A stretch of 64,000 nucleotides of DNA from sequence record OR896834.1; one strand, written 5' to 3'. Shown here in pieces: positions 1 to 64,000 of the stretch. The stretch comes from Escherichia phage Baret. The notes below the pieces were generated by a model. It did no database searches, was not told where the DNA came from, and worked only from the letters and a program-made list of their open reading frames with translations. A program made the translations under genes and the position numbers. How positions within the stretch are numbered: position 1 is the stretch's first letter; every line of letters begins with the position of its first letter.

Positions 1-2721
1 AGGCATAAACTTATAAGGAATTGGCATACACTCGATTTTACAATAGGTTCTGTACCAGTCTACAATATTTTCAGTGTTCATATCCTTACCAATACCCATC
101 ATACCAAGATACATTCTAGCATATTTTGGGTTAGCACTCTGACCTGTTTTAAGGAAGAAGTCCTTCTTCTTACCTTTCAGAGCTTCTATGAATGGTTTGA
201 TAGTGACGTTTGAACACTTCTTAATATCTTCCCAAAACATCTCGTGCATTTTATGGAAGAATGCCGCTCGATCATTAGGTTTATCCTTGATATATTGTTC
301 AACATGCTCAACTGTTACATCTTTAATAGACTCAAGATGATAATAGCGAACAAGAAGTAGTTTAGCTTCATACGCATCCGCATGACGTGGAGCACAATAA
401 TCAGGAGTTGAATGTAGAATAGCTTTGATTCGCTCTTCCATATATTCTTTCCCTGCACCTTCAATAGTTCCCCAGCTTTCGCTGAAAATATCAATAGTTG
501 CACCCTGATCAAGCAAGTAATAACGTAAAGTACTAGTATAATTTCTAGATTCCAGCTCTCTACGACGTGCATATAATTGCTGTGCTAACTCCAGCCAGCC
601 CTCATCAATATTATATTGTTCAGAACCTGCAGAGAATCCACTCGTAGATTTATCAATAAAATAATAGATATTCTGAGCACCACGGTCGCGCCTGATTGCT
701 TGAAAACGCATGTTTGGCGCTTGGTTACTGGTTCTAGTAATAACGAATACGTTATCAAAATAGTTGAAGTCAACCCCACTCGTTACGGATGGACTACATA
801 ATAAGCAATCAATTTGTTGATCAATCAGCTCATTAGTTGTGTAATCCAGAATACGTCTAATATCCACATCAGACGTAGAATTTGAGTGGATTTCCTTAAC
901 TAACGCACCCGTATTACGACGTAATGCCATACCCTTCTCATTCAGCTCATCAGGGGCACAATCAGATACCAGAATAGATTTCTCACCCATCTCTAGAGAA
1001 GTCTGAAGTGCAACCCAAATACTGGATTCATCAGGAAACTCATAAGCATGAGCTTTTGACAGCATTTTACGGTGATGATTATAAAATGCAACCGGTTTAT
1101 CAAACTCGATCAAAGAACCATATGCTTCAATTGTTTCTGCACTAATATCACCATCTGATAATATAATGATTTTTGCAGTTGCAAGAATATCCCGAAGAAC
1201 CTGAATACATTCACGACGTTGTTTAACAACCGGGGCGAATAGTAGGTCATTCATTACTGCATCACATTCATCTATAAAGATTGCATCAATTTGACCAATA
1301 AAACTCTTGAACTTATGCAAAGAGTGAATAGTTGTGGACATACGGTCAATAGCACCACGCTTAAAATTAAGCATATCTACAGACTTATCATATTGTCCTG
1401 CACTAAATTTCTTAGCATTGGAAGATACCAGTGCTCGAGTATTGGTAATTGCTAAGAAATTACCTTTAATAACTCTTGAATCTAACCAACGCACAACCGC
1501 TGTAGTTTTACCTGTACCTAGACTCGCTTTTACAAAAGTCATATAACCTTCTGGTGGCACAGTATTTAATTTCAAGAAGTTATCAGTCTCTAAAGAGTTA
1601 GTTTCTAGCTTTTTGAGTGGAATACCTTTTAAAACATCCGGTATATCACGTTTAGAATTATTAACAAATGCTTTTAGAGCCTGTTTACGACCATTATTAA
1701 AGTAGTCTTGAATATTACGACTATTATCTTTAGTTGCAATATATTCTGATAAGGCTGGACGGATTTCTTTTTCTAGCCATGCAAAATCAACACCATCCTC
1801 TAAAGCCCTGTGATAGAGTTTAGGAATAATACGTAGATACACTCCATCCTCAGCTTCTTCTAGTTCGCTGATGGTTTCTTCTACTTTATCAGAGGCAGCT
1901 TTTTTACCCTTAATTTGGTCGAGTAAAGAGTAGAACTCTTCTTTAAACTCACCTCTAGTTGTTTCATAGTCAACCAGATTATTGGGTAAATTTACTTTAG
2001 AACCCTTAACAAATACCAGACGTGAAGCACCCTCCGCTTTAAACGGATCTACTATACCATCGGTAAATAACGGATCTGCAAAATAATGGAGCTGTACGGA
2101 AGAGTAATAAGCTAAGTCGGCAATATCAAAGCCATACTTTTGTCTACTACTTTCGTTGATAGATGTAAATAAGAATTTGATTTGACCCTGAGTTACTTTA
2201 ACATTAGATTCTAGTATTAAGTGCATTCGGATACCTGGTTTTAGCCCAGCCGAAGATGATGCATGAGCGATAAACCCTGCATCAAGAGGAAACATATCCT
2301 CACTAATACTATTTAACATTCTAATAATATGTCGAGCCATGCCAACAAGATCAAACTTGTTACAACCACCTGTATCTACAATACCATCCACGTCCATTGC
2401 AATTATATGACTTGGGTTAGATACATTAAAGTTGCCCTTCTTACGTCGCACATTATTTTTAGGTGCAAGACATCGACCTCGTACCGCAACGATATGAGGG
2501 TCAGACGTTAAACGTCTCATAAGAGGAAGCATTTCTACTAGGGTTTGAGGATCAACTTCGTCAATTACATCAAACTTGAAGGGCATTGAAGCTGGTTTAC
2601 CTTCAGGATGCTTTGAGGAAAATCTTTTAGCAAAAAGATAATCTTCTGCTTTAACTTCTCGCCAATTGCCTGTGGCTAAATCGCGATGAAATCCTGCATG
2701 ACCTTGTAGGATTGAAAACAC
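1..2721 (-). CDS. putative primase/helicase-like replication protein, partial (C-terminus beyond window start)
   Basis: Absent from ORF track because the stop lies outside the window; hand translation from GTG 2719-2721 (AGGAG 2729-2733) appears open to the window start (stop-freeness not exhaustively verified); Walker A GTGKTT (~1504-1518) in frame, FIDECD Walker-B-like motif, N-terminal AMDVDG acidic primase-like motif. Confidence 0.55.
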   Translation of the reverse strand, partial: MFSILQGHAGFHRDLATGNWREVKAEDYLFAKRFSSKHPEGKPASMPFKFDVIDEVDPQTLVEMLPLMRRLTSDPHIVAVRGRCLAPKNNVRRKKGNFNVSNPSHIIAMDVDGIVDTGGCNKFDLVGMARHIIRMLNSISEDMFPLDAGFIAHASSSAGLKPGIRMHLILESNVKVTQGQIKFLFTSINESSRQKYGFDIADLAYYSSVQLHYFADPLFTDGIVDPFKAEGASRLVFVKGSKVNLPNNLVDYETTRGEFKEEFYSLLDQIKGKKAASDKVEETISELEEAEDGVYLRIIPKLYHRALEDGVDFAWLEKEIRPALSEYIATKDNSRNIQDYFNNGRKQALKAFVNNSKRDIPDVLKGIPLKKLETNSLETDNFLKLNTVPPEGYMTFVKASLGTGKTTAVVRWLDSRVIKGNFLAITNTRALVSSNAKKFSAGQYDKSVDMLNFKRGAIDRMSTTIHSLHKFKSFIGQIDAIFIDECDAVMNDLLFAPVVKQRRECIQVLRDILATAKIIILSDGDISAETIEAYGSLIEFDKPVAFYNHHRKMLSKAHAYEFPDESSIWVALQTSLEMGEKSILVSDCAPDELNEKGMALRRNTGALVKEIHSNSTSDVDIRRILDYTTNELIDQQIDCLLCSPSVTSGVDFNYFDNVFVITRTSNQAPNMRFQAIRRDRGAQNIYYFIDKSTSGFSAGSEQYNIDEGWLELAQQLYARRRELESRNYTSTLRYYLLDQGATIDIFSESWGTIEGAGKEYMEERIKAILHSTPDYCAPRHADAYEAKLLLVRYYHLESIKDVTVEHVEQYIKDKPNDRAAFFHKMHEMFWEDIKKCSNVTIKPFIEALKGKKKDFFLKTGQSANPKYARMYLGMMGIGKDMNTENIVDWYRTYCKIECMPIPYKFMP

Positions 2722-3292
2722 AACAATACTCCTGTGTTGAAAATGAAATAAGTTTTCTTTAGGACTATTCAGAAAGAATAGAACAACTGTTACTGTCAAT
2801 TTCTCAACAAATTAATCGCAAATACTGAAGGGGGGTGGCAACTTCCCCTTTCACGCTACACTGCCGCTTCACTATACCGCACAAATCCTTGAGGATGGCC
2901 GCTAAGCCAGATTTGCTCACCTAATGCTTCATGTACTAGCTCATACTAGATGCAGTATACCTTACGTCATCACTTCTCAGAGTTTTTCACTCTTCCCGTC
3001 TCACTTCACAACCACCTCACACTAGGTTGCTTCGAGGCCTTACCAGGGTTCCTACGGGATGTAGATCGCTAAGTATTCTATTAACTATTTGTTTAAAAAC
3101 TAACACGTAACAGTTAAAACAACCCTTAATGGGGCAGCCTAACTGTTCCGTATCGCGGATTGTAAACAAGAAAAATTAGCAAAATCAATTTTTACTAATG
3201 TCTCTCAATTCAATATAAATATTATATCAAGATTTTGGGCATCCTGCAAGTAAAATTTTCCGGATGGTGCTATCATTGGTCTTGAGTACGGA

Positions 3293-3320
3293 TAAAACCG
3301 AGCCAAAATGACTCGGTTAT
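3293..3320 (-). terminator. hairpin plus T-run after the 65-aa ORF (minus strand)
   Basis: minus-strand CCGAGTCATTTTGGCTCGG followed by TTTT. Confidence 0.45.
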
Positions 3321-3325
3321 GTGGA

Positions 3326-3523
3326 TTAGACGCTTAAAATACTTCTAATCTCTTCTATATACTTACCTACTTTTTTAGCATCTACTTTACTTAGTTTTCC
3401 TATATCAAAATCAGGATCAGTAAACATTCTAGCTATCTCTATCTCTAGAGACTTACTAATTTTCCCGGTAGTATTCCACTTAGAAATCTTACCTTTTATT
3501 TTCCAAAATTCCTTATTCATCAT
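3326..3523 (-). CDS. hypothetical protein (65 aa)
   Basis: ORF track; co-directional tight operon. Confidence 0.4.
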   Translation of the reverse strand: MMNKEFWKIKGKISKWNTTGKISKSLEIEIARMFTDPDFDIGKLSKVDAKKVGKYIEEIRSILSV

Positions 3524-3905
3524 TTAGGCCTGGAACATAAATCCCAACACGGTTTAATTGTTCTTTAGCTTCTTTGAGAATATCTGGAGTGTACTCCCAA
3601 ATATCATCTTCTACCTGTAAAAGATGGGGCGAACAACCGTCATCAGGCACACGACATATGGCCAAACCACGTGGATGGAATATAGAGAAGTTTAGGGCAA
3701 CAATTAAACCCATAGCAGACAATTCATTCCAATCCAATTCCCATTCCCTAGCGTAGCCTGATAGGAAAACACCAACACAGGGATCATCTATTTGCTGCTC
3801 TGGAAAAGTGAAGGAGGCTTGTCTTACCCCCAACCAACGTTGTAGCAGCTTCTCAGCACGCTTCACCAAACTAGGATCAATCTGACGCCAATATACTTGT
3901 TCCAT
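3513..3905 (-). CDS. hypothetical protein (130 aa), paralog of adjacent 142-aa ORF
   Basis: ORF track; shares ...WxELDxMGLxxALN...YxPGL pattern with 3915-4343 product. Confidence 0.5.
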   Translation of the reverse strand: MEQVYWRQIDPSLVKRAEKLLQRWLGVRQASFTFPEQQIDDPCVGVFLSGYAREWELDWNELSAMGLIVALNFSIFHPRGLAICRVPDDGCSPHLLQVEDDIWEYTPDILKEAKEQLNRVGIYVPGLNDE

Positions 3906-3914
3906 TCTGCCTCC

Positions 3915-4343
3915 TTAAGCAGTTAAACCTGGGATCATATACCCGAAATGGCGAAGTTTCTGAATCCCCTCATTCACTTCTTCCGGTGAGTAAGACCAAC
4001 CATAACGTTCATTAACCTGAAAACCAGGAGATTCACTAGTTTTATAGTTAACAACTAGGCGATGCTTAGCAGGCATAAACAGCTTATAGTTTAACGCAAA
4101 AACTAAGCCCATTTCGTCTAACTCTTTCCAGCCCACAATCTCTTCAAGACCATCCTCTACCTGCACAATTAAACCAATACAGGGGGCCTCATCAATATCA
4201 TCCTTAAAAGCAAAGGAGATTTCGTTATTCTCACACCATATTTTCAAAGAGTTAATAGCCTCATTATACAGGCTAGCTGGGAGAGTACGCCAAAAGTTAA
4301 CCAAAATTGGGTTAGCTTCTTTAGAGAATACATTATTGAACAT
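3915..4343 (-). CDS. hypothetical protein (142 aa), paralog of adjacent 130-aa ORF
   Basis: ORF track; tandem duplicate of 3513-3905. Confidence 0.5.
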   Translation of the reverse strand: MFNNVFSKEANPILVNFWRTLPASLYNEAINSLKIWCENNEISFAFKDDIDEAPCIGLIVQVEDGLEEIVGWKELDEMGLVFALNYKLFMPAKHRLVVNYKTSESPGFQVNERYGWSYSPEEVNEGIQKLRHFGYMIPGLTA

Positions 4344-4345
4344 AT

Positions 4346-4852
4346 TTACACCTTAAATTGTTGTAAGGATTTACACATTTCAATATCTGGGCTAAATTCT
4401 AGCATATAGCTAACAGCTTTTAAATCTTGAAGATTTATCCCAGTCCTACCGTTGACTATAACCGTTGGATACTGATACATCATAGCACCAGCATCATCAA
4501 GCACACACCAATGTTTGAGCTTATGCTTTTCAACGAAACGGAGAACAGAATTACCTCTAGATAGCCCACCCCCAGTAAAATCAGTTGTACCAAGAAAACG
4601 ATCGATAAGACCTAATCCGGTCATAATCTGAACGTTCTCCATCTCATTCCTGACAGAGAACCATGAGGATACTCCAACAATCATTATCGGAGAAGGACGA
4701 ATAAAATCCTGAAAAGCCTTGAGAAGCGGTTTGAAAACCCAGTCACTTCCAAAGAAAATCTTTTCATTATCAGGTGCATGATGATGGGAGATGCTCGAAT
4801 TGAGCACCCCATCAATGTCTAGAAAAATAATTGGAGTATTACTTATTTCCAT
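4346..4852 (-). CDS. HAD-superfamily phosphatase-like protein
   Basis: N-terminal IFLDIDGVL (DxDG motif I of HAD hydrolases); 168 aa. Confidence 0.5.
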   Translation of the reverse strand: MEISNTPIIFLDIDGVLNSSISHHHAPDNEKIFFGSDWVFKPLLKAFQDFIRPSPIMIVGVSSWFSVRNEMENVQIMTGLGLIDRFLGTTDFTGGGLSRGNSVLRFVEKHKLKHWCVLDDAGAMMYQYPTVIVNGRTGINLQDLKAVSYMLEFSPDIEMCKSLQQFKV

Positions 4853-5021
4853 TTTTGTTCCTTTCTAAGAACGTATCATACTCAACCGTATCAACATATA
4901 TAACACCATAGTCATCAGATTTATAGTCCATTTCCCACAGCTCACAACGATAGCACCAACTACCGTCCGCCCATACAAATATATCATCAGGGTGTGTATA
5001 CACAGATTTAATTATGGACAT
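4839..5021 (-). CDS. hypothetical protein (60 aa)
   Basis: ORF track; overlaps neighbours by a few nt in operon-like fashion. Confidence 0.35.
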   Translation of the reverse strand: MSIIKSVYTHPDDIFVWADGSWCYRCELWEMDYKSDDYGVIYVDTVEYDTFLERNKNGNK

Positions 5022-5866
5022 ATTTGTTTCCCCGGCACATAAGGTCTACCCTCTAAATGGGCTTCTACACGAGCGATAAAATCAGGGTCATTGAAAGCAT
5101 CTACCGCACCTTTACTCCAGTAAGAGATACCACGTTCTTCCAGCTGGTACATCTCACTACGAGTCATACCTTGATAGCCAGGTTCCGCTGCGAGGGCACT
5201 ATCATAGTAGTTAACAACCATAAGTTTCGCAGCAGTCAAATTAAGAACAGGAAATAATTCCCAGTAGAAGTTAATTACTTGGTTAGAGCAACCAACCACA
5301 ATGATCATATCTTGACTGGTAATACCATCAAAAATATTGTACATTTCTGCATACGCTGGAGCATGCTCCCCAAAGAAGATTACATTAGGTTTAACCCATT
5401 TATAATCATCTGGATCAATAGAAGTGTACCCTACATCAATAATCCGTTTATTGCTACTATTGTAGCTATCAGCTACAACAACCTCTTTTAAATATCCGTG
5501 AATGTGCAGAATGTCACTATGTGGAACGCCAGCACGCTCAATAAGGTCATCAACGTTGGTAGTCAAGTTTACTACCTGACCTGGATATTGTTTATACCAT
5601 TCACCAATACGCAAATGTGCAAGATTGGGTTCAACAGTTTTTAGCTCTTCACGACGTTTGTTGTAAAACATATGGGTTTTATGGTAAAAATTACCACGAA
5701 AGGCATGAATATTACATACTTCTTCTAGATCATAATCATCCCACAGTGCTTTACCACTAGCAGTATCAGTACGAAAAGCTCGTACACCACTTTCAACACT
5801 CAAACCCGCACCGCTAATAATAATTAATCTACGCATTTTCCACCTGTTCTCTGAAGTTTTGCCCAA
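5012..5866 (-). CDS. Sir2-family (sirtuin-like) NAD-dependent protein
   Basis: IISGAGLSVESGVRAFR (sirtuin GAGIS..SGIP.FR motif) and NVDDLIERAG...HIHG; true start may be the internal Met (MRRLII...). Confidence 0.6.
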   Translation of the reverse strand: MGKTSENRWKMRRLIIISGAGLSVESGVRAFRTDTASGKALWDDYDLEEVCNIHAFRGNFYHKTHMFYNKRREELKTVEPNLAHLRIGEWYKQYPGQVVNLTTNVDDLIERAGVPHSDILHIHGYLKEVVVADSYNSSNKRIIDVGYTSIDPDDYKWVKPNVIFFGEHAPAYAEMYNIFDGITSQDMIIVVGCSNQVINFYWELFPVLNLTAAKLMVVNYYDSALAAEPGYQGMTRSEMYQLEERGISYWSKGAVDAFNDPDFIARVEAHLEGRPYVPGKQICP

Positions 5867-6050
5867 TACTGTCTAATAGCTCAGCTAATTCTTTATTGCC
5901 TTTCTCCATTAAGGTATTAGCAATAACTTCTAGCATATTAGCGCAGGATTCAACACCATCCTTATAGCCAGTTTCCCAATACTGCATTAATGCGTTTTCC
6001 AAAGCGGCATTTAAACCCTTATCTGGTAGCATCGGCTTCGAGAATGCCAT
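5829..6050 (-). CDS. hypothetical protein (73 aa)
   Basis: ORF track. Confidence 0.4.
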   Translation of the reverse strand: MAFSKPMLPDKGLNAALENALMQYWETGYKDGVESCANMLEVIANTLMEKGNKELAELLDSIGQNFREQVENA

Positions 6051-6243
6051 AAAGTTTCTCCTCTAGTTCCATAACACGATTTTCATAAGAAGCACGCAAC
6101 TTTTCAATTGCCAGCGCACGCACTGTAACCTCATTAGAATTAATAGCTAACTGGGCTAGGTCTTCTGTTTCCATACGTCCGTTGTAAATTAAGCGATATT
6201 TAAGGTGTTTCACATTCTTAGTCATTATTAAACTCCACTGCAA
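6019..6243 (-). CDS. hypothetical protein (74 aa)
   Basis: ORF track. Confidence 0.4.
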   Translation of the reverse strand: MQWSLIMTKNVKHLKYRLIYNGRMETEDLAQLAINSNEVTVRALAIEKLRASYENRVMELEEKLYGILEADATR

Positions 6244-6598
6244 CTGTTTCTAGGTCTTCATCAGAAAAACTAGAGTATACATCTTTAAGATATTGTTTAA
6301 TACTCCAAGTAATATCTTCGTACCCATGGGGGCTACGTTGGTACACTTTTAGCACTCTATTATACACAAATTCAAGATTACATTTTACTTCATCTCTGTC
6401 TTCATCAAACAAGCAATATGGATTATAAGGTGATACATCTAGATTTGTTCCCACCCAATCGCCAATAATTGATGAATATCCAATACCCTCTAGATGGGAA
6501 TAATCTCCAGTAGATGCAAAAATAGCTTCTCTAAGATCGTCTACGCCAAGATGGAAACTACCACATGTAGACTCAACTATATAGGGCTTTAATTCCAT
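6218..6598 (-). CDS. hypothetical protein (126 aa)
   Basis: ORF track; immediately downstream of nrdD; no radical-SAM CxxxCxxC motif, so not an NrdG activase. Confidence 0.45.
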   Translation of the reverse strand: MELKPYIVESTCGSFHLGVDDLREAIFASTGDYSHLEGIGYSSIIGDWVGTNLDVSPYNPYCLFDEDRDEVKCNLEFVYNRVLKVYQRSPHGYEDITWSIKQYLKDVYSSFSDEDLETVAVEFNND

Positions 6599-6697
6599 AC
6601 CTTTCTCCTATCAAATTTATAAATCTATTATATATAAATTTTTGGCTGAAAGCAAATAAAATAAAAGCCAGGTCGACTAGCAACCCGGCTGATTAGC

Positions 6698-8572
6698 TTA
6701 CTTAGCTCGAATATCCTGATGCTTCACCCTGCCCATCACCTCGTGCTGTTTGCCAGGGTTAAATGGACGAGCACCCGGATTTCCAAGATACCCACAAACC
6801 CGACGAGTTACTTCAAGAGTTTCAGGGTCATGATTACCACAGATAGGGCACTTGAATCCATCTTCGGATGCTACTGTTTCACCTAAGAATCCACATTTAC
6901 CACAAGAATCCACTGGAGTATTAATACCAAAGTAATGAACCTTACTAGCAGCATAATTAATAACCCATTCCAGTGCATCTGGGAATCGTTTCATATCCGG
7001 TAGTTCTACATAGGAAATGCACCCACCAGAAGCAATCGGAGTAAAGTTAGATTCATAATCAAATTTGACGTTAGGAGCAACTTTACGTTCCACATCAAGG
7101 TGGTGAGAGTTAGTGTAGTAACCTTTGGACAGAATATCTTCATGCTCCGGGAAATATTCACGGTCTAGACGACAAAAGCGATCACATAGGGACTCTGATG
7201 GTGTAGCATACAGACTATAGCCTAACTGAGTCTCTTCCTTCTTCTGATCGACTCTATCTCGCATGTACTGCAATACACGCTGAACAAACTTGATGCAGGT
7301 CTCGGACATTGTATCTACATCTTTGCCAAACATGAACTGTAGCATTTCATGGCAACCAATATACCCTAGAGATACAGAAGCACGGTTATAGAAATGATCG
7401 AATACATATTCATCAGGCCCCAAGCGTAACCCAAAGGCTCCTGACATATAGAGGATGGGTGCAGCTTTAGCTTGAATGTATTTTAAGCGATCAACTCTCC
7501 ACTCCAACGCTTTTAATGCTGTATCCACACGTAGCTCAAGCAAATCAAAGAATAGATCAATATTTCCTTCAGCTTCGATAGCAATTCTAGGCAAGTTTAC
7601 AGAAACAACACCTAAGTTATTACGACCGGCAGTTTCACCATCTTCTGTAGCAGCTAGGAATGAACGGCAGCCCATAGAAACTTTGTAGTCTCCAGTAACC
7701 TCTACAACTTTGTCATAGCTGATATAATCTGGATACATACGTTCAGCAGTACATTTCATAGATAACTTCTTGATGTCATAATTAACATCTCCTGGTTTCA
7801 TATTAACGCCATCACGAAGTACAAATACCAGTTTCGGGAAGATAGCTGTACGTTTATTGATACCTAAACCATCCATGCGTACTTTCAGTATTGCCCTCTG
7901 TACTAGACGTGCTTCCCAAGAAGTTCCTAGACCAAAACCAAAGGTAATAAATGGGCTCTGACCATTAGAGTTGAACATGGTATTGATTTCATATTCTAAA
8001 CCCTGACAAGCGTCATAGACTTCTTTTTCAGTCATCTCCGTAGCCATTACGGATGCTTTGGCTTCATCCTTAGTCCAACGTTTTGCAAACGCATGATTTT
8101 TATCATAGGATTTACGAACATAAGGTGCTAATACTTCATCAAGGCGATCTACAGAAGTACCACCATACTGATGGGAGCTAACTTGAGTGATAATCTGAGC
8201 AGTGATAGCCGCCGCAGTAGTGATAGAGTTTGGAGTGCTAATTTCAGCATTACCAACCTTCATACCATTCTTCAACATATCTTCCAGAGCTACCAGGCAA
8301 CAGTTAGTCATGCCTAATGCAGCATAATCAGCATCATGGAAATGAATATCCCCAATCATATGAGCATTTCGAATCTGAATTGGCATTTCTTCTAGAATCA
8401 GATACTTACTCAATTCACCTGCAAGCATATCCCTTTGTGTAGGGAAACGTTCTGAGGGTTTATTGGCATTATTAAACAGCAGCTCTTCATCTGCTGACCC
8501 TTCGATAATCTCTTTGCAGTTTCTAATTAACGCCTGCATTTCTTTATACTTTAGTTCTTCATTGCGATTCAT
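6698..8572 (-). CDS. nrdD: anaerobic ribonucleoside-triphosphate reductase (class III RNR)
   Basis: 624 aa; C-terminal glycyl-radical motif RVCGYLG preceded by Zn-ribbon CGKCGF...CPICG. Confidence 0.9.
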   Translation of the reverse strand: MNRNEELKYKEMQALIRNCKEIIEGSADEELLFNNANKPSERFPTQRDMLAGELSKYLILEEMPIQIRNAHMIGDIHFHDADYAALGMTNCCLVALEDMLKNGMKVGNAEISTPNSITTAAAITAQIITQVSSHQYGGTSVDRLDEVLAPYVRKSYDKNHAFAKRWTKDEAKASVMATEMTEKEVYDACQGLEYEINTMFNSNGQSPFITFGFGLGTSWEARLVQRAILKVRMDGLGINKRTAIFPKLVFVLRDGVNMKPGDVNYDIKKLSMKCTAERMYPDYISYDKVVEVTGDYKVSMGCRSFLAATEDGETAGRNNLGVVSVNLPRIAIEAEGNIDLFFDLLELRVDTALKALEWRVDRLKYIQAKAAPILYMSGAFGLRLGPDEYVFDHFYNRASVSLGYIGCHEMLQFMFGKDVDTMSETCIKFVQRVLQYMRDRVDQKKEETQLGYSLYATPSESLCDRFCRLDREYFPEHEDILSKGYYTNSHHLDVERKVAPNVKFDYESNFTPIASGGCISYVELPDMKRFPDALEWVINYAASKVHYFGINTPVDSCGKCGFLGETVASEDGFKCPICGNHDPETLEVTRRVCGYLGNPGARPFNPGKQHEVMGRVKHQDIRAK

Positions 8573-8822
8573 TATACTCTCCTTCTCTAACTAAGACTAC
8601 TATTATAACTCATTCGAGGGCGGATGTCAACAATATTTTACTATAAAGTTCTGTAACATGATCTGAGTCAAAAAATTTTATTTGCCAATCTCTATTAAAA
8701 ATTGTATAATCACGCACTCGTACACGCGATATAAAATGATTATCTAGTATCACACATCTCACGTTAAAAGCAAGCAAATTTTTTATTTAAATGCAATATC
8801 ATAGGCTTATTTAAAATTGTAG

Positions 8823-8851
8823 TTGCTTTTTACTGTATATATTGGTATAAT
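8823..8851 (+). promoter_or_regulatory. early promoter (TTGCTT-17-TATAAT)
   Basis: -35 8823-8828, -10 8846-8851; upstream of phoH. Confidence 0.6.
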
Positions 8852-8924
8852 ATATTTGTAAGTTGATAAACAAGATCTTTTTGTTGATCCTCTGTTAGCG
8901 AAGTACACTATAGGAGTGTTATTT

Positions 8925-9677
8925 ATGGGAAAAGCACGTCAAAAAAGAGAGAACCGCAATGGTTCAAGAAAGCGTGGCAACAAATATGAGAATAACGTAA
9001 TTCAGGCTGATTTTTCTAATGATTACGCTAACCCAGTTGCTAAATCCCTAGTAGGTAAAAACCGCGAGCAAAAATCATATATCAATATGATCAAGAACAA
9101 CACAGTGACTGTGGGTATCGGTGAGCCAGGTACTGGTAAAACCTTTATTCCGTCCGTTCTTGCAGCTCAGGAACTCGTAGACATTCACTCAGATATTGAG
9201 CAAGTGATTCTCGTACGTCCTAATGAACCTCTAGGTAAGTCTCTTGGTATGCTTCCTGGTGATCTGGCGGAAAAGCTAGAGCCTTGGTTAGAGCCAATAG
9301 CTGATGGTATGAAATGGGCCATCGGCGATCATGCCTATAAGGGATATGTCGAACGTCAGAAAATTAAATTTTTGGCTGTCGAACATGCTCGTGGCAGAAC
9401 TTTCAACAACTCCTATGTAATTGTCGATGAAGCTCAGAATATTTCCGTTGAGGCAATGATTTGTCTCCTAACTCGTGTAGGGCAAGACTGCCGTTTAATT
9501 ATCTGTGGAGATATAGCTCAGAAAGACATTAAAGGTGACTCAGGTCTAGCACTCCTTATGGAAGTCTATGAGAAATATGAAAATGCCCCATTCTCAATGA
9601 TCGAATTGATTGATAACGTTCGTTCTGTTGAGTCTAAAGCATTCTATGATATTTTTAAAGATATGGGAAAGGTGTAA
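8925..9677 (+). CDS. phoH: PhoH-like ATPase
   Basis: Walker A GEPGTGKT; ATG 8925 with TAGGAG 8 nt upstream (track GTG 8916 start less likely). Confidence 0.85.
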   Translation: MGKARQKRENRNGSRKRGNKYENNVIQADFSNDYANPVAKSLVGKNREQKSYINMIKNNTVTVGIGEPGTGKTFIPSVLAAQELVDIHSDIEQVILVRPNEPLGKSLGMLPGDLAEKLEPWLEPIADGMKWAIGDHAYKGYVERQKIKFLAVEHARGRTFNNSYVIVDEAQNISVEAMICLLTRVGQDCRLIICGDIAQKDIKGDSGLALLMEVYEKYENAPFSMIELIDNVRSVESKAFYDIFKDMGKV

Positions 9678-9678
9678 T

Positions 9679-9921
9679 ATGGGAAACGTCGTTCATCTGA
9701 GCCGTAAAACTAAAATACATCGTACTTCACTGAGTGCTGCTAATATGATTACACGTAAGGAAGGGGAAGAAAGTCCTAAGACAACCCTAGCGTGGAAAAT
9801 TGTAACCTCAAATCCAAATAAACCATTCAATTATAACGAGCTGAGCACCTCTATAGATATTCTATTAAAAGAAGTAGCTAGAGCTAAAGTAATTGAACAA
9901 GCTAAAAAGCTAGACTGGTAA
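9679..9921 (+). CDS. hypothetical protein (80 aa)
   Basis: ATG 9679 directly after phoH stop; track ORF 9610-9921 trimmed. Confidence 0.4.
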   Translation: MGNVVHLSRKTKIHRTSLSAANMITRKEGEESPKTTLAWKIVTSNPNKPFNYNELSTSIDILLKEVARAKVIEQAKKLDW

Positions 9922-10042
9922 TATACAGGGCCTGGGTATGAAAATACTCGGGCCTTTTCTATCAGAAAATTTTATTTGCCTAATGACAGATAATAAAGTA
10001 GAATATTCCTTAAATCCTGATAACTATAAAAAGGAAAGCCAA

Positions 10043-12373
10043 ATGAGCCATCGCATTGAAAAAGTAATTAAACGTGACGGTACTGTAGAAGACTTTGCTC
10101 CTGAAAAACTCAATGGTTGGGCAGAGTATGGTTGCAAAACAGTTGATGTAAGTTGGTCAGCCATTACTATGGCTGCTCAAAAAACTCTGCCTAAGGGGGT
10201 TGTAGATTCCGACACTCTGATGGACGCATTAATTAAAGCTGCTGAAAGTCTTATCAAAGATAACCCAGCATACGATGTGCCAGCAAAGGAATTACGTCTT
10301 GCGCAAATGCGTAAACGCCTTTACGACTCTTTCGAACCACCTTCTCTACGCTTCTTCCATGACCATATGGTTAGCGTAGGTGCATGGGAAGACATGAGTG
10401 CATGGATTACCGATGAGCAGTTCGAAGCTCTGAATCAGGTTATCGACCATGATCGTGACCGTCTTTTTACTAGTGGTGGACTGAAACAGTTCTTTGATAA
10501 GTATTCCCGTCGTAACATAGCCACTGGTGAAATTTATGAAACTCCGCAGTTTGCCTACATGGGTATGGCAATGGCGATGTTATCTCAACCTAGCTGGACA
10601 ATTCTAGATGCAATCGACCTCTACAACGCAATGTCACTCCACAAAATCAACGTTCCTACGCCGCCACTGGTTGGTCTGCGCTCTAGTGACCGTGGATTTG
10701 CTAGTTGCTGCCTCGTGGATTCCACTGACACGTTGGATTCAATCGACACCGCCGAGCACATCGTCTTCAAAATGGTCGCAGCCAGAGCGGGAATCGGGTA
10801 TCATCTTGAAAGCCGATCAATTGCTGATCCGGTGCGAAATGGGGCATTCCCGCATTCCGGAAAACTGCCATATTATCGACACATTGACCGCTCAGTAAAG
10901 GCCAATACTCAGCAAACTCGTGGTGGTTCTGCCACAGTGTCTTATCCGTACTTCGACCCTGAAATCATTCAATTGATGCAGGTTAAGCAACAACGTGCTA
11001 CAGATGAGAATAAAATCGATAAGATGGATTATTCTCTGAGCTTTAACAATCTTTTGTTAAAACGTTATCTTAAAAACGAAGATATTACGCTAATGTCATA
11101 CTTCTATGCTCCAGAAGTTCATGAAGCGTTTTATAGTGATGACGAGGCTAAATTTGAAGAAATCTACGTGGCAGCGGAGAAACGTGTGGCATCTCTTACA
11201 AAGATCGACCACGAAGGAAAAACAGTTCCAGCAGCTCCTAAAGTCTCTGCAAAAGAAATCCTAGATACTTGGCTACGTATCCGAATGGAAACAGGACGTA
11301 TGTATGCGCATCACATCGGGGAATCTAATCGTCACGGTAATTTCCTTGATCCGATCCGTATGACAAACCTTTGTGTTGAGATTACTCAGCCTACACGCCC
11401 GTTCCACCATATCACGGAACTGTATAAAACAAAAGAACAACTTGATCAAATGAAGCCGGAGGATATTGGTGAAGTATCTCTGTGTAACTTAGGTGGTGTT
11501 GTACTTGGACGCATGGAATCTCTGGCTGAGTGGGAAAAAACTTGCTACATCCTCCTGAAATTCGTTGATACAATTATTGAAATCCAGGATTATCCGTTCC
11601 CAACTATGGAATATACGGCTAAGAAACGTCGTAATGTTGGTATTGGACTGATGAACGCAGCAGGTGCAATGGCAGCAGAAGGTCTGGCTTATGAAGGTAT
11701 TGAAGCCCGTAACTGGATTCACCGTGAGGCTGAAAAACTGTCTTACTTCCTGCATAAAGCCTCTGTACGCCTAGCTAAAGAACAGGGTGCATGTGAGTGG
11801 TTTGATCGTACTAAACCATCTAAAGGAATTCTGGTAATCGACACGTACAAGAAAACTGTTGATGAGCTGGTATCCGTAGGTCTAGAAATGGATTGGGAGT
11901 CTCTACGTGCAGATATTCTGAAATATGGTATGCGTAACTCTGTTCTGACTGCTCAGATGCCGGGAGAAAGTTCTTCTGTTCTGTTAGGTGTTACTAACTC
12001 TATTGAACCACCTCGTAAGATTGTATCTATCAAGGGTAGTGCAGTAAATAAAGTAATTGCAATTGCTCCAGGTGCAACCGATTGGGAAACGTTAATGAGC
12101 TATAAACTGGCCTATGATGTAGATCGTATCGAGTGGATCAAGTGGGTAGCAACTATGCAGAAATTCTTCAGTCAGTCTATCAGTACTAATATGTACTATG
12201 ACTACACCAAGTTTGAGAATGAAATCATTCCTGGCCCAGTAGTAGTTCGTGATTTCATGACTGCTGTTAAGTATGGGTGGAAAACTTGGTATTATGCTAA
12301 CTTCAATACCGCAAATGGTGGAGGTGCTGGAGAAGAAGCAGCCGGTTGTGCATCCGGTGGTTGTACTATTTAA
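10043..12373 (+). CDS. nrdA: ribonucleoside-diphosphate reductase large subunit (class Ia)
   Basis: 776 aa from ATG 10043 (SD AAAGGAAAG); RNR alpha motifs, C-terminal CASGGC; track start 9938 is probably an upstream extension. Confidence 0.9.
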   Translation: MSHRIEKVIKRDGTVEDFAPEKLNGWAEYGCKTVDVSWSAITMAAQKTLPKGVVDSDTLMDALIKAAESLIKDNPAYDVPAKELRLAQMRKRLYDSFEPPSLRFFHDHMVSVGAWEDMSAWITDEQFEALNQVIDHDRDRLFTSGGLKQFFDKYSRRNIATGEIYETPQFAYMGMAMAMLSQPSWTILDAIDLYNAMSLHKINVPTPPLVGLRSSDRGFASCCLVDSTDTLDSIDTAEHIVFKMVAARAGIGYHLESRSIADPVRNGAFPHSGKLPYYRHIDRSVKANTQQTRGGSATVSYPYFDPEIIQLMQVKQQRATDENKIDKMDYSLSFNNLLLKRYLKNEDITLMSYFYAPEVHEAFYSDDEAKFEEIYVAAEKRVASLTKIDHEGKTVPAAPKVSAKEILDTWLRIRMETGRMYAHHIGESNRHGNFLDPIRMTNLCVEITQPTRPFHHITELYKTKEQLDQMKPEDIGEVSLCNLGGVVLGRMESLAEWEKTCYILLKFVDTIIEIQDYPFPTMEYTAKKRRNVGIGLMNAAGAMAAEGLAYEGIEARNWIHREAEKLSYFLHKASVRLAKEQGACEWFDRTKPSKGILVIDTYKKTVDELVSVGLEMDWESLRADILKYGMRNSVLTAQMPGESSSVLLGVTNSIEPPRKIVSIKGSAVNKVIAIAPGATDWETLMSYKLAYDVDRIEWIKWVATMQKFFSQSISTNMYYDYTKFENEIIPGPVVVRDFMTAVKYGWKTWYYANFNTANGGGAGEEAAGCASGGCTI

Positions 12374-12382
12374 TAAAAACAA

Positions 12383-12406
12383 GGAGATCTTCGGGTCTCC
12401 TTTTTC
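12383..12406 (+). terminator. intrinsic terminator after nrdA
   Basis: GGAGATC-TTCG-GGTCTCC hairpin followed by TTTTT. Confidence 0.65.
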
Positions 12407-12419
12407 TTTGAAATTTTAC

Positions 12420-12448
12420 TTGCTAATCGCTACCAGATTTGCTATAAT
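12420..12448 (+). promoter_or_regulatory. early promoter (TTGCTA-17-TATAAT)
   Basis: -35 12420-12425, -10 12443-12448; upstream of nrdB. Confidence 0.6.
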
Positions 12449-12479
12449 ATTCCTGAAATAGTGAGAAAGAGGAAAATCA

Positions 12480-13625
12480 ATGACTACTTTACTAAACCTG
12501 AATTGGGATCATACTAACGCTGACCTTTTCCTGGGAGATTCTCTCGGTATCGCAGATTATGTACGTGTAGCACATCCAGAACTAGAACGTCTGGCACTTC
12601 TGCAACGCTCTCAATTTTGGACTGAAACTGAAATTAGTCTGGAAGCAGATAAGAAACAGTGGCCTAATCTCCCGCGTGAAATTCAGGAAATTACACTCCT
12701 GAACTTAGCATGGCAGACTCAAACAGATTCCTTTATCAGTCGTGCCCCTGAAGCAGCTATTATGCCGCTTGTAAGTCGTCCAGAGTTGGAAGGTATGCTC
12801 AAGCAGTGGAGCTACTTCGAAGATCTGCATAGCCGTGCATATAGTAATATTATTCGTAATGTGCTGACTGATCCAGCAGAATTTATTGATTCTGTAACCA
12901 AAAACCAAGAAGCATTCGCACGCATCGCTGATTCTGTTGAACTATTCGATGAACTGTACCAGTTAGGTCAGTATTTCATCGCAGTACGCGATCATCGTGG
13001 CGACAATACATATCCAGAAACTGAGTTCCCTGAAGTTAAACGTGAAACTCAGGCTAAGCTATTAGATGCTTACTTTGCGATCTATGGTCTGGAAGCAATG
13101 CAGTTTTACGCATCCTTTGCATGTACCTTTGCATTAGCAGAGAACGATATTCTGCAAGGTATTGCTAAAAATCTGCAATTAATCGCTAAAGATGAAGCTC
13201 TGCACACTCAGATGTCCAAAGCAATCATCCAGATTATGTTTCAACAATTTGACAAAGATCTGGTAGATGAAGCAGTGGCTAAAGCACCAGCACAGCTCCT
13301 GAAAACTCTGAAAACTGAAATTGAATGGGGTCATTTCATTTTCAAAGGTCGTAGTCTGATTGGTTTGAACGCAGAACTTCTAGAAGAGTATCTATATTTT
13401 GTGGGGCGTAATGCGTTTATGCACATTGGTGTAGAATGGCCTAGTCATTTACCAGTAATCACCAAAAACCCTATTCCGTGGATCATGAACTGGTTGGATA
13501 CCACTTCTTTACAGCCTGCTCCACAAGAAATCCAGATTGGTGCAGCCTACCGTGTGGGTCAGGTAACTGAGACCTCTACTGATACTCTGAAAGATCTGGG
13601 TAATGAATTTGGAGATTTCTTATGA
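12480..13625 (+). CDS. nrdB: ribonucleoside-diphosphate reductase small subunit
   Basis: 381 aa; ferritin-like di-iron RNR beta pattern; follows nrdA. Confidence 0.85.
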   Translation: MTTLLNLNWDHTNADLFLGDSLGIADYVRVAHPELERLALLQRSQFWTETEISLEADKKQWPNLPREIQEITLLNLAWQTQTDSFISRAPEAAIMPLVSRPELEGMLKQWSYFEDLHSRAYSNIIRNVLTDPAEFIDSVTKNQEAFARIADSVELFDELYQLGQYFIAVRDHRGDNTYPETEFPEVKRETQAKLLDAYFAIYGLEAMQFYASFACTFALAENDILQGIAKNLQLIAKDEALHTQMSKAIIQIMFQQFDKDLVDEAVAKAPAQLLKTLKTEIEWGHFIFKGRSLIGLNAELLEEYLYFVGRNAFMHIGVEWPSHLPVITKNPIPWIMNWLDTTSLQPAPQEIQIGAAYRVGQVTETSTDTLKDLGNEFGDFL

Positions 13626-14155
13626 TAACGGCATTATATGCAGTTGGGCCGAATGGGGAGTTCGGCCTCCGAGGTAAACTCCCTTGGGGTTCCTTCAAAG
13701 AAGAACTAGATGCTTTCTACTCTCAACTGGACGTGTTGAACCCAGATAACATCATCATTGGTGCGGGTACTTATTTAGCACTTCCAGAAGTTATTCGGCA
13801 ACGTATGATTGGAGAATCTGACCTCTTTATTCGTGCGGATCGTCCTCTGCCTGATGATATTAAACATGGTATCTATACCCCAATTTCTAAGATTGGGGAT
13901 ACATTACCTACGTTCTTAAAAGATCAGCAAACAGTAGTTCTAGGCGGAGCTAATCTTCTCCTAGAAATGTATCAGCATGGACATATAGAAAGTGCTTTTG
14001 TATCTACAATCTTTAGCGAGCAGAAGCTAGAGGCGGATATACACCTAGATAGTATGATACTGGATTATAACTACGAATCCACTCGATTAGTCTATGCAGT
14101 TGGCGCAAACAGTGATAACAGCCTGCGATTTGTACAGGAATTGGTTACTTATTAA
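13622..14155 (+). CDS. frd: dihydrofolate reductase
   Basis: 177 aa; GLRGKLPWG DHFR motif; start overlaps nrdB stop. Confidence 0.8.
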   Translation: MITALYAVGPNGEFGLRGKLPWGSFKEELDAFYSQLDVLNPDNIIIGAGTYLALPEVIRQRMIGESDLFIRADRPLPDDIKHGIYTPISKIGDTLPTFLKDQQTVVLGGANLLLEMYQHGHIESAFVSTIFSEQKLEADIHLDSMILDYNYESTRLVYAVGANSDNSLRFVQELVTY

Positions 14156-14994
14156 TGCAACAATACTTAAAAATTTTGACAGATGTAATTTTACTAGGTG
14201 AACCCCGTAATGACCGTACAGGAACAGGCACAGTTTCAATTTTTGATTCCTATGCTAAATTCGACCTACGTGAGGGGTTTCCGGCTGTAACTACCAAACG
14301 TCTAGCTTGGAAATCCGTAGTAGGAGAACTCTTATGGTTCTTGTCTGGTTCCACAAATCTCCATGATCTACGTGTATTCACATTTGGTCGTGACGAAGGA
14401 CAGTGGACCATCTGGACTCCAAATTATGAAGATCAAGCTATAAGTATGGGGTATGATAAGGGTAATCTAGGACCGGTATATGGTAAACAGTGGCGTAACT
14501 TTGGTGGGCGAGATCAGATTCTAGAACTTATTGAAGGACTCAAGAATAATCCTCATGGCCGCAGACATCTAGTTTCTGCGTGGAACGTAGCTGAACTTGA
14601 TAAAATGGCATTACCACCTTGTCACTACGGCTTCCAGTGCTATGTAAGTAACGATGGATACCTAGATCTTAAATGGACACAACGCTCTGTGGATTGTTTC
14701 CTCGGTTTACCTTTCAATATTGCTAGTTATGCTTTATTAACACATATCCTGGCAAAACTGACTGGATTAAAACCTCGCTACCTTATCTTTAGTGGCGGTG
14801 ATACTCATATCTATAATGACCATATGGAACAGGTAGAAGAACAGGTAAAACGTAAACCTCGTTCTTTACCAACTCTAGTAATGCCAGAATTTGTAGATCT
14901 CTACGATTTACTGGAGAATAATACTGCAGCTTGGTCATTCCATTTAGAGGGGTACGATCCTCACCCAGCTCTTAAAGCTAAGATGTCTTCTTAA
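14155..14994 (+). CDS. thyA: thymidylate synthase
   Basis: 279 aa; active-site region LPPCHYGFQCYV; start overlaps frd stop. Confidence 0.9.
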   Translation: MQQYLKILTDVILLGEPRNDRTGTGTVSIFDSYAKFDLREGFPAVTTKRLAWKSVVGELLWFLSGSTNLHDLRVFTFGRDEGQWTIWTPNYEDQAISMGYDKGNLGPVYGKQWRNFGGRDQILELIEGLKNNPHGRRHLVSAWNVAELDKMALPPCHYGFQCYVSNDGYLDLKWTQRSVDCFLGLPFNIASYALLTHILAKLTGLKPRYLIFSGGDTHIYNDHMEQVEEQVKRKPRSLPTLVMPEFVDLYDLLENNTAAWSFHLEGYDPHPALKAKMSS

Positions 14995-15000
14995 CTCAAA

Positions 15001-15024
15001 TAGCCCTTCGGGGCTATTATATTT
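15001..15024 (+). terminator. intrinsic terminator after thyA
   Basis: TAGCCC-TTCG-GGGCTA hairpin then T-rich run. Confidence 0.6.
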
Positions 15025-15033
15025 AAATTTCAT

Positions 15034-15062
15034 TTGCTTACTGAGTGAAATTTAGATATAAT
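15034..15062 (+). promoter_or_regulatory. early promoter (TTGCTT-17-TATAAT)
   Basis: -35 15034-15039, -10 15057-15062. Confidence 0.6.
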
Positions 15063-15086
15063 ATATTTTATAAATCGGAGACAACT

Positions 15087-15341
15087 ATGGGACTATTTAA
15101 AAAGAAAGTTTATTTAACACAAAGTCAAGAACGTAGGTTCTTAGCTCTGTCTCAGTATTATCACTTACCTTTCGATCATTTTGTAGAACGGGCGTTAGAA
15201 CAATTCATAGAAAAGGAATTAAAGGCAATTAGACCTGAACCGCCAAGAGTACTAAATGATGCACAGAGAGGTCAACCATGTATTCCTCCTATGCCGCCAA
15301 TTCCTCCAGCGACTAGGGTAATTATAGAAGGCGAAAACTAA
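15087..15341 (+). CDS. hypothetical protein (84 aa), Pro-rich C-terminus
   Basis: ATG 15087 with SD GGAG; track ORF 15045 trimmed. Confidence 0.45.
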   Translation: MGLFKKKVYLTQSQERRFLALSQYYHLPFDHFVERALEQFIEKELKAIRPEPPRVLNDAQRGQPCIPPMPPIPPATRVIIEGEN

Positions 15342-15610
15342 TGTCTATTCTTTTATCTGCTTTAGAAGCAAAACAAAATACTATTGCTGTTATTAAACAG
15401 GAAGTACTTAATCTAGAGTCACTTATTGCCGTAGAGATTGATAAAGCAATCAAAGAAAAAGAATTTAACTGCCATATTCAGGGATTAACTGAATATTCAG
15501 AAAACGCCAGAAACAGCGTTATGCAACGACTCACTAAACTAGGCTACGTCGTAGAAGCTAAGTATGAGCAGCGTGAAGGTTTTTGGCTTGAAATTGACTG
15601 GAGCAAATAA
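15341..15610 (+). CDS. hypothetical protein (89 aa)
   Basis: ORF track; ATGA start/stop overlap. Confidence 0.4.
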   Translation: MSILLSALEAKQNTIAVIKQEVLNLESLIAVEIDKAIKEKEFNCHIQGLTEYSENARNSVMQRLTKLGYVVEAKYEQREGFWLEIDWSK

Positions 15611-16086
15611 TGTCGGTTTTCCACATTTACACAGATGGTGCTTGTAAGTCTAACCCAGGTCCAGGTGCTTGGGGATTTATTGTCTATGATGATAACGATG
15701 ATCGTTTAGGTTCTAAATCTGGATATAGTCCTAAAACTACAAATAATGAGATGGAACTCACGGCTATTGTAGAGGCTCTACGTTGGTCAGTTAAAAAAGA
15801 TAATAGACCAATTGTTATCTATACTGATTCTGCTTATTGCAAAAATGGTATGGAAAGTTGGATGTTTTCTTGGCAAAGGAAAGGCTGGAAGAAAGCAGAT
15901 GGTGAAGTTCCTCTTAATCTAGAACTTTGGCAGGAAGCATTTAAATTAACACAGCAGTATATCAACTTTCATAATACTAACCCTACCTTTATTAAGGTTA
16001 AAGGACATTCTGGTATTAGTGGTAATGAAGCTGTAGACGCCTTATGTAACACAGTTATTACTGAAGCTGAAATGGCTGAGATGTGA
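15610..16086 (+). CDS. rnh: ribonuclease H
   Basis: 158 aa; IYTDGAC...ELTAIVEAL...IYTDSAY RNase HI motifs. Confidence 0.85.
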   Translation: MSVFHIYTDGACKSNPGPGAWGFIVYDDNDDRLGSKSGYSPKTTNNEMELTAIVEALRWSVKKDNRPIVIYTDSAYCKNGMESWMFSWQRKGWKKADGEVPLNLELWQEAFKLTQQYINFHNTNPTFIKVKGHSGISGNEAVDALCNTVITEAEMAEM

Positions 16087-16107
16087 TAAATAAATTAAAA
16101 AATTTTC

Positions 16108-16136
16108 TTGCTTAAAGCCCTCTAATTTAGTATAAT
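16108..16136 (+). promoter_or_regulatory. early promoter (TTGCTT-17-TATAAT)
   Basis: -35 16108-16113, -10 16131-16136. Confidence 0.6.
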
Positions 16137-16163
16137 ATTCGTATTGAAAGTGAGGAGGGCTTT

Positions 16164-16442
16164 ATGAGAATTTATAACTCAAATTCATTAGGATTTAAAC
16201 CGTTGAGAAAACGTGCACAATCACCTCGTCAAATAAGAAAGGCTAATATTGGTGAGCCAGAAACACGTCTTCCACCTCCTCCGGAACAACGTTTAGTTTA
16301 TCTGGATGAAGAATTAGCTGAACGCGAAAGAAAAGCTCAAGAAGAGATTGAGCGTAAGAAAATGTGTACTGCTCCAGCATATAATAAAGGAGCGTATCAA
16401 TATGTTTCCGATGCAGAACAAGCCAAGATGGTTGGTAGATAA
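16164..16442 (+). CDS. hypothetical protein (92 aa)
   Basis: ORF track; SD GAGGAGG upstream. Confidence 0.45.
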   Translation: MRIYNSNSLGFKPLRKRAQSPRQIRKANIGEPETRLPPPPEQRLVYLDEELAERERKAQEEIERKKMCTAPAYNKGAYQYVSDAEQAKMVGR

Positions 16443-16458
16443 TTTTTAAAAAATTCAT

Positions 16459-16487
16459 TTGCTAAACGCTTCAAATTCTCGTATAAT
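16459..16487 (+). promoter_or_regulatory. early promoter (TTGCTA-17-TATAAT-CATAAATT)
   Basis: -35 16459-16464, -10 16482-16487. Confidence 0.65.
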
Positions 16488-16525
16488 ATACTTCATAAAT
16501 TGATAAACAAAAAGGAAAATAAATA

Positions 16526-17041
16526 ATGGCTAAGCAGAAAAACGCAAAAACTCAAGCAGCCCCGGCAGTTAAAACTTTCCCTCAGACTGAGGCTAACCGC
16601 AAAGCTCGTCTGGAACGCCACCTGCGCAAGCACCCTACTGATGCTCAAGCTGCACAGGCACTGAATCGTCCGGCTCCGATTCGTCAAAAGCCGAAGGCTA
16701 AGAATACCACTCGTTCTGTAGCCCGCCTTGTGACCTATGTACAGGGTTATGGTCACAAATCTGTTCCAGTAGCACTGAGTTTCAATGCTGGAGCAGAATT
16801 GTTCCCTCGTAATGGCATGGCCATGAAAGATTACGAGAAAGCAGTTAACCAGAAACGCAAACCAACGGCAGATGTATTGCGTGATACTCGTGGACAGTTT
16901 GGTTCTGTTAAGCCAAATATCTTCGGTGTAGGGTATAGCAAAGATAATGTTCGTGCTCTATGTTACGGTGTAGGCATTAAGTTCACGGGTGATTCTGCTC
17001 GTAAATCTGCTAAACCAGCTCGTAAACGTAAAGCGAAGTAA
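16526..17041 (+). CDS. highly basic putative nucleic-acid-binding protein
   Basis: 171 aa, Lys/Arg-rich; host-like high-expression codon choice (CGT, CTG, GCT). Confidence 0.5.
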   Translation: MAKQKNAKTQAAPAVKTFPQTEANRKARLERHLRKHPTDAQAAQALNRPAPIRQKPKAKNTTRSVARLVTYVQGYGHKSVPVALSFNAGAELFPRNGMAMKDYEKAVNQKRKPTADVLRDTRGQFGSVKPNIFGVGYSKDNVRALCYGVGIKFTGDSARKSAKPARKRKAK

Positions 17042-17050
17042 TAGATAAAT

Positions 17051-17066
17051 AGGGGCAGAAGCCCCT
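17051..17066 (+). terminator. stem-loop after basic-protein gene
   Basis: AGGGGC-AGAA-GCCCCT hairpin; weak T-run. Confidence 0.4.
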
Positions 17067-17104
17067 ACAATCTACTAATTCTCTAACTAATCAAGGATAT
17101 TTTT

Positions 17105-17320
17105 ATGTTCTCTAAGAAACCACGTTCCGTTACTGAAATCGTTGCTTCCTTTACCACTATCACTGATGAGCTTCAAGCTCGTATTGAGGCTGATCAAAAA
17201 ATTGCGGCGGATATTCAGAAACAGCAGGAAGAACTCGCTTTAAAGTTGGCTGAAACCAACAAGAGTGAAAAATCTGCCCAAACTATTATGGAAAATATCC
17301 TTAAACTGCTGGGCAAGTGA
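17105..17320 (+). CDS. hypothetical protein (71 aa)
   Basis: ORF track. Confidence 0.45.
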   Translation: MFSKKPRSVTEIVASFTTITDELQARIEADQKIAADIQKQQEELALKLAETNKSEKSAQTIMENILKLLGK

Positions 17321-17329
17321 TTTAAATCA

Positions 17330-17352
17330 GGGGGCGAAAGCCCCTCTTATTT
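17330..17352 (+). terminator. intrinsic terminator
   Basis: GGGGC-GAAA-GCCCC hairpin followed by TCTTATTT. Confidence 0.6.
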
Positions 17353-17361
17353 GGAGAAACT

Positions 17362-17598
17362 ATGCGTAATTTTGTAGCAAAGAATGATTTTAACCGTGCT
17401 AGCACTCATAAGTCCGCTAGAGATTATACACGACTTTCTAGTCATGAGGTAATGGACACCTGTTATGAAGAGCTGGAAGGTAGCTGGAATGAATGGCCCG
17501 ACTTCTCTATGGAAGAGAACTGGGATGTCAGTGAGGATATGCTTCCTGGCTTTAAAGACCCCAAGAAGTGGGAGTCTATTAAAGAGACAGCTCTTTAA
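17362..17598 (+). CDS. hypothetical acidic protein (78 aa)
   Basis: ORF track. Confidence 0.4.
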   Translation: MRNFVAKNDFNRASTHKSARDYTRLSSHEVMDTCYEELEGSWNEWPDFSMEENWDVSEDMLPGFKDPKKWESIKETAL

Positions 17599-17626
17599 TA
17601 GTTTTCTACACAGTAAAGGATAAGTT

Positions 17627-18328
17627 ATGAAAGTAAAACCATTTGGTATGCTAGATATTGAATCTCTAGGAACTCCAGGAGATTGTGGTACTACTCATAT
17701 CGTAATGCCTTCTTTCGCTTTTGTGGCTATGCATGGGGTTGATAAAGACCCTGATCTAGTATTTGTTACTTTGGATGTGCAGGATCAGCTTAATTCTGGT
17801 GCCAAAGTTACAGCATCTACTCTAGCATTCTGGATGGATCAAGCTAAAAATAGCCCCTCTGCTATCCACATTATGGAAGCTATGAAGGAACGTAATACAA
17901 AACTGATTGCCTTCCAAAATGGTAAACATCATTGCACTAATAAATTAGGCTCAAACTATGCTGCCTTCTCTATGGCTCAAAATATTATGGAGTTGGCTCT
18001 AGGCGAAAATGCTTTGTATTATGGCAATGGCCCAGAGTTTGATATGACTATCTACTCTGCAAACACGTTCCATGCTGGAACCAATGAAGAGGTAGTTCCA
18101 TGGAAATTCTGGAATTTGGGTAATGTTCGATCTCTTCGTAATCTCTGGATGCAAGCTGGATACAGTTATAAGGCTCTAGAGACCGAAGGTATTAGCTGGG
18201 CAATAGCTAAAATGGAGAAGATGGACACCATTCGTTATGGGATCTATCCGGTTAAGCACGACCCAGCATTCGATGCCCTAGTTGAGAGTTATTGTGTTGC
18301 AGCTATGATCGAAAAAATGAAAATTTGA
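17627..18328 (+). CDS. DEDD-family 3'-5' exonuclease-like protein
   Basis: 233 aa; MLDIESLG (Exo I DxE) and HDPAFDALV (Exo III H..D) motifs. Confidence 0.55.
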   Translation: MKVKPFGMLDIESLGTPGDCGTTHIVMPSFAFVAMHGVDKDPDLVFVTLDVQDQLNSGAKVTASTLAFWMDQAKNSPSAIHIMEAMKERNTKLIAFQNGKHHCTNKLGSNYAAFSMAQNIMELALGENALYYGNGPEFDMTIYSANTFHAGTNEEVVPWKFWNLGNVRSLRNLWMQAGYSYKALETEGISWAIAKMEKMDTIRYGIYPVKHDPAFDALVESYCVAAMIEKMKI

Positions 18329-18329
18329 T

Positions 18330-18358
18330 TTGCTTCCGGCTCCAAAATTCTGTATAAT
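18330..18358 (+). promoter_or_regulatory. early promoter (TTGCTT-17-TATAAT)
   Basis: -35 18330-18335, -10 18353-18358. Confidence 0.6.
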
Positions 18359-18398
18359 ATATTCATAAATTTGAGAAAACAATAAAAGGAAAACAAAT

Positions 18399-18581
18399 AT
18401 GCCAGTATCTAAAAATGTTCGTAAAAATGGTAAGAAAGCTACTCGTAATCTGGGTATCCGTCGTATGGCTGAACGTCAATCAGGTATCCAGAAAATCTTT
18501 GATCTGCTAAATCGTGCTAATCCTAAAATTGATAACAGTAATGATACTGTTCTGCGCACTCTGCTGGCAATTGGTCTGTAA
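18399..18581 (+). CDS. hypothetical protein (60 aa)
   Basis: ORF track. Confidence 0.4.
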   Translation: MPVSKNVRKNGKKATRNLGIRRMAERQSGIQKIFDLLNRANPKIDNSNDTVLRTLLAIGL

Positions 18582-18634
18582 TAGACCAAATTTAAACAAA
18601 TTCAAATCTCAAACTTCATATAAGGAAGCAAATA

Positions 18635-19273
18635 ATGACTACTCGTATCTCTAAAACTCGCGCTCTAGCAACTATCAAATCTCTGGAAGCTAAAATCCGT
18701 AAAGCTACTGAACAACAGCTTCTGATCGCTGTTGGTGAAGGTAAGGATAAAAATAAGGTTGTAGTTGGCGCTGCAATCGAAGTAGATGATTTATCTGAGC
18801 GTATTAAGACAGATTTCCAGTCTCTGCTGGATATGATGTCTCAGCGTGATCGTATCAAAGCTGCTCTGATTAAGAGCAATGCGGAAACAGTAGTTGAGAT
18901 TGGCTCTCGTAAGATGACTGTTGCGGAAGCAATTGAAGCTAAGCGTTCTATGGAGCTTAAAGCTCAACTGCTGGCTAACATGCGTAAGCAGTTCCATGCC
19001 GCTACGGTTAAATTTAATACGCAGAAAGCACAGTTTGATGCTAAATATGAGCGTTTGCAGGATAGCATGGCTACCCGCGATAAGAAAACTTCCGAAGATG
19101 AAGTTAAAATGCAGCTCAACCTGCTGGAACTCAAGAATACTCCATTCTTGATTGATCCGCTGGAACTGGAGAAGCTGATTAAGCAGCATGACGAGGAATA
19201 CCAGGACTTTGCAACAAATGTTGACTTTGTTCTGTCCGAGTCTAACGCCTCTACCTTCATTGAAGTAGAGTAA
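18635..19273 (+). CDS. hypothetical coiled-coil protein (212 aa)
   Basis: ORF track; high-expression-like codon usage; antisense ORFs 18791-19315 etc. judged spurious. Confidence 0.5.
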   Translation: MTTRISKTRALATIKSLEAKIRKATEQQLLIAVGEGKDKNKVVVGAAIEVDDLSERIKTDFQSLLDMMSQRDRIKAALIKSNAETVVEIGSRKMTVAEAIEAKRSMELKAQLLANMRKQFHAATVKFNTQKAQFDAKYERLQDSMATRDKKTSEDEVKMQLNLLELKNTPFLIDPLELEKLIKQHDEEYQDFATNVDFVLSESNASTFIEVE

Positions 19274-19656
19274 TAATTTAAAAGCTAGTAAATCGGTAGA
19301 CGAAAGCCCAAGCATCTTACCTCGCAGCAGCGGTTGAAATACGAGGTTAAATAAGACCGCTGACCATACTATAAAGTATAATCTATTGGAGATTATGTTT
19401 ATTACACCAGCCTTTTAAGCTGACACGTAAGAACAAAGCGTCGTTGATATTACCGACACAACTTCAAAGATCAACATTTAAGTATGAAAGCTGAAAAGTT
19501 TAAAGAACTCAAACTTCTAAACTTCTAAAGCTAAAAGATGCAAAGTATTCGTTGATGATTCAAACCCTAGATCAAAGGTACATGGCTCATAAGATATGGC
19601 CTGTGGCGCCTCTAGGCTGTTTATCGGTTTACTAGTTTCACAATTTAAAAATGTAT

Positions 19657-19685
19657 TTGCTAATCCACTAAATTATATGTATAAT
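19657..19685 (+). promoter_or_regulatory. early promoter (TTGCTA-17-TATAAT)
   Basis: -35 19657-19662, -10 19680-19685. Confidence 0.6.
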
Positions 19686-19715
19686 ATATTTTTAAATTGA
19701 TGAAACGAGGCTATT

Positions 19716-20033
19716 ATGACTTTTCATATTTTGATTGATGATGTGCGTAATCTTCATGGAATGGACATTATCATTCGAACCCCAGAAGCCGCTGTAGAGT
19801 TTCTGAATAAAACTGATACCACAGGCCATTTCGTTTATATGGATAATGACTTGGCTGTAGATGGTATGGAAGGTTATCAAATTCTTCGTTTACTCTTAGA
19901 ATTTGGGCAGAGACCAAAGAAAGTGGTACTAGTAACCTCGAACCCAGTAGCTAAGCAAAATATGCGTAATGATTTGCTTGACTTAGGGTATAAAGAAAAT
20001 CCCAATCGTGTTGAATATGATTGGCAGGAGTAA
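19716..20033 (+). CDS. hypothetical protein (105 aa)
   Basis: ORF track. Confidence 0.45.
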   Translation: MTFHILIDDVRNLHGMDIIIRTPEAAVEFLNKTDTTGHFVYMDNDLAVDGMEGYQILRLLLEFGQRPKKVVLVTSNPVAKQNMRNDLLDLGYKENPNRVEYDWQE

Positions 20034-20038
20034 AAAGA

Positions 20039-20488
20039 ATGAAGGCAGCTTTGCTTTTAGTAGCTGCCCTTACCTTCAGCTTTAGTAGTCAGGCATCGCA
20101 CGATGCAAAAGAAATAGATTGCATTGCTAAAAATATCTATTTCGAAAGTCGTGGTGAGGGCATAAAGGGAATGACGGCGATTGCACATGTTACTAAAAAC
20201 CGTGTAAACTCCGGTAAATTCCCAGATTCCTACTGTAAAGTAGTATATCAGTCTAACCAGTTCTCTTGGGTATCTAAGAGACCAAAAGTTGATAAAACTG
20301 ATGAGGCTTGGCAAACCGCCAAGAATTTAGCTAGAGTGATATACTACGTTGATTTACCACAAGATCCTACACATGGAGCACTATACTTCCATAGTGGTAA
20401 AGATAAACCTTACTGGACAAAGAAGTTTAAGAAAACAACTAAGATTAAGGGACATACGTTTTATAAACCTGTTGTCACTAAAACTTAA
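20039..20488 (+). CDS. secreted SleB-like cell-wall hydrolase-like protein
   Basis: ATG 20039; signal peptide MKAALLLVAALTFSFSSQA; NIYFESRGEG...AHVTKNR resembles SleB/Hydrolase_2 family. Confidence 0.5.
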   Translation: MKAALLLVAALTFSFSSQASHDAKEIDCIAKNIYFESRGEGIKGMTAIAHVTKNRVNSGKFPDSYCKVVYQSNQFSWVSKRPKVDKTDEAWQTAKNLARVIYYVDLPQDPTHGALYFHSGKDKPYWTKKFKKTTKIKGHTFYKPVVTKT

Positions 20489-20496
20489 AAATTTAC

Positions 20497-20525
20497 TTGC
20501 TTAAATACTTAAATTTCCGTATAAT
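20497..20525 (+). promoter_or_regulatory. early promoter (TTGCTT-17-TATAAT)
   Basis: -35 20497-20502, -10 20520-20525. Confidence 0.6.
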
Positions 20526-20556
20526 ACTTCCATAAATTAATGAGAGGAAGCGAAAT

Positions 20557-20727
20557 ATGAAATCAGTTGTAATTATTGGTGTTAACACTCGCGGTATTCG
20601 TACTACGAAAACTGTTAAAACTTCTAACGTTGCTGAGATCACTACGAACCCTAAAAAGTTTGATTTCGCCAAAGTCTCAGCAGTTATGACAGAACGATCT
20701 TTTAACCAAGCGTTAGGAATGAAATAA
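20557..20727 (+). CDS. hypothetical small protein (56 aa)
   Basis: ATG 20557 with SD GAGAGGAAG after promoter; below ORF-track size cut-off. Confidence 0.35.
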   Translation: MKSVVIIGVNTRGIRTTKTVKTSNVAEITTNPKKFDFAKVSAVMTERSFNQALGMK

Positions 20728-21170
20728 TGGAAGAGAATATTTTAGATGTTTTGCGTAGAGCTTTGCAGGATTCTAAGTTTAATGGTTCTGATAAAGAAGT
20801 CGCTAAAAGCTATCAGACCATAATCGGGGATCTTCAGCGTATTAATAAAGATTTCATCACTTCTGAACAATTTGTGTCTTATCTCAAAGCTCAACTAAAA
20901 AGCATTAACCAGATGAAAGCTAAACTTCATGGTCAAGATCTTGATAGTTATAGCTTGCAGTCCGCTCAGTATGAATACATTCTAAATAAGTGGTTGCAGG
21001 AGTATCTGCCTCCTCAGTTATCTGATACTGAGATTCGTAAATACTTTGCAGAATTAGTTAAGCTAAACCCTGGAATTACAAAAGGTATGCTAATGAAAGC
21101 GATTAAGGAAGAATTTCCTGGGCGTTATGATGGTGGTACTGCTGCTCAGATTGCTGGCGAATTTAATTAA
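20727..21170 (+). CDS. hypothetical protein (147 aa)
   Basis: ORF track. Confidence 0.45.
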   Translation: MEENILDVLRRALQDSKFNGSDKEVAKSYQTIIGDLQRINKDFITSEQFVSYLKAQLKSINQMKAKLHGQDLDSYSLQSAQYEYILNKWLQEYLPPQLSDTEIRKYFAELVKLNPGITKGMLMKAIKEEFPGRYDGGTAAQIAGEFN

Positions 21171-21178
21171 AAATTTAT

Positions 21179-21207
21179 TTGCTAAATGCTTATAAATTCT
21201 GTATAAT
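21179..21207 (+). promoter_or_regulatory. early promoter followed by ~800 nt without ORF
   Basis: -35 21179-21184, -10 21202-21207; reads into non-coding stretch then tRNA-Arg. Confidence 0.6.
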
Positions 21208-22019
21208 ATATTCATAAATTAGAGAACAGCGAGCCGATTACGCTGAACTTGTCTTAATGTAAGATGCGTCAAGCACTAAGATTCGTTGAATAGAGTCGGT
21301 GGGTTAGTTGTAAAACTAGTACACAGGGGGCGGCAATCCCGGTTAGTGGCTAGAACGTGTAAAATGAGGCGTCTGAAACCTCTCCCCTAAACTCTTCTCT
21401 AATTTATAAATAGTGGGGTGTGGAAATCACTTATGTAGTAACACTGCCGTCCTAGTATAATTGGTATTATCAAGCCGTAACTGGTGGAAGATGTAGGTTC
21501 GAATCCTACGGTCGGTAAGAACTGGATAACTGATGCTTTTAACGTAAAAGCTTCCGAGGTTAGTTGCGCACTGCCTAAACCACGCGGTAGTTGGTTCCAG
21601 ACTAACCAACCAGTCTGCTGAATAGTTTTATTACGATTTAACTATGCCCAGGCTAAAGAAGAACTTTAGAAGGTATTCTAGGGTAGTGAAGTTCTTTCTC
21701 CATATCGGAGTAGTTTTTCAAGCTATCCACAAAGTGGGAAATGCTGACATGAGAGATGTCACTAATGGTGCACAATAGCACAGGTAATTCGCGATAACTC
21801 CTGTTGAGTAGCAGCAAAAGGTGGGAAGTCATGACCCCAAGCCTAACCGAGTCCTCAATATACCGCAGGACATAACCACTAAGTCACCCTGACTTAAACT
21901 GGAAAATAATAGACGTTACCGTATTTTGTCTTGAAATACTTAATGAGTGAGACTTATGACTCTCCCGGTATCGTCTGTATTTTTAAGAGTTTTTACGAGA
22001 GTTCTTAAAAATACTTAAA

Positions 22020-22094
22020 CGGGGTGTAGTCTAAGGGATAGGCAGGAGTCTTCTAAATTCCTTTATGCAGGTTCGAATCCTGTCACCTCGGCCA
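22020..22094 (+). tRNA. tRNA-Arg (anticodon TCT)
   Basis: Hand-folded: 7-bp acceptor, anticodon loop CTTCTAA, T-arm GCAGG-TTCGAAT-CCTGT, encoded CCA. Confidence 0.8.
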
Positions 22095-22128
22095 ATTTTA
22101 TTAACTGTAACTAAAACAAAGGAAATAT

Positions 22129-23076
22129 ATGTTTAATACTAAAAATATGAAAGAACTAACTTCTGAGCAGAAAGTAATTCGTACTATTAAACGTTGGGGG
22201 ATTGGTGCTGTAGTTGGTTTAGCAGGTTTAATCCTAGCTTTTAATTCATATACTATTGTTTCTGATGGTACGGTTAAAACCCAAACATTTCTTGGTAAAG
22301 TAGATCCTAACCCAGTATTACCTGGTTTCCATCCTGTAAACCCATTTGCATCTTTCGATACTTTTAGTACAAAAGATATTGCTGTAAAATTAGATAAACT
22401 TCAGGTTCCTAGCCAGGATAAGTTTAAATCCACTGTTGACCTGACTGTTATGTTGCAGTTTGATGGTTCTAAGGCACCGATTAACCGTATTAATGCAGGT
22501 ACTCAGGATCAAGCATTAGACAAATATGTAACTGAAAAATTACTGTCTACTATTCGTGAGTTTGGTAAGTCTGTACCTAAAGCACAAGATTTATTTGATG
22601 CTAAAATTCAGGCTCAATTGCAAACTGCAATTCAACAGGAAGTTGAAGAGTATGCACGCCCATATGGCTACACAGTTAAGCAGGTGTTTCTTCAGGATAT
22701 TACTTTGCCACCAGTAATCATGGAACAGGTACAGAATACCAAAGTTCGTGAAGAGCAAGTTAATGCTGCAAAAGCTGAACTGGCTCGCGTTGAACAAGAA
22801 GCTCAGCAGAAAGTTAAACAAGCAGAAGCAGACCGTGAAGCTCGTAATAACCAAGCTATTGCTAACGAACGCGACGCAGATGCTAAACTGTATGCAGCTA
22901 AGAAAGAAGCTGAAGCTAACGCCGCGCTGCAACGTACCATTACTCCTGAGATGATTCGCTGGAAGCAACTAGAAGTTGAAATGATTCGTGCTCAGAAGTA
23001 TCAAGGTGGTGTACCGCAGACTGTGGTTGGCACTGGTTACGATGGCCAGATGATTATGGATATGCGTAATAAGTAA
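22129..23076 (+). CDS. SPFH/band-7 (stomatin/prohibitin-like) membrane protein
   Basis: 315 aa; N-terminal TM helix, SPFH-like core, long Ala/Glu/Gln-rich coiled coil. Confidence 0.65.
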   Translation: MFNTKNMKELTSEQKVIRTIKRWGIGAVVGLAGLILAFNSYTIVSDGTVKTQTFLGKVDPNPVLPGFHPVNPFASFDTFSTKDIAVKLDKLQVPSQDKFKSTVDLTVMLQFDGSKAPINRINAGTQDQALDKYVTEKLLSTIREFGKSVPKAQDLFDAKIQAQLQTAIQQEVEEYARPYGYTVKQVFLQDITLPPVIMEQVQNTKVREEQVNAAKAELARVEQEAQQKVKQAEADREARNNQAIANERDADAKLYAAKKEAEANAALQRTITPEMIRWKQLEVEMIRAQKYQGGVPQTVVGTGYDGQMIMDMRNK

Positions 23077-23100
23077 TATCCACGCGTAATATTCGAAGTA

Positions 23101-23133
23101 AGCCCTGTGTTTCCTGGAGAGCGCAGGGCTTTT
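23101..23133 (+). terminator. intrinsic terminator after SPFH gene
   Basis: AGCCCTG...CAGGGCT hairpin followed by TTTT. Confidence 0.6.
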
Positions 23134-23173
23134 CTGTATAATGTATTTATACAACTAACTAGGGGATCAAATA

Positions 23174-23692
23174 ATGACTGTTGATGAACTAACAGAACAT
23201 CTCTTATCTAGAGGGTTTGATACAGATAAATATCACTGCTGGCTAAGCCCAGAAGGATGGCTAACAGTCCCATTGTATGACTTCTCTGGGATGTTGAGAG
23301 GCTATCAGACTTATAATCCTTCTGCTCCAAAAGGTCATGGTAAATGCCCCTTTGAAGCTAGATATTTTACTTATTCTACTACACAGTGTGTATGGGGACT
23401 AGAAACTCTCAATGGAGACGAAAAAGTAGTATTGATTGCTGAATCTGTATTTAAGGCAGTTGCGTTACATAACGCTGGTTATCCAGCCCTGGCAATGTTG
23501 GGTTCTTCCCCCGGAAAAGCGTTGTTAAAGCAATTGAAATTACTACCTTTTAAATTGGTAGCTGTTGGGGATAATGATCCTGCTGGTGAAAAATTTGCTA
23601 GACAATTAAATGGATTTGTTTCTCCTGTAGATGTGGATGAGATGTCTACCGAAAACTTGAAAAATTTTCTTGCTATGAAGCTAAATTTCTAA
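23174..23692 (+). CDS. Toprim-domain protein (172 aa)
   Basis: VVLIAESVFKAV...LVAVGDNDPAGEKFA matches Toprim E...DxD core. Confidence 0.5.
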   Translation: MTVDELTEHLLSRGFDTDKYHCWLSPEGWLTVPLYDFSGMLRGYQTYNPSAPKGHGKCPFEARYFTYSTTQCVWGLETLNGDEKVVLIAESVFKAVALHNAGYPALAMLGSSPGKALLKQLKLLPFKLVAVGDNDPAGEKFARQLNGFVSPVDVDEMSTENLKNFLAMKLNF

Positions 23693-23698
23693 TATAAT
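23670..23698 (+). promoter_or_regulatory. early promoter driving tRNA genes
   Basis: -35 23670-23675, -10 23693-23698; overlaps 3' end of Toprim ORF. Confidence 0.55.
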
Positions 23699-23712
23699 AT
23701 ATTTATAAATTC

Positions 23713-23801
23713 GGAAGAATAGCATAACGGTATTGCAGCAGATTGCTAATCTGTCGGTTTGAAATATAGCCTTGTGGGTTCGATTCCCACTTCTTCCGCC
23801 A
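23713..23801 (+). tRNA. tRNA-Ser (anticodon GCT)
   Basis: Acceptor GGAAGAA/TTCTTCC, loop TTGCTAA, long variable arm, T-arm GTGGG-TTCGATT-CCCAC, CCA. Confidence 0.8.
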
Positions 23802-23807
23802 AATTCT

Positions 23808-23885
23808 GGTTCTCAAGCTCATATGGTATGAGCACCCGGCTCATAACCGGAAGGTACGTAGGTTCGAATCCTCGGGGAGCCACCA
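23808..23885 (+). tRNA. tRNA with CAT anticodon (Met/fMet/Ile2 type)
   Basis: 7-bp acceptor (2 GU), D-stem GCTC/GAGC, loop CTCATAA, CCA; T-stem imperfect. Confidence 0.6.
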
Positions 23886-24101
23886 ACTTAATTAGGGGAT
23901 TACAAGTGGAATTATACATAGTTTATGTTGTGTTTATTCAAGATAGAGAATACCCTGATGAATATAAAAAAGGATATAGGTTAGCCAGAGCTACTTCTGA
24001 AGCCCAAGCTATGGATAAAGTGGCAGATTATATGCTTACAGTAGAAAACGTACACTACATCGACTACCTTGAAGCCTCAAAAGTAATTGACTAAACTACA
24101 C

Positions 24102-24178
24102 GGGGGTGTAATCGAATTGGCATAGGTACTGGACTTAAAATTCAGGTTTTGTGGGTTCGAATCCCACCACCCCTACCA
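24102..24178 (+). tRNA. tRNA-like gene, anticodon loop CTTAAAA (TAA, Leu-type) with short variable loop
   Basis: 7-bp acceptor, AC stem CTGGA/TTCAG, T-arm GTGGG-TTCGAAT-CCCAC, CCA; type-I architecture unusual for Leu. Confidence 0.55.
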
Positions 24179-24353
24179 AATTAAGGAAATAAGATGTATA
24201 GACACCCACCTCCGCCAACACGTCGTTCTAGAGAAGTTATCCTCATGGAATTGACTAAAAACTTCAAGGCAACTCTTGAGGATAGAGATTTAGGCACGGA
24301 TGAAGACATTGATTTTATTTGTAGACTATTAAAGATGAAACTGGAGAAACAAC

Positions 24354-24560
24354 ATGGCTAATCCTGAAATTACCATGCAACGATTCATGGCTAAAGGCAT
24401 GATAGCTGAGGCAGGCATTGAACAAGAAGTAAAAAGTTATTACGAACAGATTAAGGGTATTGTAGACTCGGCTAAAAACACCGGAGAAAAAGAACATGGT
24501 GCGGCAATTATGGCTATAACTCTTATTAGTCTAGACTTGGCCGAAGAATCTGGAGTTTAG
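24354..24560 (+). CDS. hypothetical protein (68 aa)
   Basis: ORF track. Confidence 0.35.
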   Translation: MANPEITMQRFMAKGMIAEAGIEQEVKSYYEQIKGIVDSAKNTGEKEHGAAIMAITLISLDLAEESGV

Positions 24561-24590
24561 CTCCTCCAAACAGAATTTTTAAAAATGTAC

Positions 24591-24620
24591 TTGCCTTTTG
24601 CCTTAAATTTCTGATATAAT
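24591..24620 (+). promoter_or_regulatory. early promoter (TTGCCT-18-TATAAT)
   Basis: -35 24591-24596, -10 24615-24620. Confidence 0.55.
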
Positions 24621-24650
24621 AATTATATAAATTGATGGAGGAGTTAACGA

Positions 24651-24926
24651 ATGCAAAATCGTGTTGTAGCAACTGGTATTGAAAGTGCAATCTGTAAATC
24701 CTGGGAAGGCTGGGAAGGTGAGATTGAATGGCTTTATTTCTATGATGTAGAACTTCTACCGGAAGTTAAAGCTAAATGTATTGAAGCTGGCATGGCTCCA
24801 GATGCAAAAGCTGATATTGATATTTTAATGTCTGAACTTAAAGGTCGTGTAGTTACCGTTAGTAATGAGGGCGAAGAAGTTTTCGAACTTCCATTTTCCT
24901 TAACTGTCACTCCTAAGTTCGACTAA
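24651..24926 (+). CDS. hypothetical protein (91 aa)
   Basis: ORF track; SD GGAGGAG. Confidence 0.45.
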   Translation: MQNRVVATGIESAICKSWEGWEGEIEWLYFYDVELLPEVKAKCIEAGMAPDAKADIDILMSELKGRVVTVSNEGEEVFELPFSLTVTPKFD

Positions 24927-24962
24927 CTAATACAGCACTGAGCAAGTTCTTTAAAATTTGAC

Positions 24963-24991
24963 TTGCTCAGTGCCTTAAAACTTGATATAAT
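24963..24991 (+). promoter_or_regulatory. early promoter driving tRNA genes
   Basis: -35 TTGCTC 24963-24968, -10 TATAAT 24986-24991. Confidence 0.55.
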
Positions 24992-25007
24992 AGTTATCTA
25001 ATTCGGA

Positions 25008-25057
25008 AACATATTTAAAAGTGTTTAAACTAGTATTTGAATACTTTTAAATATGTT
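25008..25057. repeat. 14-bp inverted repeat between promoter and tRNA-Tyr
   Basis: AACATATTTAAAAG ... CTTTTAAATATGTT, arms ~22 nt apart. Confidence 0.6.
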
Positions 25058-25145
25058 GGATTAGTATCGTAGAGGTAGCGAAGCAGACTGTAAATCTGCC
25101 GACTCGGAAGGGTCTCGGGTGGTTCGACTCCATCATCCAACACCA
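25055..25145 (+). tRNA. tRNA-Tyr (anticodon GTA)
   Basis: Acceptor GTTGGAT/ATCCAAC, AC stem GCAGA/TCTGC loop CTGTAAA, long variable arm, CCA. Confidence 0.85.
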
Positions 25146-25152
25146 AATTTAA

Positions 25153-25229
25153 GTCCTGTTAGACAAACTGGTAAAGTCACTACCCTTTCAAGGTAGGGTT
25201 TGCGGGTTCGATCCCCGCACAGGACGCCA
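25153..25229 (+). tRNA. tRNA-Glu (anticodon TTC)
   Basis: Acceptor GTCCTGT/ACAGGAC, AC stem CTACC/GGTAG loop CTTTCAA, T-arm GCGGG-TTCGATC-CCCGC, CCA. Confidence 0.85.
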
Positions 25230-25238
25230 ATTAATAAT

Positions 25239-25309
25239 TGGGGTACGCATAGGTTGCAAATGGGCCTCCAAAACCCATGAAAAGGTTTCGAATACCTTTA
25301 CCCCTGCCA
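25239..25309 (+). tRNA. tRNA-Trp (anticodon CCA), U1-U72 mismatch
   Basis: 6/7 acceptor pairs, loop CTCCAAA, T-arm AAGGT-TTCGAAT-ACCTT, CCA. Confidence 0.6.
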
Positions 25310-25315
25310 AAATTT

Positions 25316-25390
25316 GCACCTTTAGCTGAGATGGATTAGCGCTTGCCTGAAGAGCTTGAGAGGTTCGTTCGATACGAACAGGGTGCACCA
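25316..25390 (+). tRNA. atypical tRNA-like gene (possible Phe GAA; non-canonical T-arm)
   Basis: Acceptor GCACCTT/AGGGTGC pairs and CCA present, loop CTGAAGA possible, but T-arm does not fold canonically. Confidence 0.35.
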
Positions 25391-25407
25391 AATTGAAGGA
25401 GATGCTG

Positions 25408-25677
25408 ATGCATCCTGAAAACTTCTTTATTTACTGCGCGGATAAGTTGCTGAAACGTAGAATTAACAAAGTCTATCATTATCGTGTTAGTCAACAGCCT
25501 TATGTATACGCTTTTGACGGTGATCACATTTCATTAGAACAATTATCTTGTGATTACATGATATTGAAGAACTTTGACGAGACGAAGATCTCAAGCGTTC
25601 ACAATCGACAGAATCCATTAACGTGGAAATATAAGAAAAAGAAAGGCATCAAATTCTTAAAAAATGTAGTTGCTTAG
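25408..25677 (+). CDS. hypothetical protein (89 aa)
   Basis: ATG 25408 with AAGGAG 6 nt upstream; track TTG 25393 trimmed. Confidence 0.4.
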   Translation: MHPENFFIYCADKLLKRRINKVYHYRVSQQPYVYAFDGDHISLEQLSCDYMILKNFDETKISSVHNRQNPLTWKYKKKKGIKFLKNVVA

Positions 25678-25698
25678 TTTCCAAAAGTTCTGTATAAT
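25670..25698 (+). promoter_or_regulatory. early promoter (TTGCTT-17-TATAAT)
   Basis: -35 25670-25675, -10 25693-25698. Confidence 0.55.
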
Positions 25699-25727
25699 AA
25701 ATACATAAATTGAACTGGAGAAGCAAC

Positions 25728-25946
25728 ATGACAGAACAAGAATTGAATGAACGTAAGCTAGTAATGCTTCGCTTACTAAATATTTTCTCTGGTATGGACG
25801 GTGGTGGTGATTTCTTAAGACTTAAGGTATTTACAGAAACTGCCGAAGGTGATGCAATCTCTAGAGTTATTAGGAACATGGGAAGCCTGCTAGATGTGGC
25901 TGGAGTAGCTACTCAATACACCTTAGATAATCCTACTGGAGAATAA
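25728..25946 (+). CDS. hypothetical protein (72 aa)
   Basis: ATG 25728 with SD GGAGAAG. Confidence 0.4.
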   Translation: MTEQELNERKLVMLRLLNIFSGMDGGGDFLRLKVFTETAEGDAISRVIRNMGSLLDVAGVATQYTLDNPTGE

Positions 25947-26138
25947 ATGAGAAGATTAGTTAGATTTAAGTGTTGTAGTTCTGAACATATTTTCACACAT
26001 CTTCGTGAATTTAAAATGTGTGATTGTGGTAAATCAGGCTATGACTCTGGAAATGGGTTCTACACCCGTACTCTAGGGAACTTCAATGATTTAGAATTTG
26101 AAGATCTCGAAAAACAAGATAAACCGACCGTTGGCTGA
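25947..26138 (+). CDS. small Cys-rich (zinc-finger-like) protein
   Basis: 63 aa; CC...CDC cysteines; 3' end overlaps tRNA-Cys. Confidence 0.4.
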   Translation: MRRLVRFKCCSSEHIFTHLREFKMCDCGKSGYDSGNGFYTRTLGNFNDLEFEDLEKQDKPTVG

Positions 26139-26200
26139 ATGGCTTAGGCGAAGGATTGCAAATCCTTTTTATGTGAGTTCAAATCTCATGCGGTCGTCCA
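26125..26200 (+). tRNA. tRNA-Cys (anticodon GCA)
   Basis: Acceptor CGACCGT/GCGGTCG, AC stem AAGGA/TCCTT loop TTGCAAA, T-arm GTGAG-TTCAAAT-CTCAT, CCA. Confidence 0.8.
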
Positions 26201-26221
26201 AATTACTAAAGGAAAGAAGTA

Positions 26222-26740
26222 GTGCATACAAAAGTTTTTGATAGTTTGGTAAAGAAAGGCGTTGTTACTAACGAGCCCTTCTATATAACCGCAGAACTAA
26301 TCCAGAGATTTATGGAAGAATATATAAATCTTTCAGGAACCAATGGTAATACCAAAAAGAATACAAATACTATGTATTCGAGAAAACTTGCTGCACTTTC
26401 CTTTATAAAGTTTAAGCAGGAAAATAAACTTCCTATTTCTGAAGGTTTTGTATACTGTATTAGTAATCCTGCATGGAAAAATCAGTATAAAATAGGTATG
26501 AGTCAAAATCCAAAAGAGAGATTAGCTCAATATCAGACTTATTCCCCTTATAGGGATTATAAGTTAGAGCATTGGTCTTTTTGGTTTGACAAACGAAAAG
26601 GTGAAAAACTAATTCACCAGTATTTCAAAGATTTAAAAGAACATGAGTGGTTTAGTATAAATTCTAGGGATCTTAGTAAATATCTAGAACGTATTAACTC
26701 TAGTTCTGACTTATATGGTTCCTTAGCTCTAATTGGTTAG
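26222..26740 (+). CDS. T5orf172-type GIY-YIG-like nuclease-domain protein
   Basis: 172 aa; GFVYCISNP...YKIGMSQNPKER motif; true start may be internal Met; last ~24 nt overlap tRNA-Asn. Confidence 0.55.
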   Translation: MHTKVFDSLVKKGVVTNEPFYITAELIQRFMEEYINLSGTNGNTKKNTNTMYSRKLAALSFIKFKQENKLPISEGFVYCISNPAWKNQYKIGMSQNPKERLAQYQTYSPYRDYKLEHWSFWFDKRKGEKLIHQYFKDLKEHEWFSINSRDLSKYLERINSSSDLYGSLALIG

Positions 26741-26794
26741 AGCGGCATCTTGTTAAGTTGAGGGTTGCTGGTTCGAATCCAACAGGAACCGCCA
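26717..26794 (+). tRNA. tRNA-Asn (anticodon GTT)
   Basis: Acceptor GGTTCCT/AGGAACC, D-stem GCTC/GAGC, loop TTGTTAA, CCA; AC stem has 2 mismatches. Confidence 0.7.
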
Positions 26795-26896
26795 AATTCT
26801 GTGTAGAGTTAAGTAAACCGGTAGCCAACCAGCTATCATTGCTGACATCGAATTCAGCCATAGATACCATTTTCGTTAATAACTGAGGAAACAAGC

Positions 26897-27082
26897 ATGT
26901 CCAAGAATGTAATTGCGCAGCTAGAAGTTCATCGTGATAGCACTATCAACAATATTGAAGTTGAGAAGAAATACATAGAAGAACTTAAACATGATATACT
27001 GGTAAGTCTCAACCGTCTTAATGTACGAAAAGAGTTTCTTAAAGAACTTAATGCAGCTATTGAAAAACTCAAAGCTGAGTAA
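26897..27082 (+). CDS. hypothetical coiled-coil protein (61 aa)
   Basis: ORF track. Confidence 0.35.
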   Translation: MSKNVIAQLEVHRDSTINNIEVEKKYIEELKHDILVSLNRLNVRKEFLKELNAAIEKLKAE

Positions 27083-27091
27083 ATGAATTAT

Positions 27092-27168
27092 GCGACCGGG
27101 GCTGGCTTGGTAATGGTACTCCCCTGTCACGGGAGAGAATGTGGGTTCAAATCCCATCGGTCGCGCCA
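27092..27168 (+). tRNA. tRNA-Asp (anticodon GTC)
   Basis: Acceptor GCGACCG/CGGTCGC, AC stem CTCCC/GGGAG loop CTGTCAC, T-arm GTGGG-TTCAAAT-CCCAT, CCA. Confidence 0.85.
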
Positions 27169-27185
27169 AATAAGGTAGGTTAGCT

Positions 27186-27344
27186 ATGGAACGTAGGGAG
27201 TTTACTCCAGAAGAGATAGAGCAGATAAAAGAATCTGCTATGAAAAATGCTAGAATATCTCTGTCACTGGAAGGTATCATTATTAGTGATGTAAACTTTG
27301 AAAAAATCAAAGCCATAGCTGATGAACTGGAAAAAGTAATTTAA
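27186..27344 (+). CDS. hypothetical small protein (52 aa)
   Basis: ATG 27186 with SD AAGGTAGG; below ORF-track cut-off. Confidence 0.3.
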   Translation: MERREFTPEEIEQIKESAMKNARISLSLEGIIISDVNFEKIKAIADELEKVI

Positions 27345-27345
27345 T

Positions 27346-27421
27346 ACATCCATAGCTCAATGGTTAGAGCTACCGCCTCTTAAGCGGAGGGTTCTAGGTT
27401 CAAGTCCTAGTGGGTGTACCA
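27346..27421 (+). tRNA. tRNA-Lys (anticodon CTT)
   Basis: Acceptor ACATCCA/TGGGTGT, D-stem GCTC/GAGC, loop CTCTTAA, T-arm CTAGG-TTCAAGT-CCTAG, CCA. Confidence 0.75.
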
Positions 27422-27447
27422 AATTAAACTAGCACGAGAAATATGCT

Positions 27448-27795
27448 ATGATTAATGCTAAAGAAGAATTGTTACTTGCCCTAAAGAATACTAATTCTGA
27501 AGTTAAGTGTATTAAGATAGAATTCGGTTATTATGGGGATAAAGAAGTTTGGGTATTACCCGTAGGTTATACAGAAAAAGATATTGAAGATTTTCTAGAT
27601 AATCTAGACTTTAAATATGATTCTGGTTTCGGCGGACAATTGCTTTATGGTAACGTATGGTTTACCGATGGAACTTGGTTAGAACGTGGTGAATATGATG
27701 GTTCTGAATGGTGGGAATATAAGACTACACCAGCAATCCCAGAAGAATGCCGAACAATTAATGGTGAAGTAGATCGTACTTTACTATTAAATTAA
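27448..27795 (+). CDS. hypothetical protein (115 aa)
   Basis: ORF track. Confidence 0.45.
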   Translation: MINAKEELLLALKNTNSEVKCIKIEFGYYGDKEVWVLPVGYTEKDIEDFLDNLDFKYDSGFGGQLLYGNVWFTDGTWLERGEYDGSEWWEYKTTPAIPEECRTINGEVDRTLLLN

Positions 27796-28187
27796 CAAAA
27801 TTTCAGTGCAGAACACGGAGCTAGCAATTCGGAAGTGCTGACTCATGATAAGCTGCCTATGTACTTGCGAAGCGGTCGTGTCCAAGACTCGGACTCTTGC
27901 ACTGAAAACAATCAAACATTCTAGCGTGGTTGATGGGGAAACCAGCTTGGCGAGGGCAGAAGCTCGTTCGATTCGAGTGAAAGAATGGTTCTCGTAAGTC
28001 CGCACAAGTGATAACAGGTTCGAGTCCTGTCTAGAATGACACTATAAAGTTTACTTATTATGTAGGTTCCGATAGACCGGCGGGTCTATTCTGGCATTTA
28101 AGAGAGGTCTCGCAAACTTCTTTGTCAGCCGTGGGGTTGGTAGCCTCCAGGTGGCCTACACAATAAGTAAATTTATTAAAAATTCAT

Positions 28188-28216
28188 TTGCTATTCTGCT
28201 TTATTATCTGTATAAT
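28188..28216 (+). promoter_or_regulatory. early promoter (TTGCTA-17-TATAAT)
   Basis: -35 28188-28193, -10 28211-28216. Confidence 0.6.
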
Positions 28217-28248
28217 ATATTTTATAAAGTGAAGAGAAGGAAAGCAAA

Positions 28249-28407
28249 ATGAAACACAAGATAGCTCAAGTTTTTATGGCATTATGGTGTATACCAATAG
28301 CTATAACAGCATTTAATCTAGATACTTTTACTATAGAAGAAAAATGTATCGGATTAGTTAGCGGTTTTAGTATGCTGGGCTTATCTTTGCTGTGGTTAAA
28401 GAAATAA
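28249..28407 (+). CDS. small hydrophobic membrane protein (52 aa)
   Basis: ATG 28249 with SD GAAGGAAAG after promoter; below ORF-track cut-off. Confidence 0.35.
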   Translation: MKHKIAQVFMALWCIPIAITAFNLDTFTIEEKCIGLVSGFSMLGLSLLWLKK

Positions 28408-28411
28408 TATT

Positions 28412-28489
28412 CTCCGTGTAGCTCAGTTTGGCCAGAGCGTTTCGTTTGGGGCGATAGGGTCGGGGGTTCAAATCCTCCCACGGAGACCA
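28412..28489 (+). tRNA. tRNA-Pro (anticodon TGG)
   Basis: Acceptor CTCCGTG/CACGGAG, D-stem GCTC/GAGC, loop TTTGGGG, T-arm GGGGG-TTCAAAT-CCTCC, CCA. Confidence 0.8.
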
Positions 28490-28495
28490 AACAAT

Positions 28496-28573
28496 TGCGG
28501 GTTAGATCTCTGGTAGAGATCGCTAGTCTCATAAGCTAGAAAGAGGTAGGTTCGATTCCTGCACCCGCTTCCA
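28496..28573 (+). tRNA. tRNA with CAT anticodon (Met/Ile2 type), U1-U72 mismatch
   Basis: D-stem GATC/GATC, AC stem CTAGT/GCTAG loop CTCATAA, T-arm GTAGG-TTCGATT-CCTGC, CCA. Confidence 0.7.
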
Positions 28574-28593
28574 CTTTAATAGAGGATTTCGAA

Positions 28594-28761
28594 ATGAAAG
28601 TATTTCGATTAGTAGTAAGTGACAAACGTTTAGGTAAGAATACCTCAAAATCCTTACTTGCTCATTATGGAAAAGATGAGAAAGAAGTAATGGCGGAGTT
28701 TGGGATTAATCACCCTTACTTGAAAGTTCACTCTATTAAAGAAGTATATAATGGTTACTAA
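28594..28761 (+). CDS. hypothetical small protein (55 aa)
   Basis: ATG 28594; between tRNAs; below ORF-track cut-off. Confidence 0.3.
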   Translation: MKVFRLVVSDKRLGKNTSKSLLAHYGKDEKEVMAEFGINHPYLKVHSIKEVYNGY

Positions 28762-28762
28762 T

Positions 28763-28841
28763 AGATCGCTAGCTCAATAGGTTTAGTAGCATCCGACTTT
28801 TAATCGGAAGGTTCTGGGTTCGAGTCCCAGGCGATCTACCA
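28763..28841 (+). tRNA. tRNA-Lys (anticodon TTT)
   Basis: Acceptor AGATCGC/GCGATCT, AC stem TCCGA/TCGGA loop CTTTTAA, T-arm CTGGG-TTCGAGT-CCCAG, CCA. Confidence 0.85.
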
Positions 28842-28859
28842 ATTTCAAGAAAAACGCAG

Positions 28860-28888
28860 TTGCTTGATGCTTAATTTCTTGTTATAAT
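28860..28888 (+). promoter_or_regulatory. early promoter followed by non-coding leader then tRNA-Ala
   Basis: -35 TTGCTT 28860-28865, -10 TATAAT 28883-28888. Confidence 0.6.
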
Positions 28889-29126
28889 ATTTATATAAAT
28901 TGATGAGGATTTCTCCTCATCATAGTTCACTAAGGTATTAGCTCGACCTAGGACTGGCTGCCAAAAAGCACGATCCCTACGATTCGGGAGGAGTTCTAGA
29001 TTAGTCCACTAGATTCAGCGGCAACTGAATAGTGTATTGGGTTTGCGAGATGACGCGGTTCCTTCCGCTCGAAGCGAAGGTGCTGTAGTTACGCCGAGCT
29101 AATAGCCTTAGTAAACTAAAGAATTT

Positions 29127-29205
29127 GGGGGATGGGTCTGCTAGGGGTGGACACCTCGCTTGCACCGAGGACATCAGAACGATTCGAATTCGTTATCCTC
29201 CACCA
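29127..29205 (+). tRNA. tRNA-Ala (anticodon TGC)
   Basis: Acceptor GGGGGAT/ATCCTCC, AC stem CCTCG/CGAGG loop CTTGCAC, T-arm AACGA-TTCGAAT-TCGTT, CCA. Confidence 0.7.
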
Positions 29206-29210
29206 AATAC

Positions 29211-29287
29211 GCGTGATTGATGGAATTGGCATACATACCGTCCTTAGAAGTCGGGTTTTGAGGGTTCGAATCCCTTGTCACGCACCA
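29211..29287 (+). tRNA. tRNA-like gene, anticodon loop CTTAGAA (TAG, Leu-type) with short variable loop
   Basis: Acceptor GCGTGAT/GTCACGC, T-arm GAGGG-TTCGAAT-CCCTT, CCA; type-I architecture unusual for Leu. Confidence 0.55.
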
Positions 29288-29412
29288 AATTTGATGGTCA
29301 GAGTAAATTAAACCTACTATCTCGGTTGAGCTGTTTTAATGGGTTCGAATCCCAGCGAGGCGTAACTGCCTGGTGTGATAGAGGCATCATTCCACTAACA
29401 TTGGAAAAACTA

Positions 29413-29643
29413 ATGAAACGAAAATTAAAAAAGTCTTATATAATTAAGATAAATAAGCTACGAAGTAGGGCAAAAGGATGGCCACTTCGAATATTAATTG
29501 CGGATAACCATACTAGATACCATGCGGAACAACGTCATTACAAACAGTGGGAGTCATACTGCCGCTCAAAAGCAGGTCGTTTAGATGGATCTTATGAGTT
29601 TCTATTTGGTAAGAAGCCTACTAGAGTAGCTTTAGGTAATTAA
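29413..29643 (+). CDS. hypothetical basic protein (76 aa)
   Basis: Internal ATG of track ORF 29275-29643, whose 5' part overlaps tRNA sequence. Confidence 0.3.
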   Translation: MKRKLKKSYIIKINKLRSRAKGWPLRILIADNHTRYHAEQRHYKQWESYCRSKAGRLDGSYEFLFGKKPTRVALGN

Positions 29644-29648
29644 TACTT

Positions 29649-29739
29649 GGAAGAGCAAATCGAATTGGCGACGAAAACCGCTTGGAAAGTGGCTGACTGG
29701 TAAAACGGCTTGAGAGTTCAAATCTCTCCTCTTCCGCCA
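29649..29739 (+). tRNA. tRNA-Ser (anticodon GGA)
   Basis: Acceptor GGAAGAG/CTCTTCC, loop TTGGAAA, long variable arm, T-arm GAGAG-TTCAAAT-CTCTC, CCA. Confidence 0.75.
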
Positions 29740-29751
29740 AACAATTTATAT

Positions 29752-29846
29752 GGTAGGTCAATCCAACGGCTGGCGCTGGACTCCGACTTGAAATCGGTTG
29801 ATCGTAGTGATACGGTGTAAGGGTTCGATCCCCTTACCTACCTCCA
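29752..29846 (+). tRNA. tRNA-Ser (anticodon TGA)
   Basis: Acceptor GGTAGGT/ACCTACC, AC stem CCGA/TCGG loop CTTGAAA, long variable arm, T-arm AAGGG-TTCGATC-CCCTT, CCA. Confidence 0.75.
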
Positions 29847-29851
29847 AATCT

Positions 29852-29980
29852 TGGAATATGCCGGAATTGGTAGACGGGACTGCCGAATAGGTTTACTAGG
29901 AACATCCACTCCTAGAAATATACCTTAAAAGCGGTTGAGTTAAATGGTCTAACTCATGAAGGTTCAAGCCCTTCTATTCC
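29852..29980 (+). ncRNA. atypical ~127-nt tRNA-like RNA with Leu-type D-arm
   Basis: 5' TGGAATA + D-arm CCGG-AATTGGTAGA-CGGG, two extra hairpins, T-arm GAAGG-TTCAAGC-CCTTC and 3' TATTCCT pairing with the 5' end; no canonical anticodon arm. Confidence 0.3.
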
Positions 29981-30211
29981 TTGATACATCAATGGCTCAA
30001 AGTGTAACGGTGCTATTTGATGCTCTTGGAAAGACTTTCCCGACATGCGTTCGGGGGTAAGCTTCTGAGGCTAGAATAGAAGAGTTTCTGAGAGCCGCCA
30101 CAATTGAAAATTCGTACTCGTCTTGAGCTGCGTGCAATAGGAGATAACTTGATTAGTATTCTAGAACATGCTAATTGAGGATGGTTTCGCTAACCCTGCG
30201 AGTTTTCAATT

Positions 30212-30289
30212 GTGGCTATATCATAATTGGTTAATGATCCTGATTGTGAATCAGGCCTATGTGGATTCGAATTCCACTAGCCACCCCCA
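30212..30289 (+). tRNA. tRNA-His (anticodon GTG)
   Basis: Acceptor GTGGCTA/TAGCCAC, AC stem CCTGA/TCAGG loop TTGTGAA, T-arm GTGGA-TTCGAAT-TCCAC. Confidence 0.8.
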
Positions 30290-30314
30290 AATTAACTTAA
30301 ATAGGAAATAAAAT

Positions 30315-30509
30315 ATGGCTGATTTCTGCAAACAATGCTCCATTGATATGTGGGGCAGAGATACTGGTGATCTTTCTGGGCTGATTACAGAAGCCGAAGT
30401 CAAAGAAGGTTATGGTGCAGTTGTGGTTTGTGAAGGATGCGGAGTCATTCGAGTAGATCATGAGGGTAAGCGCCTTGAAGAATCTGAGCCAGTTACCCTA
30501 TTTCCCTAA
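30315..30509 (+). CDS. small zinc-ribbon-like protein (64 aa)
   Basis: ORF track; CKQC...CEGC cysteine pairs. Confidence 0.4.
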   Translation: MADFCKQCSIDMWGRDTGDLSGLITEAEVKEGYGAVVVCEGCGVIRVDHEGKRLEESEPVTLFP

Positions 30510-30522
30510 AGTAAAGAATTAT

Positions 30523-30598
30523 TGGGATGTAGATCAATTGGCAGATCGTCGGCCTCTGACTCCGAAGGTTCCACGTTCGATCCGTGGCATCCCAGCCA
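30523..30598 (+). tRNA. tRNA-Gln (anticodon CTG)
   Basis: Acceptor TGGGATG/CATCCCA, D-stem GATC/GATC, loop CTCTGAC, T-arm CCACG-TTCGATC-CGTGG, CCA. Confidence 0.75.
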
Positions 30599-30604
30599 AA
30601 TACT

Positions 30605-30680
30605 TGGAGAGTAGTGTAACGGTTAGCACAACGGCCTTTGACTCCGTTAATGGTAGGTTCGATTCCTCCTTCTCCAGCCA
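30605..30680 (+). tRNA. tRNA-Gln (anticodon TTG)
   Basis: Acceptor TGGAGAG/TTCTCCA, D-stem GTGT/GCAC, loop CTTTGAC, CCA. Confidence 0.75.
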
Positions 30681-30687
30681 AATTAAT

Positions 30688-30762
30688 GCGTGATTAGTTC
30701 AGTGGCTAGAATAACTGGCTTCCAACCAGTAGACACGAGTTCGACTCTCGTATCCCGCACCA
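30688..30762 (+). tRNA. tRNA-Gly (anticodon TCC)
   Basis: AC stem ACTGG/CCAGT loop CTTCCAA, T-arm ACGAG-TTCGACT-CTCGT, CCA; one acceptor mismatch. Confidence 0.8.
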
Positions 30763-30776
30763 AATAAGGAAACACT

Positions 30777-31028
30777 ATGCACGTTTTTGAGTTTCGTAAT
30801 AAAAGTACTGATAAGCGAGTTATCATTATTGGAGAAACATATCGAGCATATGAACAAACTGATGGCTCTGTTATCTTGAATGATGAGAAAGGAGGTTTTA
30901 GCTTTTATCCAGAAGAACCTTATGAAGAGTTTCGAAAACAATTTAACCTAGACTGGAGAAAGCATTTAAACACTGTTGCTTCATCTGTAGTATTGCCAAC
31001 TACCAGTACTGTACTCTCTAATGGCTGA
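30777..31028 (+). CDS. hypothetical protein (83 aa)
   Basis: ORF track; SD AAGGAAAC. Confidence 0.4.
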   Translation: MHVFEFRNKSTDKRVIIIGETYRAYEQTDGSVILNDEKGGFSFYPEEPYEEFRKQFNLDWRKHLNTVASSVVLPTTSTVLSNG

Positions 31029-31187
31029 CAACCTAAAAGTAAAGATTGATAAACAAAAGAAACGTGTAGAAGTAGAGATTGGTGAAGAACGTGTTGCCTT
31101 TACTTTTGAATTTCTACAGCAAATGGCAATGGCAGTTATGACTGATAAGTCTCCTGTTATTGAAAAAGAAATCCCGTTGAAATAACG
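31023..31187 (+). CDS. hypothetical small protein (54 aa)
   Basis: ATG overlapping upstream stop (ATGGCTGA); below ORF-track cut-off. Confidence 0.3.
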
Positions 31188-31195
31188 GGATCATC

Positions 31196-31270
31196 GCTCC
31201 TAAAGCATTGCTGGCGATGCAGTTGCCTTGTAAGCATCTGAACCGGGTTCGATTCCTGGTGGGAGCACCA
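31196..31270 (+). tRNA. tRNA-Thr (anticodon TGT)
   Basis: Acceptor GCTCCTA/TGGGAGC, D-stem GCAT/ATGC, loop CTTGTAA, T-arm CCGGG-TTCGATT-CCTGG, CCA. Confidence 0.8.
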
Positions 31271-31285
31271 AATTTAAAAATTCAT

Positions 31286-31314
31286 TTGCCTTCTCTCTTA
31301 TTTATTGTTATAAT
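31286..31314 (+). promoter_or_regulatory. early promoter (TTGCCT-17-TATAAT)
   Basis: -35 31286-31291, -10 31309-31314. Confidence 0.6.
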
Positions 31315-31344
31315 ATTCATATAAATTAATGAGAGGGAAACCAA

Positions 31345-31635
31345 ATGAAACGTTATCTTTCTATTGTATTCCAAACTGGTGGTCAAAGATATACCTATGA
31401 ATTTCCATCTTCTTGGAAAATCAAAGAAGGTGATCAAGTAGTAGTGTTAACACCGCGTGAAGGGTATAAAGTAGTAATGGTTAAACAAGTATTCCCAAAA
31501 GATCATGAACCAGCTAAAGGCATTCGCTATAAGATGATTCATGGTGTGGTCCGTCAAGTACCACGAACTGAGGTAGAAGTAGATAAGACTGGAGAAACTA
31601 AATTCCATTATACTTCTTACTTAGATAGTGTGTGA
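31345..31635 (+). CDS. hypothetical protein (96 aa)
   Basis: ORF track; SD GAGAGGGAAAC. Confidence 0.45.
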   Translation: MKRYLSIVFQTGGQRYTYEFPSSWKIKEGDQVVVLTPREGYKVVMVKQVFPKDHEPAKGIRYKMIHGVVRQVPRTEVEVDKTGETKFHYTSYLDSV

Positions 31636-31650
31636 TGTAAATATTCTAAT

Positions 31651-31727
31651 ACTTCGGTAGCTTAGCGATCTAAAGCACCCGGCTGATAACCGAGAGATCG
31701 GGGGTTTAAATCCCTCCCGGAGTACCA
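31651..31727 (+). tRNA. tRNA-Ile (anticodon GAT)
   Basis: Acceptor ACTTCGG/CCGGAGT, D-stem GCTT/AAGC, loop CTGATAA, T-arm GGGGG-TTTAAAT-CCCTC (variant T-loop), CCA. Confidence 0.8.
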
Positions 31728-31826
31728 AATTTAGGAATTAAGACTATGCGTCCAGGAAAGTTTAAAAAAGCTAATTGGTCTAAAGAGTATAAAGAATACT
31801 TACTTAGTCTAGTAAAACATAACAGT

Positions 31827-31902
31827 TAGTTGGCAGAGTGGTTATGCACCTCCTTCATACGGAGCGACTACAGTGGTTCAAATCCACTACTAACTACCAT
31901 TA
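31827..31902 (+). tRNA. tRNA with CAT anticodon (Met/fMet/Ile2 type)
   Basis: Acceptor AGTTAGT/ACTAACT, loop TTCATAC, T-arm AGTGG-TTCAAAT-CCACT, CCA. Confidence 0.7.
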
Positions 31903-31936
31903 AAATAGCTAGAGATAGCTAAATTTAGGAGCAGCT

Positions 31937-32131
31937 ATGTTAACAATTAAAATAATGTCAGCCAAGAATGGTGAACATATCCATACAGGCAAAAGCGTAA
32001 GCTTTAATCCTAGAAATAAGAGATTGGCTATAGTTGGAGTAGATCAAGCCATCTTTTTAAAAGAAGATGAAGTAGCATACGTCATGAACCAAACTGGTAA
32101 GACAGTTTCCGTATACTATGGAAAAGTATAA
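31937..32131 (+). CDS. hypothetical protein (64 aa)
   Basis: ORF track. Confidence 0.4.
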   Translation: MLTIKIMSAKNGEHIHTGKSVSFNPRNKRLAIVGVDQAIFLKEDEVAYVMNQTGKTVSVYYGKV

Positions 32132-32173
32132 AGAATAAAGAGCTGAGCCAAATTCTAGCATCGTGGAGATCTA

Positions 32174-32542
32174 ATGAAAGCATATCAAAATCTTAAGTCT
32201 GGCGTAATTAATCTTGTTCATGATAATCAGATTATTCAACTGTACTCTAAAAATGGCGAACTTAAACAAAAAGTTCTGGTTGAGGATCTAGAGGGTATTA
32301 CACCCCATTTTGACCCCGAGTCCTTTCGTGAAGTCAAGGTGGAAGTCGCCCCTCAAATTGAAGGTGGTCAGCACCTAAATGTCAATGTGTTAAGTCGTGA
32401 TCAGCTTTTGGATGCACAGAAACATCCTGAAAAATACCCTCAATTAACTATCCGTGTTTCAGGGTACGCTGTGCGTTTTAACGCACTGACGCGTGAACAG
32501 CAGAACGACGTTATTAGTCGTACATTTACTCAGGCGATGTAA
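32174..32542 (+). CDS. grcA: autonomous glycyl-radical cofactor GrcA(YfiD)-like protein
   Basis: 122 aa; C-terminal [11 protein letters not shown]...[21 protein letters not shown] closely matches the GrcA/PFL glycyl-radical domain (RVSGYAV). Confidence 0.8.
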
Positions 32543-32623
32543 TGGGGCTTGGATACGGTTTCTACGAACTACGTAAGGTAGTCGAGCAAACTCCATTTAT
32601 CTCCCAAGTTTTAGGAGAAATGT

Positions 32624-32938
32624 GTGGATCGAGCATTAAGACGTCATCACCGGCAACGTGTAAAGAACAACCGCAAGAAGTATTGGACAGTCTTCCCACA
32701 TGAAGAAAGCCCTAAACGGTTAGGTATTATCACTACTACTCCTTGTATCTGTTCTTGTTGGATGTGCGGGAATCCTCGCAAATACTTTAAGAATAGTAAA
32801 GCAGGGATGAAAACCTCGGAGATTAGGAAAATGGAAGCAATGATTACGGATATTTCAAATGATGAATTTGATGGCTTTGTAGGATTCGGAGAAGGAATTA
32901 GCTCAGGCTGTTTCGAAGATGTACGCCCCGATTTGTAA
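32624..32938 (+). CDS. hypothetical Cys-rich basic protein (104 aa)
   Basis: ORF track. Confidence 0.4.
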   Translation: MDRALRRHHRQRVKNNRKKYWTVFPHEESPKRLGIITTTPCICSCWMCGNPRKYFKNSKAGMKTSEIRKMEAMITDISNDEFDGFVGFGEGISSGCFEDVRPDL

Positions 32939-32947
32939 TTAATAACA

Positions 32948-32982
32948 AACCCCAGCTATTGAATAGGTAGTCTGGGGTTTTT
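32948..32982 (+). terminator. intrinsic terminator
   Basis: CCCCAG...CTGGGG hairpin followed by TTTTT. Confidence 0.6.
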
Positions 32983-33059
32983 CTGTATACAGGTAGATAA
33001 TTTATGTATAATAAAATTCATCCACATTAGGTTAATTTAAAAAACTTAATGGAGGTAAT

Positions 33060-33407
33060 ATGAGCCGTACTTATCGTAAACAATCTGGTGATCAGTGGTG
33101 GAAGTCTAAAGAACAATTCTCTCAAGAATATTCTTTCATCAAAGAAAATGGCTACTGGATTCGTGTTATTTATGCCAAATCTTGGGACGACATCAAAAAA
33201 GAAATGAAGGAAGCAACCATTCGTAATGAGAAAAAGGATGGTTATAACTGGAATTCTGTTAGTAAGAATGTTAAGTGGCATTCTAATAAAATGGTTCGTC
33301 AAGGGAATCGTCAAGAACTCCACCGCGTGATGAAAGATCCAGAAAATTACGACTATAATCGCGATCATGACATGCGTAAGCGTGGATTATGGTGGTGCTA
33401 TGACTAA
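33060..33407 (+). CDS. hypothetical protein (115 aa)
   Basis: ORF track; SD GGAGG. Confidence 0.45.
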   Translation: MSRTYRKQSGDQWWKSKEQFSQEYSFIKENGYWIRVIYAKSWDDIKKEMKEATIRNEKKDGYNWNSVSKNVKWHSNKMVRQGNRQELHRVMKDPENYDYNRDHDMRKRGLWWCYD

Positions 33408-33424
33408 ATTCTGAAATAATTCAT

Positions 33425-33453
33425 TTGCTAAACCTCTCTTTTCTTGCTATAAT
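33425..33453 (+). promoter_or_regulatory. early promoter (TTGCTA-17-TATAAT)
   Basis: -35 33425-33430, -10 33448-33453. Confidence 0.6.
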
Positions 33454-33483
33454 ATATTTATAAATTGATGAGAGAGGTTTGAA

Positions 33484-33765
33484 ATGAAAAATCGCCTAGA
33501 CTGTGCCATTCATGTTCTTGAACATGATGTTGTGGGAACCTGTATGTCTTACCACGAAGCAGGTCCTTTAATTAAAGAACGTGTGGCAGATGTGTGTGGA
33601 TTGAAGATTACTGCTGAGGAAGCTGATGATCTTTTAGGTCAAGCACTGGAAAAAACCGAAATGTTCCTATGCGATTCTTGTTCTTGGTGGTGTGAAGCTC
33701 ACGAACGTTCTTTCAACGATTATGATGTATGTCGTGATTGTAGTGGGGAGGATGAAGATGAATAA
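33484..33765 (+). CDS. hypothetical Cys-rich acidic protein (93 aa)
   Basis: ORF track. Confidence 0.4.
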   Translation: MKNRLDCAIHVLEHDVVGTCMSYHEAGPLIKERVADVCGLKITAEEADDLLGQALEKTEMFLCDSCSWWCEAHERSFNDYDVCRDCSGEDEDE

Positions 33766-34057
33766 GTTTATTATTGCACTGATGATCTCCGCAGTTAGTT
33801 TCGGTTCTCTGGCATCTACCAAAGTTTCTATGAAAAACGGTAATGTTAAAGTCCAACAAAACGGCATCATTACTGAATATGGTAAAGTGCGTGATGTTAA
33901 GGAACGTAATGGCAAAGTAGAAATATATACTAATAAAAACTTCTCTACTCCGGCTGTTACTGTTAGCAAACGTGGTGAGATAACTACTCAACGTACTAAT
34001 AGCTCTAGTTCTTTTACTTGTCGTTATGATTGCGACTTTGAAGGTGAAGATGAATAA
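33758..34057 (+). CDS. small secreted protein with signal peptide (99 aa)
   Basis: ATG 33758 overlapping upstream stop; N-terminal MNKFIIALMISAVSFGSLAS. Confidence 0.4.
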   Translation: MNKFIIALMISAVSFGSLASTKVSMKNGNVKVQQNGIITEYGKVRDVKERNGKVEIYTNKNFSTPAVTVSKRGEITTQRTNSSSSFTCRYDCDFEGEDE

Positions 34058-34442
34058 TTTAGATCCTAGAATTAAATTTGCAATTACAGAAATCCAAGAT
34101 CAAATTGATGAAGACTTCACTATTTGGTCAAGATCTGGTAATGGGGAATACTGCCAGCTTTACAGCATGAAAATGGGTATCTCAATTGAGCTTAATATCA
34201 ACTCTGAAGGTAGGGTAGAAGCCCAACCCATGTTCAGTGTTCCAGGCTTCTCTGGGTTTGTTGCGGGTATGAAATTATGCCTACCAAATAACCATCTTCA
34301 TCGAGTTATTTGTCAGCTAGAGACTATTAAGCATTTCTTGCCAGAAGATAATATTAATGACTACTACCATGAAGTTGTAGCAGCTCATATGATGAAAGAA
34401 TGCAAACGTCGGAGAGAAGAACGTGAAAAGACTAAATATTAA
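34050..34442 (+). CDS. hypothetical protein (130 aa)
   Basis: ATG 34050 overlapping upstream stop; track ORF 34026 trimmed. Confidence 0.4.
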   Translation: MNNLDPRIKFAITEIQDQIDEDFTIWSRSGNGEYCQLYSMKMGISIELNINSEGRVEAQPMFSVPGFSGFVAGMKLCLPNNHLHRVICQLETIKHFLPEDNINDYYHEVVAAHMMKECKRRREEREKTKY

Positions 34443-34719
34443 TAGCACAGTGCAGATCCCAGCAACTAAGGATATTTTAACATTCCTACGTAGTGAGAAT
34501 GCCCAGTTTTGGCATGACTATATCCAGAAAAATAAAAATAACCCAGATGTAGTTGCCTTTGCCAAAAAACGTATCGAAGAATATAAAGATCCAGAGATTA
34601 AAGATGGGATGATCACTATGCAATTGTGGGTAGCCATGAATACGTTTGGACCTACTATGAGTCTAGGATTTACTCCGCTGTTTACAAATATTCTAATTAA
34701 TGAAAAGGATCTGAAATGA
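34423..34719 (+). CDS. hypothetical protein (98 aa)
   Basis: ORF track. Confidence 0.4.
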   Translation: MKRLNINSTVQIPATKDILTFLRSENAQFWHDYIQKNKNNPDVVAFAKKRIEEYKDPEIKDGMITMQLWVAMNTFGPTMSLGFTPLFTNILINEKDLK

Positions 34720-35000
34720 TTATCTCTCCCTTTGCTCTTTGGTTCGTCATTGGATCCATAGTAGCTATTTATAGCTTGGTTGATGATCTGTATATTTCTA
34801 AGAACAAAGATGTAATATTATATGTTATACATAAAACCCGACCGTTAGACCTACCACCTCTTGATGATAAAACATTACTCAGATGTGCTAGATCTGTGAT
34901 ATTTATTATGGATATTCTTCTAGGCCCAACATCTGTATTTTTCTATTACCGAAAAACTCGTAATATGAAAAAATTTAAAGCAGAAATGCAGAATAATTAA
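34716..35000 (+). CDS. hypothetical membrane protein (94 aa)
   Basis: ORF track; hydrophobic segments. Confidence 0.4.
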   Translation: MIISPFALWFVIGSIVAIYSLVDDLYISKNKDVILYVIHKTRPLDLPPLDDKTLLRCARSVIFIMDILLGPTSVFFYYRKTRNMKKFKAEMQNN

Positions 35001-35074
35001 AGAACTCGCGTAGGACCGAGTTGCGTCACCTGCAACTGTTACGGATAAGGGAGTCGTGCCCCTTAGTGCGGTAA

Positions 35075-35455
35075 GTGGTGAGGTGGCTGCTAGCCCTAAC
35101 TGGAGATGATATGACTATATTACTAATTCTTGTTACTACCTGGTTTTTAATCGGTGCTGGATATGCGATAGCTATTATTAGACATTTGGACGAATATTCT
35201 GCTGAATGGTTTATTAAGTATCTACGTATTGATGATAAAGAACAGAAGTTTAAAGATGAAAAGCAGAAAAAAGCAGTAAATAATATGACAGCCAAAGAAT
35301 GCTTGTTCTACATGCGTATTGTAGGGTTCTTTGGACTATTAGTTGCTGGCCCAATTGGTTCTACCATTGCTCCATATAAAGAAACAGTTGCTGACATCAA
35401 ATTGTGGAGAAATGCAGGGGTACTGCGTAAAGCTAGAGAAACCAATATTACATAA
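35075..35455 (+). CDS. hypothetical membrane protein (126 aa)
   Basis: ORF track; two hydrophobic helices. Confidence 0.4.
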   Translation: MVRWLLALTGDDMTILLILVTTWFLIGAGYAIAIIRHLDEYSAEWFIKYLRIDDKEQKFKDEKQKKAVNNMTAKECLFYMRIVGFFGLLVAGPIGSTIAPYKETVADIKLWRNAGVLRKARETNIT

Positions 35456-35500
35456 GATTGATACTAAATCAACTTACTAGCAAAAGCAAATAATGACAAA

Positions 35501-35535
35501 GCCCAGCCTGCACTTTTGCGACTGGGCTATTTTTA
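35501..35535 (+). terminator. intrinsic terminator
   Basis: GCCCAGC...GCTGGGC-like hairpin followed by TATTTTT. Confidence 0.6.
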
Positions 35536-35549
35536 TAATAAAATTTTAA

Positions 35550-35578
35550 TTGCTTAGATGCCCAAACTTTTGTATAAT
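35550..35578 (+). promoter_or_regulatory. early promoter (TTGCTT-17-TATAAT)
   Basis: -35 35550-35555, -10 35573-35578. Confidence 0.6.
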
Positions 35579-35609
35579 ATGTTTATAGATTGAGGCAAGA
35601 GGATTAAAT

Positions 35610-36308
35610 ATGAGGATTATTTCTAAGTTCGCCGATGTGTATGATTTGCAGAACAGTTTGTTCGACCCAGATCGTGTGTGGGAACGTAAAACTGAGGAGT
35701 TACTGGTTAAAGTAACCGATGATGCAGAAAAGAACATTGTGCATACTCGCCAGGTATTTCGTGATGGTTCGCTATCTTTCCGTGGTGATTTCGAATACTT
35801 CGTAAACCCCCTATTTGTTGCAGGTGAAGTTTACTGGTTACACGAGCTGTACTGCTGGCATCCAGCATTTAGCTTCAAAACGTTTAATCTCGACACTATG
35901 TTCGATAAAATGGAAGAGATGGGATTACATGCTCGCTCTTACTTAAGGGATAAGAGTCGTGGAGATGTTCGTGAAACAATGCGTGATCTGCTAGCTGAAG
36001 CAAAACCTAAAGCAGAACGTATCTTATCCGAACTGCGTGTACCGATTGCATATGTGAAAGGTATTAAAAAGAACGATAACGATGATGTTCGTAACTTCGT
36101 AATTCAGACTAACATTCGTTTCCATCAGTCCGGTATTCCGTGGCAGGAAATTGAAAGTAACTTATACCGTTTACACCAAGTTCTCGAACAGTATATCTTC
36201 GGTGTACTAGGAACTGGTGAGCCTGATATGATTAAAGTATCAGATAAAGACAGGTTAGCAGCGCATGGATTTGATACAAAAACTTCTTTCAGGAATATGG
36301 CGCGGTAA
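35610..36308 (+). CDS. hypothetical protein (232 aa)
   Basis: ORF track; SD AGAGGA. Confidence 0.5.
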   Translation: MRIISKFADVYDLQNSLFDPDRVWERKTEELLVKVTDDAEKNIVHTRQVFRDGSLSFRGDFEYFVNPLFVAGEVYWLHELYCWHPAFSFKTFNLDTMFDKMEEMGLHARSYLRDKSRGDVRETMRDLLAEAKPKAERILSELRVPIAYVKGIKKNDNDDVRNFVIQTNIRFHQSGIPWQEIESNLYRLHQVLEQYIFGVLGTGEPDMIKVSDKDRLAAHGFDTKTSFRNMAR

Positions 36309-36714
36309 GTGGTATATCCTGGGAGCAGGTCTAGCGATAGGCATCGGGTTCGGTGCTTATCACTTAATAAATAAAGTGGAGACTTTGTCGGGAGATCTTG
36401 CGGTAGCTACTAAAAAGATCTCTTCTCTAGAGACTTCCCTTAACAAGGTGAAAGCTGAGAGTGAACTTCGCGAGACTCGTATGAATCAGTATTTCACAAT
36501 GAATAATGTTTCCCAAGCAGATCTAGATAAGAAAATTAGTCAGCTTGATAAAGCACTTAGTCGTCAAGACATTATAGCTGCAAAGCCTGGATTGGTAACA
36601 TTAATTGCTAAAAAGCAGAGTAAGGAGTTCGAGGAAAGATTAGCATGTTTAACTGGAAACTTGGAATACTGCTCGCAGCCGCAATCACAATCACAGGCTG
36701 TGCACAAGAAATAA
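36265..36714 (+). CDS. putative i-spanin-like protein (TM helix plus coiled coil)
   Basis: 149 aa; TM segment WYILGAGLAIGIGFGAYHLI then coiled-coil region. Confidence 0.4.
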   Translation: MDLIQKLLSGIWRGKWYILGAGLAIGIGFGAYHLINKVETLSGDLAVATKKISSLETSLNKVKAESELRETRMNQYFTMNNVSQADLDKKISQLDKALSRQDIIAAKPGLVTLIAKKQSKEFEERLACLTGNLEYCSQPQSQSQAVHKK

Positions 36715-36998
36715 AGACAGAATCTACACATGAGCTACCAACAGCTCATGTAGACTGGCCCAAAGGACTTCAACCTTGTAGCTTTGACTTTAAGTTTGAA
36801 AAGAAATTAGCTACAAATGGAGAAGATGGTGTAGTAGTTGTTGTACCATATAAAGATTGGAATATGTTGGCAAAATGCCGTGAGGCAGAATATTCATATA
36901 TTTCACGACTGACAAGTATGGTTTGCTTCTATCGCCAAGATTTACAAGAAAAACGTTGCTTAGTTTACTATCCACCCATTACAAATAGGAAAGATTAA
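36645..36998 (+). CDS. putative o-spanin-like lipoprotein
   Basis: 117 aa; signal peptide with lipobox ITGC; start overlaps 3' end of the i-spanin-like ORF in another frame. Confidence 0.4.
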   Translation: MFNWKLGILLAAAITITGCAQEIKTESTHELPTAHVDWPKGLQPCSFDFKFEKKLATNGEDGVVVVVPYKDWNMLAKCREAEYSYISRLTSMVCFYRQDLQEKRCLVYYPPITNRKD

Positions 36999-37750
36999 TG
37001 TCAGTATTAGTCGGTTTACATGGTGAAGCTGGTTCGGGAAAAGATACCGTTGCAAAATTAATTATCGATTGGTGTAATGACACGTATCCAACGTGTTTAC
37101 CCCGTCGTTATAGTTTTGCTAAGCCCGTTTATGAACTTGCATCCGTAATCCTCGGTGTAACTCCAGAGTTTCTAGGAGAGCGCAGGGGAAAAGAGGTTGA
37201 CCAATGGTTTACGATCACACAATCTCAATTGGAGCGAGCCAGAGATGTGTGGGTTAAGTATGGTATCGATAAGTTTGAAGACTTCTCGTACGTTTGGCCT
37301 ATTTTTGAGGAAAAATATCTTAATCCCCAACAACTTATCTCAGAGAGTAAAGAAGATGGTCTTTATAGTTTATTTATTTCTCCGAGAAAAATGTTACAGC
37401 TCGTAGGAACAGAGCTAGGAAGGCAGCTGGTGCATGAACGCATTTGGCTCATAATTCTGGAGCAATCCATCGCTAAAGACGACCCAGACGTCGCTGTAAT
37501 AACAGATGTTAGATTCCCCAATGAAGGAGAGCTACTCAGAGAAACAAACCATTTAGATATGGATTCTTTGATAGTAAATGTAGTACCAGCTGAGCAGAAG
37601 TTCACTATTAAATCAGATCATCCATCTGAAAGGGGTATTCCTGCAAAATATATTACTCACGAATTAGTTAATAAATTCGATGGTATCAATAACCTTAAAC
37701 TAGAAGTTTATAACTTCTGTGACTTAGAGCTAGAACCACTAGTTGGATAA
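36998..37750 (+). CDS. dnk: deoxynucleoside monophosphate kinase
   Basis: 250 aa; P-loop GEAGSGKDT; T5 dNMP-kinase-like. Confidence 0.7.
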   Translation: MSVLVGLHGEAGSGKDTVAKLIIDWCNDTYPTCLPRRYSFAKPVYELASVILGVTPEFLGERRGKEVDQWFTITQSQLERARDVWVKYGIDKFEDFSYVWPIFEEKYLNPQQLISESKEDGLYSLFISPRKMLQLVGTELGRQLVHERIWLIILEQSIAKDDPDVAVITDVRFPNEGELLRETNHLDMDSLIVNVVPAEQKFTIKSDHPSERGIPAKYITHELVNKFDGINNLKLEVYNFCDLELEPLVG

Positions 37751-37762
37751 TCAAGGATCGCT

Positions 37763-38362
37763 ATGACTAATAAAAAAGAAGAAAAGACTAACCTGTTTCA
37801 CTCCATTCGCCAATCTAATGAGTATACCTTTTTCTTTGATGAAGAACTCGGTCCGCCGGATGAATACCGTGATTTATCAATGGTACTTATGCAAGCAAAT
37901 GAGGACGACGAAATTAATCTGATGATTAATGGTCCAGGTGGTTATGTTGATACTGCTGCACAGTTATCTAACTTAATTGCTAATTGCCGTGGAACAGTTA
38001 TAGGACATCTGGTTGGTCCTAGTGCTTCTGCTTACTGCACAATTTTCCTATCCTGTCATGGATGGGTAGTACATCCACATGCTACGCTAATGGGACACAC
38101 GTTCTCTGGCGGATTCTGTGAGAAAGGTCAAGAAATCAAGAAAGCCTATGAATCTTACAACAAGTTCGTAGAAGATATGATGCTAGATGTCTACTATCCG
38201 TTCTTCTCAATAGATGAAATAGACGAGATGGTAAAAGACAACAAAAATATCTATCTAGATAGCAAGGAAATCCATAAGCGTATTGAAATCTTGGCGAAAT
38301 ATAGATCTGAGCAATATAATAAAATGCAGTTAACTCAATCTGAGGAGCACAACGAAGAGTAA
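37763..38362 (+). CDS. ClpP-like (S14 family) serine protease-like protein
   Basis: 199 aa; INGPGGYVDTAAQL...GPSASAY...MGH pattern resembles ClpP catalytic core. Confidence 0.5.
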   Translation: MTNKKEEKTNLFHSIRQSNEYTFFFDEELGPPDEYRDLSMVLMQANEDDEINLMINGPGGYVDTAAQLSNLIANCRGTVIGHLVGPSASAYCTIFLSCHGWVVHPHATLMGHTFSGGFCEKGQEIKKAYESYNKFVEDMMLDVYYPFFSIDEIDEMVKDNKNIYLDSKEIHKRIEILAKYRSEQYNKMQLTQSEEHNEE

Positions 38363-38370
38363 GTAATTTT

Positions 38371-38400
38371 AAGCCAGGGTTAAGTACCCTGGCTTTTCTT
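38371..38400 (+). terminator. intrinsic terminator
   Basis: AAGCCAGGG...CCCTGGCTT hairpin followed by TTCTTTT. Confidence 0.6.
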
Positions 38401-38464
38401 TTATCTAAAATTCTTCTTGACAACGACATAATTTTATGCTCCAAGTGTAACATTTAAAAACCCA

Positions 38465-38493
38465 TTGAAATTTTCCTCCAAAATTAGTATAAT
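38465..38493 (+). promoter_or_regulatory. promoter upstream of holin (TTGAAA-17-TATAAT)
   Basis: -35 38465-38470, -10 38488-38493. Confidence 0.5.
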
Positions 38494-38518
38494 GGTACTG
38501 GTTAGAGGAGGTTACAAA

Positions 38519-39175
38519 TTGGAAAAGTTCTTACAATTATTAACAGTACTGCTCCAAGAAGCGAAAGACCCAGCATCGCTTCTTAAACGTCTGCTAACTA
38601 TCTTAGTTGCTGTCATTATTTTCTTATTTGTTAGTAATACTAGTGAAGTAATGTCATTCTTAAAGACTTTTTCCACGTCTGCAGTTTTACAGGATTTACA
38701 AACCCAGAGGATAGATAACTTCCCTAATGTGGCGAGGGAAAAGAGCATGGTTCTCTTCTCTCAGACGGGTGCAGATGCTGTTTTTGTAGTCAAGTATAAA
38801 CCAGATGCTATCAATGATTATTCCAATATTATTGCATGGGAAAGTAATGCGCAATTAGATAGGGCTGACTTGGCCGATAAAGCGGTAAATAAAACGTCTG
38901 AATTATACAGACGTCATTTAGAGGGCTTTAACTACGCATCGGATTTAAGTGTAAGAGTAAATAAATATATGGGGTTAAATATACCTGCGTTTAAAAACGT
39001 TACTTTTAATTACATATACACTTGTCCATACTTCAATCTAAAAAATATCTATGCTGGGTACATTGGTATTGCTTGGAAAGATAATCCGGTAGATACAGCT
39101 GATTCTGAACAGTTCAAGGAATATTTAGCAAAGCTCTGTTCCCCACAACAGAGATCTTTAGGTAGGTCAATATGA
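38519..39175 (+). CDS. holin (T5-type large holin)
   Basis: 218 aa from TTG 38519 (SD GAGGAGG 7 nt upstream); one TM helix; immediately upstream of and overlapping endolysin. Confidence 0.55.
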   Translation: MEKFLQLLTVLLQEAKDPASLLKRLLTILVAVIIFLFVSNTSEVMSFLKTFSTSAVLQDLQTQRIDNFPNVAREKSMVLFSQTGADAVFVVKYKPDAINDYSNIIAWESNAQLDRADLADKAVNKTSELYRRHLEGFNYASDLSVRVNKYMGLNIPAFKNVTFNYIYTCPYFNLKNIYAGYIGIAWKDNPVDTADSEQFKEYLAKLCSPQQRSLGRSI

Positions 39176-39585
39176 GTTTTAAATTTGGTAAAAATAGCGA
39201 AAAACAATTAGCTACCGTTAAGCCCGAGCTACAAAAAGTAGCTCGTAGGGCTTTAGAATTATCTCCGTATGATTTCACAATCGTGCAAGGTATTCGTACA
39301 GTAGCACAAAGTGCCCAGAACATTGCTAATGGTACTTCATTTCTAAAAGATCCTAGTAAAAGCAAACATATTACTGGGGATGCTATTGATTTTGCTCCAT
39401 ATATTAATGGCAAAATTGATTGGAATGACTTAGAAGCATTTTGGGCGGTTAAAAAGGCTTTTGAACAAGCTGGTAAAGAACTAGGCATTAAACTTCGTTT
39501 TGGTGCTGATTGGAATGCTTCAGGAGACTATCACGATGAAATAAAACGTGGTACCTATGATGGCGGTCATGTCGAACTAGTTTAA
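39172..39585 (+). CDS. endolysin, L-alanyl-D-glutamate peptidase (M15 family)
   Basis: 137 aa; HITGDAIDF...DYHDEIKRGTYDGGHVEL zinc-ligand pattern typical of T5-type endolysin. Confidence 0.75.
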   Translation: MSFKFGKNSEKQLATVKPELQKVARRALELSPYDFTIVQGIRTVAQSAQNIANGTSFLKDPSKSKHITGDAIDFAPYINGKIDWNDLEAFWAVKKAFEQAGKELGIKLRFGADWNASGDYHDEIKRGTYDGGHVELV

Positions 39586-39595
39586 TTAATAACTG

Positions 39596-39620
39596 AGGCG
39601 GGAATATTCCCGCCTTTTTA
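39596..39620 (+). terminator. intrinsic terminator after endolysin
   Basis: GGCGGGAATATTCCCGCC hairpin followed by TTTTT. Confidence 0.65.
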
Positions 39621-39663
39621 GGCAAAGGGGGCTTTAATAATTTTTTGAAGATAGGAGAAAGCC

Positions 39664-40080
39664 ATGTTTGCAGAGCTATTCACTATGATGCTGCTAGGTA
39701 TCTGGAAAATAAGTCTAGTAGTATTCGTTTTAATGATAGTCTTTACTATCATTGCATTAACTACCCGAAATAGCTTATTAATAAAGGTTATTCACGGACT
39801 AGAGTATATAATTATGGGTTCATTCGGCGTTTGTAAATGCAATTGCCATAGAGATACGAAATATTGTTGGTTATGGATGGAACTAGAGAATCCCATATCC
39901 ATAGCTTTGGCTGTTTCATTCGGTATGATTCTTATGGCCCTTACTCTAGCATTAATACCTTTAATGTTAGCTGGGGGAGTTACAGCGTATTTCACCCTTT
40001 TCTCCCCGATACTTATGTACTCAATTTACCCAATAACTATGTATCTAGTTAGGAAAAGATTTATACATGCAGTAGATTAA
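39664..40080 (+). CDS. hypothetical multi-pass membrane protein (138 aa)
   Basis: ORF track; several hydrophobic helices. Confidence 0.4.
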   Translation: MFAELFTMMLLGIWKISLVVFVLMIVFTIIALTTRNSLLIKVIHGLEYIIMGSFGVCKCNCHRDTKYCWLWMELENPISIALAVSFGMILMALTLALIPLMLAGGVTAYFTLFSPILMYSIYPITMYLVRKRFIHAVD

Positions 40081-40093
40081 TATAAAAAAGTAG

Positions 40094-40122
40094 TTGACTT
40101 TTAGCCCTAGTTATTATATAAT
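40094..40122 (+). promoter_or_regulatory. early promoter (TTGACT-17-TATAAT)
   Basis: -35 40094-40099, -10 40117-40122. Confidence 0.6.
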
Positions 40123-40155
40123 ATATACATAAATTAGTTAAGAGAGGTATATATT

Positions 40156-40587
40156 ATGTCTGATCGTTTCTACACTCAAATGGCGGAACATTTTCGTATA
40201 CCACATTACGAGCTAAACATTGCACTCCGTGATCATGACTCTCCTGAGTACAAAAAGCTCGAAAAGAAAGCGGAAAAATCTATTGATACAAAGGTAGGTG
40301 CATCTATGTCTAAGGGCAAAAAGTTAACTCGTCTTGATCTTAATAAAATTTTAACTGAACTTTTGGGTACTGATATTGAAGGTGCTAAATTACCACTTCT
40401 TGTACTAGAGACTATGATTAAAAAGGTCAAAAATAAAGAATATAAGAAGGTAGAAGTCCCAGAGGGCAGATTAAAGGCTCCTTATCAGGAAGCATTAACC
40501 GAGTGTTTGGGTGTAAATCTTGATCTGAGCACCGCAACCGTAAAAACTATGAAAAACTTCTTAGAGGCCATTAATAACTATGAGTAA
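40156..40587 (+). CDS. hypothetical protein (143 aa)
   Basis: ORF track. Confidence 0.45.
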   Translation: MSDRFYTQMAEHFRIPHYELNIALRDHDSPEYKKLEKKAEKSIDTKVGASMSKGKKLTRLDLNKILTELLGTDIEGAKLPLLVLETMIKKVKNKEYKKVEVPEGRLKAPYQEALTECLGVNLDLSTATVKTMKNFLEAINNYE

Positions 40588-40870
40588 ATTAGTATATCTA
40601 TTAAAAGGTTCTACTTGCAATCCTTGCAAAATGTTTGAGCCAGTATTTGATAAAGTAGTCAATGAATATAATTTGGAAGTCCATAAAGAGACTGATAATG
40701 CAGAATTAATGCAGAAATTTGGTGTGCGCCAAGTACCTGTAGTAGTTCTGGCGGATCGCTTACCTAATGGTCGAGTAGAAGCTAATCATATTTTGATTGG
40801 ACGTCAGCTTCGTAAAGAAACTATGCACGAAGCTATTAAAAATTTCCTGGATGATAATCCAGAGGATTAA
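40580..40870 (+). CDS. thioredoxin/glutaredoxin-like protein
   Basis: 96 aa; CNPC CxxC motif near N-terminus. Confidence 0.5.
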   Translation: MSKLVYLLKGSTCNPCKMFEPVFDKVVNEYNLEVHKETDNAELMQKFGVRQVPVVVLADRLPNGRVEANHILIGRQLRKETMHEAIKNFLDDNPED

Positions 40871-40876
40871 TAAACC

Positions 40877-40908
40877 AAGCCTGATCTTAGCGGATCAGGC
40901 TTTTATTT
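40877..40908 (+). terminator. intrinsic terminator
   Basis: AGCCTGATC...GATCAGGCT hairpin followed by TTTTATTTT. Confidence 0.6.
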
Positions 40909-40912
40909 TACT

Positions 40913-40940
40913 TGCTTTTTGCTAAAAATTTTGGTATAAT
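40913..40940 (+). promoter_or_regulatory. early promoter (TTGCTT-16-TATAAT)
   Basis: -35 40913-40918, -10 40935-40940. Confidence 0.55.
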
Positions 40941-40997
40941 ACTTATATAAATTGATGAGAAGGCTATCTACGCACTACAAGAAATAGGGGTATTCCA

Positions 40998-41375
40998 ATG
41001 AACTATGCATATCTAATTATTAATAATAACGTAGTTTGTGGTACTCGCGCTGTTGAGATGGGTATTACAGAAGAAAAGTATAAGTCACTTCCAGAAAAGG
41101 AACAACAATATTATGTTGAAGAAGCTGCTTGGGAGTATGCTGAGGTTTATCCCGAAGAACGTGAAGATCGTCTTACTCTTGTTGTGTCTCTGGGTTTGGT
41201 TGGCTGTGATACCGAAGTTGATACAGACTTAGAGACTTTGGAAGAGTGGGAAGAGTTAGATATCTCAGCTAAAAACTCCTTAATCCGTGAAGCCTTTTGG
41301 GAAGCTGTAGATTGCCACGTAGTATTTGAGCCTAATGATGAAGAGGCTGAAAAACATACCAACCATTGGAGATAA
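40998..41375 (+). CDS. hypothetical acidic protein (125 aa)
   Basis: ORF track. Confidence 0.4.
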   Translation: MNYAYLIINNNVVCGTRAVEMGITEEKYKSLPEKEQQYYVEEAAWEYAEVYPEEREDRLTLVVSLGLVGCDTEVDTDLETLEEWEELDISAKNSLIREAFWEAVDCHVVFEPNDEEAEKHTNHWR

Positions 41376-41379
41376 TTAA

Positions 41380-41625
41380 ATGTTAGCGGAACAAGCAAAA
41401 CGTTTAGCTAGGATAAATAGAGCCGCGTCCCTTAAGAGCCGAAAGAAAACGTATAGATGGGTTAAGCGGAGGATAGTATCTTCTGTAGAGATTGGAGGTT
41501 CTTTTGTACAGCTTAATCGTGACGAAATTAGTTATGAAGCTATAAAAGCCCTCAATAAAGAGGGTTATACTCTAAAACTATCAAATAATTATGGTACAAC
41601 TATTTTAAATGTTATTTGGGAATAA
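41380..41625 (+). CDS. hypothetical protein (81 aa)
   Basis: ORF track. Confidence 0.35.
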   Translation: MLAEQAKRLARINRAASLKSRKKTYRWVKRRIVSSVEIGGSFVQLNRDEISYEAIKALNKEGYTLKLSNNYGTTILNVIWE

Positions 41626-42491
41626 TTATGAAAAAAGAATTTAATGTGCATAAAACACTAGTAGTACCTGATGATGTTAACTTATTCTTTGTTGGTGATA
41701 TTCATGGATGCAACGATTTGCTAGAAGATGCACTACAATTAGCTGGCTATAACGGCAAGAAAGATTGCGTTGTATGCGTGGGAGATTTAATTGATCGAGG
41801 CACACAGAATCTGCAAGTTTTAGCCAAATTCCTGTATAATCCACGCTTTATCAGTGTCCGTGGTAATCATGACCAATTTATGATTGTGGGAGATTGGGCT
41901 AACTGGATGTATAACGGTGGTATGTGGGCTATGAATGAACTAGATGCAGATACCATTAAAAATATTGCCGAAGACATGGCTGAAAAAATGCCAGTATTCC
42001 TAACTGTTAAACATCGTGGCAAGAAGTATGGTGTTGTTCATGGTGGTGTACCTTTTACGTACAAAGAATGTGGTAACGAAGTAGAAACCCCAGTGTGGGA
42101 TAACCTTATTGCACAAGTAGAAGCAGCTAAGGAAGACCCACATGACCACCCCGGATACCATGTTGAACCATACTTATGGGATCGAGATGTAATCCAAGAA
42201 ATAGGTTTTCACTTAGCTAAAAATGGTGAAGAACACTCACATTTCCAGCGTTATGCAGGGTTTAAAGAGAAATACATGGTAGAAGTACCTCCGGTTAATG
42301 GAGTAGACTTTGTATTTCATGGGCATACCGGAGTACCTTACCCGATTTTATACCAGAACCGTGTTTACCTAGATACTGGCGGTGTTTTCAACGGGCAGTT
42401 GACGGTTGCGCAGGTTAACGATGAAACTGGCAAAATCACCACATTTACCACAGACAAAAATGATAGCTGCGGTGTACAGAGGATCCTTTAA
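41616..42491 (+). CDS. Ser/Thr protein phosphatase (calcineurin-like metallophosphatase)
   Basis: 291 aa; GDIHG...GDLIDRG...GNHD motifs. Confidence 0.75.
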   Translation: MGIIMKKEFNVHKTLVVPDDVNLFFVGDIHGCNDLLEDALQLAGYNGKKDCVVCVGDLIDRGTQNLQVLAKFLYNPRFISVRGNHDQFMIVGDWANWMYNGGMWAMNELDADTIKNIAEDMAEKMPVFLTVKHRGKKYGVVHGGVPFTYKECGNEVETPVWDNLIAQVEAAKEDPHDHPGYHVEPYLWDRDVIQEIGFHLAKNGEEHSHFQRYAGFKEKYMVEVPPVNGVDFVFHGHTGVPYPILYQNRVYLDTGGVFNGQLTVAQVNDETGKITTFTTDKNDSCGVQRIL

Positions 42492-42778
42492 TGAATGATA
42501 GAATGAAAGAAGTACAAGAAGAATTACGAGCAATGCGTATTGATGCCCTTCGTTGGAGGGCATTAGCTAATGCTTTCGTCAAAGGAGATACCGGAGTAAT
42601 ATATTCTGGAATAGCAGTCAATTTTTGTTTTAATTCTCCTGCTGAAATAGAGATAGAAACAAGGCTTACTACCTACCTTAATGAGGTAGACCTTAAGGAA
42701 GGAGAGACTCCAAAGGAGTTTAAAACTAGAGTATTAACTACCTGGGTTGATAATTTAATACAAAAAAGGAGTAAGTGA
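42491..42778 (+). CDS. hypothetical protein (95 aa)
   Basis: ORF track. Confidence 0.4.
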   Translation: MNDRMKEVQEELRAMRIDALRWRALANAFVKGDTGVIYSGIAVNFCFNSPAEIEIETRLTTYLNEVDLKEGETPKEFKTRVLTTWVDNLIQKRSK

Positions 42779-43368
42779 TGAAGGTTAAATTCTGGTCAGA
42801 CTTGCACTTAGACCACCCTGGAGCACTACGTTTCCGTCCGTGGTTTAAGAACATGAAAGAGCACGATGAGTATATTCTAGATACTTTGTCCAAGCATATT
42901 GGTAAACGAACAAAACTTATTTTGCTAGGAGATATTGCAGTAGGTCGTGAAGGTCTGGCCAAGTTAAAGTCGGTTATCCACAATGTCCCTAATCAACTCA
43001 TTATGGGTAATCATGATGCGGAGCGTCAAGGACTGAGTATTAGGGACTTAGCGGAAGTTTATGACGATATTCAAGCTCTAGGCAAACAGACTGGAGGTGG
43101 CAAAAAGTTTTGGCTATCTCACTGCCCTTTGCATCCCAATGAACTTCGTGGCAAACTAAATATTCACGGACATGTACATACTACTTCTTTACGTGACCCA
43201 CGTTATATTAATGTCTCATTTGAAATGAGTAGAACTCCAATTCCACTAGAGGATATTGTGTCTGGTAAGTTTACTAGTTACGATAGAGTGGTTAATTGTA
43301 CTACCGGCGAGGTATTACAAATAGGAGAAGACGTAGCTGCTGTATTGCGTGGCGATATAAATGTCTAA
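42775..43368 (+). CDS. calcineurin-like metallophosphoesterase
   Basis: 197 aa; DLHLDH...GDIAVG...GNHD motifs. Confidence 0.65.
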   Translation: MMKVKFWSDLHLDHPGALRFRPWFKNMKEHDEYILDTLSKHIGKRTKLILLGDIAVGREGLAKLKSVIHNVPNQLIMGNHDAERQGLSIRDLAEVYDDIQALGKQTGGGKKFWLSHCPLHPNELRGKLNIHGHVHTTSLRDPRYINVSFEMSRTPIPLEDIVSGKFTSYDRVVNCTTGEVLQIGEDVAAVLRGDINV

Positions 43369-43476
43369 GTATATAGCTGAGGTTATTATTAAACGAATCA
43401 TACAGGCGATAGCAATACTTATAATCATTTGTATTGCTGTTGGCACAGGATTAGGCATTTTAATTAAAAGTTTTAT

Positions 43477-43505
43477 TTGCTAAAATGCTTAAGTTTCTGT
43501 ATAAT
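43477..43505 (+). promoter_or_regulatory. early promoter (TTGCTA-17-TATAAT)
   Basis: -35 43477-43482, -10 43500-43505. Confidence 0.6.
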
Positions 43506-43535
43506 TACTGTATAAATTGATGAGAAGGAATCAAA

Positions 43536-43967
43536 ATGAACAAAGTTGATAAAGCTCTAGTTTTTGCAGCAGCAGATAAGTTTGAACAAGTTAAAGCTAC
43601 TTTCAGAACCCTGTTTCAGTCCTACGTTCAGGATAAGTCTAATCCTATTTCTGAACGCTTGATGGTTTGGGAGTGTCATGCTTGTAATGCCCTGCTAATT
43701 GCTGATTACCGTAGTGATATAGATAAAGATCTTTGTGAAATCCTTATCCCCGAGGAAGCAGAACGTTATCAGTTAATCTCTTTTCAAGATTTAGCAGAAC
43801 ACATCATCCCAGATGATCTTTGGGACAAGTATTATGGTGATCCTGAAGACGAAGGAATGGCTCCAGAAGCATGTATTGAGTTAATCTGTAAAGATCATCC
43901 TGAAATTGCAGAAAAATTTGAAAAAGTTTTTGCTTCTGAGTTCTCAGGTTTCGTTAACGATTGGTAA
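43536..43967 (+). CDS. hypothetical acidic protein (143 aa)
   Basis: ORF track. Confidence 0.45.
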   Translation: MNKVDKALVFAAADKFEQVKATFRTLFQSYVQDKSNPISERLMVWECHACNALLIADYRSDIDKDLCEILIPEEAERYQLISFQDLAEHIIPDDLWDKYYGDPEDEGMAPEACIELICKDHPEIAEKFEKVFASEFSGFVNDW

Positions 43968-43984
43968 GTAATTAAAAAATTCAG

Positions 43985-44013
43985 TTGCTTTAAGCCTTAA
44001 AATTCTGTATAAT
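43985..44013 (+). promoter_or_regulatory. early promoter (TTGCTT-17-TATAAT)
   Basis: -35 43985-43990, -10 44008-44013. Confidence 0.6.
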
Positions 44014-44027
44014 AAGTTCATAAATTA

Positions 44028-44297
44028 ATGAGAGAGGAAATTCTAATGGAAAACATGACTAAAAATGAAATGGCTAACGTTCTGGCAATTCTCCTCGACA
44101 TGCAAGGATTTGAGGGGCAACTGATGAAAATGTCTATTCCGGCGATGAAGAAGATGTATGATTCCCTGAATAAGAATGCTATGGCATTCAACCTTGCAAA
44201 ACAAGAAGCACGTTTTGCTAAAGAGCATCAGGCAACTGCCGAACGTCGTGCAGCATCTTTTGAGCGTGAAGTTAAGCAACTGAAAGGTAAGAAATAA
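44028..44297 (+). CDS. hypothetical protein (89 aa)
   Basis: ORF track. Confidence 0.4.
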   Translation: MREEILMENMTKNEMANVLAILLDMQGFEGQLMKMSIPAMKKMYDSLNKNAMAFNLAKQEARFAKEHQATAERRAASFEREVKQLKGKK

Positions 44298-44460
44298 TGG
44301 AAAGAATATCCATTTTTATGCTATCACTCCTTTTAGGAGTGTTAATATATAGTATAGTTTCTCTTCACATACGTTTAGCAGAACTAGACAATTCTATCCA
44401 CGAGTTAAATGTGGAGATGTGTAAACTAGTTCCAAACAATGAAAAATGTAAGGATATTTA

Positions 44461-44742
44461 ATGTTGGTTGAAATTCTTATTGGGTTACTAATTCTTACTA
44501 CGCTAGTAGCGATTGGTGGAGTTATTGGAGTTGTAAACGCACGAAAAAACATGGAAAGTATGCTCATTACTAATGATGGGCTACACCACCGTTTGCTAGA
44601 GCAAGAGCAAGATATTGAAATAGCCCAAAGACGCTCGGATATTCTTAAGGAAAAATTAAATAATATAGAAGCAATAGTTGGGAATAATAAATTACCTGCT
44701 AAAGTAATGCGTACACAGATAATCACGGAGATTAAAAAATGA
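44461..44742 (+). CDS. hypothetical membrane protein (93 aa)
   Basis: ORF track; N-terminal TM helix. Confidence 0.4.
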   Translation: MLVEILIGLLILTTLVAIGGVIGVVNARKNMESMLITNDGLHHRLLEQEQDIEIAQRRSDILKEKLNNIEAIVGNNKLPAKVMRTQIITEIKK

Positions 44743-44984
44743 TGATGTTTATTCTAGCATTTTATCTAATCGTGGTGGGAGTTCTAGTTACTAAGTACCA
44801 TACATGGGCACCAAAGAATGTAGTTAAGGTAGCACTATTTGTTATCCCAGTTCCACTTATTATACTTTCTATGTTACTGGTGATGTTAATCGGTAAAGTA
44901 ACAAAAACAGATGTTAAGCGCATTGCTGACGAATTGCAACAGTCCTGTGATATGATTGAGGATATTCTTAAAGATGAAACTTAA
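44739..44984 (+). CDS. hypothetical membrane protein (81 aa)
   Basis: ORF track; two hydrophobic helices. Confidence 0.4.
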   Translation: MMMFILAFYLIVVGVLVTKYHTWAPKNVVKVALFVIPVPLIILSMLLVMLIGKVTKTDVKRIADELQQSCDMIEDILKDET

Positions 44985-45300
44985 TTTTAACGAATTAAAT
45001 ACTTTGCATGAGCTGTTACAGTTTGTAAATAATAATATTAGTATTCCAGATGACACACTAGAAGTTCTCATGGTAATCGAGAAAAAGGTAGGAAATGAAA
45101 TTGAGGACTCTTGGAAACCGCTCTCTGAACTGACACCTCTCAAAATGAAGGTGGTTGTTAAAAATATTGAAACTGGAGAAGAACGTGAGATGGTTCGTAC
45201 AGAACTGGCGAATAGTTACTCTCCAACGTCTGTAGTGATGCAACATGATGATGTTTCCGAAGTTCTACAGACAGCTAATTACGTATGGCGTCTCCCATGA
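44974..45300 (+). CDS. hypothetical protein (108 aa)
   Basis: ATG 44974; track ORF 44956 trimmed. Confidence 0.4.
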   Translation: MKLNFNELNTLHELLQFVNNNISIPDDTLEVLMVIEKKVGNEIEDSWKPLSELTPLKMKVVVKNIETGEEREMVRTELANSYSPTSVVMQHDDVSEVLQTANYVWRLP

Positions 45301-45399
45301 TTGATTTAGTACCAATTACTGCGTGGCTAATAGCACTATTAGTGCTCGCAGTTTTCATTATTGTGGAGCAGGCCAAAGTAATAAGGAGACTTAAAAACA

Positions 45400-45600
45400 A
45401 TGATAAAACGTCTTGTTTATCAGGCACCAAAGATTGTAACTGAGTATTTTGTATTACTGCCTAAGATTGTATTTCTAACAGCATTATTTAATATACTTTT
45501 TCGACATCTAGGAATAACGGAAAATATCTTCTACACTTCTGGACTACTTCCTTTTATGTACGAAGGCATCATCGTGGCAATTAACGGAGTTCGTAAATGA
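45400..45600 (+). CDS. hypothetical membrane protein (66 aa)
   Basis: ORF track. Confidence 0.35.
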   Translation: MIKRLVYQAPKIVTEYFVLLPKIVFLTALFNILFRHLGITENIFYTSGLLPFMYEGIIVAINGVRK

Positions 45601-46058
45601 CAGCACTACAACAACTACAGAATTACTGGTTTGATAACCAATTTAATGATCTCTTCATCCAGTTGTTTGTCGAAACGAACGGACGCTTCAACTACCGATT
45701 CTTTAATAAGTTTCACGAAACAAAATTCTCGCATACAGAAATTAATGCAGCGATCCAAGACCTAACTGGTTCTAAAGTAGTTCAATATCGTGAAGTAGAC
45801 TTTACACCAGATTGTTTTGGATTTGAATTGTTTAAGAAAGCGTATAAATTTGGTAAGTTTGAAGACGCTCGTCAATGGGTTCACGATTTTTGGTATAACA
45901 CCGATATTGTCCCTAGTCGCGTGCTGATTCTTAACTGGATTGCTAAGCAACATCCACCTAAAACGCAATCATCCTTCTTACCGACTGACACAGGAAACCT
46001 CTACCATGACAGAAAAGAAAAATCCATTATTGGAGCAGATGAAGGAGTGGGAGAGTAA
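45597..46058 (+). CDS. hypothetical protein (153 aa)
   Basis: ORF track. Confidence 0.45.
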   Translation: MTALQQLQNYWFDNQFNDLFIQLFVETNGRFNYRFFNKFHETKFSHTEINAAIQDLTGSKVVQYREVDFTPDCFGFELFKKAYKFGKFEDARQWVHDFWYNTDIVPSRVLILNWIAKQHPPKTQSSFLPTDTGNLYHDRKEKSIIGADEGVGE

Positions 46059-46377
46059 TATTGAAACTGGTCTAATAGACGGTGAAGATATTGTCAACTC
46101 CATGCTAGAAGTAACAGTAGATAATATTAATCCTATTTTGGCTGGAGAAACCTCAGATCTTATAGGACTCTCTAGCACATTTGATTCTTTGGCTAAATTA
46201 GCTTTAGACGATGAAGAGATAACCAAAGAAGATCTCGCTACAGCTATGAATATGGCTATTAATGCTTACATCGGTAAACGTACTGATGAACTTGGTAAAC
46301 AGATCAATAAGCGTGATGCTACGCTAGGTCTTATGGAAACGGCCACTATGTTAAGAAGTGGTAAACAACTTCATTAA
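46006..46377 (+). CDS. hypothetical acidic protein (123 aa)
   Basis: Internal ATG of track ORF 45940-46377. Confidence 0.4.
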   Translation: MTEKKNPLLEQMKEWESNIETGLIDGEDIVNSMLEVTVDNINPILAGETSDLIGLSSTFDSLAKLALDDEEITKEDLATAMNMAINAYIGKRTDELGKQINKRDATLGLMETATMLRSGKQLH

Positions 46378-46385
46378 TTTTAGGA

Positions 46386-46414
46386 GGCCAGGACTTAATT
46401 GTTCTGGCCTTTTA
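46386..46414 (+). terminator. intrinsic terminator
   Basis: GGCCAGGA...TTCTGGCC hairpin followed by TTTT. Confidence 0.6.
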
Positions 46415-46433
46415 TGTTTTCAAGGAATATAAT

Positions 46434-46631
46434 ATGAAAGCACTAGATAATTACTTAAAGGCTAAATATAGTCCTACAGAAGATCAATCTGCTGTAACTT
46501 GTGAAATAAGTCGAAATAATACAGTACGATTGGCTCAAAAAGGCGGGGGAACATCTGCCAGTATTATTTGGCTATCCGAAGAACAAGCAAAAGACTTGTA
46601 CCATAAACTAGACAAGTTATTTAACAGGTAG
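46434..46631 (+). CDS. hypothetical protein (65 aa)
   Basis: ORF track. Confidence 0.4.
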   Translation: MKALDNYLKAKYSPTEDQSAVTCEISRNNTVRLAQKGGGTSASIIWLSEEQAKDLYHKLDKLFNR

Positions 46632-46632
46632 T

Positions 46633-47079
46633 ATGAGAGAAAAAGTAAATGAATTATTAATCGAGGAAGCTAACAACTTTCCAATAAATAGGTTCATCAA
46701 ATCGGATGGATCTATTAATAGAACTAAAATTAAACAGCTACATCCCGACTTCCAACAAGAAGCACTAAACCTTATATTTATCAAGAAAGCTGTTGCAGCT
46801 CATGGAGCTTTCTTCGGGTATGAGCGTGTAAATTATAAGACAATGCAACAGCAAGTTGAGATCTATTGTCCAGATCACGATGGTTATTACTGGCAGACTG
46901 CTAGATCTCATTTAGAAGGGCATGGTTGCCGACTGTGTGCACACAAGGTTGTGCAGCGTGTCACGGATTATGGAACTTATACCGTACCAGCATGTTACCA
47001 TAAATTTGTAATTGACGATAATCATATAGTTTGGTATAATAAGTTTTCAAAGCTAAGAATGGAGATAAGTAGTGAGTAG
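46633..47079 (+). CDS. paralog of N-terminal domain of the 49088-49816 protein (truncated homing-endonuclease-like family member)
   Basis: 148 aa; shares KQLHPDFQQEALNLIFI...YERVNYKT...QTARSHLEGHGC block with 49088-49816 product but lacks its C-terminal nuclease-like domain. Confidence 0.45.
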   Translation: MREKVNELLIEEANNFPINRFIKSDGSINRTKIKQLHPDFQQEALNLIFIKKAVAAHGAFFGYERVNYKTMQQQVEIYCPDHDGYYWQTARSHLEGHGCRLCAHKVVQRVTDYGTYTVPACYHKFVIDDNHIVWYNKFSKLRMEISSE

Positions 47080-47362
47080 CTATATTGTATGGTCAAACCC
47101 ACTAGCAGCACTTAGTAACAAACTATTTAAAACAACGTGGGGATATAATGAAATAGACTTAGGTAGTCGCCCAATACCAAACAAACACCCCTTAGTTCCA
47201 GAGCTGTATAGGGTAGGGATAAATGGCACGGAGTATTTGGTTGATAAATTTGACAGAAAACGTCTACTAGAGGGTATCTACGATAATTCTACATCGATAA
47301 ATGAATTAGTAGAACATGCCCAAATATATGATAAAAGCTGGATGTTAATATGGAGATCATAG
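47072..47362 (+). CDS. hypothetical protein (96 aa)
   Basis: ORF track (GTG start). Confidence 0.35.
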   Translation: MSSYIVWSNPLAALSNKLFKTTWGYNEIDLGSRPIPNKHPLVPELYRVGINGTEYLVDKFDRKRLLEGIYDNSTSINELVEHAQIYDKSWMLIWRS

Positions 47363-47574
47363 TAATTATTTTAGCAGTTATGTTATTTATTGTAACATTT
47401 GCTATTATGCGCAGAGCTAGAGAACTAGCGGAAGATATAACAAAATTACGTGGTGAGTTGGCTGCTCTTAAATTACAGCGAGAGGCTTTAAAGTTGTTTG
47501 TGGTTCAGGGTAGCGTAGAGCATACAGCAGAAGACTTCATCATATATCTCAAACGTTACATGGGAGTTAAATAA
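47350..47574 (+). CDS. hypothetical membrane protein (74 aa)
   Basis: ORF track. Confidence 0.35.
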   Translation: MEIIVIILAVMLFIVTFAIMRRARELAEDITKLRGELAALKLQREALKLFVVQGSVEHTAEDFIIYLKRYMGVK

Positions 47575-47759
47575 TGGAAACTCTTTTTCTTTTAATGCTC
47601 GTAGGTTCCTTGCTAGTTATATTAGCACTTCTACTGATCTGCAATATTCTTAATAATAAGAATCTAGAGCTAAAGTGTGAAAACCAAATCCTTAATCGTG
47701 AACTTAAACAATATAACATAGCAGCGCACAAGCTACTAGACAAATTGGAGAATAAGTAA
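47574..47759 (+). CDS. hypothetical membrane protein (61 aa)
   Basis: ORF track. Confidence 0.35.
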   Translation: METLFLLMLVGSLLVILALLLICNILNNKNLELKCENQILNRELKQYNIAAHKLLDKLENK

Positions 47760-48370
47760 TGACTTTATATGCACAACAACCTGTTCAAGTAGTACCAGAC
47801 CATGAATTAAATACATGGGATTATGATTTTAAAGACTTAACTGCCACTGTACAGTTCAAATCTATGAAGCTAACCTTTGCGCACACTAATATTAAAGCAT
47901 GTAAAGATTTTGAAGGTAGGCTCAACAACGCTCGTAAGATTTTTGGCAAGGCTCGCATCCCAGCTGATAATCTAATTAATACACTAATCGATGCTGGTTA
48001 TAAACTTGTAAAGACTGAGGTTAACCGTCCTAGTACTCCTGTGACTATTCGAGATCCGTGGCAGTCAGGGCCAATTACAATGTGGAACAGCCCTAAAATA
48101 ACGTCGGATTTGCACAATGTTCCATGCGGTGGCGTTATAGAAAATAATTCCTCATATCGAGTTGGTGAAGATTATGGACCTTCTGCACAATTGAAACATA
48201 CTCAAGAAGCTTTTGAATCTGATATGAAAAGCGTAGCGCCTGTGGATACTGAAGGTTTTAGAAGTCCCATCTATGTTACTCACTTTAATAATCTTAGGCC
48301 TGGGGGTATAAATGATACTATCCTTGAAGCGTTGGGAGCTGCTATTAATGAAGATAAGAGGGGTAATTAA
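47759..48370 (+). CDS. hypothetical protein (203 aa)
   Basis: ORF track. Confidence 0.45.
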   Translation: MTLYAQQPVQVVPDHELNTWDYDFKDLTATVQFKSMKLTFAHTNIKACKDFEGRLNNARKIFGKARIPADNLINTLIDAGYKLVKTEVNRPSTPVTIRDPWQSGPITMWNSPKITSDLHNVPCGGVIENNSSYRVGEDYGPSAQLKHTQEAFESDMKSVAPVDTEGFRSPIYVTHFNNLRPGGINDTILEALGAAINEDKRGN

Positions 48371-49095
48371 TGAGTATAAAAAAGAATTTAGCAGAGATTA
48401 TTAAGTTAGCTAGAGCTTGTAATGGAAAATGTGTTTCTCAGCTTAATGAACTAGAGGCACATGCAGTAGCGTTTTGTGCAGAGTTTTACCCTGCATATAT
48501 TAACGCTAGTGGACAGCCGAAATATAATAAGGATGCCGAAGAAGTTACGTTAGCTCCTTCATATATTAGCTTGCGTCGTTTAATTCAAACCGTTGATCCT
48601 ACTATTAAAGGATTCTCAGCAGATTCATTCCACGTCTTTGCAGATAAAGAACTCCCGTATTTTAAAGAAGGAAATGCAAAGTCATGTTTAGAATGTTATC
48701 CTAATATACTGATGATTCCTCAAAAGCAATGTAAATACGATCATCTTCCTAGACTTACAAAGAAAGTAGCACCACCTTATTCTTCTCTATCTGAATTAAA
48801 GCTAGGAATTGTATCTACACTTGCGCAGATTCATCTAAGTATAGTTGACGACTCAACAACATCTAACCCTATTCTAGACGCTGCTCACTTTGAAATTTTA
48901 CGTGATCCTGAACAAGCTAGAAAAGTTGCTAAGTCTGTTAAGTTTGATATATCAACAATTCTTGACACTAAACAAGAAACTAGACCTAGAGGAAGTGTAG
49001 ATTATTCTGCGCTAAATTCCGAGTCATCTTACTTAGCAACATTCCTTTTCATGGCGTCAAAAGGGGTTATTCTAAAGGTTAATAAAGATGGATGA
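48370..49095 (+). CDS. hypothetical protein (241 aa)
   Basis: ORF track. Confidence 0.45.
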   Translation: MSIKKNLAEIIKLARACNGKCVSQLNELEAHAVAFCAEFYPAYINASGQPKYNKDAEEVTLAPSYISLRRLIQTVDPTIKGFSADSFHVFADKELPYFKEGNAKSCLECYPNILMIPQKQCKYDHLPRLTKKVAPPYSSLSELKLGIVSTLAQIHLSIVDDSTTSNPILDAAHFEILRDPEQARKVAKSVKFDISTILDTKQETRPRGSVDYSALNSESSYLATFLFMASKGVILKVNKDG

Positions 49096-49816
49096 TTTAC
49101 GTGCTGAAATTAATAAAAAGTTACGAGAGGAAGCCCGGAGGTTTCCTCTTAAAAACTTTTTGAAGTCAAATGGCTCTACTAATATAACGAAGATTAGGCA
49201 ACTTCACCCTGACTTCCAACAAGAGGCCTTAAACCTTATCTTTATTAGGAAAGCTTTAAAAGTCCAGAAAGAAGAGTATGGGTATGAAAGAGTTAATTAT
49301 AAGACAGCCAATCAGTTAGTAGAGATATGGTGCTATAAACATAAAGGATACTTTATGCAAACTGCTAGATCTCACCTAGATGGGCACGGTTGTTTACAAT
49401 GTGCTAGGGAAAGCAACCTAAATACACCTATCGAGAAACCGGAGGTAGAAGAAGATGTTCAGTCCCCCACATATCTCTATATCTTCTCTAATAAAGATCA
49501 GTCTAGGAAGAAATTAAAGACAAAGATTGGGGTTTCTAGAGAGCCACATCAAAGGTTTAAGAATCTAGAGTATGATAAATTGCGTGTGCCGGGTTTTGAA
49601 GATATGGAAGTATTTGGTATCTACCAGTATAAGAAAGGATCGAAAGAACTCGCTTACAAAATAGAACACCAAGCACATAAATTTTTCGAGAATAAATTTG
49701 CTAACCATTATAAATTCGATGGAGCAAAAGAGATATTCAACATTAAAGCTGTAGAGGCAGAAGAATATCTATTAAGTCAAGGTTGCATAAAAATTTACCC
49801 AACTCCAAACTCATGA
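49088..49816 (+). CDS. homing-endonuclease-like protein with C-terminal T5orf172/GIY-YIG-like domain
   Basis: 242 aa; C-terminal YLYIFSNK...KIGVSREPHQRFK resembles the GFVYCISNP...YKIGMS motif of ORF 26222-26740; N-terminal domain paralogous to 46633-47079. Confidence 0.45.
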   Translation: MDDLRAEINKKLREEARRFPLKNFLKSNGSTNITKIRQLHPDFQQEALNLIFIRKALKVQKEEYGYERVNYKTANQLVEIWCYKHKGYFMQTARSHLDGHGCLQCARESNLNTPIEKPEVEEDVQSPTYLYIFSNKDQSRKKLKTKIGVSREPHQRFKNLEYDKLRVPGFEDMEVFGIYQYKKGSKELAYKIEHQAHKFFENKFANHYKFDGAKEIFNIKAVEAEEYLLSQGCIKIYPTPNS

Positions 49817-49843
49817 CAAAAATTTAAAAGTAACGAAATCTGC

Positions 49844-49873
49844 TTGACATTCGTGAGAATAATGTGTTATAAT
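49844..49873 (+). promoter_or_regulatory. consensus sigma70-type promoter (TTGACA-18-TATAAT) reading into the repeat tract
   Basis: -35 49844-49849, -10 49868-49873; no ORF downstream for ~1.7 kb. Confidence 0.55.
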
Positions 49874-50360
49874 AATCTCATAGATTAAAAACATCAACTT
49901 GTTTTTACCTCTAGGCCGTAGATTTACATCATTCCTCGTAGGAAAACACTTGATGACGGTTCTGTTCGCAGGTTCTCGTCAATTGTTCTTCCACACCGAG
50001 ACTTAGGAGGATGTATCAAATCGCACGCGCCTAGAGGGACTAACTCTCATGAAATGGGGGTATATTTACTTTTAAATAACTAAAAAATATTTAAAGGCAA
50101 TATCTGTGTTCAAGATGATACACCTGTTGCCGCTCATCTGCTAGGATGGCACAACACTTTCTTCTAGACTCCTAAGTTTCTAGGAATAGTTGAGCACTAA
50201 CTCTAGAGTTTACATTAAACTTTAAATCTGCTTCTCTAGTTAACTCAGGCGGTTTTCATATTCCTAGAAACTCCAGCAATAGGCGGTTAATACAGGGCGG
50301 TTATAGGGAGGGCGGTTATTTCTAAGAGACATTTTTTGAAAACACATTTCCAGAAATTAC

Positions 50361-50961
50361 TGTCGGATTTGCACATTGTGTTTCTAGAAATTTATGGTCG
50401 GATTTGCACAAACGCCTAAGTTTTTAGGAACTCTTACTCTCCTGAAAATACCAGCATTATTTCGGGCCGAAGGCCCGTGATTGCCTGAGTTTTTAGAGCC
50501 ACAGAAATTTTCACTTGTCAAGCTATTTTGCCACCTTTAGCAAATAAAATCTTACTTTATCTCCACTAATCTCAAATTAACCCAAATCTTCTCAACTCTT
50601 CCCCAAAAACGCAGCAAATCAGGTGCTCCGCACCAAACATGCTGCTCCTCCAGTTTCTCCTCTTATTTTCTCTCGCTCTCTCATCTTCTCCTCAAACCTA
50701 TACAATCACACACTCTCCAATCGAAGTCACAAAAATCTTGTCGGTTTCGCACACCTCAACACATGTCGGATCTGCACATATTCTAGCTAATTCCACAGGA
50801 TTCGAACGCAGTTCGTGATTGCTGGAGTTTCTAGAAAAATTCATTGTCGGATTTGCACACTATAAAAATTTTTCGGGTCGGATTTGCACACTACCAAAAA
50901 TTGTCGGATTCGCACATACACGCCCACACGTAACACCCGTGGAGCAATGTCGGATTTGCAC
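50361..50961. repeat. array of 8 direct copies of a 14-mer (GTCGGATTTGCACA and close variants)
   Basis: Copies at ~50361, 50396, 50739, 50764, 50845, 50876, 50902, 50948, all same orientation, irregular spacing. Confidence 0.85.
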
Positions 50962-50990
50962 AAAAGCGCAGGGCAATTGCCCTGCTCGCC

Positions 50991-51168
50991 TGAATGCGAA
51001 TGATAATGAGAATCAATCTTATTTAAAAAGCGGAATGAGAATGATAATGATTCGCATTTAAGAAAGGGAATGAGAGCTATTCAAGAAGTGAAATGATTCT
51101 CATTTAAGAAAGGAAATGATTATCGGTTAGACAGTGGAATGCGAATGATAATGATTCGCATTTAAAAA
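50991..51168. repeat. three palindromic units of type AATGCGAATGATAATGATTCGCATT
   Basis: Units near 50993-51017 (partial), 51031-51060, 51137-51166, plus degenerate copy ~51066-51106. Confidence 0.75.
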
Positions 51169-51194
51169 CGGAAGTGAGAAACACTGTTATTTAA

Positions 51195-51276
51195 GTTATC
51201 CACAGACTTATCAACAGCACGATTTGACTTGACAGAATCCTAGCCATTTTGAGGCGTTATTAACAGACTTATCCAC
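51195..51276. promoter_or_regulatory. DnaA-box cluster (2 x TTATCCACA)
   Basis: TTATCCACA at ~51195-51203 and ~51268-51276. Confidence 0.6.
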
Positions 51277-51284
51277 AGCTTATC

Positions 51285-51304
51285 CTACTGTATAAATATA
51301 CAGT
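51285..51304. promoter_or_regulatory. SOS-box-like palindrome TACTGTATAAATATACAGTA
   Basis: CTGT-N8-ACAG with AT-rich centre, matching the LexA operator pattern. Confidence 0.5.
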
Positions 51305-51561
51305 ATTCCTATGTAGTGAATAATTCTAATATAGGCCTAAAACGTCCTGAATCGCATTCTAACGCGTTTAATTTTGATGGGGATACTAAAACAAGGGCAA
51401 AATTGGAGGAGGCTTAAAAATTAGTTAGCTTGCTAACGATCACACAAGGCGACATGTAACACCTTAATCATTAGCAGGCTAACCATCGCGGGCGCGGTTA
51501 AATGAGAATCACTCTCATTTGAGAATTGGGGGCACTCCCTGGTAGTTACGCCCCGTTATTA

Positions 51562-51786
51562 TTAGTCTGGTAGTCGATGCGTGATCTTTTCCTCCTCCCC
51601 GTAGGAATCCACCAAATGCTGATAATAACCATCGGCATCATAAATAACGCTATCATATTCGCCACGCTCGACCGCTTGCCGATTCTCCGGCGTATCGGGC
51701 ACGTAAAAAACATCAACCATTGTACTGATTTTGGTTACAACAATTTTATTGTTCATAATAACCCCTAGTAAATATATTTTTGCCAA
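51562..51786 (-). CDS. hypothetical acidic protein (64-74 aa)
   Basis: ORF track; last gene of minus-strand pre-early block. Confidence 0.4.
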   Translation of the reverse strand: MAKIYLLGVIMNNKIVVTKISTMVDVFYVPDTPENRQAVERGEYDSVIYDADGYYQHLVDSYGEEEKITHRLPD

Positions 51787-51856
51787 TAGTGGCGAACGTT
51801 ATCGCCACCAGCGGAATCATTTGCAGCCTCAACATTACCAGCGAAAATATATAATC

Positions 51857-52201
51857 TCATTGCGCCACCTTTCGAAACGCTGTTTCAATACTATCCGCAG
51901 TGGATTGAATATACGCGCCTTTCATTATCAGGCGCTCGGTGCATACCTTGCGGAAAATATTAATAAAATCCTCTTCATTTTCTGCAATCAATGCTTCCCC
52001 CATGACCTGAATATCACAAGATGCAAAGGTCAAAAATTGAAATGCTAGTTCACGGGCAACGACCGCATTGATTTTATAATGCGCCTTGCCCTCATAAATA
52101 TTAATAACGCCCTTGTAAGCTGGGGAAAGCTGATTTAAATAGTTTGCTAATAATGCCGGACGGCAATTAGTAACAAAGCGATTACCTTCATAAATTACCA
52201 T
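51857..52201 (-). CDS. hypothetical protein (114 aa)
   Basis: ATG at 52201 four nt after upstream stop; track ORF 51857-52240 trimmed. Confidence 0.45.
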   Translation of the reverse strand: MVIYEGNRFVTNCRPALLANYLNQLSPAYKGVINIYEGKAHYKINAVVARELAFQFLTFASCDIQVMGEALIAENEEDFINIFRKVCTERLIMKGAYIQSTADSIETAFRKVAQ

Positions 52202-52202
52202 T

Positions 52203-52415
52203 TTATAGCACCCCACGAAAAGCCGCGTAAAAGGTGGCAAAGTGTTTAACTGTTTCAGCGATCACGTTGCCGCGCTTGTCGAATTTTTTCTCGGTAACAC
52301 GAAAGGCATTTTTGTTACGTGCTACATATTCGATTTTACAATCCTCCCGCTCGAACGTGTTAACATCCACCAGCTTAAAGCCTTTCGAACGTGCAAGAGA
52401 AACGTTGCGGATCAT
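52203..52415 (-). CDS. hypothetical basic protein (70 aa)
   Basis: ORF track; SD AAAGGAG upstream. Confidence 0.45.
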   Translation of the reverse strand: MIRNVSLARSKGFKLVDVNTFEREDCKIEYVARNKNAFRVTEKKFDKRGNVIAETVKHFATFYAAFRGVL

Positions 52416-52417
52416 TT

Positions 52418-52573
52418 TTATTCTCCTTTACCAGTCATGCAGCCCAGCAGATAAGAAAATACAGCGATACCCGCGCCGATAATAACAGCGTGAACGCCGA
52501 AAGCTATTGCAAAAAGTGATAAAATAGCGCCCAAGATACCTGCTAGAATAGCTCGAAAAATAACCATTTTCAT
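52418..52573 (-). CDS. small hydrophobic membrane protein (~50 aa)
   Basis: Hand-found minus-strand ORF (MKMVIFRAILAGILGAILSLFAIAFGVHAVIIGAGIAVF...); below ORF-track cut-off; SD AGGAG. Confidence 0.4.
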   Translation of the reverse strand: MKMVIFRAILAGILGAILSLFAIAFGVHAVIIGAGIAVFSYLLGCMTGKGE

Positions 52574-52613
52574 ACTCCTAGTTAATGGGGCGAAAGTAAC
52601 GCCCCATTATTAA

Positions 52614-52877
52614 TTACATTAAAACAATTTTTGCAGCTTGTTTTTTGGTGCAATGTTCCGCCTTCAGGGTATCCAGCAAAAAGCCAGCCGTTTGCTGATC
52701 GATTTTATCGGCGTTATATAGTTCCTGAATGGTATTATAGGTTTTAGCAATACCGAACTCCTGCACCATTTCATAGATGACAGCACGATTAGACACCCAG
52801 CCTTGAGCGGTGAACAGATGACTAGCAGAAGAATAAGCAACCATTTTAAGCCTCCAAATTTTTGGGAAAATTTTCAA
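52614..52877 (-). CDS. hypothetical protein (76-87 aa)
   Basis: ORF track. Confidence 0.4.
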   Translation of the reverse strand: MKIFPKIWRLKMVAYSSASHLFTAQGWVSNRAVIYEMVQEFGIAKTYNTIQELYNADKIDQQTAGFLLDTLKAEHCTKKQAAKIVLM

Positions 52878-52950
52878 CCGTCCTTAAACGGTGTAAAGGC
52901 ATTATAACAAAAAAGGCCACCAATTATGGCGACCTTTACAAAACTTTACA

Positions 52951-53445
52951 TTAAACTACTTGTAATGTTTCAATATTGAAACATCGTTTCAATTCGTCAT
53001 GCAAAACAGCGTATTCCTCCCATCGGGTACTATCAGGAATATAAACAAGCTGTTTTAATCGGTTTGCATATATTACCGCTTTGTTATCAATTATCTCGAC
53101 GCCGCCATATTTAATAATTAATTTCATGACGGAATTAATAGGATCACCGCCGTTTACATATGTGCCGGATTTACTTAACTGATAATGATAAAGGCTTGCA
53201 TATACGTTTTCATTTTCATACCATTCGCCAGTATCCTCGTCTTCATAGCCATCGCTACCAAAACGAGAAGCATTATCAATAGCCATTTCATGAGCGAAAG
53301 CGTCCAGATCCGTACCAGCAGGAACAAAGTATTCCTCGGTATTCCCCTCGCCGCAATAGCCAGTATGGCAATCGACTAAAATGATCATATCATGTTTAGC
53401 CGTGCTCACTTCCCCTAGCGAGAAGCCGTATTTTTCCTCAGCCAT
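52951..53445 (-). CDS. hypothetical acidic protein (164 aa)
   Basis: ORF track; no recognisable motif. Confidence 0.5.
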   Translation of the reverse strand: MAEEKYGFSLGEVSTAKHDMIILVDCHTGYCGEGNTEEYFVPAGTDLDAFAHEMAIDNASRFGSDGYEDEDTGEWYENENVYASLYHYQLSKSGTYVNGGDPINSVMKLIIKYGGVEIIDNKAVIYANRLKQLVYIPDSTRWEEYAVLHDELKRCFNIETLQVV

Positions 53446-53510
53446 TAGTTAGCCTCCTATTAATTAACAAGGGAATAGTAAAGCGGGGTAACAATCCCCG
53501 CTTAATATTA

Positions 53511-54503
53511 TTACTCGCTTTCGGTGTTAGTGGTAAAAGTAGAAATATCGATACCTTTTACCATTTCATCAATCATTTCAGCGATGTTAAAACTTTGCAC
53601 CATTTCCAGCATTGCCGCTTCCATAGCTGCGCCTGCTACCGCTTTCGCTTTCTGGTTATTCGGGGCGTACTGGTCAACCGCTACGCTCAGCAGGTTAGCA
53701 ATAACTACCCGACCAATCGGCGTATCAATATAACCTTTGATCATGAATGGTGCTTTTTTAGCCGCTACTTTCGTAATTTGAGTTAATGCAATTTTGCCAG
53801 CTTCCAGTTTTGCAGCATTTACAACAGCGGATTTATTAGCGGCAACGATATTAGCGATCTTGGTCATGGTATTATTTCCTTTGTTTTCAGTAGTTTGAGT
53901 GTTAACGCTTTGAGTGTTAGAATTTACAGCATGTTTTTCCGTGTTGTCAATAGGCTGATCTTCCTCCTTCCAGAAAGAAAAGCCCGCGCTTTCAATATCC
54001 CCATCATATACATAAGGGTACACTTCCGACGGTAACAAAAAATTACCGTTATCATCAAAGGCCATTACAGCCGCGAAACGATACCCGTCACAATCCGACC
54101 GATTCCAGCCAACTGATAAATAACGCCAAAATGAATCAAGAAAATTTTCAATATCATAAAGATCATTGGGGTTGGCTTCATAATTTTCTATTGAAAAAAC
54201 TTCTAAGCCTGCCCCAGTATCATAGGCTTTTACTGTGCTACCTTTTACGATTATGAAATCAGTATCCGGCCCTCGACTAGTGAGCAATTGATAATCTTGA
54301 TTATATAAAACAAGCGTTGCCCCTTGTTTATATAACGGTAGAAAACTATTCATATCATAGGCATCGAAATCACCAAAAAAGTTTTGGTGAATAGTTTCAG
54401 CCTTGTTAATAAAATGTTTAATGCTGGTTGTTCTGCTACCGTCCAGCAGGTTACGCAGCGCACCTTTTAAGACGGTTGCGTTATCTGGTTTATATAGCCT
54501 CAT
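53511..54503 (-). CDS. hypothetical protein (330 aa) with Asn/Thr-rich linker and Ala-rich helical C-terminus
   Basis: ORF track; SD GAGGGAGG before ATG 54503; first gene of minus-strand pre-early block. Confidence 0.55.
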   Translation of the reverse strand: MRLYKPDNATVLKGALRNLLDGSRTTSIKHFINKAETIHQNFFGDFDAYDMNSFLPLYKQGATLVLYNQDYQLLTSRGPDTDFIIVKGSTVKAYDTGAGLEVFSIENYEANPNDLYDIENFLDSFWRYLSVGWNRSDCDGYRFAAVMAFDDNGNFLLPSEVYPYVYDGDIESAGFSFWKEEDQPIDNTEKHAVNSNTQSVNTQTTENKGNNTMTKIANIVAANKSAVVNAAKLEAGKIALTQITKVAAKKAPFMIKGYIDTPIGRVVIANLLSVAVDQYAPNNQKAKAVAGAAMEAAMLEMVQSFNIAEMIDEMVKGIDISTFTTNTESE

Positions 54504-54769
54504 TTGTTGGCCTCCCTCGTTAATCGGTGAGTGAATGATAAAGGCAATTTTCTAGCATAGGCAAATATTATTTTACCTTTTTATTTTCCTTGCCTAGCGC
54601 CTAGTTTTATGCTAACCGCGCAGCGGTACAGTAAAGAGCAAAACACGGTGAAGCCACCAGGGCGACGGGTGAAGGCTTTACTTTAATATTACCCCACCGC
54701 ATTTAGCTCGTTAGAAAGCGTTTTAGGCCGCTTAAAATTGATTGCAGTTGTTAACACTACCCATTTACC

Positions 54770-54785
54770 CTGTATATTTATACAG
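54770..54785. promoter_or_regulatory. SOS-box-like palindrome CTGTATATTTATACAG
   Basis: CTGT-N8-ACAG; inverted counterpart of the element at 51285-51304. Confidence 0.5.
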
Positions 54786-54795
54786 TAGGATAACA

Positions 54796-54879
54796 TGTGG
54801 ATAAGTCTGTGGATAAGTCCTTATATCGCCGCCTATCGTGTCAAATCATTTTGTGCTGTTAATAACATTGTGGATAACT
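54796..54879. promoter_or_regulatory. DnaA-box cluster (3 x TGTGGATAA)
   Basis: TGTGGATAA at ~54796-54804, ~54808-54816 and TTGTGGATAAC ~54868-54878. Confidence 0.6.
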
Positions 54880-54911
54880 TAAATGATAGTGGTTCTCACT
54901 TAGGACGATAG

Positions 54912-54963
54912 TTTCTTATAGTTATTATTTCTATCGGTTACGATTTCTTATAATTATTATTTC
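54912..54963. repeat. two direct ~20-bp repeats (TTTCTTATAGTTATTATTTCT / TTTCTTATAATTATTATTTCT)
   Basis: Copies at ~54912-54931 and ~54944-54963 in the divergent control region. Confidence 0.6.
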
Positions 54964-55160
54964 TCATTAATTTATAAGTATATTATATATCATGAAATAG
55001 TTAGTTGGCTAATGAGATTTTCCGTGATTAATAGTCTGCTAATAGTTCCGGCTGTTACAATCCACCAGCATGATTATCATCCTAGCAACTATTAGTCTGC
55101 TATCTTTCCGATGCATACTAACAAATAAAAGTCAATTAATTTATTTCATAAAATAAGTAG

Positions 55161-55236
55161 TTATCCACTGGAAAATAAAAGTCAAGTGGATAACTAGGAA
55201 AATTTCATTTTTGCTTTTGGGGATAAGTTATCAACA
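55161..55236. promoter_or_regulatory. DnaA-box-like cluster
   Basis: TTATCCACT ~55161, GTGGATAAC ~55187, GGATAAGTTATCAACA ~55221. Confidence 0.5.
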
Positions 55237-55649
55237 AGGCTAGAATGCACCTAAAACGCCCTAGAACGCGATGAAAGTTTTAGCCATGCCATTGCATTGC
55301 CTACCCTCGTTTATCGCTACCACGAGCTTTTTAGTTTTTGTCAAGTAGGGCAAGGCAAATATAAATGAAAAAATTACTTGCCAACCTGCTGGGTTTTATG
55401 GTATTCGCGCGCCCGTTTCCTTTAATTTTAGTGCGCCGCGCCCAGGTCGCCGCACGGTGTCCGGTGGCATTTTGTCTTTACGTTTCTTTACAAAAATAAG
55501 GTTGCGCCATTTTTACTATTTGCTATTATTTATCTCGTAGGGCGGCAATGACGAACTACACGGCGGGAAGTTTACCGCCGCGCTCTTTAAAAATTGGGTA
55601 CATCTTAAAGTCTATCGGCGGTAAACTTATATTATAAGGAATCGCAGAT

Positions 55650-55853
55650 ATGAAACAAACTTTATTGATCACTGGTAAACCAGCTAAAAAATTAGATGGT
55701 ACTACTAAAAAATTGTTGACAATAGCCCAGCAATCCGTAAAATACCGATTTGCTCAGTACAAGAAAGGCCGCCAGCAGGGTTTAGAAATGATCTGGCGTA
55801 ATATTATGATCGACCTGAAAGAAAATCATAAAAAACTGCAAAAAACAGTTTGA
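55650..55853 (+). CDS. pre-early hypothetical protein (67 aa)
   Basis: ORF track; SD AGGAATCG. Confidence 0.45.
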   Translation: MKQTLLITGKPAKKLDGTTKKLLTIAQQSVKYRFAQYKKGRQQGLEMIWRNIMIDLKENHKKLQKTV

Positions 55854-56083
55854 CACCCTAGCCGATAGGCTTTAAGATGTACCCAGTTCGATGAGAGCGA
55901 TAACTTGATACAATTTGACGGTTAGGTGATTCCCCATAAATCATCCTGCCCCCTAACTGGGATATAGCAGCCTGCGTGGAGTTCCTTAAATTGATTATAG
56001 CGGTGAGCGGATTGTTGCTTATTACCTGCTACTTTCTAGCAGGTAATGCGGAACAATCCCCTAAATAACTTGGAGTTTATACT

Positions 56084-56335
56084 ATGCAAAACGTTATTAC
56101 CGCGCCTAAAATTGGTCAATCCGTTTTTATTCCTTTCGTTACTAAAACGGATGAACTAACCGGAAAAGCCGAACGTATTAAAGGTGCGGCGCTTATGCCG
56201 TTTGATACAATCGACGCGGTATACGCTGAAAATGAACGTAGTAACAACGGCAAAACCGTTTTTAGCGTTCGCGTTAAATCCGGCGACGTTGTAAAGGTTG
56301 TACAGCGTAACGAAAAATGGGAAGCTGTAGCGTAA
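56084..56335 (+). CDS. pre-early hypothetical protein (83 aa)
   Basis: ORF track; SD GGAG. Confidence 0.45.
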   Translation: MQNVITAPKIGQSVFIPFVTKTDELTGKAERIKGAALMPFDTIDAVYAENERSNNGKTVFSVRVKSGDVVKVVQRNEKWEAVA

Positions 56336-56431
56336 TAGTGTTACTTTTATATCCCCCAGTAGTTCGGGGGATATAACGATTAACATTATGTTAATCTTAT
56401 CCCTTAAATTAAACTAATAGGAGTTTTTACC

Positions 56432-56839
56432 ATGACTAACGTTAAAACCGCAAAATTTGCTTGGAATGAAGAAAACACTCAAAAAGCTGTTTCTATGTAC
56501 CAGCAGTTAATTAATGAAAACGGTTTAGATTTCGCAAATAGCGACGGTTTAAAAGAGATTGCAAAAGCAGTGGGCGCGTCTTCTCCCGTGTCTGTTCGCT
56601 CAAAATTGACCAGCGCAAAAGCGTATCAGAAAAGCGATAAGCCTCGCAAAGTTGGCGGCGGTAGCTCAATCCGCAAAGCTCACTATGTACGCGTTATCGC
56701 TAAACATGCTATTGATTCCGGCATTATTAAAGACGCCGACGATCTGGCAAGTCTGGAAAGTGCAAAACTTGAAACGCTGGACGCCGTAGCGCAACTGTTA
56801 GGCGTTGCCGATGAAGTAAAACAGGCCGCAGGTGAATAA
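56432..56839 (+). CDS. pre-early hypothetical protein (135 aa)
   Basis: ORF track; SD AGGAG. Confidence 0.5.
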   Translation: MTNVKTAKFAWNEENTQKAVSMYQQLINENGLDFANSDGLKEIAKAVGASSPVSVRSKLTSAKAYQKSDKPRKVGGGSSIRKAHYVRVIAKHAIDSGIIKDADDLASLESAKLETLDAVAQLLGVADEVKQAAGE

Positions 56840-56895
56840 ATTTAATTAGTGGGGAATATTCCCCACTATAATTTCCCTTTGACTGGAGTTTTAAA

Positions 56896-57093
56896 ATGAT
56901 CTTTTACCCCACTGAATCGTTAATTCTAGGCTTATTTATTATGGCGGCCTCGTTATTATTCGCTTATTTTCAAAATGATTTAGACTCATATTATTTTAAA
57001 CGTAAGTCTAAATTGGCAAAGCGTTTAGGTCTGATTTGTTTTATTGCCGCCATTGCTTGTGGTGTTAGTTCTAGCCTTATGCCTTTAAATTAA
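56896..57093 (+). CDS. pre-early small membrane protein (65 aa)
   Basis: ORF track; two hydrophobic helices. Confidence 0.4.
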   Translation: MIFYPTESLILGLFIMAASLLFAYFQNDLDSYYFKRKSKLAKRLGLICFIAAIACGVSSSLMPLN

Positions 57094-57190
57094 TGTTGCA
57101 AATTATAACGCCTATTATTCAAGGCGTTATATTTGGCAATATTTGCCAATAACAAACGTTTTTTAATCCCTTTAATGGAGTTTTATTAAT

Positions 57191-58855
57191 ATGATTATTT
57201 CCGCAGAAAAACAAACCGTTATCCTGAAAATGGCCGCTGACTTTAATTTCTATGGTAAACGTCTGCGCGCTACTAAACTGGAGGTCTGCGACGATATATC
57301 AAAAGCGGTCTACGATACAACAAAACACTCGACCGCTATCTGCGACTGGTTGGAAGCAAATAAACCAGCTAAACCGAAAGCGGCGAAAGTAGCAAAAGCC
57401 ATTAAAAACGATGAGCGTCCAGAAGCGGCGGGGATTGTTTCTAGCACGGTTGAGCAATGGGAAGTAAAGCAGGGTAAACGCTTTATTATTACGTCGATTC
57501 AGAATAATACTTTCCCGCATAAAAACTTTTTAGCCTCATTGGAGCAATTTGCTAAATATATCGGCGCTGATTTGCTGGTTAGCAAGTTTATTTATAACAA
57601 AAACGGTTTTCAAAATGGCGAGGGTGCAGAAGGAATAAAATATGATTCCGCATTTGACAAATATATCTGCAATAAAAACGTGTTTTTAAATAACCGCCGT
57701 TTTGCTTTCATGGCTGAAATTAACGTTTTGCCAACCGCAGATTATCCGCTTTCTGGATTCGCTGAAACTGCAACGGCGCTTAATCTGGAAGGTCTGGCAA
57801 TTGGTCACGCTAAAATTACCGCTGAAAGCGTGCCAGCTTTAAAAGGTGAAGTAGTGCGCCGTATGTACTCAACCGGAACGGCAACGCTCAAAAACTACAT
57901 TCAGCAGAAAGCAGGACAAAAGGCCGAGGCGCTGCATAACTTCGGTGCGCTAATTGTCGAGTTCGACGAGGACGGGGAATTTTTTGTACGCCAGCTCGAA
58001 ACGATGGACGAAAGCGGGGTATTTTATGATCTGAATGTGTGCGCTACTCCTGCCGGATGCTATGAGACATCGGGGCATGTTTTAGGCTTGCAATACGGCG
58101 ATATTCACGCAGAAAAATTAGATGATGATTGTGCCGTTGCGTCATGGGCTGGCGAAAATAGCTTGCTTGATATTCTTAAACCAAAATATCAATTCGTACA
58201 CGACGTGCATGATTTTACATCACGCAACCATCACAACCGCGCATCCGGTGTATTCCTAGCAAAACAATACGCCGCCGGACGTGATAAGGTATTAGATGAT
58301 CTTATCGATACGGGGCGCGTGCTGGAATCAATGGAACGTGATTTCTCGCAAACAATCATTGTTGAATCTAATCACGATTTGGCGCTATCCCGTTGGCTTG
58401 ATGATCGTAATGCTAACATTAAAGACGATCCAGCAAACGCGGAACTATATCACCGCCTAAATGCCGCGATTTATGGAGCTATTGCAGAAAAAGACGATAC
58501 TTTCAACGTGCTAGATTATGCGCTGCGCAAGGTTGCAGGTTGTGAGTTTAACGCCATTTTTCTAACTACTGACCAATCTTTCAAGATTGCAGGCATTGAA
58601 TGCGGCGTACACGGTCACAACGGCATTAACGGCAGCCGTGGCAATCCTAAACAATTTAAGAAATTGGGCAAATTAAACACCGGACACACTCACACCGCCA
58701 GCATTTATGGCGGCGTGTATACCGCTGGCGTAGCTGGTAGTCTGGACATGGGTTACAACGTTGGCGCGTCAAGCTGGACACAAACGCATTTAATTACCTA
58801 TGCAAACGGTCAGCGCACTTTGATTGACTTTAAAAACGGTAAATTCTTTGCGTAA
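57191..58855 (+). CDS. A1: A1-like pre-early protein (metallophosphatase-fold nuclease)
   Basis: 554 aa; GDIHAE, GHNG, GHTH calcineurin-like motifs; size and position relative to dmp as for T5 A1. Confidence 0.7.
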   Translation: MIISAEKQTVILKMAADFNFYGKRLRATKLEVCDDISKAVYDTTKHSTAICDWLEANKPAKPKAAKVAKAIKNDERPEAAGIVSSTVEQWEVKQGKRFIITSIQNNTFPHKNFLASLEQFAKYIGADLLVSKFIYNKNGFQNGEGAEGIKYDSAFDKYICNKNVFLNNRRFAFMAEINVLPTADYPLSGFAETATALNLEGLAIGHAKITAESVPALKGEVVRRMYSTGTATLKNYIQQKAGQKAEALHNFGALIVEFDEDGEFFVRQLETMDESGVFYDLNVCATPAGCYETSGHVLGLQYGDIHAEKLDDDCAVASWAGENSLLDILKPKYQFVHDVHDFTSRNHHNRASGVFLAKQYAAGRDKVLDDLIDTGRVLESMERDFSQTIIVESNHDLALSRWLDDRNANIKDDPANAELYHRLNAAIYGAIAEKDDTFNVLDYALRKVAGCEFNAIFLTTDQSFKIAGIECGVHGHNGINGSRGNPKQFKKLGKLNTGHTHTASIYGGVYTAGVAGSLDMGYNVGASSWTQTHLITYANGQRTLIDFKNGKFFA

Positions 58856-58911
58856 ATAATTAATCCCCTAGCGGCTTGAAATATAGCCGCTATTACAGGA
58901 GCTAAATTAGA

Positions 58912-59169
58912 ATGAAAGTTACATTACCCAAAACGCTAGACGAAAAAGCATTTATTTCACCGGATGAAATGGAATCCGATAAAGTTTACAGCTTCGGGCC
59001 TATTCTAGCCGCCAAAACTAATACTGATGGGATTATTACGGTCGATTATCGTGATAATGATATTGTACCCTTTGACGATGATGGTGCTTTTTATGAGTGG
59101 CTAAGCGATAATAATTTACCCGTAAACGGTGAATTAACGCCGTACCAGATGCAGATTATTATCAAATAA
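58912..59169 (+). CDS. pre-early hypothetical protein (85 aa)
   Basis: ORF track. Confidence 0.45.
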   Translation: MKVTLPKTLDEKAFISPDEMESDKVYSFGPILAAKTNTDGIITVDYRDNDIVPFDDDGAFYEWLSDNNLPVNGELTPYQMQIIIK

Positions 59170-59207
59170 ATTAAATCCATTATTAAACTAATTGGAGTTT
59201 TATAAAC

Positions 59208-59600
59208 ATGAAAAAGCAAAATATTCCATTTGACCGCGCTCAATCCTCAATTGTTCTGGTTTATTCTAATGGTGAGCGTTACCACGTCGAGGCGGGGCAC
59301 GTTATTGATGAATTGCTAGATTTCAATGACGCTTTGCAGGTTACAACATTTGCATATATGCAAGGCAAACTAACTAGCCATATTAAAGCAAAAGGCGTTT
59401 ATGTTGACACGGTGAAACAAGAAACGATTATCATCGACGCAGTAAAATCCGGTCTAGCCTTTGCAGTTGTCGCGCCTTGCCCCGCTTGCCTTGATGATCA
59501 ATTGATTTCTGCAAAAGTATATACTTGTGCGGGGATTCGTTCCCATGTATCAGGTGAGGATGTTAGTTTTATCGCCGATGCGTTGGCTTATGGTCTTTAA
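59208..59600 (+). CDS. A2-like pre-early protein (130 aa)
   Basis: About 14 kDa and located between A1 and dmp; assignment by position and size only. Confidence 0.4.
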   Translation: MKKQNIPFDRAQSSIVLVYSNGERYHVEAGHVIDELLDFNDALQVTTFAYMQGKLTSHIKAKGVYVDTVKQETIIIDAVKSGLAFAVVAPCPACLDDQLISAKVYTCAGIRSHVSGEDVSFIADALAYGL

Positions 59601-59679
59601 TAGTTAATTTATTATTACCCGCTTATAAATAGCGGGTAATGCTGAATTAATCTAATCCCTTAAATGGAGAACGTAACAA

Positions 59680-60414
59680 ATGAATAAAGCTATCATGAAT
59701 CTTTCCCGCAGCTTCCCGCATATTTCCCGCGTCATGATTTGGGATTTAGACGGCACTATCATTAATTCTTTCCATCGTGTAGCACCCTGCTTTGATAGCG
59801 AGGGCAATTTAGATTTAAATAAGTATAAAAATGAAGCGTGTAAACACCATTTAATAATGCAAGATACTTTATTGCCATTGGTTGAATATATGCGCCAGTG
59901 CATGAATGACGCAAATACTTTAAACATTATTTGCACCGCTCGACTGATGAGTAAGTCGGACTATTATTTCTTGCGTAAACAAGGGTTGCGCGGTCGTGGT
60001 AATAGTAATATCCGCGTATTTTCCCGCGATACACTACACAAATATTTTAAAGCTGATAAGGTTAGCGAAATATACCACAGCAAAGACGCAGTATATAAAT
60101 CTTATTATTTTGAATTATTTAAACAGTTATATCCTAACGCTGATTTTACAATGATTGATGATCATAAAGGCGTGCTATCAGCGGCAGCGTCATACGGATT
60201 TAAAACGCTGGACGCACAAGCCGTTAATGATATTCTATCAATCGGCGTGGCATTGATAGGTGAAACCTTTATTGATGAATCTCTCGACGATGATAATGAT
60301 TATCAATTCCTAGCTGACCGTTTAAAATTATGCTGGGAAGGTATGACCGAGGAAGAACGCGCAGAATATAGTTGCAGTCCTCAACAATATATTGAGAAAT
60401 TAAAAGTTGCCTAA
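59680..60414 (+). CDS. dmp: 5'-deoxyribonucleotidase (HAD family)
   Basis: 244 aa; N-terminal MIWDLDGTI HAD motif I. Confidence 0.8.
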   Translation: MNKAIMNLSRSFPHISRVMIWDLDGTIINSFHRVAPCFDSEGNLDLNKYKNEACKHHLIMQDTLLPLVEYMRQCMNDANTLNIICTARLMSKSDYYFLRKQGLRGRGNSNIRVFSRDTLHKYFKADKVSEIYHSKDAVYKSYYFELFKQLYPNADFTMIDDHKGVLSAAASYGFKTLDAQAVNDILSIGVALIGETFIDESLDDDNDYQFLADRLKLCWEGMTEEERAEYSCSPQQYIEKLKVA

Positions 60415-60566
60415 CAATTAAAGTTGAAATAGTCACGGTGTGTAATGATACCATGCCGTGACTATTAGCCTGCTAAGTACCGGGCGGTAATGAGACTCAT
60501 TCTCATCTGGGGGGCCACTGGACACACCCACGCGTACGTAATCCAAAGAAATTGGCAAAAGTCAAA

Positions 60567-60812
60567 TTAGCGCATAGAAGGGTCATCAAACCTGTATTCT
60601 GGTCTGAACTCACGGAATCTCTTCCGCGACGCCCGAGATCCATCCGACCACTCCCGCTCAAACTCCGCACGTTTCTCGTCAAACTTCCGCTCCCTTTCCG
60701 CAATCTCCCTCGTCACTCCCGCAATATATTTACGATGCTTATTGATTGCCGCAGTCGTCCCGAAAACTCCCGCGAGTATCCCGATAATAAAAGCAATTAC
60801 AATACTAAACAT
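60567..60812 (-). CDS. hypothetical membrane protein (81 aa)
   Basis: ORF track; N-terminal TM helix then charged tail. Confidence 0.4.
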   Translation of the reverse strand: MFSIVIAFIIGILAGVFGTTAAINKHRKYIAGVTREIAERERKFDEKRAEFEREWSDGSRASRKRFREFRPEYRFDDPSMR

Positions 60813-60999
60813 CTAATTCCCTCTCAATTTGCAGAATACGGGTACTATCACAGCGTTGAAGCTCTACTAATTTTTCTAGTGCAAATTGTTGCTGCTTTAC
60901 CTGGGCCTCTAGAGTTTTTAGGCGAACATACGCGGTATAAGAAACAATGAAAATTGCCCAGATTAATATTACTATTAATGTAGCTGCCACTTCCATCAT
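60805..60999 (-). CDS. hypothetical membrane protein (64 aa)
   Basis: ORF track; N-terminal TM helix. Confidence 0.4.
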   Translation of the reverse strand: MMEVAATLIVILIWAIFIVSYTAYVRLKTLEAQVKQQQFALEKLVELQRCDSTRILQIERELDV

Positions 61000-61398
61000 T
61001 TACGTTTCTCCAGCAATAAAGTTTCAATTCTAGCTAAGTGATTATCTAAAATACATTGCCCAATAATCACAATCCCTAATAGTGCAATAATTACCCATTC
61101 CATTAAATCCACCCCGCCATAGCTGCTAACCAAAAACCTACGAAAATAAAGAATAGGAGAGTTCCGAACCCAAAACTATTTATCCAACTCTCATACACCT
61201 CTCCGCGTCTATTATTTCTTTTGTTTGACATATCTTTCGTGCTCCCATAAATGTGATATTTTAAAATATATGCATAACCAACCGTGCTTGTGGACTCCTA
61301 GAAGGACTTCTACTTTTCTTACATAGTGGTTTCTGCCAATATACCATCCAAGAAATAAAAAATTTAGTTTACTTGGATGTCTTTTTGTTTTATACTAA

Positions 61399-61665
61399 TT
61401 ACAGGTAATTAGATTGCTCTAGTTTAAATTTACAATCACCATATTTAAGGTCAAACTGACTGAGATCCCACCACCCAAATTTAGTACGGAGCTGTACTAC
61501 TGGAAAGCGATCTCCCTTAATACGAACTTTTTGAACCTTGAGACCGTAATGTTCTTCTCCCGCACCACCAAAAGATTTTACAAATCCCGTACAAAATGGT
61601 TTGGGAGCAGGTGCACAACCAGATAACATAATTGTGGCAACTAGTGCAATTACAAACTTTTTCAT
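61399..61665 (-). CDS. llp: Llp-like receptor-blocking lipoprotein
   Basis: 88 aa; signal peptide with lipobox LSGC; divergent from receptor-binding protein gene; early-type promoter upstream. Confidence 0.65.
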   Translation of the reverse strand: MKKFVIALVATIMLSGCAPAPKPFCTGFVKSFGGAGEEHYGLKVQKVRIKGDRFPVVQLRTKFGWWDLSQFDLKYGDCKFKLEQSNYL

Positions 61666-61696
61666 ATTTATCTCTCCATTTCTAATTTATGAATTT

Positions 61697-61725
61697 ATTA
61701 TAGCAAAATAGAGGGATGAAAGCAA
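61697..61725 (-). promoter_or_regulatory. early-type promoter for llp (TTGCTT-17-TATAAT on minus strand)
   Basis: minus-strand -35 at 61720-61725, -10 at 61697-61702, followed by CATAAATT box. Confidence 0.6.
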
Positions 61726-61750
61726 ATACATTTTTATAATAGGAGATTAT

Positions 61751-63508
61751 ATGGGTTTTTTCGCTGGAAAGTATAGCGATGGTAAGACCGTACTATCTTT
61801 AAATACTGAATCTGGGGGTGACATTAATCGTCACTATAGCCCAAATAATAATAGTATTTTTCATAGTGATATGCCATTTGTCCTAGTTGATGGTACTTAT
61901 GAGGCAGGATTAGGTGATGCCGGGAATGGGTTTTTCGTATGTCAGATGCCTCCTGATATAGTAAATATTAAATCTAATGATCCTGGTAGAGTTATACTAA
62001 CTGCTATTGAGATTAATGGTACTCACAGAGCTTTTCTTAATGGTACTCAGAGTAAAGTTGGTCAAACTATAGTTGCCACTCAAGCAGACCCCTTTAGATC
62101 TTTTGCTAGTGTTTCTCAAACCAGTGGATTTGCATTTGGTAATAGTCTAGCATCTGGAACTTATAATTATAACCCATCGATAGGGCACGAAGAATCTATC
62201 TCTAGGAGTGGTACAGGCGGTACTACGTTACATAGTACCTACCATGGGATAGTTAGGCCTGGTGCGGGAGCTCCTGTAGGTGTTACTGTTGCAGAAGCTT
62301 TTGCACAATTAGGGTTCCCTACTAACAGTAGCACAGTACCTGTAGATGGCAATAACCCGTACTATTGGGATCCTGGATGGATGTCACCCCTAGGAGCAGC
62401 GCATAGAGGGCATGATTGGTTTTATGTCTGCAATTCTAATATACGTGGGTACGGTGGGGTTAGACAAGGGCTCCCAGGTAATGTAAATACTATGTACCAC
62501 GATGGTGGGGATAGATTTGTTTGTAGGGGATCTACTACTAATTTAGCTAACCAGTCTGGTAATTCTACAATACTACAGGATGGATATAATATAACTCCTA
62601 CTAAGGTTATTTGGTATGTTCTTAACTTAAGGTACTCGAATGGCGGTATGAGTATTTCCGGCAACCCCTTTACGGGTTCTGATATTCTTATATCTCCTTC
62701 TAATTTTATAATTAAAGGGGTAAGTCTCCCTAATACCGGGTATAAATTTATAAATCAGAATGCTTTTGGTAACCTAGGTTACCGTCCTGATATGGAGTAT
62801 ATAGGGAATAACGCAGCGTATACTGGAGTTTTTGGGGATACCACTGCAAGGTGTGAACTTGTAGGATCTAGTAATGGGGGTTTGTGGTCTCCTGTAGATT
62901 ATGGAGGGGCTAAATCTCAAATTAGTATTTATAAATTTGGGGCAGGTAAACAATGGTATGTAAACTCAAATAATAATACTATTGGTAATGAACATGGGGT
63001 TGTTTGGGGACCCTCAGCAGTTCCACTGCGACTTTTTGGTGGAAATGTAGGTAGTTCTTATATGGGAGATGATATTACTCCCAGCTACCCAGGAACTGGG
63101 GATAGATACGTTGGTTTATCCACTATTGGGCTAGGTATACCGGGTGGCAATGCTACAGTAATTCTTACCACTGAAGTTATATCAGGTAACCTTAACTGTG
63201 CAGGTGTTCCTGCTAATACATGGAATAACGGTGTGTTTCAAGTGCAAGGAAGAAGAGCATATAGCTATAGTAATGGAGATGCAATATTCCACCAGATTTT
63301 AACATTACCAGTAGGGTATTTAGTACCTTTTCATACTACATCTGCTTTTAGGTACACACCTAACAATGCCCTAAGTAGAAATAGTTTTATATATACTGCT
63401 AAAAATCTGGGGAATGGAAATGTAGAGTTAGGGGTAGTTATGCACGTAAGTTTAGGTAGTGCAGTTTTCCTACCGAGATTAAGAGTAACAGTTCAACGCC
63501 TTACCTAA
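61751..63508 (+). CDS. receptor-binding tail protein (pb5/Oad-like)
   Basis: 585 aa; N-terminal M-G-FFAGK and C-terminal ...VQRLT resemble what I recall of T5 pb5; Gly/Asn/Thr-rich; adjacent divergent llp. Confidence 0.6.
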
Positions 63509-63518
63509 AGGAGGAAAT

Positions 63519-64000
63519 ATGGCAAATGATGTATTAGTACCAGATCTTATGTCCCCTGAAGGGATGGATGTAATTGAAGCATATTTACAGTGTGGCAGCG
63601 ATGTGCCTTCTGCCGCACGTAGTCTTGGGATGTCCGAAATTGCTTTTCGAGATATTATGAATCGTAGTGAAGTTAAGAACTACTTAAATGATATTTTTAT
63701 GGAGAGTGGTTTCCGTAACAGAGATCGTTTATTTGGTGTTCTGGATGAAGTTATCAAGTGTAAACTAGAGGAACTAGAAGAAACTGGCATGGGTTCTGAC
63801 CAAGATATTATGGATATTCTCTGGAAAGCACATAAAATGAAAATGGAAGAAATGAAAATGATGGTAGAACTGGAGAAAGTGAAGGCAGCAGCCCGTACTC
63901 CAGCTAACCAGACCAACATCCAGAATAATATTATTGCTGGAGCTGGGGATCAAAACTACATGGACTTAATTACTTCCCTAGCTACTGGAGGTAAGAAGTA
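63519..64000 (+). CDS. terminase small subunit-like protein, partial (runs past window end)
   Basis: Open from ATG 63519 to window end; helix-turn-helix-like [17 protein letters not shown]; not in ORF track because no stop in window. Confidence 0.5.

What the first reader, a model, noticed from the sequence alone, without database searches (positions are those of the whole stretch)
27796..28187. Structured non-coding segment with long-range pairing and two tRNA-like T-arms
The ~390 nt between ORF 27448-27795 and the next promoter have no ORF. TTTCAGTGCAG (~27801) pairs with CTTGCACTGAAA (~27896), and two T-arm-like hairpins occur (GCTCG-TTCGATT-CGAGT ~27962 and ACAGG-TTCGAGT-CCTGT ~28014). 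ATTCTAG (~27917) pairs with CTAGAAT (~28031) like an acceptor stem, but the span is ~120 nt, so it is not a canonical tRNA.
Basis: seen in the sequence. Interest (0 to 1): 0.5.

Follow-up and report, generated by a model that had tools for sequence, protein, structure and literature searches.

The report
Phage T5 tRNA-like stable RNA genes
The "empty" 390-base spacer holds two small stable RNA genes already annotated in phage T5 (RNA2 and RNAIV, functions unknown) plus one unannotated conserved hairpin; RNA2 proves to be a transfer-RNA look-alike without a usable anticodon that is conserved across many unrelated large phages.

Summary
The window is a T5-like phage. Positions 27917-28041 and 28060-28162 are orthologues of T5 genes rna2 ("tRNA-like stable RNA with unknown functions") and rnaIV ("stable RNA with unknown functions"). 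The segment is three independent modules, not one.

- **E1 (27801-27907):** an unannotated hairpin-closed element. It is at least 93% identical in 219 phage records and shows no covariation.
- **RNA2:** a complete tRNA cloverleaf whose anticodon loop carries a ~55-nt module. The module has its own invariant T-loop hairpin (GUUCGAUUC), a GG strand and an invariant CGUAA-N-UCCGCA.
- **RNAIV:** a cloverleaf-like four-way junction inside a 20-bp precursor stem, found only in T5 relatives.

New here: RNA2 belongs to a family absent from Rfam. It has 41 distinct members in T5-like, Acinetobacter T4-like and 200-570 kb jumbo-phage contigs, nearly always in or next to tRNA genes. Covariation is strong (91% of cells paired versus 59% in shuffles).

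Function remains unknown. The best-supported reading is a non-decoding tRNA mimic, matured by tRNA-processing enzymes, whose inserted module is the working part. It is dispensable in laboratory T5.

The parts
27801..27907 (+). E1: unannotated conserved element closed by a 10-bp stem (27801-27810 with 27898-27907). Its inner fold is unsupported.
   Evidence: Sequence. Predicted fold, z = -1.4. At least 93% identical in 219 phage records. No compensatory changes. Not annotated in T5 or in the phage 5 record.
27917..28041 (+). RNA2 gene, the orthologue of T5 rna2/T5s06: a 125-nt tRNA-shaped RNA without a free anticodon loop.
   Evidence: 96.8% identical to the annotated rna2 of AJ604531. T5 annotation. 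Model scores of 131.7 and 121.9 bits.
27918..27924 (+). RNA2 acceptor stem, 5' strand. It pairs with 28031-28037. C27917 and G28038 add an eighth pair.
   Evidence: All 8 pairs show changes on both sides across 41 sequences.
27927..27944 (+). RNA2 D arm: TGGTT, loop GATGGGGA, AACCA.
   Evidence: Helix 2 is 96% paired, and all 5 pairs covary.
27945..27949 (+). RNA2 anticodon-stem equivalent, 5' strand. It pairs with 28005-28009.
   Evidence: Helix 3 is 96% paired, and all 5 pairs covary. Rfam's tRNA model aligns this stem as the anticodon stem in relatives.
27950..28004 (+). The 55-nt module replacing the anticodon loop. GGGC 27954-27957 pairs with GUCC 27998-28001. AGA 27958-27960 pairs with UCG 27992-27994. 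UAA bulge at 27995-27997. Single strand with GG at 27979-27991. GCA at 28002-28004.
   Evidence: Invariant blocks in 41 of 41 members. The G.U pair is 41/41 invariant. The third pair of the NGN/NCG helix covaries: UA 16, GC 10, AU 8.
27962..27978 (+). Inner T-loop hairpin: 5-bp stem with loop UUCGAUU closed by G-C.
   Evidence: The loop and closing pair are invariant, apart from a single loop base (UUCAAUU) in Pectobacterium phage My1. The next three stem pairs (columns 56-58/68-70) have 15-26 double changes each. The outermost pair is weak: 16 unpaired, 12 gaps.
28014..28030 (+). RNA2 outer T arm: ACAGG, loop TTCGAGT, CCTGT.
   Evidence: Helix 8 is 97% paired, and 4 of 5 pairs covary.
28031..28041 (+). 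RNA2 acceptor 3' strand (28031-28037), discriminator G28038 and tail ACA. No CCA is encoded.
   Evidence: Sequence. The flanking tRNAs encode CCA. Tails vary in the family, and CCA is encoded in about 6 of 41 members.
28047..28174 (+). RNAIV precursor hairpin. 28047-28066 pairs with 28155-28174: 20 bp with one A.C mismatch and one G.U pair.
   Evidence: Fold z = -5.4, with 0 of 200 shuffles as stable. The flank sequence is nearly invariant in T5-like phages.
28060..28162 (+). RNAIV gene, the orthologue of T5 rnaIV/T5s05: a 103-nt cloverleaf-like four-way junction with invariant loops C-GGCG-G and CUCGCAA.
   Evidence: Annotation. 98% identical to the phage 5 rnaIV. Covariation. Found only in Demerecviridae.
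28188..28216 (+). Promoter P13a (TTGCTA, 17-nt spacer, TATAAT). It starts the next transcription unit and bounds the RNA block.
   Evidence: Consensus scan, 10 of 12 matches. Annotated as promoter P13a in T5 and phage 5.

Best explanation
The spacer is a block of three small non-coding RNA modules inside the early tRNA operon of a T5-like phage.

**Transcription and processing.** The block is transcribed from an upstream sigma-70 promoter together with the flanking tRNAs and small ORFs. It is then cut out of the polycistronic precursor by host RNases.

**RNA2 (27917-28041).** This is a tRNA-derived gene. It keeps a full tRNA frame: acceptor stem, D arm with a GG loop, 5-bp anticodon stem, short variable loop and a canonical T arm. 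I infer that RNase P and the 3'-end trimming enzymes mature it like a tRNA. Its anticodon loop is occupied by a conserved ~55-nt module, built as follows:
- a 4-bp GGGY/RUCC helix with an invariant G.U pair;
- a UAA bulge;
- a 3-bp helix;
- a 5-bp hairpin capped by a perfect T-loop;
- a GG-containing strand that could dock into that T-loop as D-loop G18/G19 do in tRNA.

This would give a second 'elbow' at the end of a lengthened anticodon arm.

**How RNA2 probably works.** It cannot decode. It most likely acts in trans as a tRNA mimic whose inserted module is the functional surface. That surface would be a binding platform or decoy for a tRNA-binding factor, for example a host tRNA-targeting defence nuclease or a tRNA-processing or modifying enzyme.

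**RNAIV (28060-28162).** A second cloverleaf-like stable RNA, probably released from a 20-bp precursor duplex by an RNase III-type cut.

**E1.** A conserved stem-closed spacer RNA of unknown role.

**Shown versus inferred.**
- Shown: identity with the annotated T5 genes, the secondary structures of RNA2 and RNAIV, the breadth of the RNA2 family, and its setting among phage tRNA genes.
- Inferred: the processing enzymes, the second elbow, and the mimic/decoy function.

**Confidence.** The stated value of 0.55 covers the whole statement. The identity and structure parts are near certain. The mimic/decoy function alone is about 0.3.
For: **Identity**
- The window is 100% identical to Salmonella phage PMBT29, a T5-like phage.
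- T5 RefSeq annotates rnaIV and rna2 at the syntenic place. The phage 5 tRNA-region record does the same.

**RNA2 structure**
- The covariance model separates 61 family hits (at least 57 bits) from ordinary tRNAs (at most 43 bits).
- On 41 distinct sequences, 91.2% of cells are paired versus 59.4% in shuffles. 28 of 36 pairs have double changes.
- Rfam's tRNA model aligns relatives end to end, with a 51-59 nt insertion in place of the anticodon loop.
- The module's blocks are invariant in 41 of 41 members, and GG is present in all 41 single strands.

**Context**
- Most members lie in or next to tRNA genes of large phages: T5-like, Sugarlandvirus, Myunavirus, Acinetobacter phages 133 and Acj9, and contigs of 204-570 kb. 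Two contigs had only a distant tRNA gene or none.
- No conserved neighbouring protein was found.
- No match was found in 5,426 E. coli genomes.

**Transcription**
- Within 26000-28700 the scan finds, upstream of the block, only one weak 9/12 match at 26842-26870. A second weak 9/12 match lies inside RNA2. The next good promoter lies after RNAIV.

**RNAIV**
- 18 of 36 pairs are compensatory and 97.6% of cells are paired.
- The flanking duplex has z = -5.4.

**Background from the literature**
- Phage tRNAs of T5 counteract tRNA-cleaving defence systems (PMC11464382; PMC10644984). This makes a tRNA-shaped decoy in the same cluster plausible.
Against: - No experiment or paper available here assigns any function. 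The annotation itself says 'unknown functions'.
- The T5Mos deletion (30661-38625) removes rna2 and rnaIV (T5 32838-33083), yet the phage still grows. The RNAs are therefore dispensable under laboratory conditions.
- The decoy idea rests only on shape and context. No partner was identified, and no co-occurring protein gene was found.
- The second-elbow contact cannot be tested by covariation, because both partners are invariant.
- In Acinetobacter phage 133 and in L161 the outer D arm and acceptor stem are degenerate while the module is intact. The tRNA frame may therefore matter less than the module.
- The E1 structure beyond its closing stem has no comparative support.
- The annotated RNAIV ends give a 1-nt 3' overhang, not the 2-nt overhang typical of RNase III.
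Confidence: 0.55

Rival explanations
1. RNA2 is an interrupted, potentially functional tRNA. On this reading it is an Arg(CCG)-type tRNA gene carrying a 45-58 nt insertion right after anticodon-stem position 31. The insertion would be removed (spliced) or displaced, exposing a 7-nt anticodon loop N-U-CCG-C-A.
For: - With introns allowed, ARAGORN of 41 members tRNA-Arg(ccg) with a 45-58 nt intron.
- The block N-UCCGCA next to the 3' strand of the anticodon stem is invariant. This is the pattern expected of an anticodon loop in an isoacceptor family.
- The fold places a 5'-strand bulge, a 4-bp helix and a 3-nt UAA bulge in an arrangement that recalls the archaeal bulge-helix-bulge splice motif.
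Against: - T5 annotates the full 125-nt molecule as the stable RNA.
- No tRNA-splicing endonuclease is known in these hosts or phages (my own knowledge).
- At 55 nt the insert is far too small for a group I intron.
- The insertion site, 31/32, is not the canonical 37/38.
- Position 37 would be C rather than a purine.
- The insert has its own invariant blocks and covarying helices, which argues for function in the mature RNA.
- ARAGORN gives other anticodons, or nothing, for 28 of 41 members, including the window copy.
Confidence: 0.07
2. The elements are cis-acting processing or stability signals of the tRNA operon, not trans-acting RNAs. They would serve as RNase P, RNase III or RNase E entry sites, or as protective hairpins for neighbouring transcripts.
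For: - All three lie between genes of one transcription unit.
- RNAIV sits in a 20-bp duplex, an RNase III-like substrate.
- E1 is only a conserved stem-closed spacer without covariation.
- Neighbouring insertions (an ORF in phage 5, tRNA-Gly in BF23) come and go between RNA2 and RNAIV.
Against: - The RNA2 module keeps over 30 invariant nucleotides across phages that share no neighbouring genes. A local processing signal does not need this.
- T5 records describe RNA2 and RNAIV as stable RNAs, meaning accumulating products.
- RNAIV has invariant loops with covarying stems.
Confidence: 0.12
3. The elements are decaying tRNA pseudogenes or relics of mobile-element insertion, with no function.
For: - T5 tRNA regions are mosaic, carry homing endonuclease genes, and tolerate deletions.
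- RNA2 is dispensable in the laboratory.
- Other T5 'stable RNAs', such as RNA1, look like degenerate class II tRNAs.
Against: - Compensatory changes maintain every helix of RNA2 in 41 divergent sequences, and the module is invariant.
- Family members occur in unrelated phage families and in environmental contigs.
- This is the signature of purifying selection on an RNA.
Confidence: 0.03
4. The segment encodes a small protein on either strand.
For: ORFs of 29-50 aa on the + strand and 72 aa on the - strand overlap the region. Some automated annotations place 'hypothetical protein' features there.
Against: - The ORFs cross RNA boundaries.
- Substitutions in RNA2 and RNAIV follow base-pairing, not codon structure.
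- Curated T5 records annotate RNAs there, not coding sequences.
Confidence: 0.02

Closest known systems
Bacteriophage T5 rna2 (T5s06) and rnaIV (T5s05), annotated in NC_005859 and AJ604531
   Same: Same genes, with the same order and spacing: ORF T5.067 homologue, E1, rna2, rnaIV, promoter P13a. Identity to the phage 5 copies is 97-98%.
   Different: Nothing essential differs. Other T5-like phages carry an ORF or a tRNA-Gly(GCC) between rna2 and rnaIV, which this window lacks. E1 is not annotated in those records.
Canonical bacterial or phage tRNA (Rfam RF00005)
   Same: Acceptor stem, U8-type linker, D arm with GG, 5-bp anticodon stem, 4-5 nt variable loop and a T arm with a GUUCRANYC loop. 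RNA2 lies among tRNA genes. Some relatives pass the Rfam tRNA threshold.
   Different: The 7-nt anticodon loop is replaced by a structured module of ~55 nt. The window copy is not called by Rfam or ARAGORN. No CCA is encoded here, although the neighbouring tRNAs encode it. An extra -1:73 pair is present in 28 of 41 members.
Bacteriophage T4 species 1 and species 2 RNAs (rnaC, rnaD)
   Same: Small stable RNAs of unknown function at the edge of a phage tRNA cluster. rnaC ends with a T-arm plus acceptor-like 3' part and the same ...ACA tail.
   Different: No detectable homology. Neither RNA2 model reports them in the T4 locus, at E up to 0.001 for R1 and 0.01 for R2, where only the T4 tRNAs score. 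They lack the GGGY...GUUCGAUUC...CGUAA-N-UCCGCA module.
tmRNA tRNA-like domain
   Same: An acceptor/T-arm frame whose anticodon side is replaced by other RNA. Both are matured by tRNA enzymes (my own knowledge).
   Different: RNA2 has no reading frame, no pseudoknot series and no G3.U70 in the acceptor stem (column 3/149). It keeps a normal D arm. ARAGORN and Rfam make no tmRNA call.
Bacterial Y-RNA-like tRNA mimics (YrlA) and other tRNA-like non-coding RNAs
   Same: A non-decoding RNA that copies tRNA shape and is probably handled by tRNA enzymes.
   Different: No Rfam match even at E up to 10. There is no Ro-binding stem. RNA2 is encoded in phage tRNA clusters rather than next to rsr.
Intron-containing pre-tRNAs (archaeal bulge-helix-bulge type)
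   Same: An insertion within the anticodon-loop region. It pairs with the anticodon-side nucleotides and forms bulge, 4-bp helix, bulge.
   Different: The insertion site is 31/32, not 37/38. The 5' bulge and loop are irregular. No splicing enzyme is known in these systems. The full-length RNA is annotated as the stable product.

Membership tests
T5 rna2 (tRNA-like stable RNA) | Sequence orthology and synteny with the annotated gene | tested here: met
   96.8% identity over 125 of 125 nt to rna2 of AJ604531. Same neighbours as in T5 NC_005859.
T5 rna2 (tRNA-like stable RNA) | Accumulates as a discrete stable ~125-nt RNA in infected cells | not testable with these tools
   Only the wording of the database annotation is available. 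No primary paper was retrievable.
T5 rnaIV (stable RNA) | Sequence orthology and synteny with the annotated gene | tested here: met
   98% identity to rnaIV of AJ604531. It lies directly upstream of promoter P13a, as in T5.
Canonical tRNA | Cloverleaf frame: acceptor stem, D arm, anticodon stem and T arm with a T-loop | tested here: met
   All four helices covary. The Rfam tRNA model aligns relatives end to end.
Canonical tRNA | Seven-nucleotide anticodon loop presenting an anticodon | tested here: not met
   The loop is replaced by a 51-59 nt structured module.
Canonical tRNA | Recognised by tRNA gene finders at their thresholds | tested here: not met
   The window copy gets no ARAGORN call, even with introns allowed. 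It gets no Rfam hit at gathering score or at E up to 10.
Canonical tRNA | 3' CCA end and aminoacylation | tested here: inconclusive
   The window encodes G-ACA rather than N-CCA, while the flanking tRNAs encode CCA. CCA is encoded in about 6 of 41 relatives, for example KPN4. Post-transcriptional CCA addition and charging cannot be tested here.
tmRNA | tRNA-like domain with G3.U70, a tag reading frame and pseudoknots | tested here: not met
   No tmRNA call by ARAGORN or Rfam. Acceptor pair 3:70 is mostly A-U, U-A or G-C. At 125 nt, no reading frame fits.
Group I intron-containing tRNA | Insertion of at least ~200 nt with a group I core in the anticodon loop | tested here: not met
   The insert is 55 nt, and there is no Rfam intron hit.
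Bulge-helix-bulge intron pre-tRNA | Two 3-nt bulges on opposite strands separated by 4 bp, with splicing yielding a 7-nt anticodon loop | tested here: inconclusive
   The 3' UAA bulge and the 4-bp helix are present and invariant. The 5' side is an irregular 3-5 nt loop. Cutting in the bulges would not leave a 7-nt loop. Splicing is not testable.
T4 species 1/2 RNAs | Homology to rnaC or rnaD | tested here: not met
   Neither RNA2 model reports rnaC or rnaD in the T4 locus, at E up to 0.001 (R1) and 0.01 (R2). Only the T4 tRNAs score.
YrlA / Y-RNA-like | Match to the Rfam family; Ro-binding stem | tested here: not met
   No hit at E up to 10 in 27700-28300.

The most novel reading that the evidence does not exclude
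RNA2 may be the founding member of a phage-wide class of 'anticodon-masked' tRNAs.

On this reading, an Arg(CCG)-type anticodon loop (U33-CCG-C-A, invariant in 41 of 41 members) is held in a built-in, codon-like duplex (C..GGG). The clamp is a 45-58 nt insertion that carries its own T-loop elbow.

The molecule could work in one of two ways:
- as a switchable or processed tRNA, unmasked by cleavage and re-ligation or by a partner;
- as a dedicated bait for anticodon-loop nucleases or for enzymes that read the tRNA elbow.

Either way it would be a new RNA-based counter-defence or translational device, shared by T5-like, T4-like and jumbo phages.
Probability: 0.12. Interest if true: 0.8.

Novelty: already known. 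Interest (0 to 1): 0.45.

Why it matters
According to the database records, the small stable RNAs of T5 still have no known function; by my own recollection, they and their T4 counterparts were first seen decades ago.

- **What changes here.** The T5 RNA2 gene is not a T5 oddity. It represents a well-defined, strongly constrained RNA family spread over unrelated large phages and absent from Rfam.
- **What this gives.** A covariance model and a secondary structure with a clear 'business end': the invariant inserted module. It also gives a set of testable ideas.
- **Why the setting matters.** Phage tRNA clusters are now known to counter tRNA-cleaving host defence systems. A conserved non-decoding tRNA look-alike in the same clusters is therefore a natural candidate for an RNA-level counter-measure.
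- **Practical point.** Automated phage annotations often lay 'hypothetical protein' features over these RNA genes. They should not.

Tried and rejected
- **Known RNA families.** Rfam at gathering score and at E up to 10, and ARAGORN, found nothing in the segment.
- **Homology to T4 rnaC/rnaD.** Not detected with either RNA2 model.
- **Cellular homologues.**
  - The pattern scan of 185,579 genomes gave 42 matches. My rough estimate is that about that many are expected by chance for 19 specified bases.
  - Only two were confirmed by the model (L130, L161). Both look like phage DNA, with many small same-strand ORFs and tRNA arrays.
  - No match was found in E. coli genomes.
- **First loose viral pattern for RNA2** (14 specified bases). 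Most hits were chance hits.
- **Pattern scan for RNAIV** (CCGGCGGGT...CTCGCAA). It returned 120 unrelated loci and no new homologue. The RNAIV model finds it only in Demerecviridae.
- **Conserved protein partner next to RNA2.** None is shared across lineages.
- **Covariation for E1.** There are too few substitutions, and those seen do not support the inner hairpins. The My1 element at the same position is a shorter, unrelated-looking hairpin.
- **Literature.** No paper describing RNA2 or RNAIV function or structure was retrievable.
- **Alignment error corrected.** I fixed it by rebuilding the model on 20 sequences with a manual structure.
- **Resemblances judged by eye and set aside as unsupported:** tmRNA pseudoknot 1 (CUCGUAAAAAGCCGCA), the 23S GTPase-centre hairpin, a K-turn at the UAA bulge, and an alanine-type G3.U70 minihelix reading of GGG/UCC-GCA.
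Full report
**What the window is**

The 1.4 kb around the finding is 100% identical to Salmonella phage PMBT29. It is 95-99.9% identical to many T5-like phages. The window carries 22-23 tRNA genes on one strand. It is therefore the early tRNA region of a Tequintavirus-type phage.

**Checking the observation**

- No plausible ORF exists.
- ARAGORN and Rfam report nothing between 27796 and 28187, even at E up to 10.
- The minimum-energy fold of the whole segment splits cleanly into three independent domains: E1 (27801-27907), a tRNA-like domain (27917-28041) and a long-stemmed domain (28046-28176).
- Energy statistics alone are unimpressive for E1 (z = -1.4) and the tRNA-like domain (z = -1.3). 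They are strong for the third domain (z = -5.4).

**It is already annotated**

The curated GenBank record of the phage 5 tRNA region (AJ604531) and the T5 reference genome annotate two RNAs at exactly these places.
- rna2: 'tRNA-like stable RNA with unknown functions', 125 nt, here 27917-28041.
- rnaIV: 'stable RNA with unknown functions', 103 nt, here 28060-28162.
- They are followed by promoter P13a. The consensus scan also finds it, at 28188-28216.

The window contains all seven 'stable RNA' genes of those records. E1 is not annotated in either record.

The T5Mos deletion 30661-38625 described in PMC11464382 removes T5 rna2 and rnaIV (32838-33083), and that phage is viable. Both RNAs are therefore dispensable in the laboratory.

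**RNA2 anatomy**

Homologues first appeared by BLAST in three phages: Pectobacterium phage My1, Klebsiella phage KPN4 and the T4-like Acinetobacter phage 133.

Model building and searches:
- A covariance model built from three sequences and pattern scans recovered further members.
- A second model, built on 20 sequences with a hand-checked structure, separates 61 family hits (57-122 bits) from ordinary tRNAs (at most 43 bits).
- The 41 distinct sequences come from several sources:
  - T5-like phages, Sugarlandvirus and Myunavirus;
  - an Acinetobacter T4-like phage (phage 133; BLAST also finds a match in Acj9);
  - contigs of 204, 310, 359, 363 and 570 kb;
  - many environmental contigs.
- Most lie in or next to tRNA genes. 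Two contigs had only a distant tRNA gene or none.

The structure is a full tRNA cloverleaf whose anticodon loop is replaced by 51-59 nt.
- The outer frame has an acceptor stem, D arm, 5-bp anticodon stem, 4-5 nt variable loop and T arm. These helices are 88-97% paired, and nearly every pair shows double substitutions.
- Overall, 91.2% of cells are paired versus 59.4% in shuffles and at most 46% with slid partners. There are 465 double-change cells versus 138.
- Rfam's own tRNA model aligns several relatives from end to end, with the insertion exactly in place of the anticodon loop. L331 scores 50.6 bits, L347 47.5 and L323 45.9.
- The window copy fails that model.

**The inserted module**

The module has the same plan in 41 of 41 members.
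- GGGY pairs with RUCC. The G.U pair is never replaced.
- A 3-nt helix NGN/NCG follows. Its third pair switches among U-A, G-C and A-U.
- An invariant UAA bulge lies on the 3' strand.
- A linker of 0-2 nt leads to a 5-bp hairpin. Three of its stem pairs covary freely. Its loop plus closing pair, GUUCGAUUC, is invariant, apart from one loop base (UUCAAUU) in Pectobacterium phage My1, and has every determinant of a tRNA T-loop.
- A single strand of 10-24 nt always contains GG.
- The invariant run CGUAA-N-UCCGC-A closes the module.

By analogy with G18/G19 docking on the T-loop in tRNA (established tRNA structure), I infer that the GG strand docks on the inner T-loop. This would put a second elbow at the tip of an anticodon arm lengthened to about 19 stacked pairs. 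It cannot be tested by covariation, because both partners are invariant.

**RNA2 ends**
- The window encodes ...CUAGAAU-G-ACA, whereas the neighbouring tRNAs encode CCA.
- Tails differ across the family. CCA is encoded in about 6 of 41 members, for example KPN4.
- An extra -1:73 pair exists in 28 of 41 members.

**A second reading of the invariant block**

With introns allowed, ARAGORN of 41 members 'tRNA-Arg(ccg)' with a 45-58 nt intron inserted right after anticodon-stem position 31.
- The seven nucleotides N-U-C-C-G-C-A next to the 3' strand of the anticodon stem have the register of an anticodon loop.
- In the supported fold they are clamped by C..GGGY.
- The arrangement of bulge, 4-bp helix and UAA bulge recalls an archaeal splice motif.

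I treat this as a low-probability rival, for these reasons:
- T5 annotates the full-length RNA as the stable species.
- No splicing enzyme is known in these systems.
- The insertion site is non-canonical.
- Position 37 would be C.
- The insert itself is under strong constraint.

It may nevertheless record the evolutionary origin of the family.

**RNAIV**

Seven sequences from four lineages support a cloverleaf-like four-way junction.
- The lineages are T5/BF23, two Epseptimavirus types and My1.
- The junction has a closing stem and three hairpins.
- The first hairpin is 8 bp with an invariant C-GGCG-G top.
- The second is a long arm ending in an invariant 7-nt loop, CUCGCAA.
- The third is 6 bp.
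- 18 of 36 pairs are compensatory, and 97.6% of cells are paired versus 86% in shuffles.

Other points:
- The model finds RNAIV only in Demerecviridae.
- In the window the mature RNA sits inside a 20-bp duplex (28047-28066 with 28155-28174). This is a typical double-strand RNase substrate.
- The annotated ends are staggered by one base. RNase III-type release is therefore plausible but unproven.

**E1**

- The 10-bp closing stem is real and invariant.
- The element is 93-100% identical in 219 phage records.
- In some Epseptimaviruses it follows directly after another tRNA-like element ending in CCACCA. This suggests it is released as a spacer fragment by the processing of its neighbours.
- The few substitutions fall in predicted loops or break predicted inner hairpins. 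Only 'conserved stem-closed RNA or DNA element, function unknown' is justified.

**Mechanism**

Shown:
- Gene identity.
- The structures of RNA2 and RNAIV.
- The breadth of the RNA2 family and its setting in or near phage tRNA genes.
- The absence of a strong dedicated promoter. Only two weak 9/12 matches were found, one upstream at 26842-26870 and one inside RNA2.
- The absence of a conserved protein neighbour.

Inferred:
- Maturation by RNase P and 3'-end enzymes, because of the intact tRNA frame.
- Trans action as a non-decoding tRNA mimic whose invariant module binds a partner.

T5 tRNAs are documented to neutralise tRNA-cleaving defence systems. A decoy or sponge for a tRNA-binding factor is therefore my preferred function, at roughly one chance in three. 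The identity and structure statements are near certain.

**Rivals**
- Interrupted tRNA: 0.07.
- Purely cis-acting processing signals: 0.12. This is more credible for E1 than for RNA2.
- Pseudogenes: 0.03.
- Coding sequence: 0.02.

**Verdict**

The finding is a correct reading of a feature already on record as T5 rna2 and rnaIV, so its novelty class is 'already known'. Three results appear to be new as far as the accessible literature and Rfam show:
- the definition of RNA2 as a widespread phage RNA family with a conserved anticodon-replacing module;
- the cloverleaf model of RNAIV;
- the recognition of E1.

Interest is moderate.

Noticed in passing
window 26797-26869, 28936-29107, 29850-29993, 29994-30100, 30105-30210: Homologues of the other five T5 'stable RNA' genes (rna3, rna2H, rna1, rnaI, rnaIII) are all present in the window. 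rna1 looks like a degenerate class II tRNA with an insertion. rnaI ends in an acceptor-like stem plus GCCA. None is called by ARAGORN or Rfam.
   Followed up: partly
L354 and L355 about 520-610; L356 about 313-400; L003 about 1713-1797; L001 about 2920-3000: Another unannotated tRNA-like element. It has a GGGGUYU/ARACUCC acceptor stem, an ACCA end, an anticodon-like loop UUGAAUC (seen in My1 only) and an odd 11-nt T-loop, GUAACACGUAGUC. It is conserved from Epseptimavirus to My1 and absent from this window.
   Followed up: no
L183:652-1136: A GOLLD RNA (Rfam RF02032, 176 bits) lies in the same tRNA-rich stretch of an 86-kb viral contig that also carries an RNA2-family member at 7104-7226.
   Followed up: no
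window 23808-23882 and 21446-21517: Rfam tRNA hits (40.3 and 35.5 bits) that ARAGORN did not call. They may be further tRNA or tRNA-like genes.
   Followed up: no
window 28008-28037: A weak sigma-70-like match (GTGATA, 18-nt spacer, TAGAAT; 9 of 12) lies inside the 3' part of RNA2, just upstream of RNAIV. It is probably fortuitous, but it could give RNAIV its own start.
   Followed up: no
between window 28041 and 28046 (L001:2746-3100; L002:1746-1958): The RNA2-RNAIV junction is an insertion hot spot. Phage 5 carries ORF trn2.10.1 plus a tRNA-like element there. BF23 and many Epseptimaviruses carry tRNA-Gly(GCC). This window has only 4 nt.
   Followed up: partly
L005:1464-1568 and L161:6936-7054: In Acinetobacter phage 133 and a related contig, the RNA2 homologue has lost a recognisable D arm and most of the acceptor pairing. 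It abuts the next tRNA gene, yet the inner module is intact.
   Followed up: partly
L161:7053-7127: ARAGORN calls a tRNA with anticodon CUA (amber-suppressor type, labelled tRNA-Pyl) directly beside the RNA2 homologue, in a 14-tRNA array.
   Followed up: no
several GenBank phage records under the query: Automated annotations place 'hypothetical protein' coding features over the rna2/rnaIV/E1 segment in a number of T5-like genomes, for example PMBT29 and WP85. These are likely mis-annotations of RNA genes.
   Followed up: no

What the first reader, a model, noticed from the sequence alone, without database searches (positions are those of the whole stretch)
29211..29287. Second tRNA with Leu-type anticodon (UAG) and short variable loop
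As for the 24102 gene: good acceptor stem, T-arm and CCA, anticodon loop CTTAGAA (UAG, reading CUA), but a 5-nt variable loop instead of the long arm expected for Leu.
Basis: seen in the sequence. Interest (0 to 1): 0.4.

Follow-up and report, generated by a model that had tools for sequence, protein, structure and literature searches.

The report
Phage leucine tRNA lacking long arm
This is a real leucine tRNA gene of a T5-like phage that has lost the long side arm that textbooks say every leucine tRNA has but keeps the other features the host charging enzyme reads; such arm-less leucine tRNAs turn out to be common in phages, though the gene itself is already annotated in public records.

Summary
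Window 29211-29287 (+) is a 77-nt tRNA with anticodon UAG, A73, an encoded CCA and a 5-nt variable loop (GUUUU). ARAGORN calls it and it scores 47.5 bits on Rfam tRNA. The window is a T5-like phage (Tequintavirus, 99.9% identical to vB_Eco_mar004NP2).

The body is a tRNA-Leu without the variable hairpin. It keeps U8, A14, A15:U48, G18G19, A20a, A73 and a 3-bp D stem with an 11-nt D loop in the E. coli tRNA-Leu register. By published work these features, not the arm, are what E. coli LeuRS needs.

CUA still means Leu: 14 of 25 phage CTA codons align to Leu in E. coli NrdA/B/D. The phage uses CTA 14 times more often than the host in those genes.

Most likely it is charged by host LeuRS and supplies CUA (and CUG) decoding. 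Charging is inferred, not shown. One paper reports that E. coli LeuRS does not charge a Streptomyces type I tRNA-Leu.

- About a third of phage tRNA-Leu genes in an unbiased sample are arm-less, against about 2% of tRNA-Ser.
- T5 itself carries a normal long-arm tRNA-Leu(UAG) in the same slot.

Why the arm is lost is unresolved. I rate this a new member of a known kind, of moderate interest.

The parts
29211..29287 (+). Type I (short variable loop) tRNA-Leu with anticodon UAG, 77 nt including the encoded CCA
   Evidence: ARAGORN. Rfam RF00005 scores 47.5 bits. Annotated tRNA-Leu(tag) in NC_048205. Identical in about 130 phage records.
29211..29217 (+). Acceptor stem, 5' strand GCGUGAU. It pairs with 29277-29283 (GUCACGC).
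   Evidence: ARAGORN bracket output. Acceptor pairs covary across 62 distinct short tRNA-Leu genes.
29218..29237 (+). U8 G9, then a tRNA-Leu-type D arm: a 3-bp stem AUG/CAU and an 11-nt loop GAAUUGGCAUA carrying G13, A14, A15, G18G19 and A20a, then A26
   Evidence: Same length and register as E. coli leuW and leuZ (alignment A1). A14, A15, G18G19 and A20a are published E. coli LeuRS determinants. This geometry is rare in other class I tRNAs.
29238..29254 (+). Anticodon arm CCGUC-CUUAGAA-GUCGG. The anticodon UAG is at 29245-29247. There is a U30.U40 mismatch, and position 37 is A.
   Evidence: The U.U mismatch within the UC-[C/U]UUAGAA-GU motif recurs in six distinct short Leu(UAG) genes whose neighbouring pairs covary.
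29255..29259 (+). Variable loop GUUUU (5 nt). The last base, U48, can form the Levitt pair with A15.
   Evidence: E. coli leuW has 13 nt here and T5's allele has 13 nt.
29260..29276 (+). T arm GAGGG-UUCGAAU-CCCUU
   Evidence: T-stem pairs covary.
29284..29287 (+). Discriminator A73 followed by the encoded CCA
   Evidence: A73 is the main E. coli LeuRS determinant and is present in 21 of 21 short phage tRNA-Leu genes in the unbiased sample.
29127..29205 (+). tRNA-Ala(UGC) immediately upstream, separated by a 5-nt spacer. Together they form the Ala-Leu pair that is syntenic with T5.
   Evidence: T5 has the same Ala, 5-nt spacer, Leu arrangement.
24102..24178 (+). Sister type I tRNA-Leu(UAA), 77 nt, with the same D loop, variable loop and T loop
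   Evidence: Rfam scores 57.4 bits.

Best explanation
This is a functional phage tRNA-Leu of the type I (short variable loop) architecture. It is transcribed within the phage tRNA cluster, directly behind tRNA-Ala, and already carries its CCA end.

Host LeuRS charges it with leucine. That enzyme reads A73 and the shape of the tRNA elbow and core (U8-A14, A15:U48, G18G19, A20a, the D/T loop contacts). It does not read the anticodon or the variable arm.

The tRNA then decodes CUA, and CUG by U34 wobble. CUA is one of the phage's commonest Leu codons and the rarest in the host. The variable hairpin has simply been deleted from a tRNA-Leu body.

Shown here: the gene, its fold, its Leu-type identity set, its conservation, that CUA means Leu, and the codon bias.

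Inferred: transcription and processing, charging by LeuRS, the wobble range, and any benefit of losing the arm.
For: Real tRNA:
- ARAGORN and Rfam both call it.
- On 62 distinct 74-nt short tRNA-Leu sequences, 98.1% of cloverleaf cells are paired and 19 of 20 pairs show compensatory changes. The covariation score is 1.007, against 0.235 in shuffles (0 of 500 reach it) and at most 0.19 for slid partners.

Leu identity independent of the anticodon:
- It shares the 3-bp D stem and 11-nt D loop in the same register as E. coli leuW/leuZ, plus U8, A14, A15, G18G19, A20a, U48 and A73.
- In a viral sample chosen through tRNA-Tyr, short Leu tRNAs have A73 in 21/21, A15:U48 in 17/21 and a 10-11-nt D loop in 19/21.
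- Long Leu tRNAs match them (53/55 for A73 and 53/55 for A15:U48). Other class I tRNAs do not (56%, 30% and 18%).
- With the anticodon masked and the variable region removed, 20 of the 60 nearest non-short neighbours are long tRNA-Leu, which make up about 4% of the collection.

Published identity rules:
- E. coli LeuRS needs A73, A15-U48, G18G19, A20a and the D/T tertiary pairs. It does not need the anticodon or the long arm, and truncated tRNA-Leu without the arm remains active (PMC9976931).

Decoding:
- Phage CTA codons align to Leu in 14 of 25 positions against E. coli NrdA/B/D, compared with 45% for the other Leu codons.
- Against Vibrio phage JSF10 the figure is 42% (n=33), compared with 41-67% for the other five Leu codons.

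Demand:
- CTA is 21% and TTA 27% of Leu codons in the window's ORFs.
- In NrdA/B/D the phage uses CTA 28 times and the host twice.

Selection:
- The 77 nt are 100% identical in phages whose surrounding 5 kb is only about 94% identical, for example S131.
- The same architecture occurs in three families of enterobacterial phages: Tequintavirus, Felixounavirus and Seunavirus.
Against: - No charging, expression or modification data exist for this allele.
- PMC6614811 reports that E. coli LeuRS could not leucylate the type I tRNA-Leu(CAA) of Streptomyces coelicolor, and says EcLeuRS only charges type II. Having the identity elements may therefore not be enough.
- The anticodon stem has a U30.U40 mismatch, and position 37 is A where E. 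coli leuW has G.
- One GenBank record labels the identical sequence tRNA-OTHER (H37).
- T5 itself has a long-arm allele in this slot, so the short form is not required by this group of phages.
Confidence: 0.8

Rival explanations
1. The arm loss is adaptive. The tRNA still works as in the best explanation, so this is an addition to it, not an alternative. Deleting the variable hairpin removes the handle or cleavage site used by host nucleases or toxins that recognise class II tRNAs, so the phage's leucine supply survives a defence that destroys host tRNA-Leu.
For: - Retron-Eco7 and Septu (PtuAB) cut E. coli tRNA-Tyr in its variable loop, and the tRNA-Tyr of T5-family phages escapes because of its distinct variable loop (PMC13096335 and PMC12673091).
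- The window's own tRNA-Tyr has an unusually long 18-nt variable region.
- Arm loss is frequent in phage tRNA-Leu: 26 of 81 in the unbiased sample.
- It appears to have happened more than once. The short Leu(UAG) in L120 carries the exact anticodon arm of E. coli leuW.
- Type I and type II alleles coexist at one slot in close relatives, as might be expected under fluctuating selection.
Against: - No bacterial nuclease is known to cut tRNA-Leu in or through its variable arm.
- The bacterial Schlafen studied so far cuts the anticodon arms of class I tRNAs.
- The Salmonella RecA-dependent nuclease cuts tRNA-Leu(UAG) in the anticodon loop.
- Standalone chromosomal type I tRNA-Leu genes exist in many bacteria, where evasion is not an obvious motive.
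- Tolerance by LeuRS combined with deletion bias explains the Leu-specific pattern equally well.
Confidence: 0.18
2. It is a non-functional or poorly functional relic: a tRNA-like sequence that host LeuRS does not charge, carried along in a mosaic tRNA region, or acting only as a decoy or processing signal.
For: - EcLeuRS failed on a natural type I tRNA-Leu from Streptomyces.
- It has a U30.U40 mismatch and A37.
- The same region holds degenerate tRNA-like sequences, at about 29649-29846 and 21445-21518.
- One record labels it tRNA-OTHER.
Against: - The sequence is perfectly conserved where the flanks have diverged by about 6%.
- Compensatory changes maintain every stem across the family, and between the T5-like, Felixounavirus and Seunavirus copies.
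- The LeuRS identity set is retained at the same frequencies as in long tRNA-Leu.
- Both tRNA-Leu genes of this phage are type I, and they match its two most used Leu codons.
Confidence: 0.08
3. It is charged with an amino acid other than leucine, so that CUA is recoded in phage genes. The precedent is yeast mitochondrial tRNA-Thr(UAG).
For: Only the general precedent: class I tRNAs with a UAG anticodon carry Thr or Ala in some fungal mitochondria (PMC7609411).
Against: - CTA codons align to Leu as often as the other Leu codons do, and no other residue is enriched.
- The anticodon loop has the normal 7 nt.
- Position 3:70 is G-C, not the G.U that specifies Ala.
- There is no long arm for SerRS to bind.
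- From the published identity rules (my own inference), anticodon-reading synthetases would reject UAG.
Confidence: 0.02

Closest known systems
Bacterial type II tRNA-Leu, for example E. coli leuW (UAG) and leuZ (UAA)
   Same: Same anticodon family, A73, U8-A14, the A15:U48 Levitt pair, a 3-bp D stem with an 11-nt loop and G18G19 in the same register, A20a, and the T loop. The same synthetase is presumed to charge it.
   Different: It has a 5-nt variable loop where the bacterial tRNAs have a 13-15-nt hairpin. Position 37 is A where leuW has G. It has C32 and A38, and a U30.U40 mismatch. blastn finds no similarity to any of 5,426 E. coli genomes.
Phage T5 tRNA-Leu1(UAG), T5t10 in NC_005859
   Same: Same genomic slot (5 nt downstream of tRNA-Ala(UGC)), same anticodon, A73, and the same host range and phage genus.
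   Different: T5's gene is 85 nt with a 13-nt variable region (type II), and all its stems differ. It is an alternative allele, not an orthologue by descent. The T5 record notes that changing the anticodon converts it into an amber suppressor. No such test exists for the short allele.
Type I tRNA-Leu(CAA) of Streptomyces coelicolor (PMC6614811)
   Same: A natural bacterial-type tRNA-Leu with a short variable loop, used alongside type II tRNA-Leu and served by a single LeuRS. Related actinobacterial type I genes share AAUUGGCAGA, A15:U48 and A73.
   Different: The Streptomyces tRNA is charged by a LeuRS with a specialised leucine-specific domain, and A73 is reported not to be a determinant there. 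EcLeuRS did not charge it. The phage tRNA has to work with enterobacterial LeuRS, and it belongs to a different sequence subfamily (G9, G13, variable loop RUUUU).
Animal mitochondrial tRNA-Leu
   Same: Short variable loop. A73 and A14 serve as determinants.
   Different: Mitochondrial tRNAs have degenerate D and T loops and a dedicated mitochondrial LeuRS. The phage tRNA has fully canonical G18G19 and a UUCGAAU T loop.
Minimalist E. coli tRNA-Leu constructs lacking the variable arm (Larkin et al. 2002, as summarised in PMC9976931)
   Same: They show that E. coli LeuRS can aminoacylate a tRNA-Leu body without the arm, provided A73 and the D/T tertiary contacts are intact. The phage tRNA looks like a natural version of such a construct.
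   Different: Those are engineered molecules tested in vitro. I could not read the primary paper.

Membership tests
tRNA (Rfam RF00005) | Cloverleaf with conserved T loop, D loop G18G19 and 7-nt anticodon loop; scores above the family's gathering threshold | tested here: met
   47.5 bits against a gathering score of 29. ARAGORN draws a cloverleaf. Covariation supports it.
tRNA-Leu (functional isotype) | Anticodon reads a Leu codon (NAG or YAA) | tested here: met
   The anticodon UAG is at 29245-29247.
tRNA-Leu (functional isotype) | E. coli-type LeuRS identity set: A73, U8-A14, A15:U48, G18G19 at the Leu register, A20a | tested here: met
   All are present. The list of determinants comes from PMC9976931. 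The frequencies match long tRNA-Leu and differ from other class I tRNAs.
tRNA-Leu (functional isotype) | The codons it reads specify Leu in the genome that encodes it | tested here: met
   CTA aligns to Leu in 14 of 25 positions against E. coli NrdA/B/D and in 42% (n=33) against JSF10. Both figures match the other Leu codons.
tRNA-Leu (functional isotype) | Aminoacylated with leucine by LeuRS | not testable with these tools
   This needs an in vitro charging assay or charged-tRNA sequencing. The literature conflicts: arm-less constructs are active, but EcLeuRS is inactive on the Streptomyces type I tRNA-Leu.
Class II (type II) tRNA | Variable region longer than 10 nt that forms a stem-loop | tested here: not met
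   The variable loop is GUUUU, 5 nt. E. coli leuW and T5 Leu(UAG) have 13 nt.
Class II (type II) tRNA | Class II-type D arm: 3-bp stem with positions 13 and 22 unpaired, and a long D loop | tested here: met
   The stem is AUG/CAU, G13 and A22 are unpaired, and the loop has 11 nt. The molecule is therefore a hybrid of a class II D arm and a class I variable loop.
Type I tRNA-Leu (animal mitochondria; Streptomyces coelicolor tRNA-Leu(CAA)) | Leu anticodon combined with a 4-5-nt variable loop | tested here: met
   The definition comes from PMC6614811.
Type I tRNA-Leu (animal mitochondria; Streptomyces coelicolor tRNA-Leu(CAA)) | Served by a LeuRS shown to accept type I substrates | not tested
   The host LeuRS (E. 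coli or Salmonella) has not been shown to accept a natural type I tRNA-Leu, and the one published test was negative. No LeuRS gene was noticed in the window; only the seven largest ORFs were run against Pfam.

The most novel reading that the evidence does not exclude
Loss of the variable arm in phage tRNA-Leu is a counter-defence. Arm-less tRNA-Leu would be invisible to bacterial nucleases or toxins that recognise or cut the long arm of class II tRNAs, as PtuAB does with tRNA-Tyr.

That would explain three things:
- About a third of phage tRNA-Leu genes have lost the arm.
- The loss has happened repeatedly.
- Type I and type II alleles alternate at one locus in T5-like phages.

A corollary is that enterobacterial LeuRS charges natural type I tRNA-Leu, contrary to the published statement that it accepts only type II.
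Probability: 0.15. Interest if true: 0.75.

Novelty: new member of a known kind. Interest (0 to 1): 0.42.

Why it matters
[quoted passage not shown] The only bacterial exception I found in the literature is Streptomyces.

Here a coliphage carries two arm-less tRNA-Leu genes, and the same design accounts for roughly a third of phage tRNA-Leu genes sampled. It also turns up in many bacterial genomes.

This gives a natural test of whether E. coli LeuRS can use type I tRNA-Leu. The test comes with a built-in control, because phage T5 carries a normal long-arm allele in the same slot.

It also bears on annotation. Isotype-specific tRNA models may flag these genes as odd or as pseudogenes.

Finally, it bears on the current question of how phage tRNAs escape tRNA-targeting defences.

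Tried and rejected
- **Single-sequence MFE folding.** It did not give the cloverleaf (z = -1.4). I rejected it as uninformative for tRNAs and relied on ARAGORN, Rfam and covariation.
- **blastn of the 77 nt against 5,426 E. coli genomes.** No hit, so a recent capture from the host is rejected.
- **A37 frequencies from the pattern-selected loci.** Rejected, because my search pattern CTTARAA forced A37 and A38. The unbiased sample is too small to settle it: short CUN-reading Leu have A37 four times and G37 twice.
- **Bacterial Schlafen as an arm-directed nuclease.** The characterised enzyme cuts the anticodon arms of tRNA-Lys and other class I tRNAs and shows no class II preference. No support.
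- **The Salmonella RecA-dependent nuclease.** It cuts tRNA-Leu(UAG) in the anticodon loop, not the arm.
- **Searches for a prior description of arm-less tRNA-Leu in phages.** Nothing found.
- **Larkin et al. 2002.** Not held in the library, so I cite it only through the review.
- **Recoding of CUA.** Considered and rejected.
- **Protein-level tools** (homology, structure). Not used, as they are not relevant to a tRNA gene.

Full report
**What is there**

Window 29211-29287 (+) reads GCGUGAU-UG-AUG-GAAUUGGCAUA-CAU-A-CCGUC-CUUAGAA-GUCGG-GUUUU-GAGGG-UUCGAAU-CCCUU-GUCACGC-A-CCA. ARAGORN calls it tRNA-Leu(tag) and draws a cloverleaf with a 5-nt variable loop. The Rfam tRNA model gives 47.5 bits against a gathering score of 29.

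It is one of 22 ARAGORN tRNAs between 22.0 and 31.9 kb, and it lies 5 nt behind tRNA-Ala(UGC). A second 77-nt tRNA-Leu, with anticodon UAA, at 24102-24178 has the same D loop, variable loop and T loop.

Two further details are a 3-bp D stem with G13 and A22 unpaired, and a U30.U40 mismatch in the anticodon stem.

**Where it comes from**

The surrounding 5 kb is 99.9% identical to T5-like phages: Escherichia phage vB_Eco_mar004NP2 (Tequintavirus) and Salmonella phages EH4 and PMBT29. RefSeq annotates this gene as tRNA-Leu(tag).

The 77 nt are identical in about 130 phage records and at least 95% identical in 161. They remain identical in phages whose surrounding DNA is only about 94% identical, for example S131. 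That pattern fits purifying selection.

Copies 84-88% identical occur in Felixounavirus and in a Seunavirus. Felixounavirus Shy has three short tRNA-Leu genes (TAG, CAA, TAA). There is no similarity to any of 5,426 E. coli genomes.

**It is a tRNA-Leu body without the arm**

Aligned with E. coli leuW and leuZ, the phage tRNAs share U8, a 3-bp D stem, and an 11-nt D loop with A14 A15 U16 U17 G18 G19 N A20a in the same register. They also share U48 and A73. The only structural difference is the missing variable hairpin.

A 2023 review lists the E. coli LeuRS determinants as A73, the A15-U48 pair, G18G19, A20a and the D/T loop tertiary pairs. It states that neither the anticodon nor the long arm is needed, and that truncated tRNA-Leu lacking the arm stays active (PMC9976931).

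To avoid circularity I sampled 120 viral contigs through an unrelated pattern, a long-arm tRNA-Tyr, and parsed every tRNA on them:

| Class (unique sequences) | A73 | A15:U48 | D loop of 10-11 nt |
|---|---|---|---|
| Short tRNA-Leu (n=21) | 21/21 | 17/21 | 19/21 |
| Long tRNA-Leu (n=55) | 53/55 | 53/55 | 42/55 |
| Other class I tRNAs (n=695) | 56% | 30% | 18% |

Only 14% of the other class I tRNAs have a 3-bp D stem.

With the anticodon masked and the variable region removed, 20 of the 60 nearest non-short neighbours of the window tRNA are long tRNA-Leu, including the top hit. Long tRNA-Leu makes up about 4% of the collection.

On 62 distinct 74-nt short tRNA-Leu sequences the cloverleaf is 98.1% paired, and 19 of 20 pairs show compensatory changes. 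The covariation score is 1.007, against 0.235 in shuffles (0 of 500 reach it) and at most 0.19 when partners are slid. One caveat is that these sequences were selected by ARAGORN, which favours pairing.

**CUA means Leu, and the phage needs it**

The window encodes NrdD, NrdA and NrdB. I aligned them to E. coli's own orthologues, which use the standard code. Phage CTA codons fall on Leu in 14 of 25 positions (56%), against 45% for the other Leu codons pooled. No other residue is enriched.

Against Vibrio phage JSF10 the figure is 42% (n=33), compared with 41-67% for the other five Leu codons. Recoding is therefore rejected.

In the window's ORFs CTA is 21% and TTA 27% of Leu codons, at 38.9% G+C. 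In NrdA/B/D the phage uses CTA 28 times and TTA 29 times. E. coli uses each twice. The two phage tRNA-Leu genes thus match the phage's two commonest Leu codons, which are the host's rarest.

**Most likely mechanism**

The tRNA is made from the cluster transcript with its CCA already encoded. Host LeuRS leucylates it through A73 and the elbow and core. It then reads CUA, plus CUG by U34 wobble. The wobble range follows from established wobble rules and is my inference.

No step after the gene sequence has been shown experimentally for this allele. The main counter-evidence is PMC6614811. In that study E. coli LeuRS could not charge the type I tRNA-Leu(CAA) of Streptomyces coelicolor, and EcLeuRS is described as charging only type II. 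I weigh this against three things:
- the conservation and covariation in phages that grow on E. coli and Salmonella;
- the retention of the full E. coli identity set;
- the published activity of arm-less constructs.

I put 0.8 on the functional tRNA-Leu explanation.

**How common it is**

Those loci carry 179 short and 44 long tRNA-Leu genes, while tRNA-Ser is long in 98 of 102 and tRNA-Tyr in 45 of 48.

In the sample chosen through tRNA-Tyr, 26 of 81 tRNA-Leu genes (32%) are short, against 2 of 80 tRNA-Ser.

The same pattern also hit the limit of 120 loci in bacterial genomes. Of these, 57 have a single tRNA in 8 kb, for example tRNA-Leu(UAA) in Mycolicibacterium, Nocardia, Corynebacterium and Streptomyces. 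Others sit in arrays of up to 38 tRNAs.

The loss fits what the synthetases tolerate. SerRS needs the arm (PMC7609411) and LeuRS does not.

Arm loss seems recurrent. The short Leu(UAG) in L120 has the exact anticodon arm of E. coli leuW, whereas the window's gene is only 68% identical to its nearest long relative.

**T5 as a natural control**

In T5 itself the same Ala, 5-nt spacer, Leu slot holds an 85-nt tRNA-Leu(UAG) with a 13-nt variable region and entirely different stems. The T5 record notes that changing its anticodon converts it into an amber suppressor.

That long allele occurs at 90% identity or more in about 55 phage records. The short allele occurs at 95% or more in 161. Some phages combine a long UAG gene with a short UAA gene (DaisyDussoix). 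Vibrio phage JSF10 has a short UAG and a long UAA.

**Why the arm is lost**

This is not resolved. A neutral reading, deletion wherever LeuRS tolerates it, fits all the data.

An adaptive reading has a precedent. [quoted passage not shown] The window's tRNA-Tyr has an 18-nt variable region.

However, no nuclease directed at the tRNA-Leu arm is known. The bacterial Schlafen and the Salmonella nuclease I checked both cut anticodon arms.

**Novelty**

The gene is already annotated as tRNA-Leu in many records. Type I tRNA-Leu is known from animal mitochondria and from Streptomyces. Eight literature searches found no description of arm-less tRNA-Leu in phages, and the 2023 review says the long arm is universal outside animal mitochondria.

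I therefore rate it a new member of a known kind, of moderate interest. Its value lies mainly in the ready-made test of E. coli LeuRS on a natural type I substrate and in the T5 allele pair.

Noticed in passing
window 24102-24178 (+): A second type I tRNA-Leu, anticodon UAA, 77 nt. It has the same D loop (GAAUUGGCAUA), variable loop (GUUUU) and T loop as the UAG gene but different stems. It is 100% identical in about 290 phage records, and T5 lacks it.
   Followed up: partly
L369 5625-5709 (phage T5, NC_005859 31624-31708): T5 carries an 85-nt long-arm tRNA-Leu(UAG) with unrelated stems in the same Ala-Leu slot. The long and short forms are alternative alleles among close relatives: about 55 records carry the long one and 161 the short one.
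   Followed up: yes
window 29238-29254: The U30.U40 mismatch sits inside a conserved UC-[C/U]UUAGAA-GU motif. The motif recurs in six distinct short Leu(UAG) genes (T5-like, Felixounavirus, Seunavirus and two metagenomic contigs) whose neighbouring pairs covary. Position 37 is A where E. coli leuW has G. The function is unknown.
   Followed up: partly
window 29649-29739 and 29756-29846 (+): Two degenerate long-arm tRNA-Ser-like sequences (GGA and UGA anticodons). ARAGORN calls them only at an 80% threshold, and the Rfam tRNA-Sec model gives 38.3 bits, below its gathering score of 47. They sit where T5 has tRNA-Ser2(GGA) and tRNA-Ser1(UGA).
   Followed up: partly
window 29338-29354 (+): An orphan GGGTTCGAATCCC, which looks like a T arm with no tRNA around it, lies about 50 nt downstream of the Leu gene. 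It may be a remnant of a replaced tRNA cassette.
   Followed up: no
window 21445-21518 (+): A tRNA-like sequence scoring 35.5 bits on Rfam tRNA. ARAGORN at a low threshold calls it a 74-nt tRNA-Ser(ACT) with mismatched stems. T5 has the same element inside its annotated stable RNA 'rnaX'.
   Followed up: partly
window 23808-23885 (+): A 78-nt tRNA with anticodon CAU scores 40.3 bits on Rfam but is missed by default ARAGORN. It lies next to tRNA-Ser(GCU), where T5 has tRNA-Ile2(CAU).
   Followed up: partly
window 25055-25145 (+): The tRNA-Tyr is 91 nt with an 18-nt variable region. Published work shows that the tRNA-Tyr of T5-family phages resists Retron-Eco7 and Septu cleavage because of its distinct variable loop.
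   Followed up: partly
L126-L245 (bacterial genome contigs): Short-arm tRNA-Leu genes, mostly UAA, occur as standalone chromosomal genes in Mycolicibacterium, Nocardia, Corynebacterium, Streptomyces, Planctomycetota, Acidobacteriota and other groups, and also in tRNA arrays of up to 38 genes per 8 kb. This conflicts with the review's statement that the long arm is universal outside animal mitochondria.
   Followed up: partly
L366 7951-8035 and 17919-17992 (Vibrio phage JSF10): A Demerecviridae phage of Vibrio carries a long tRNA-Leu(TAA) of 85 nt together with a short tRNA-Leu(TAG) of 74 nt. Both architectures therefore coexist within one genome.
   Followed up: partly
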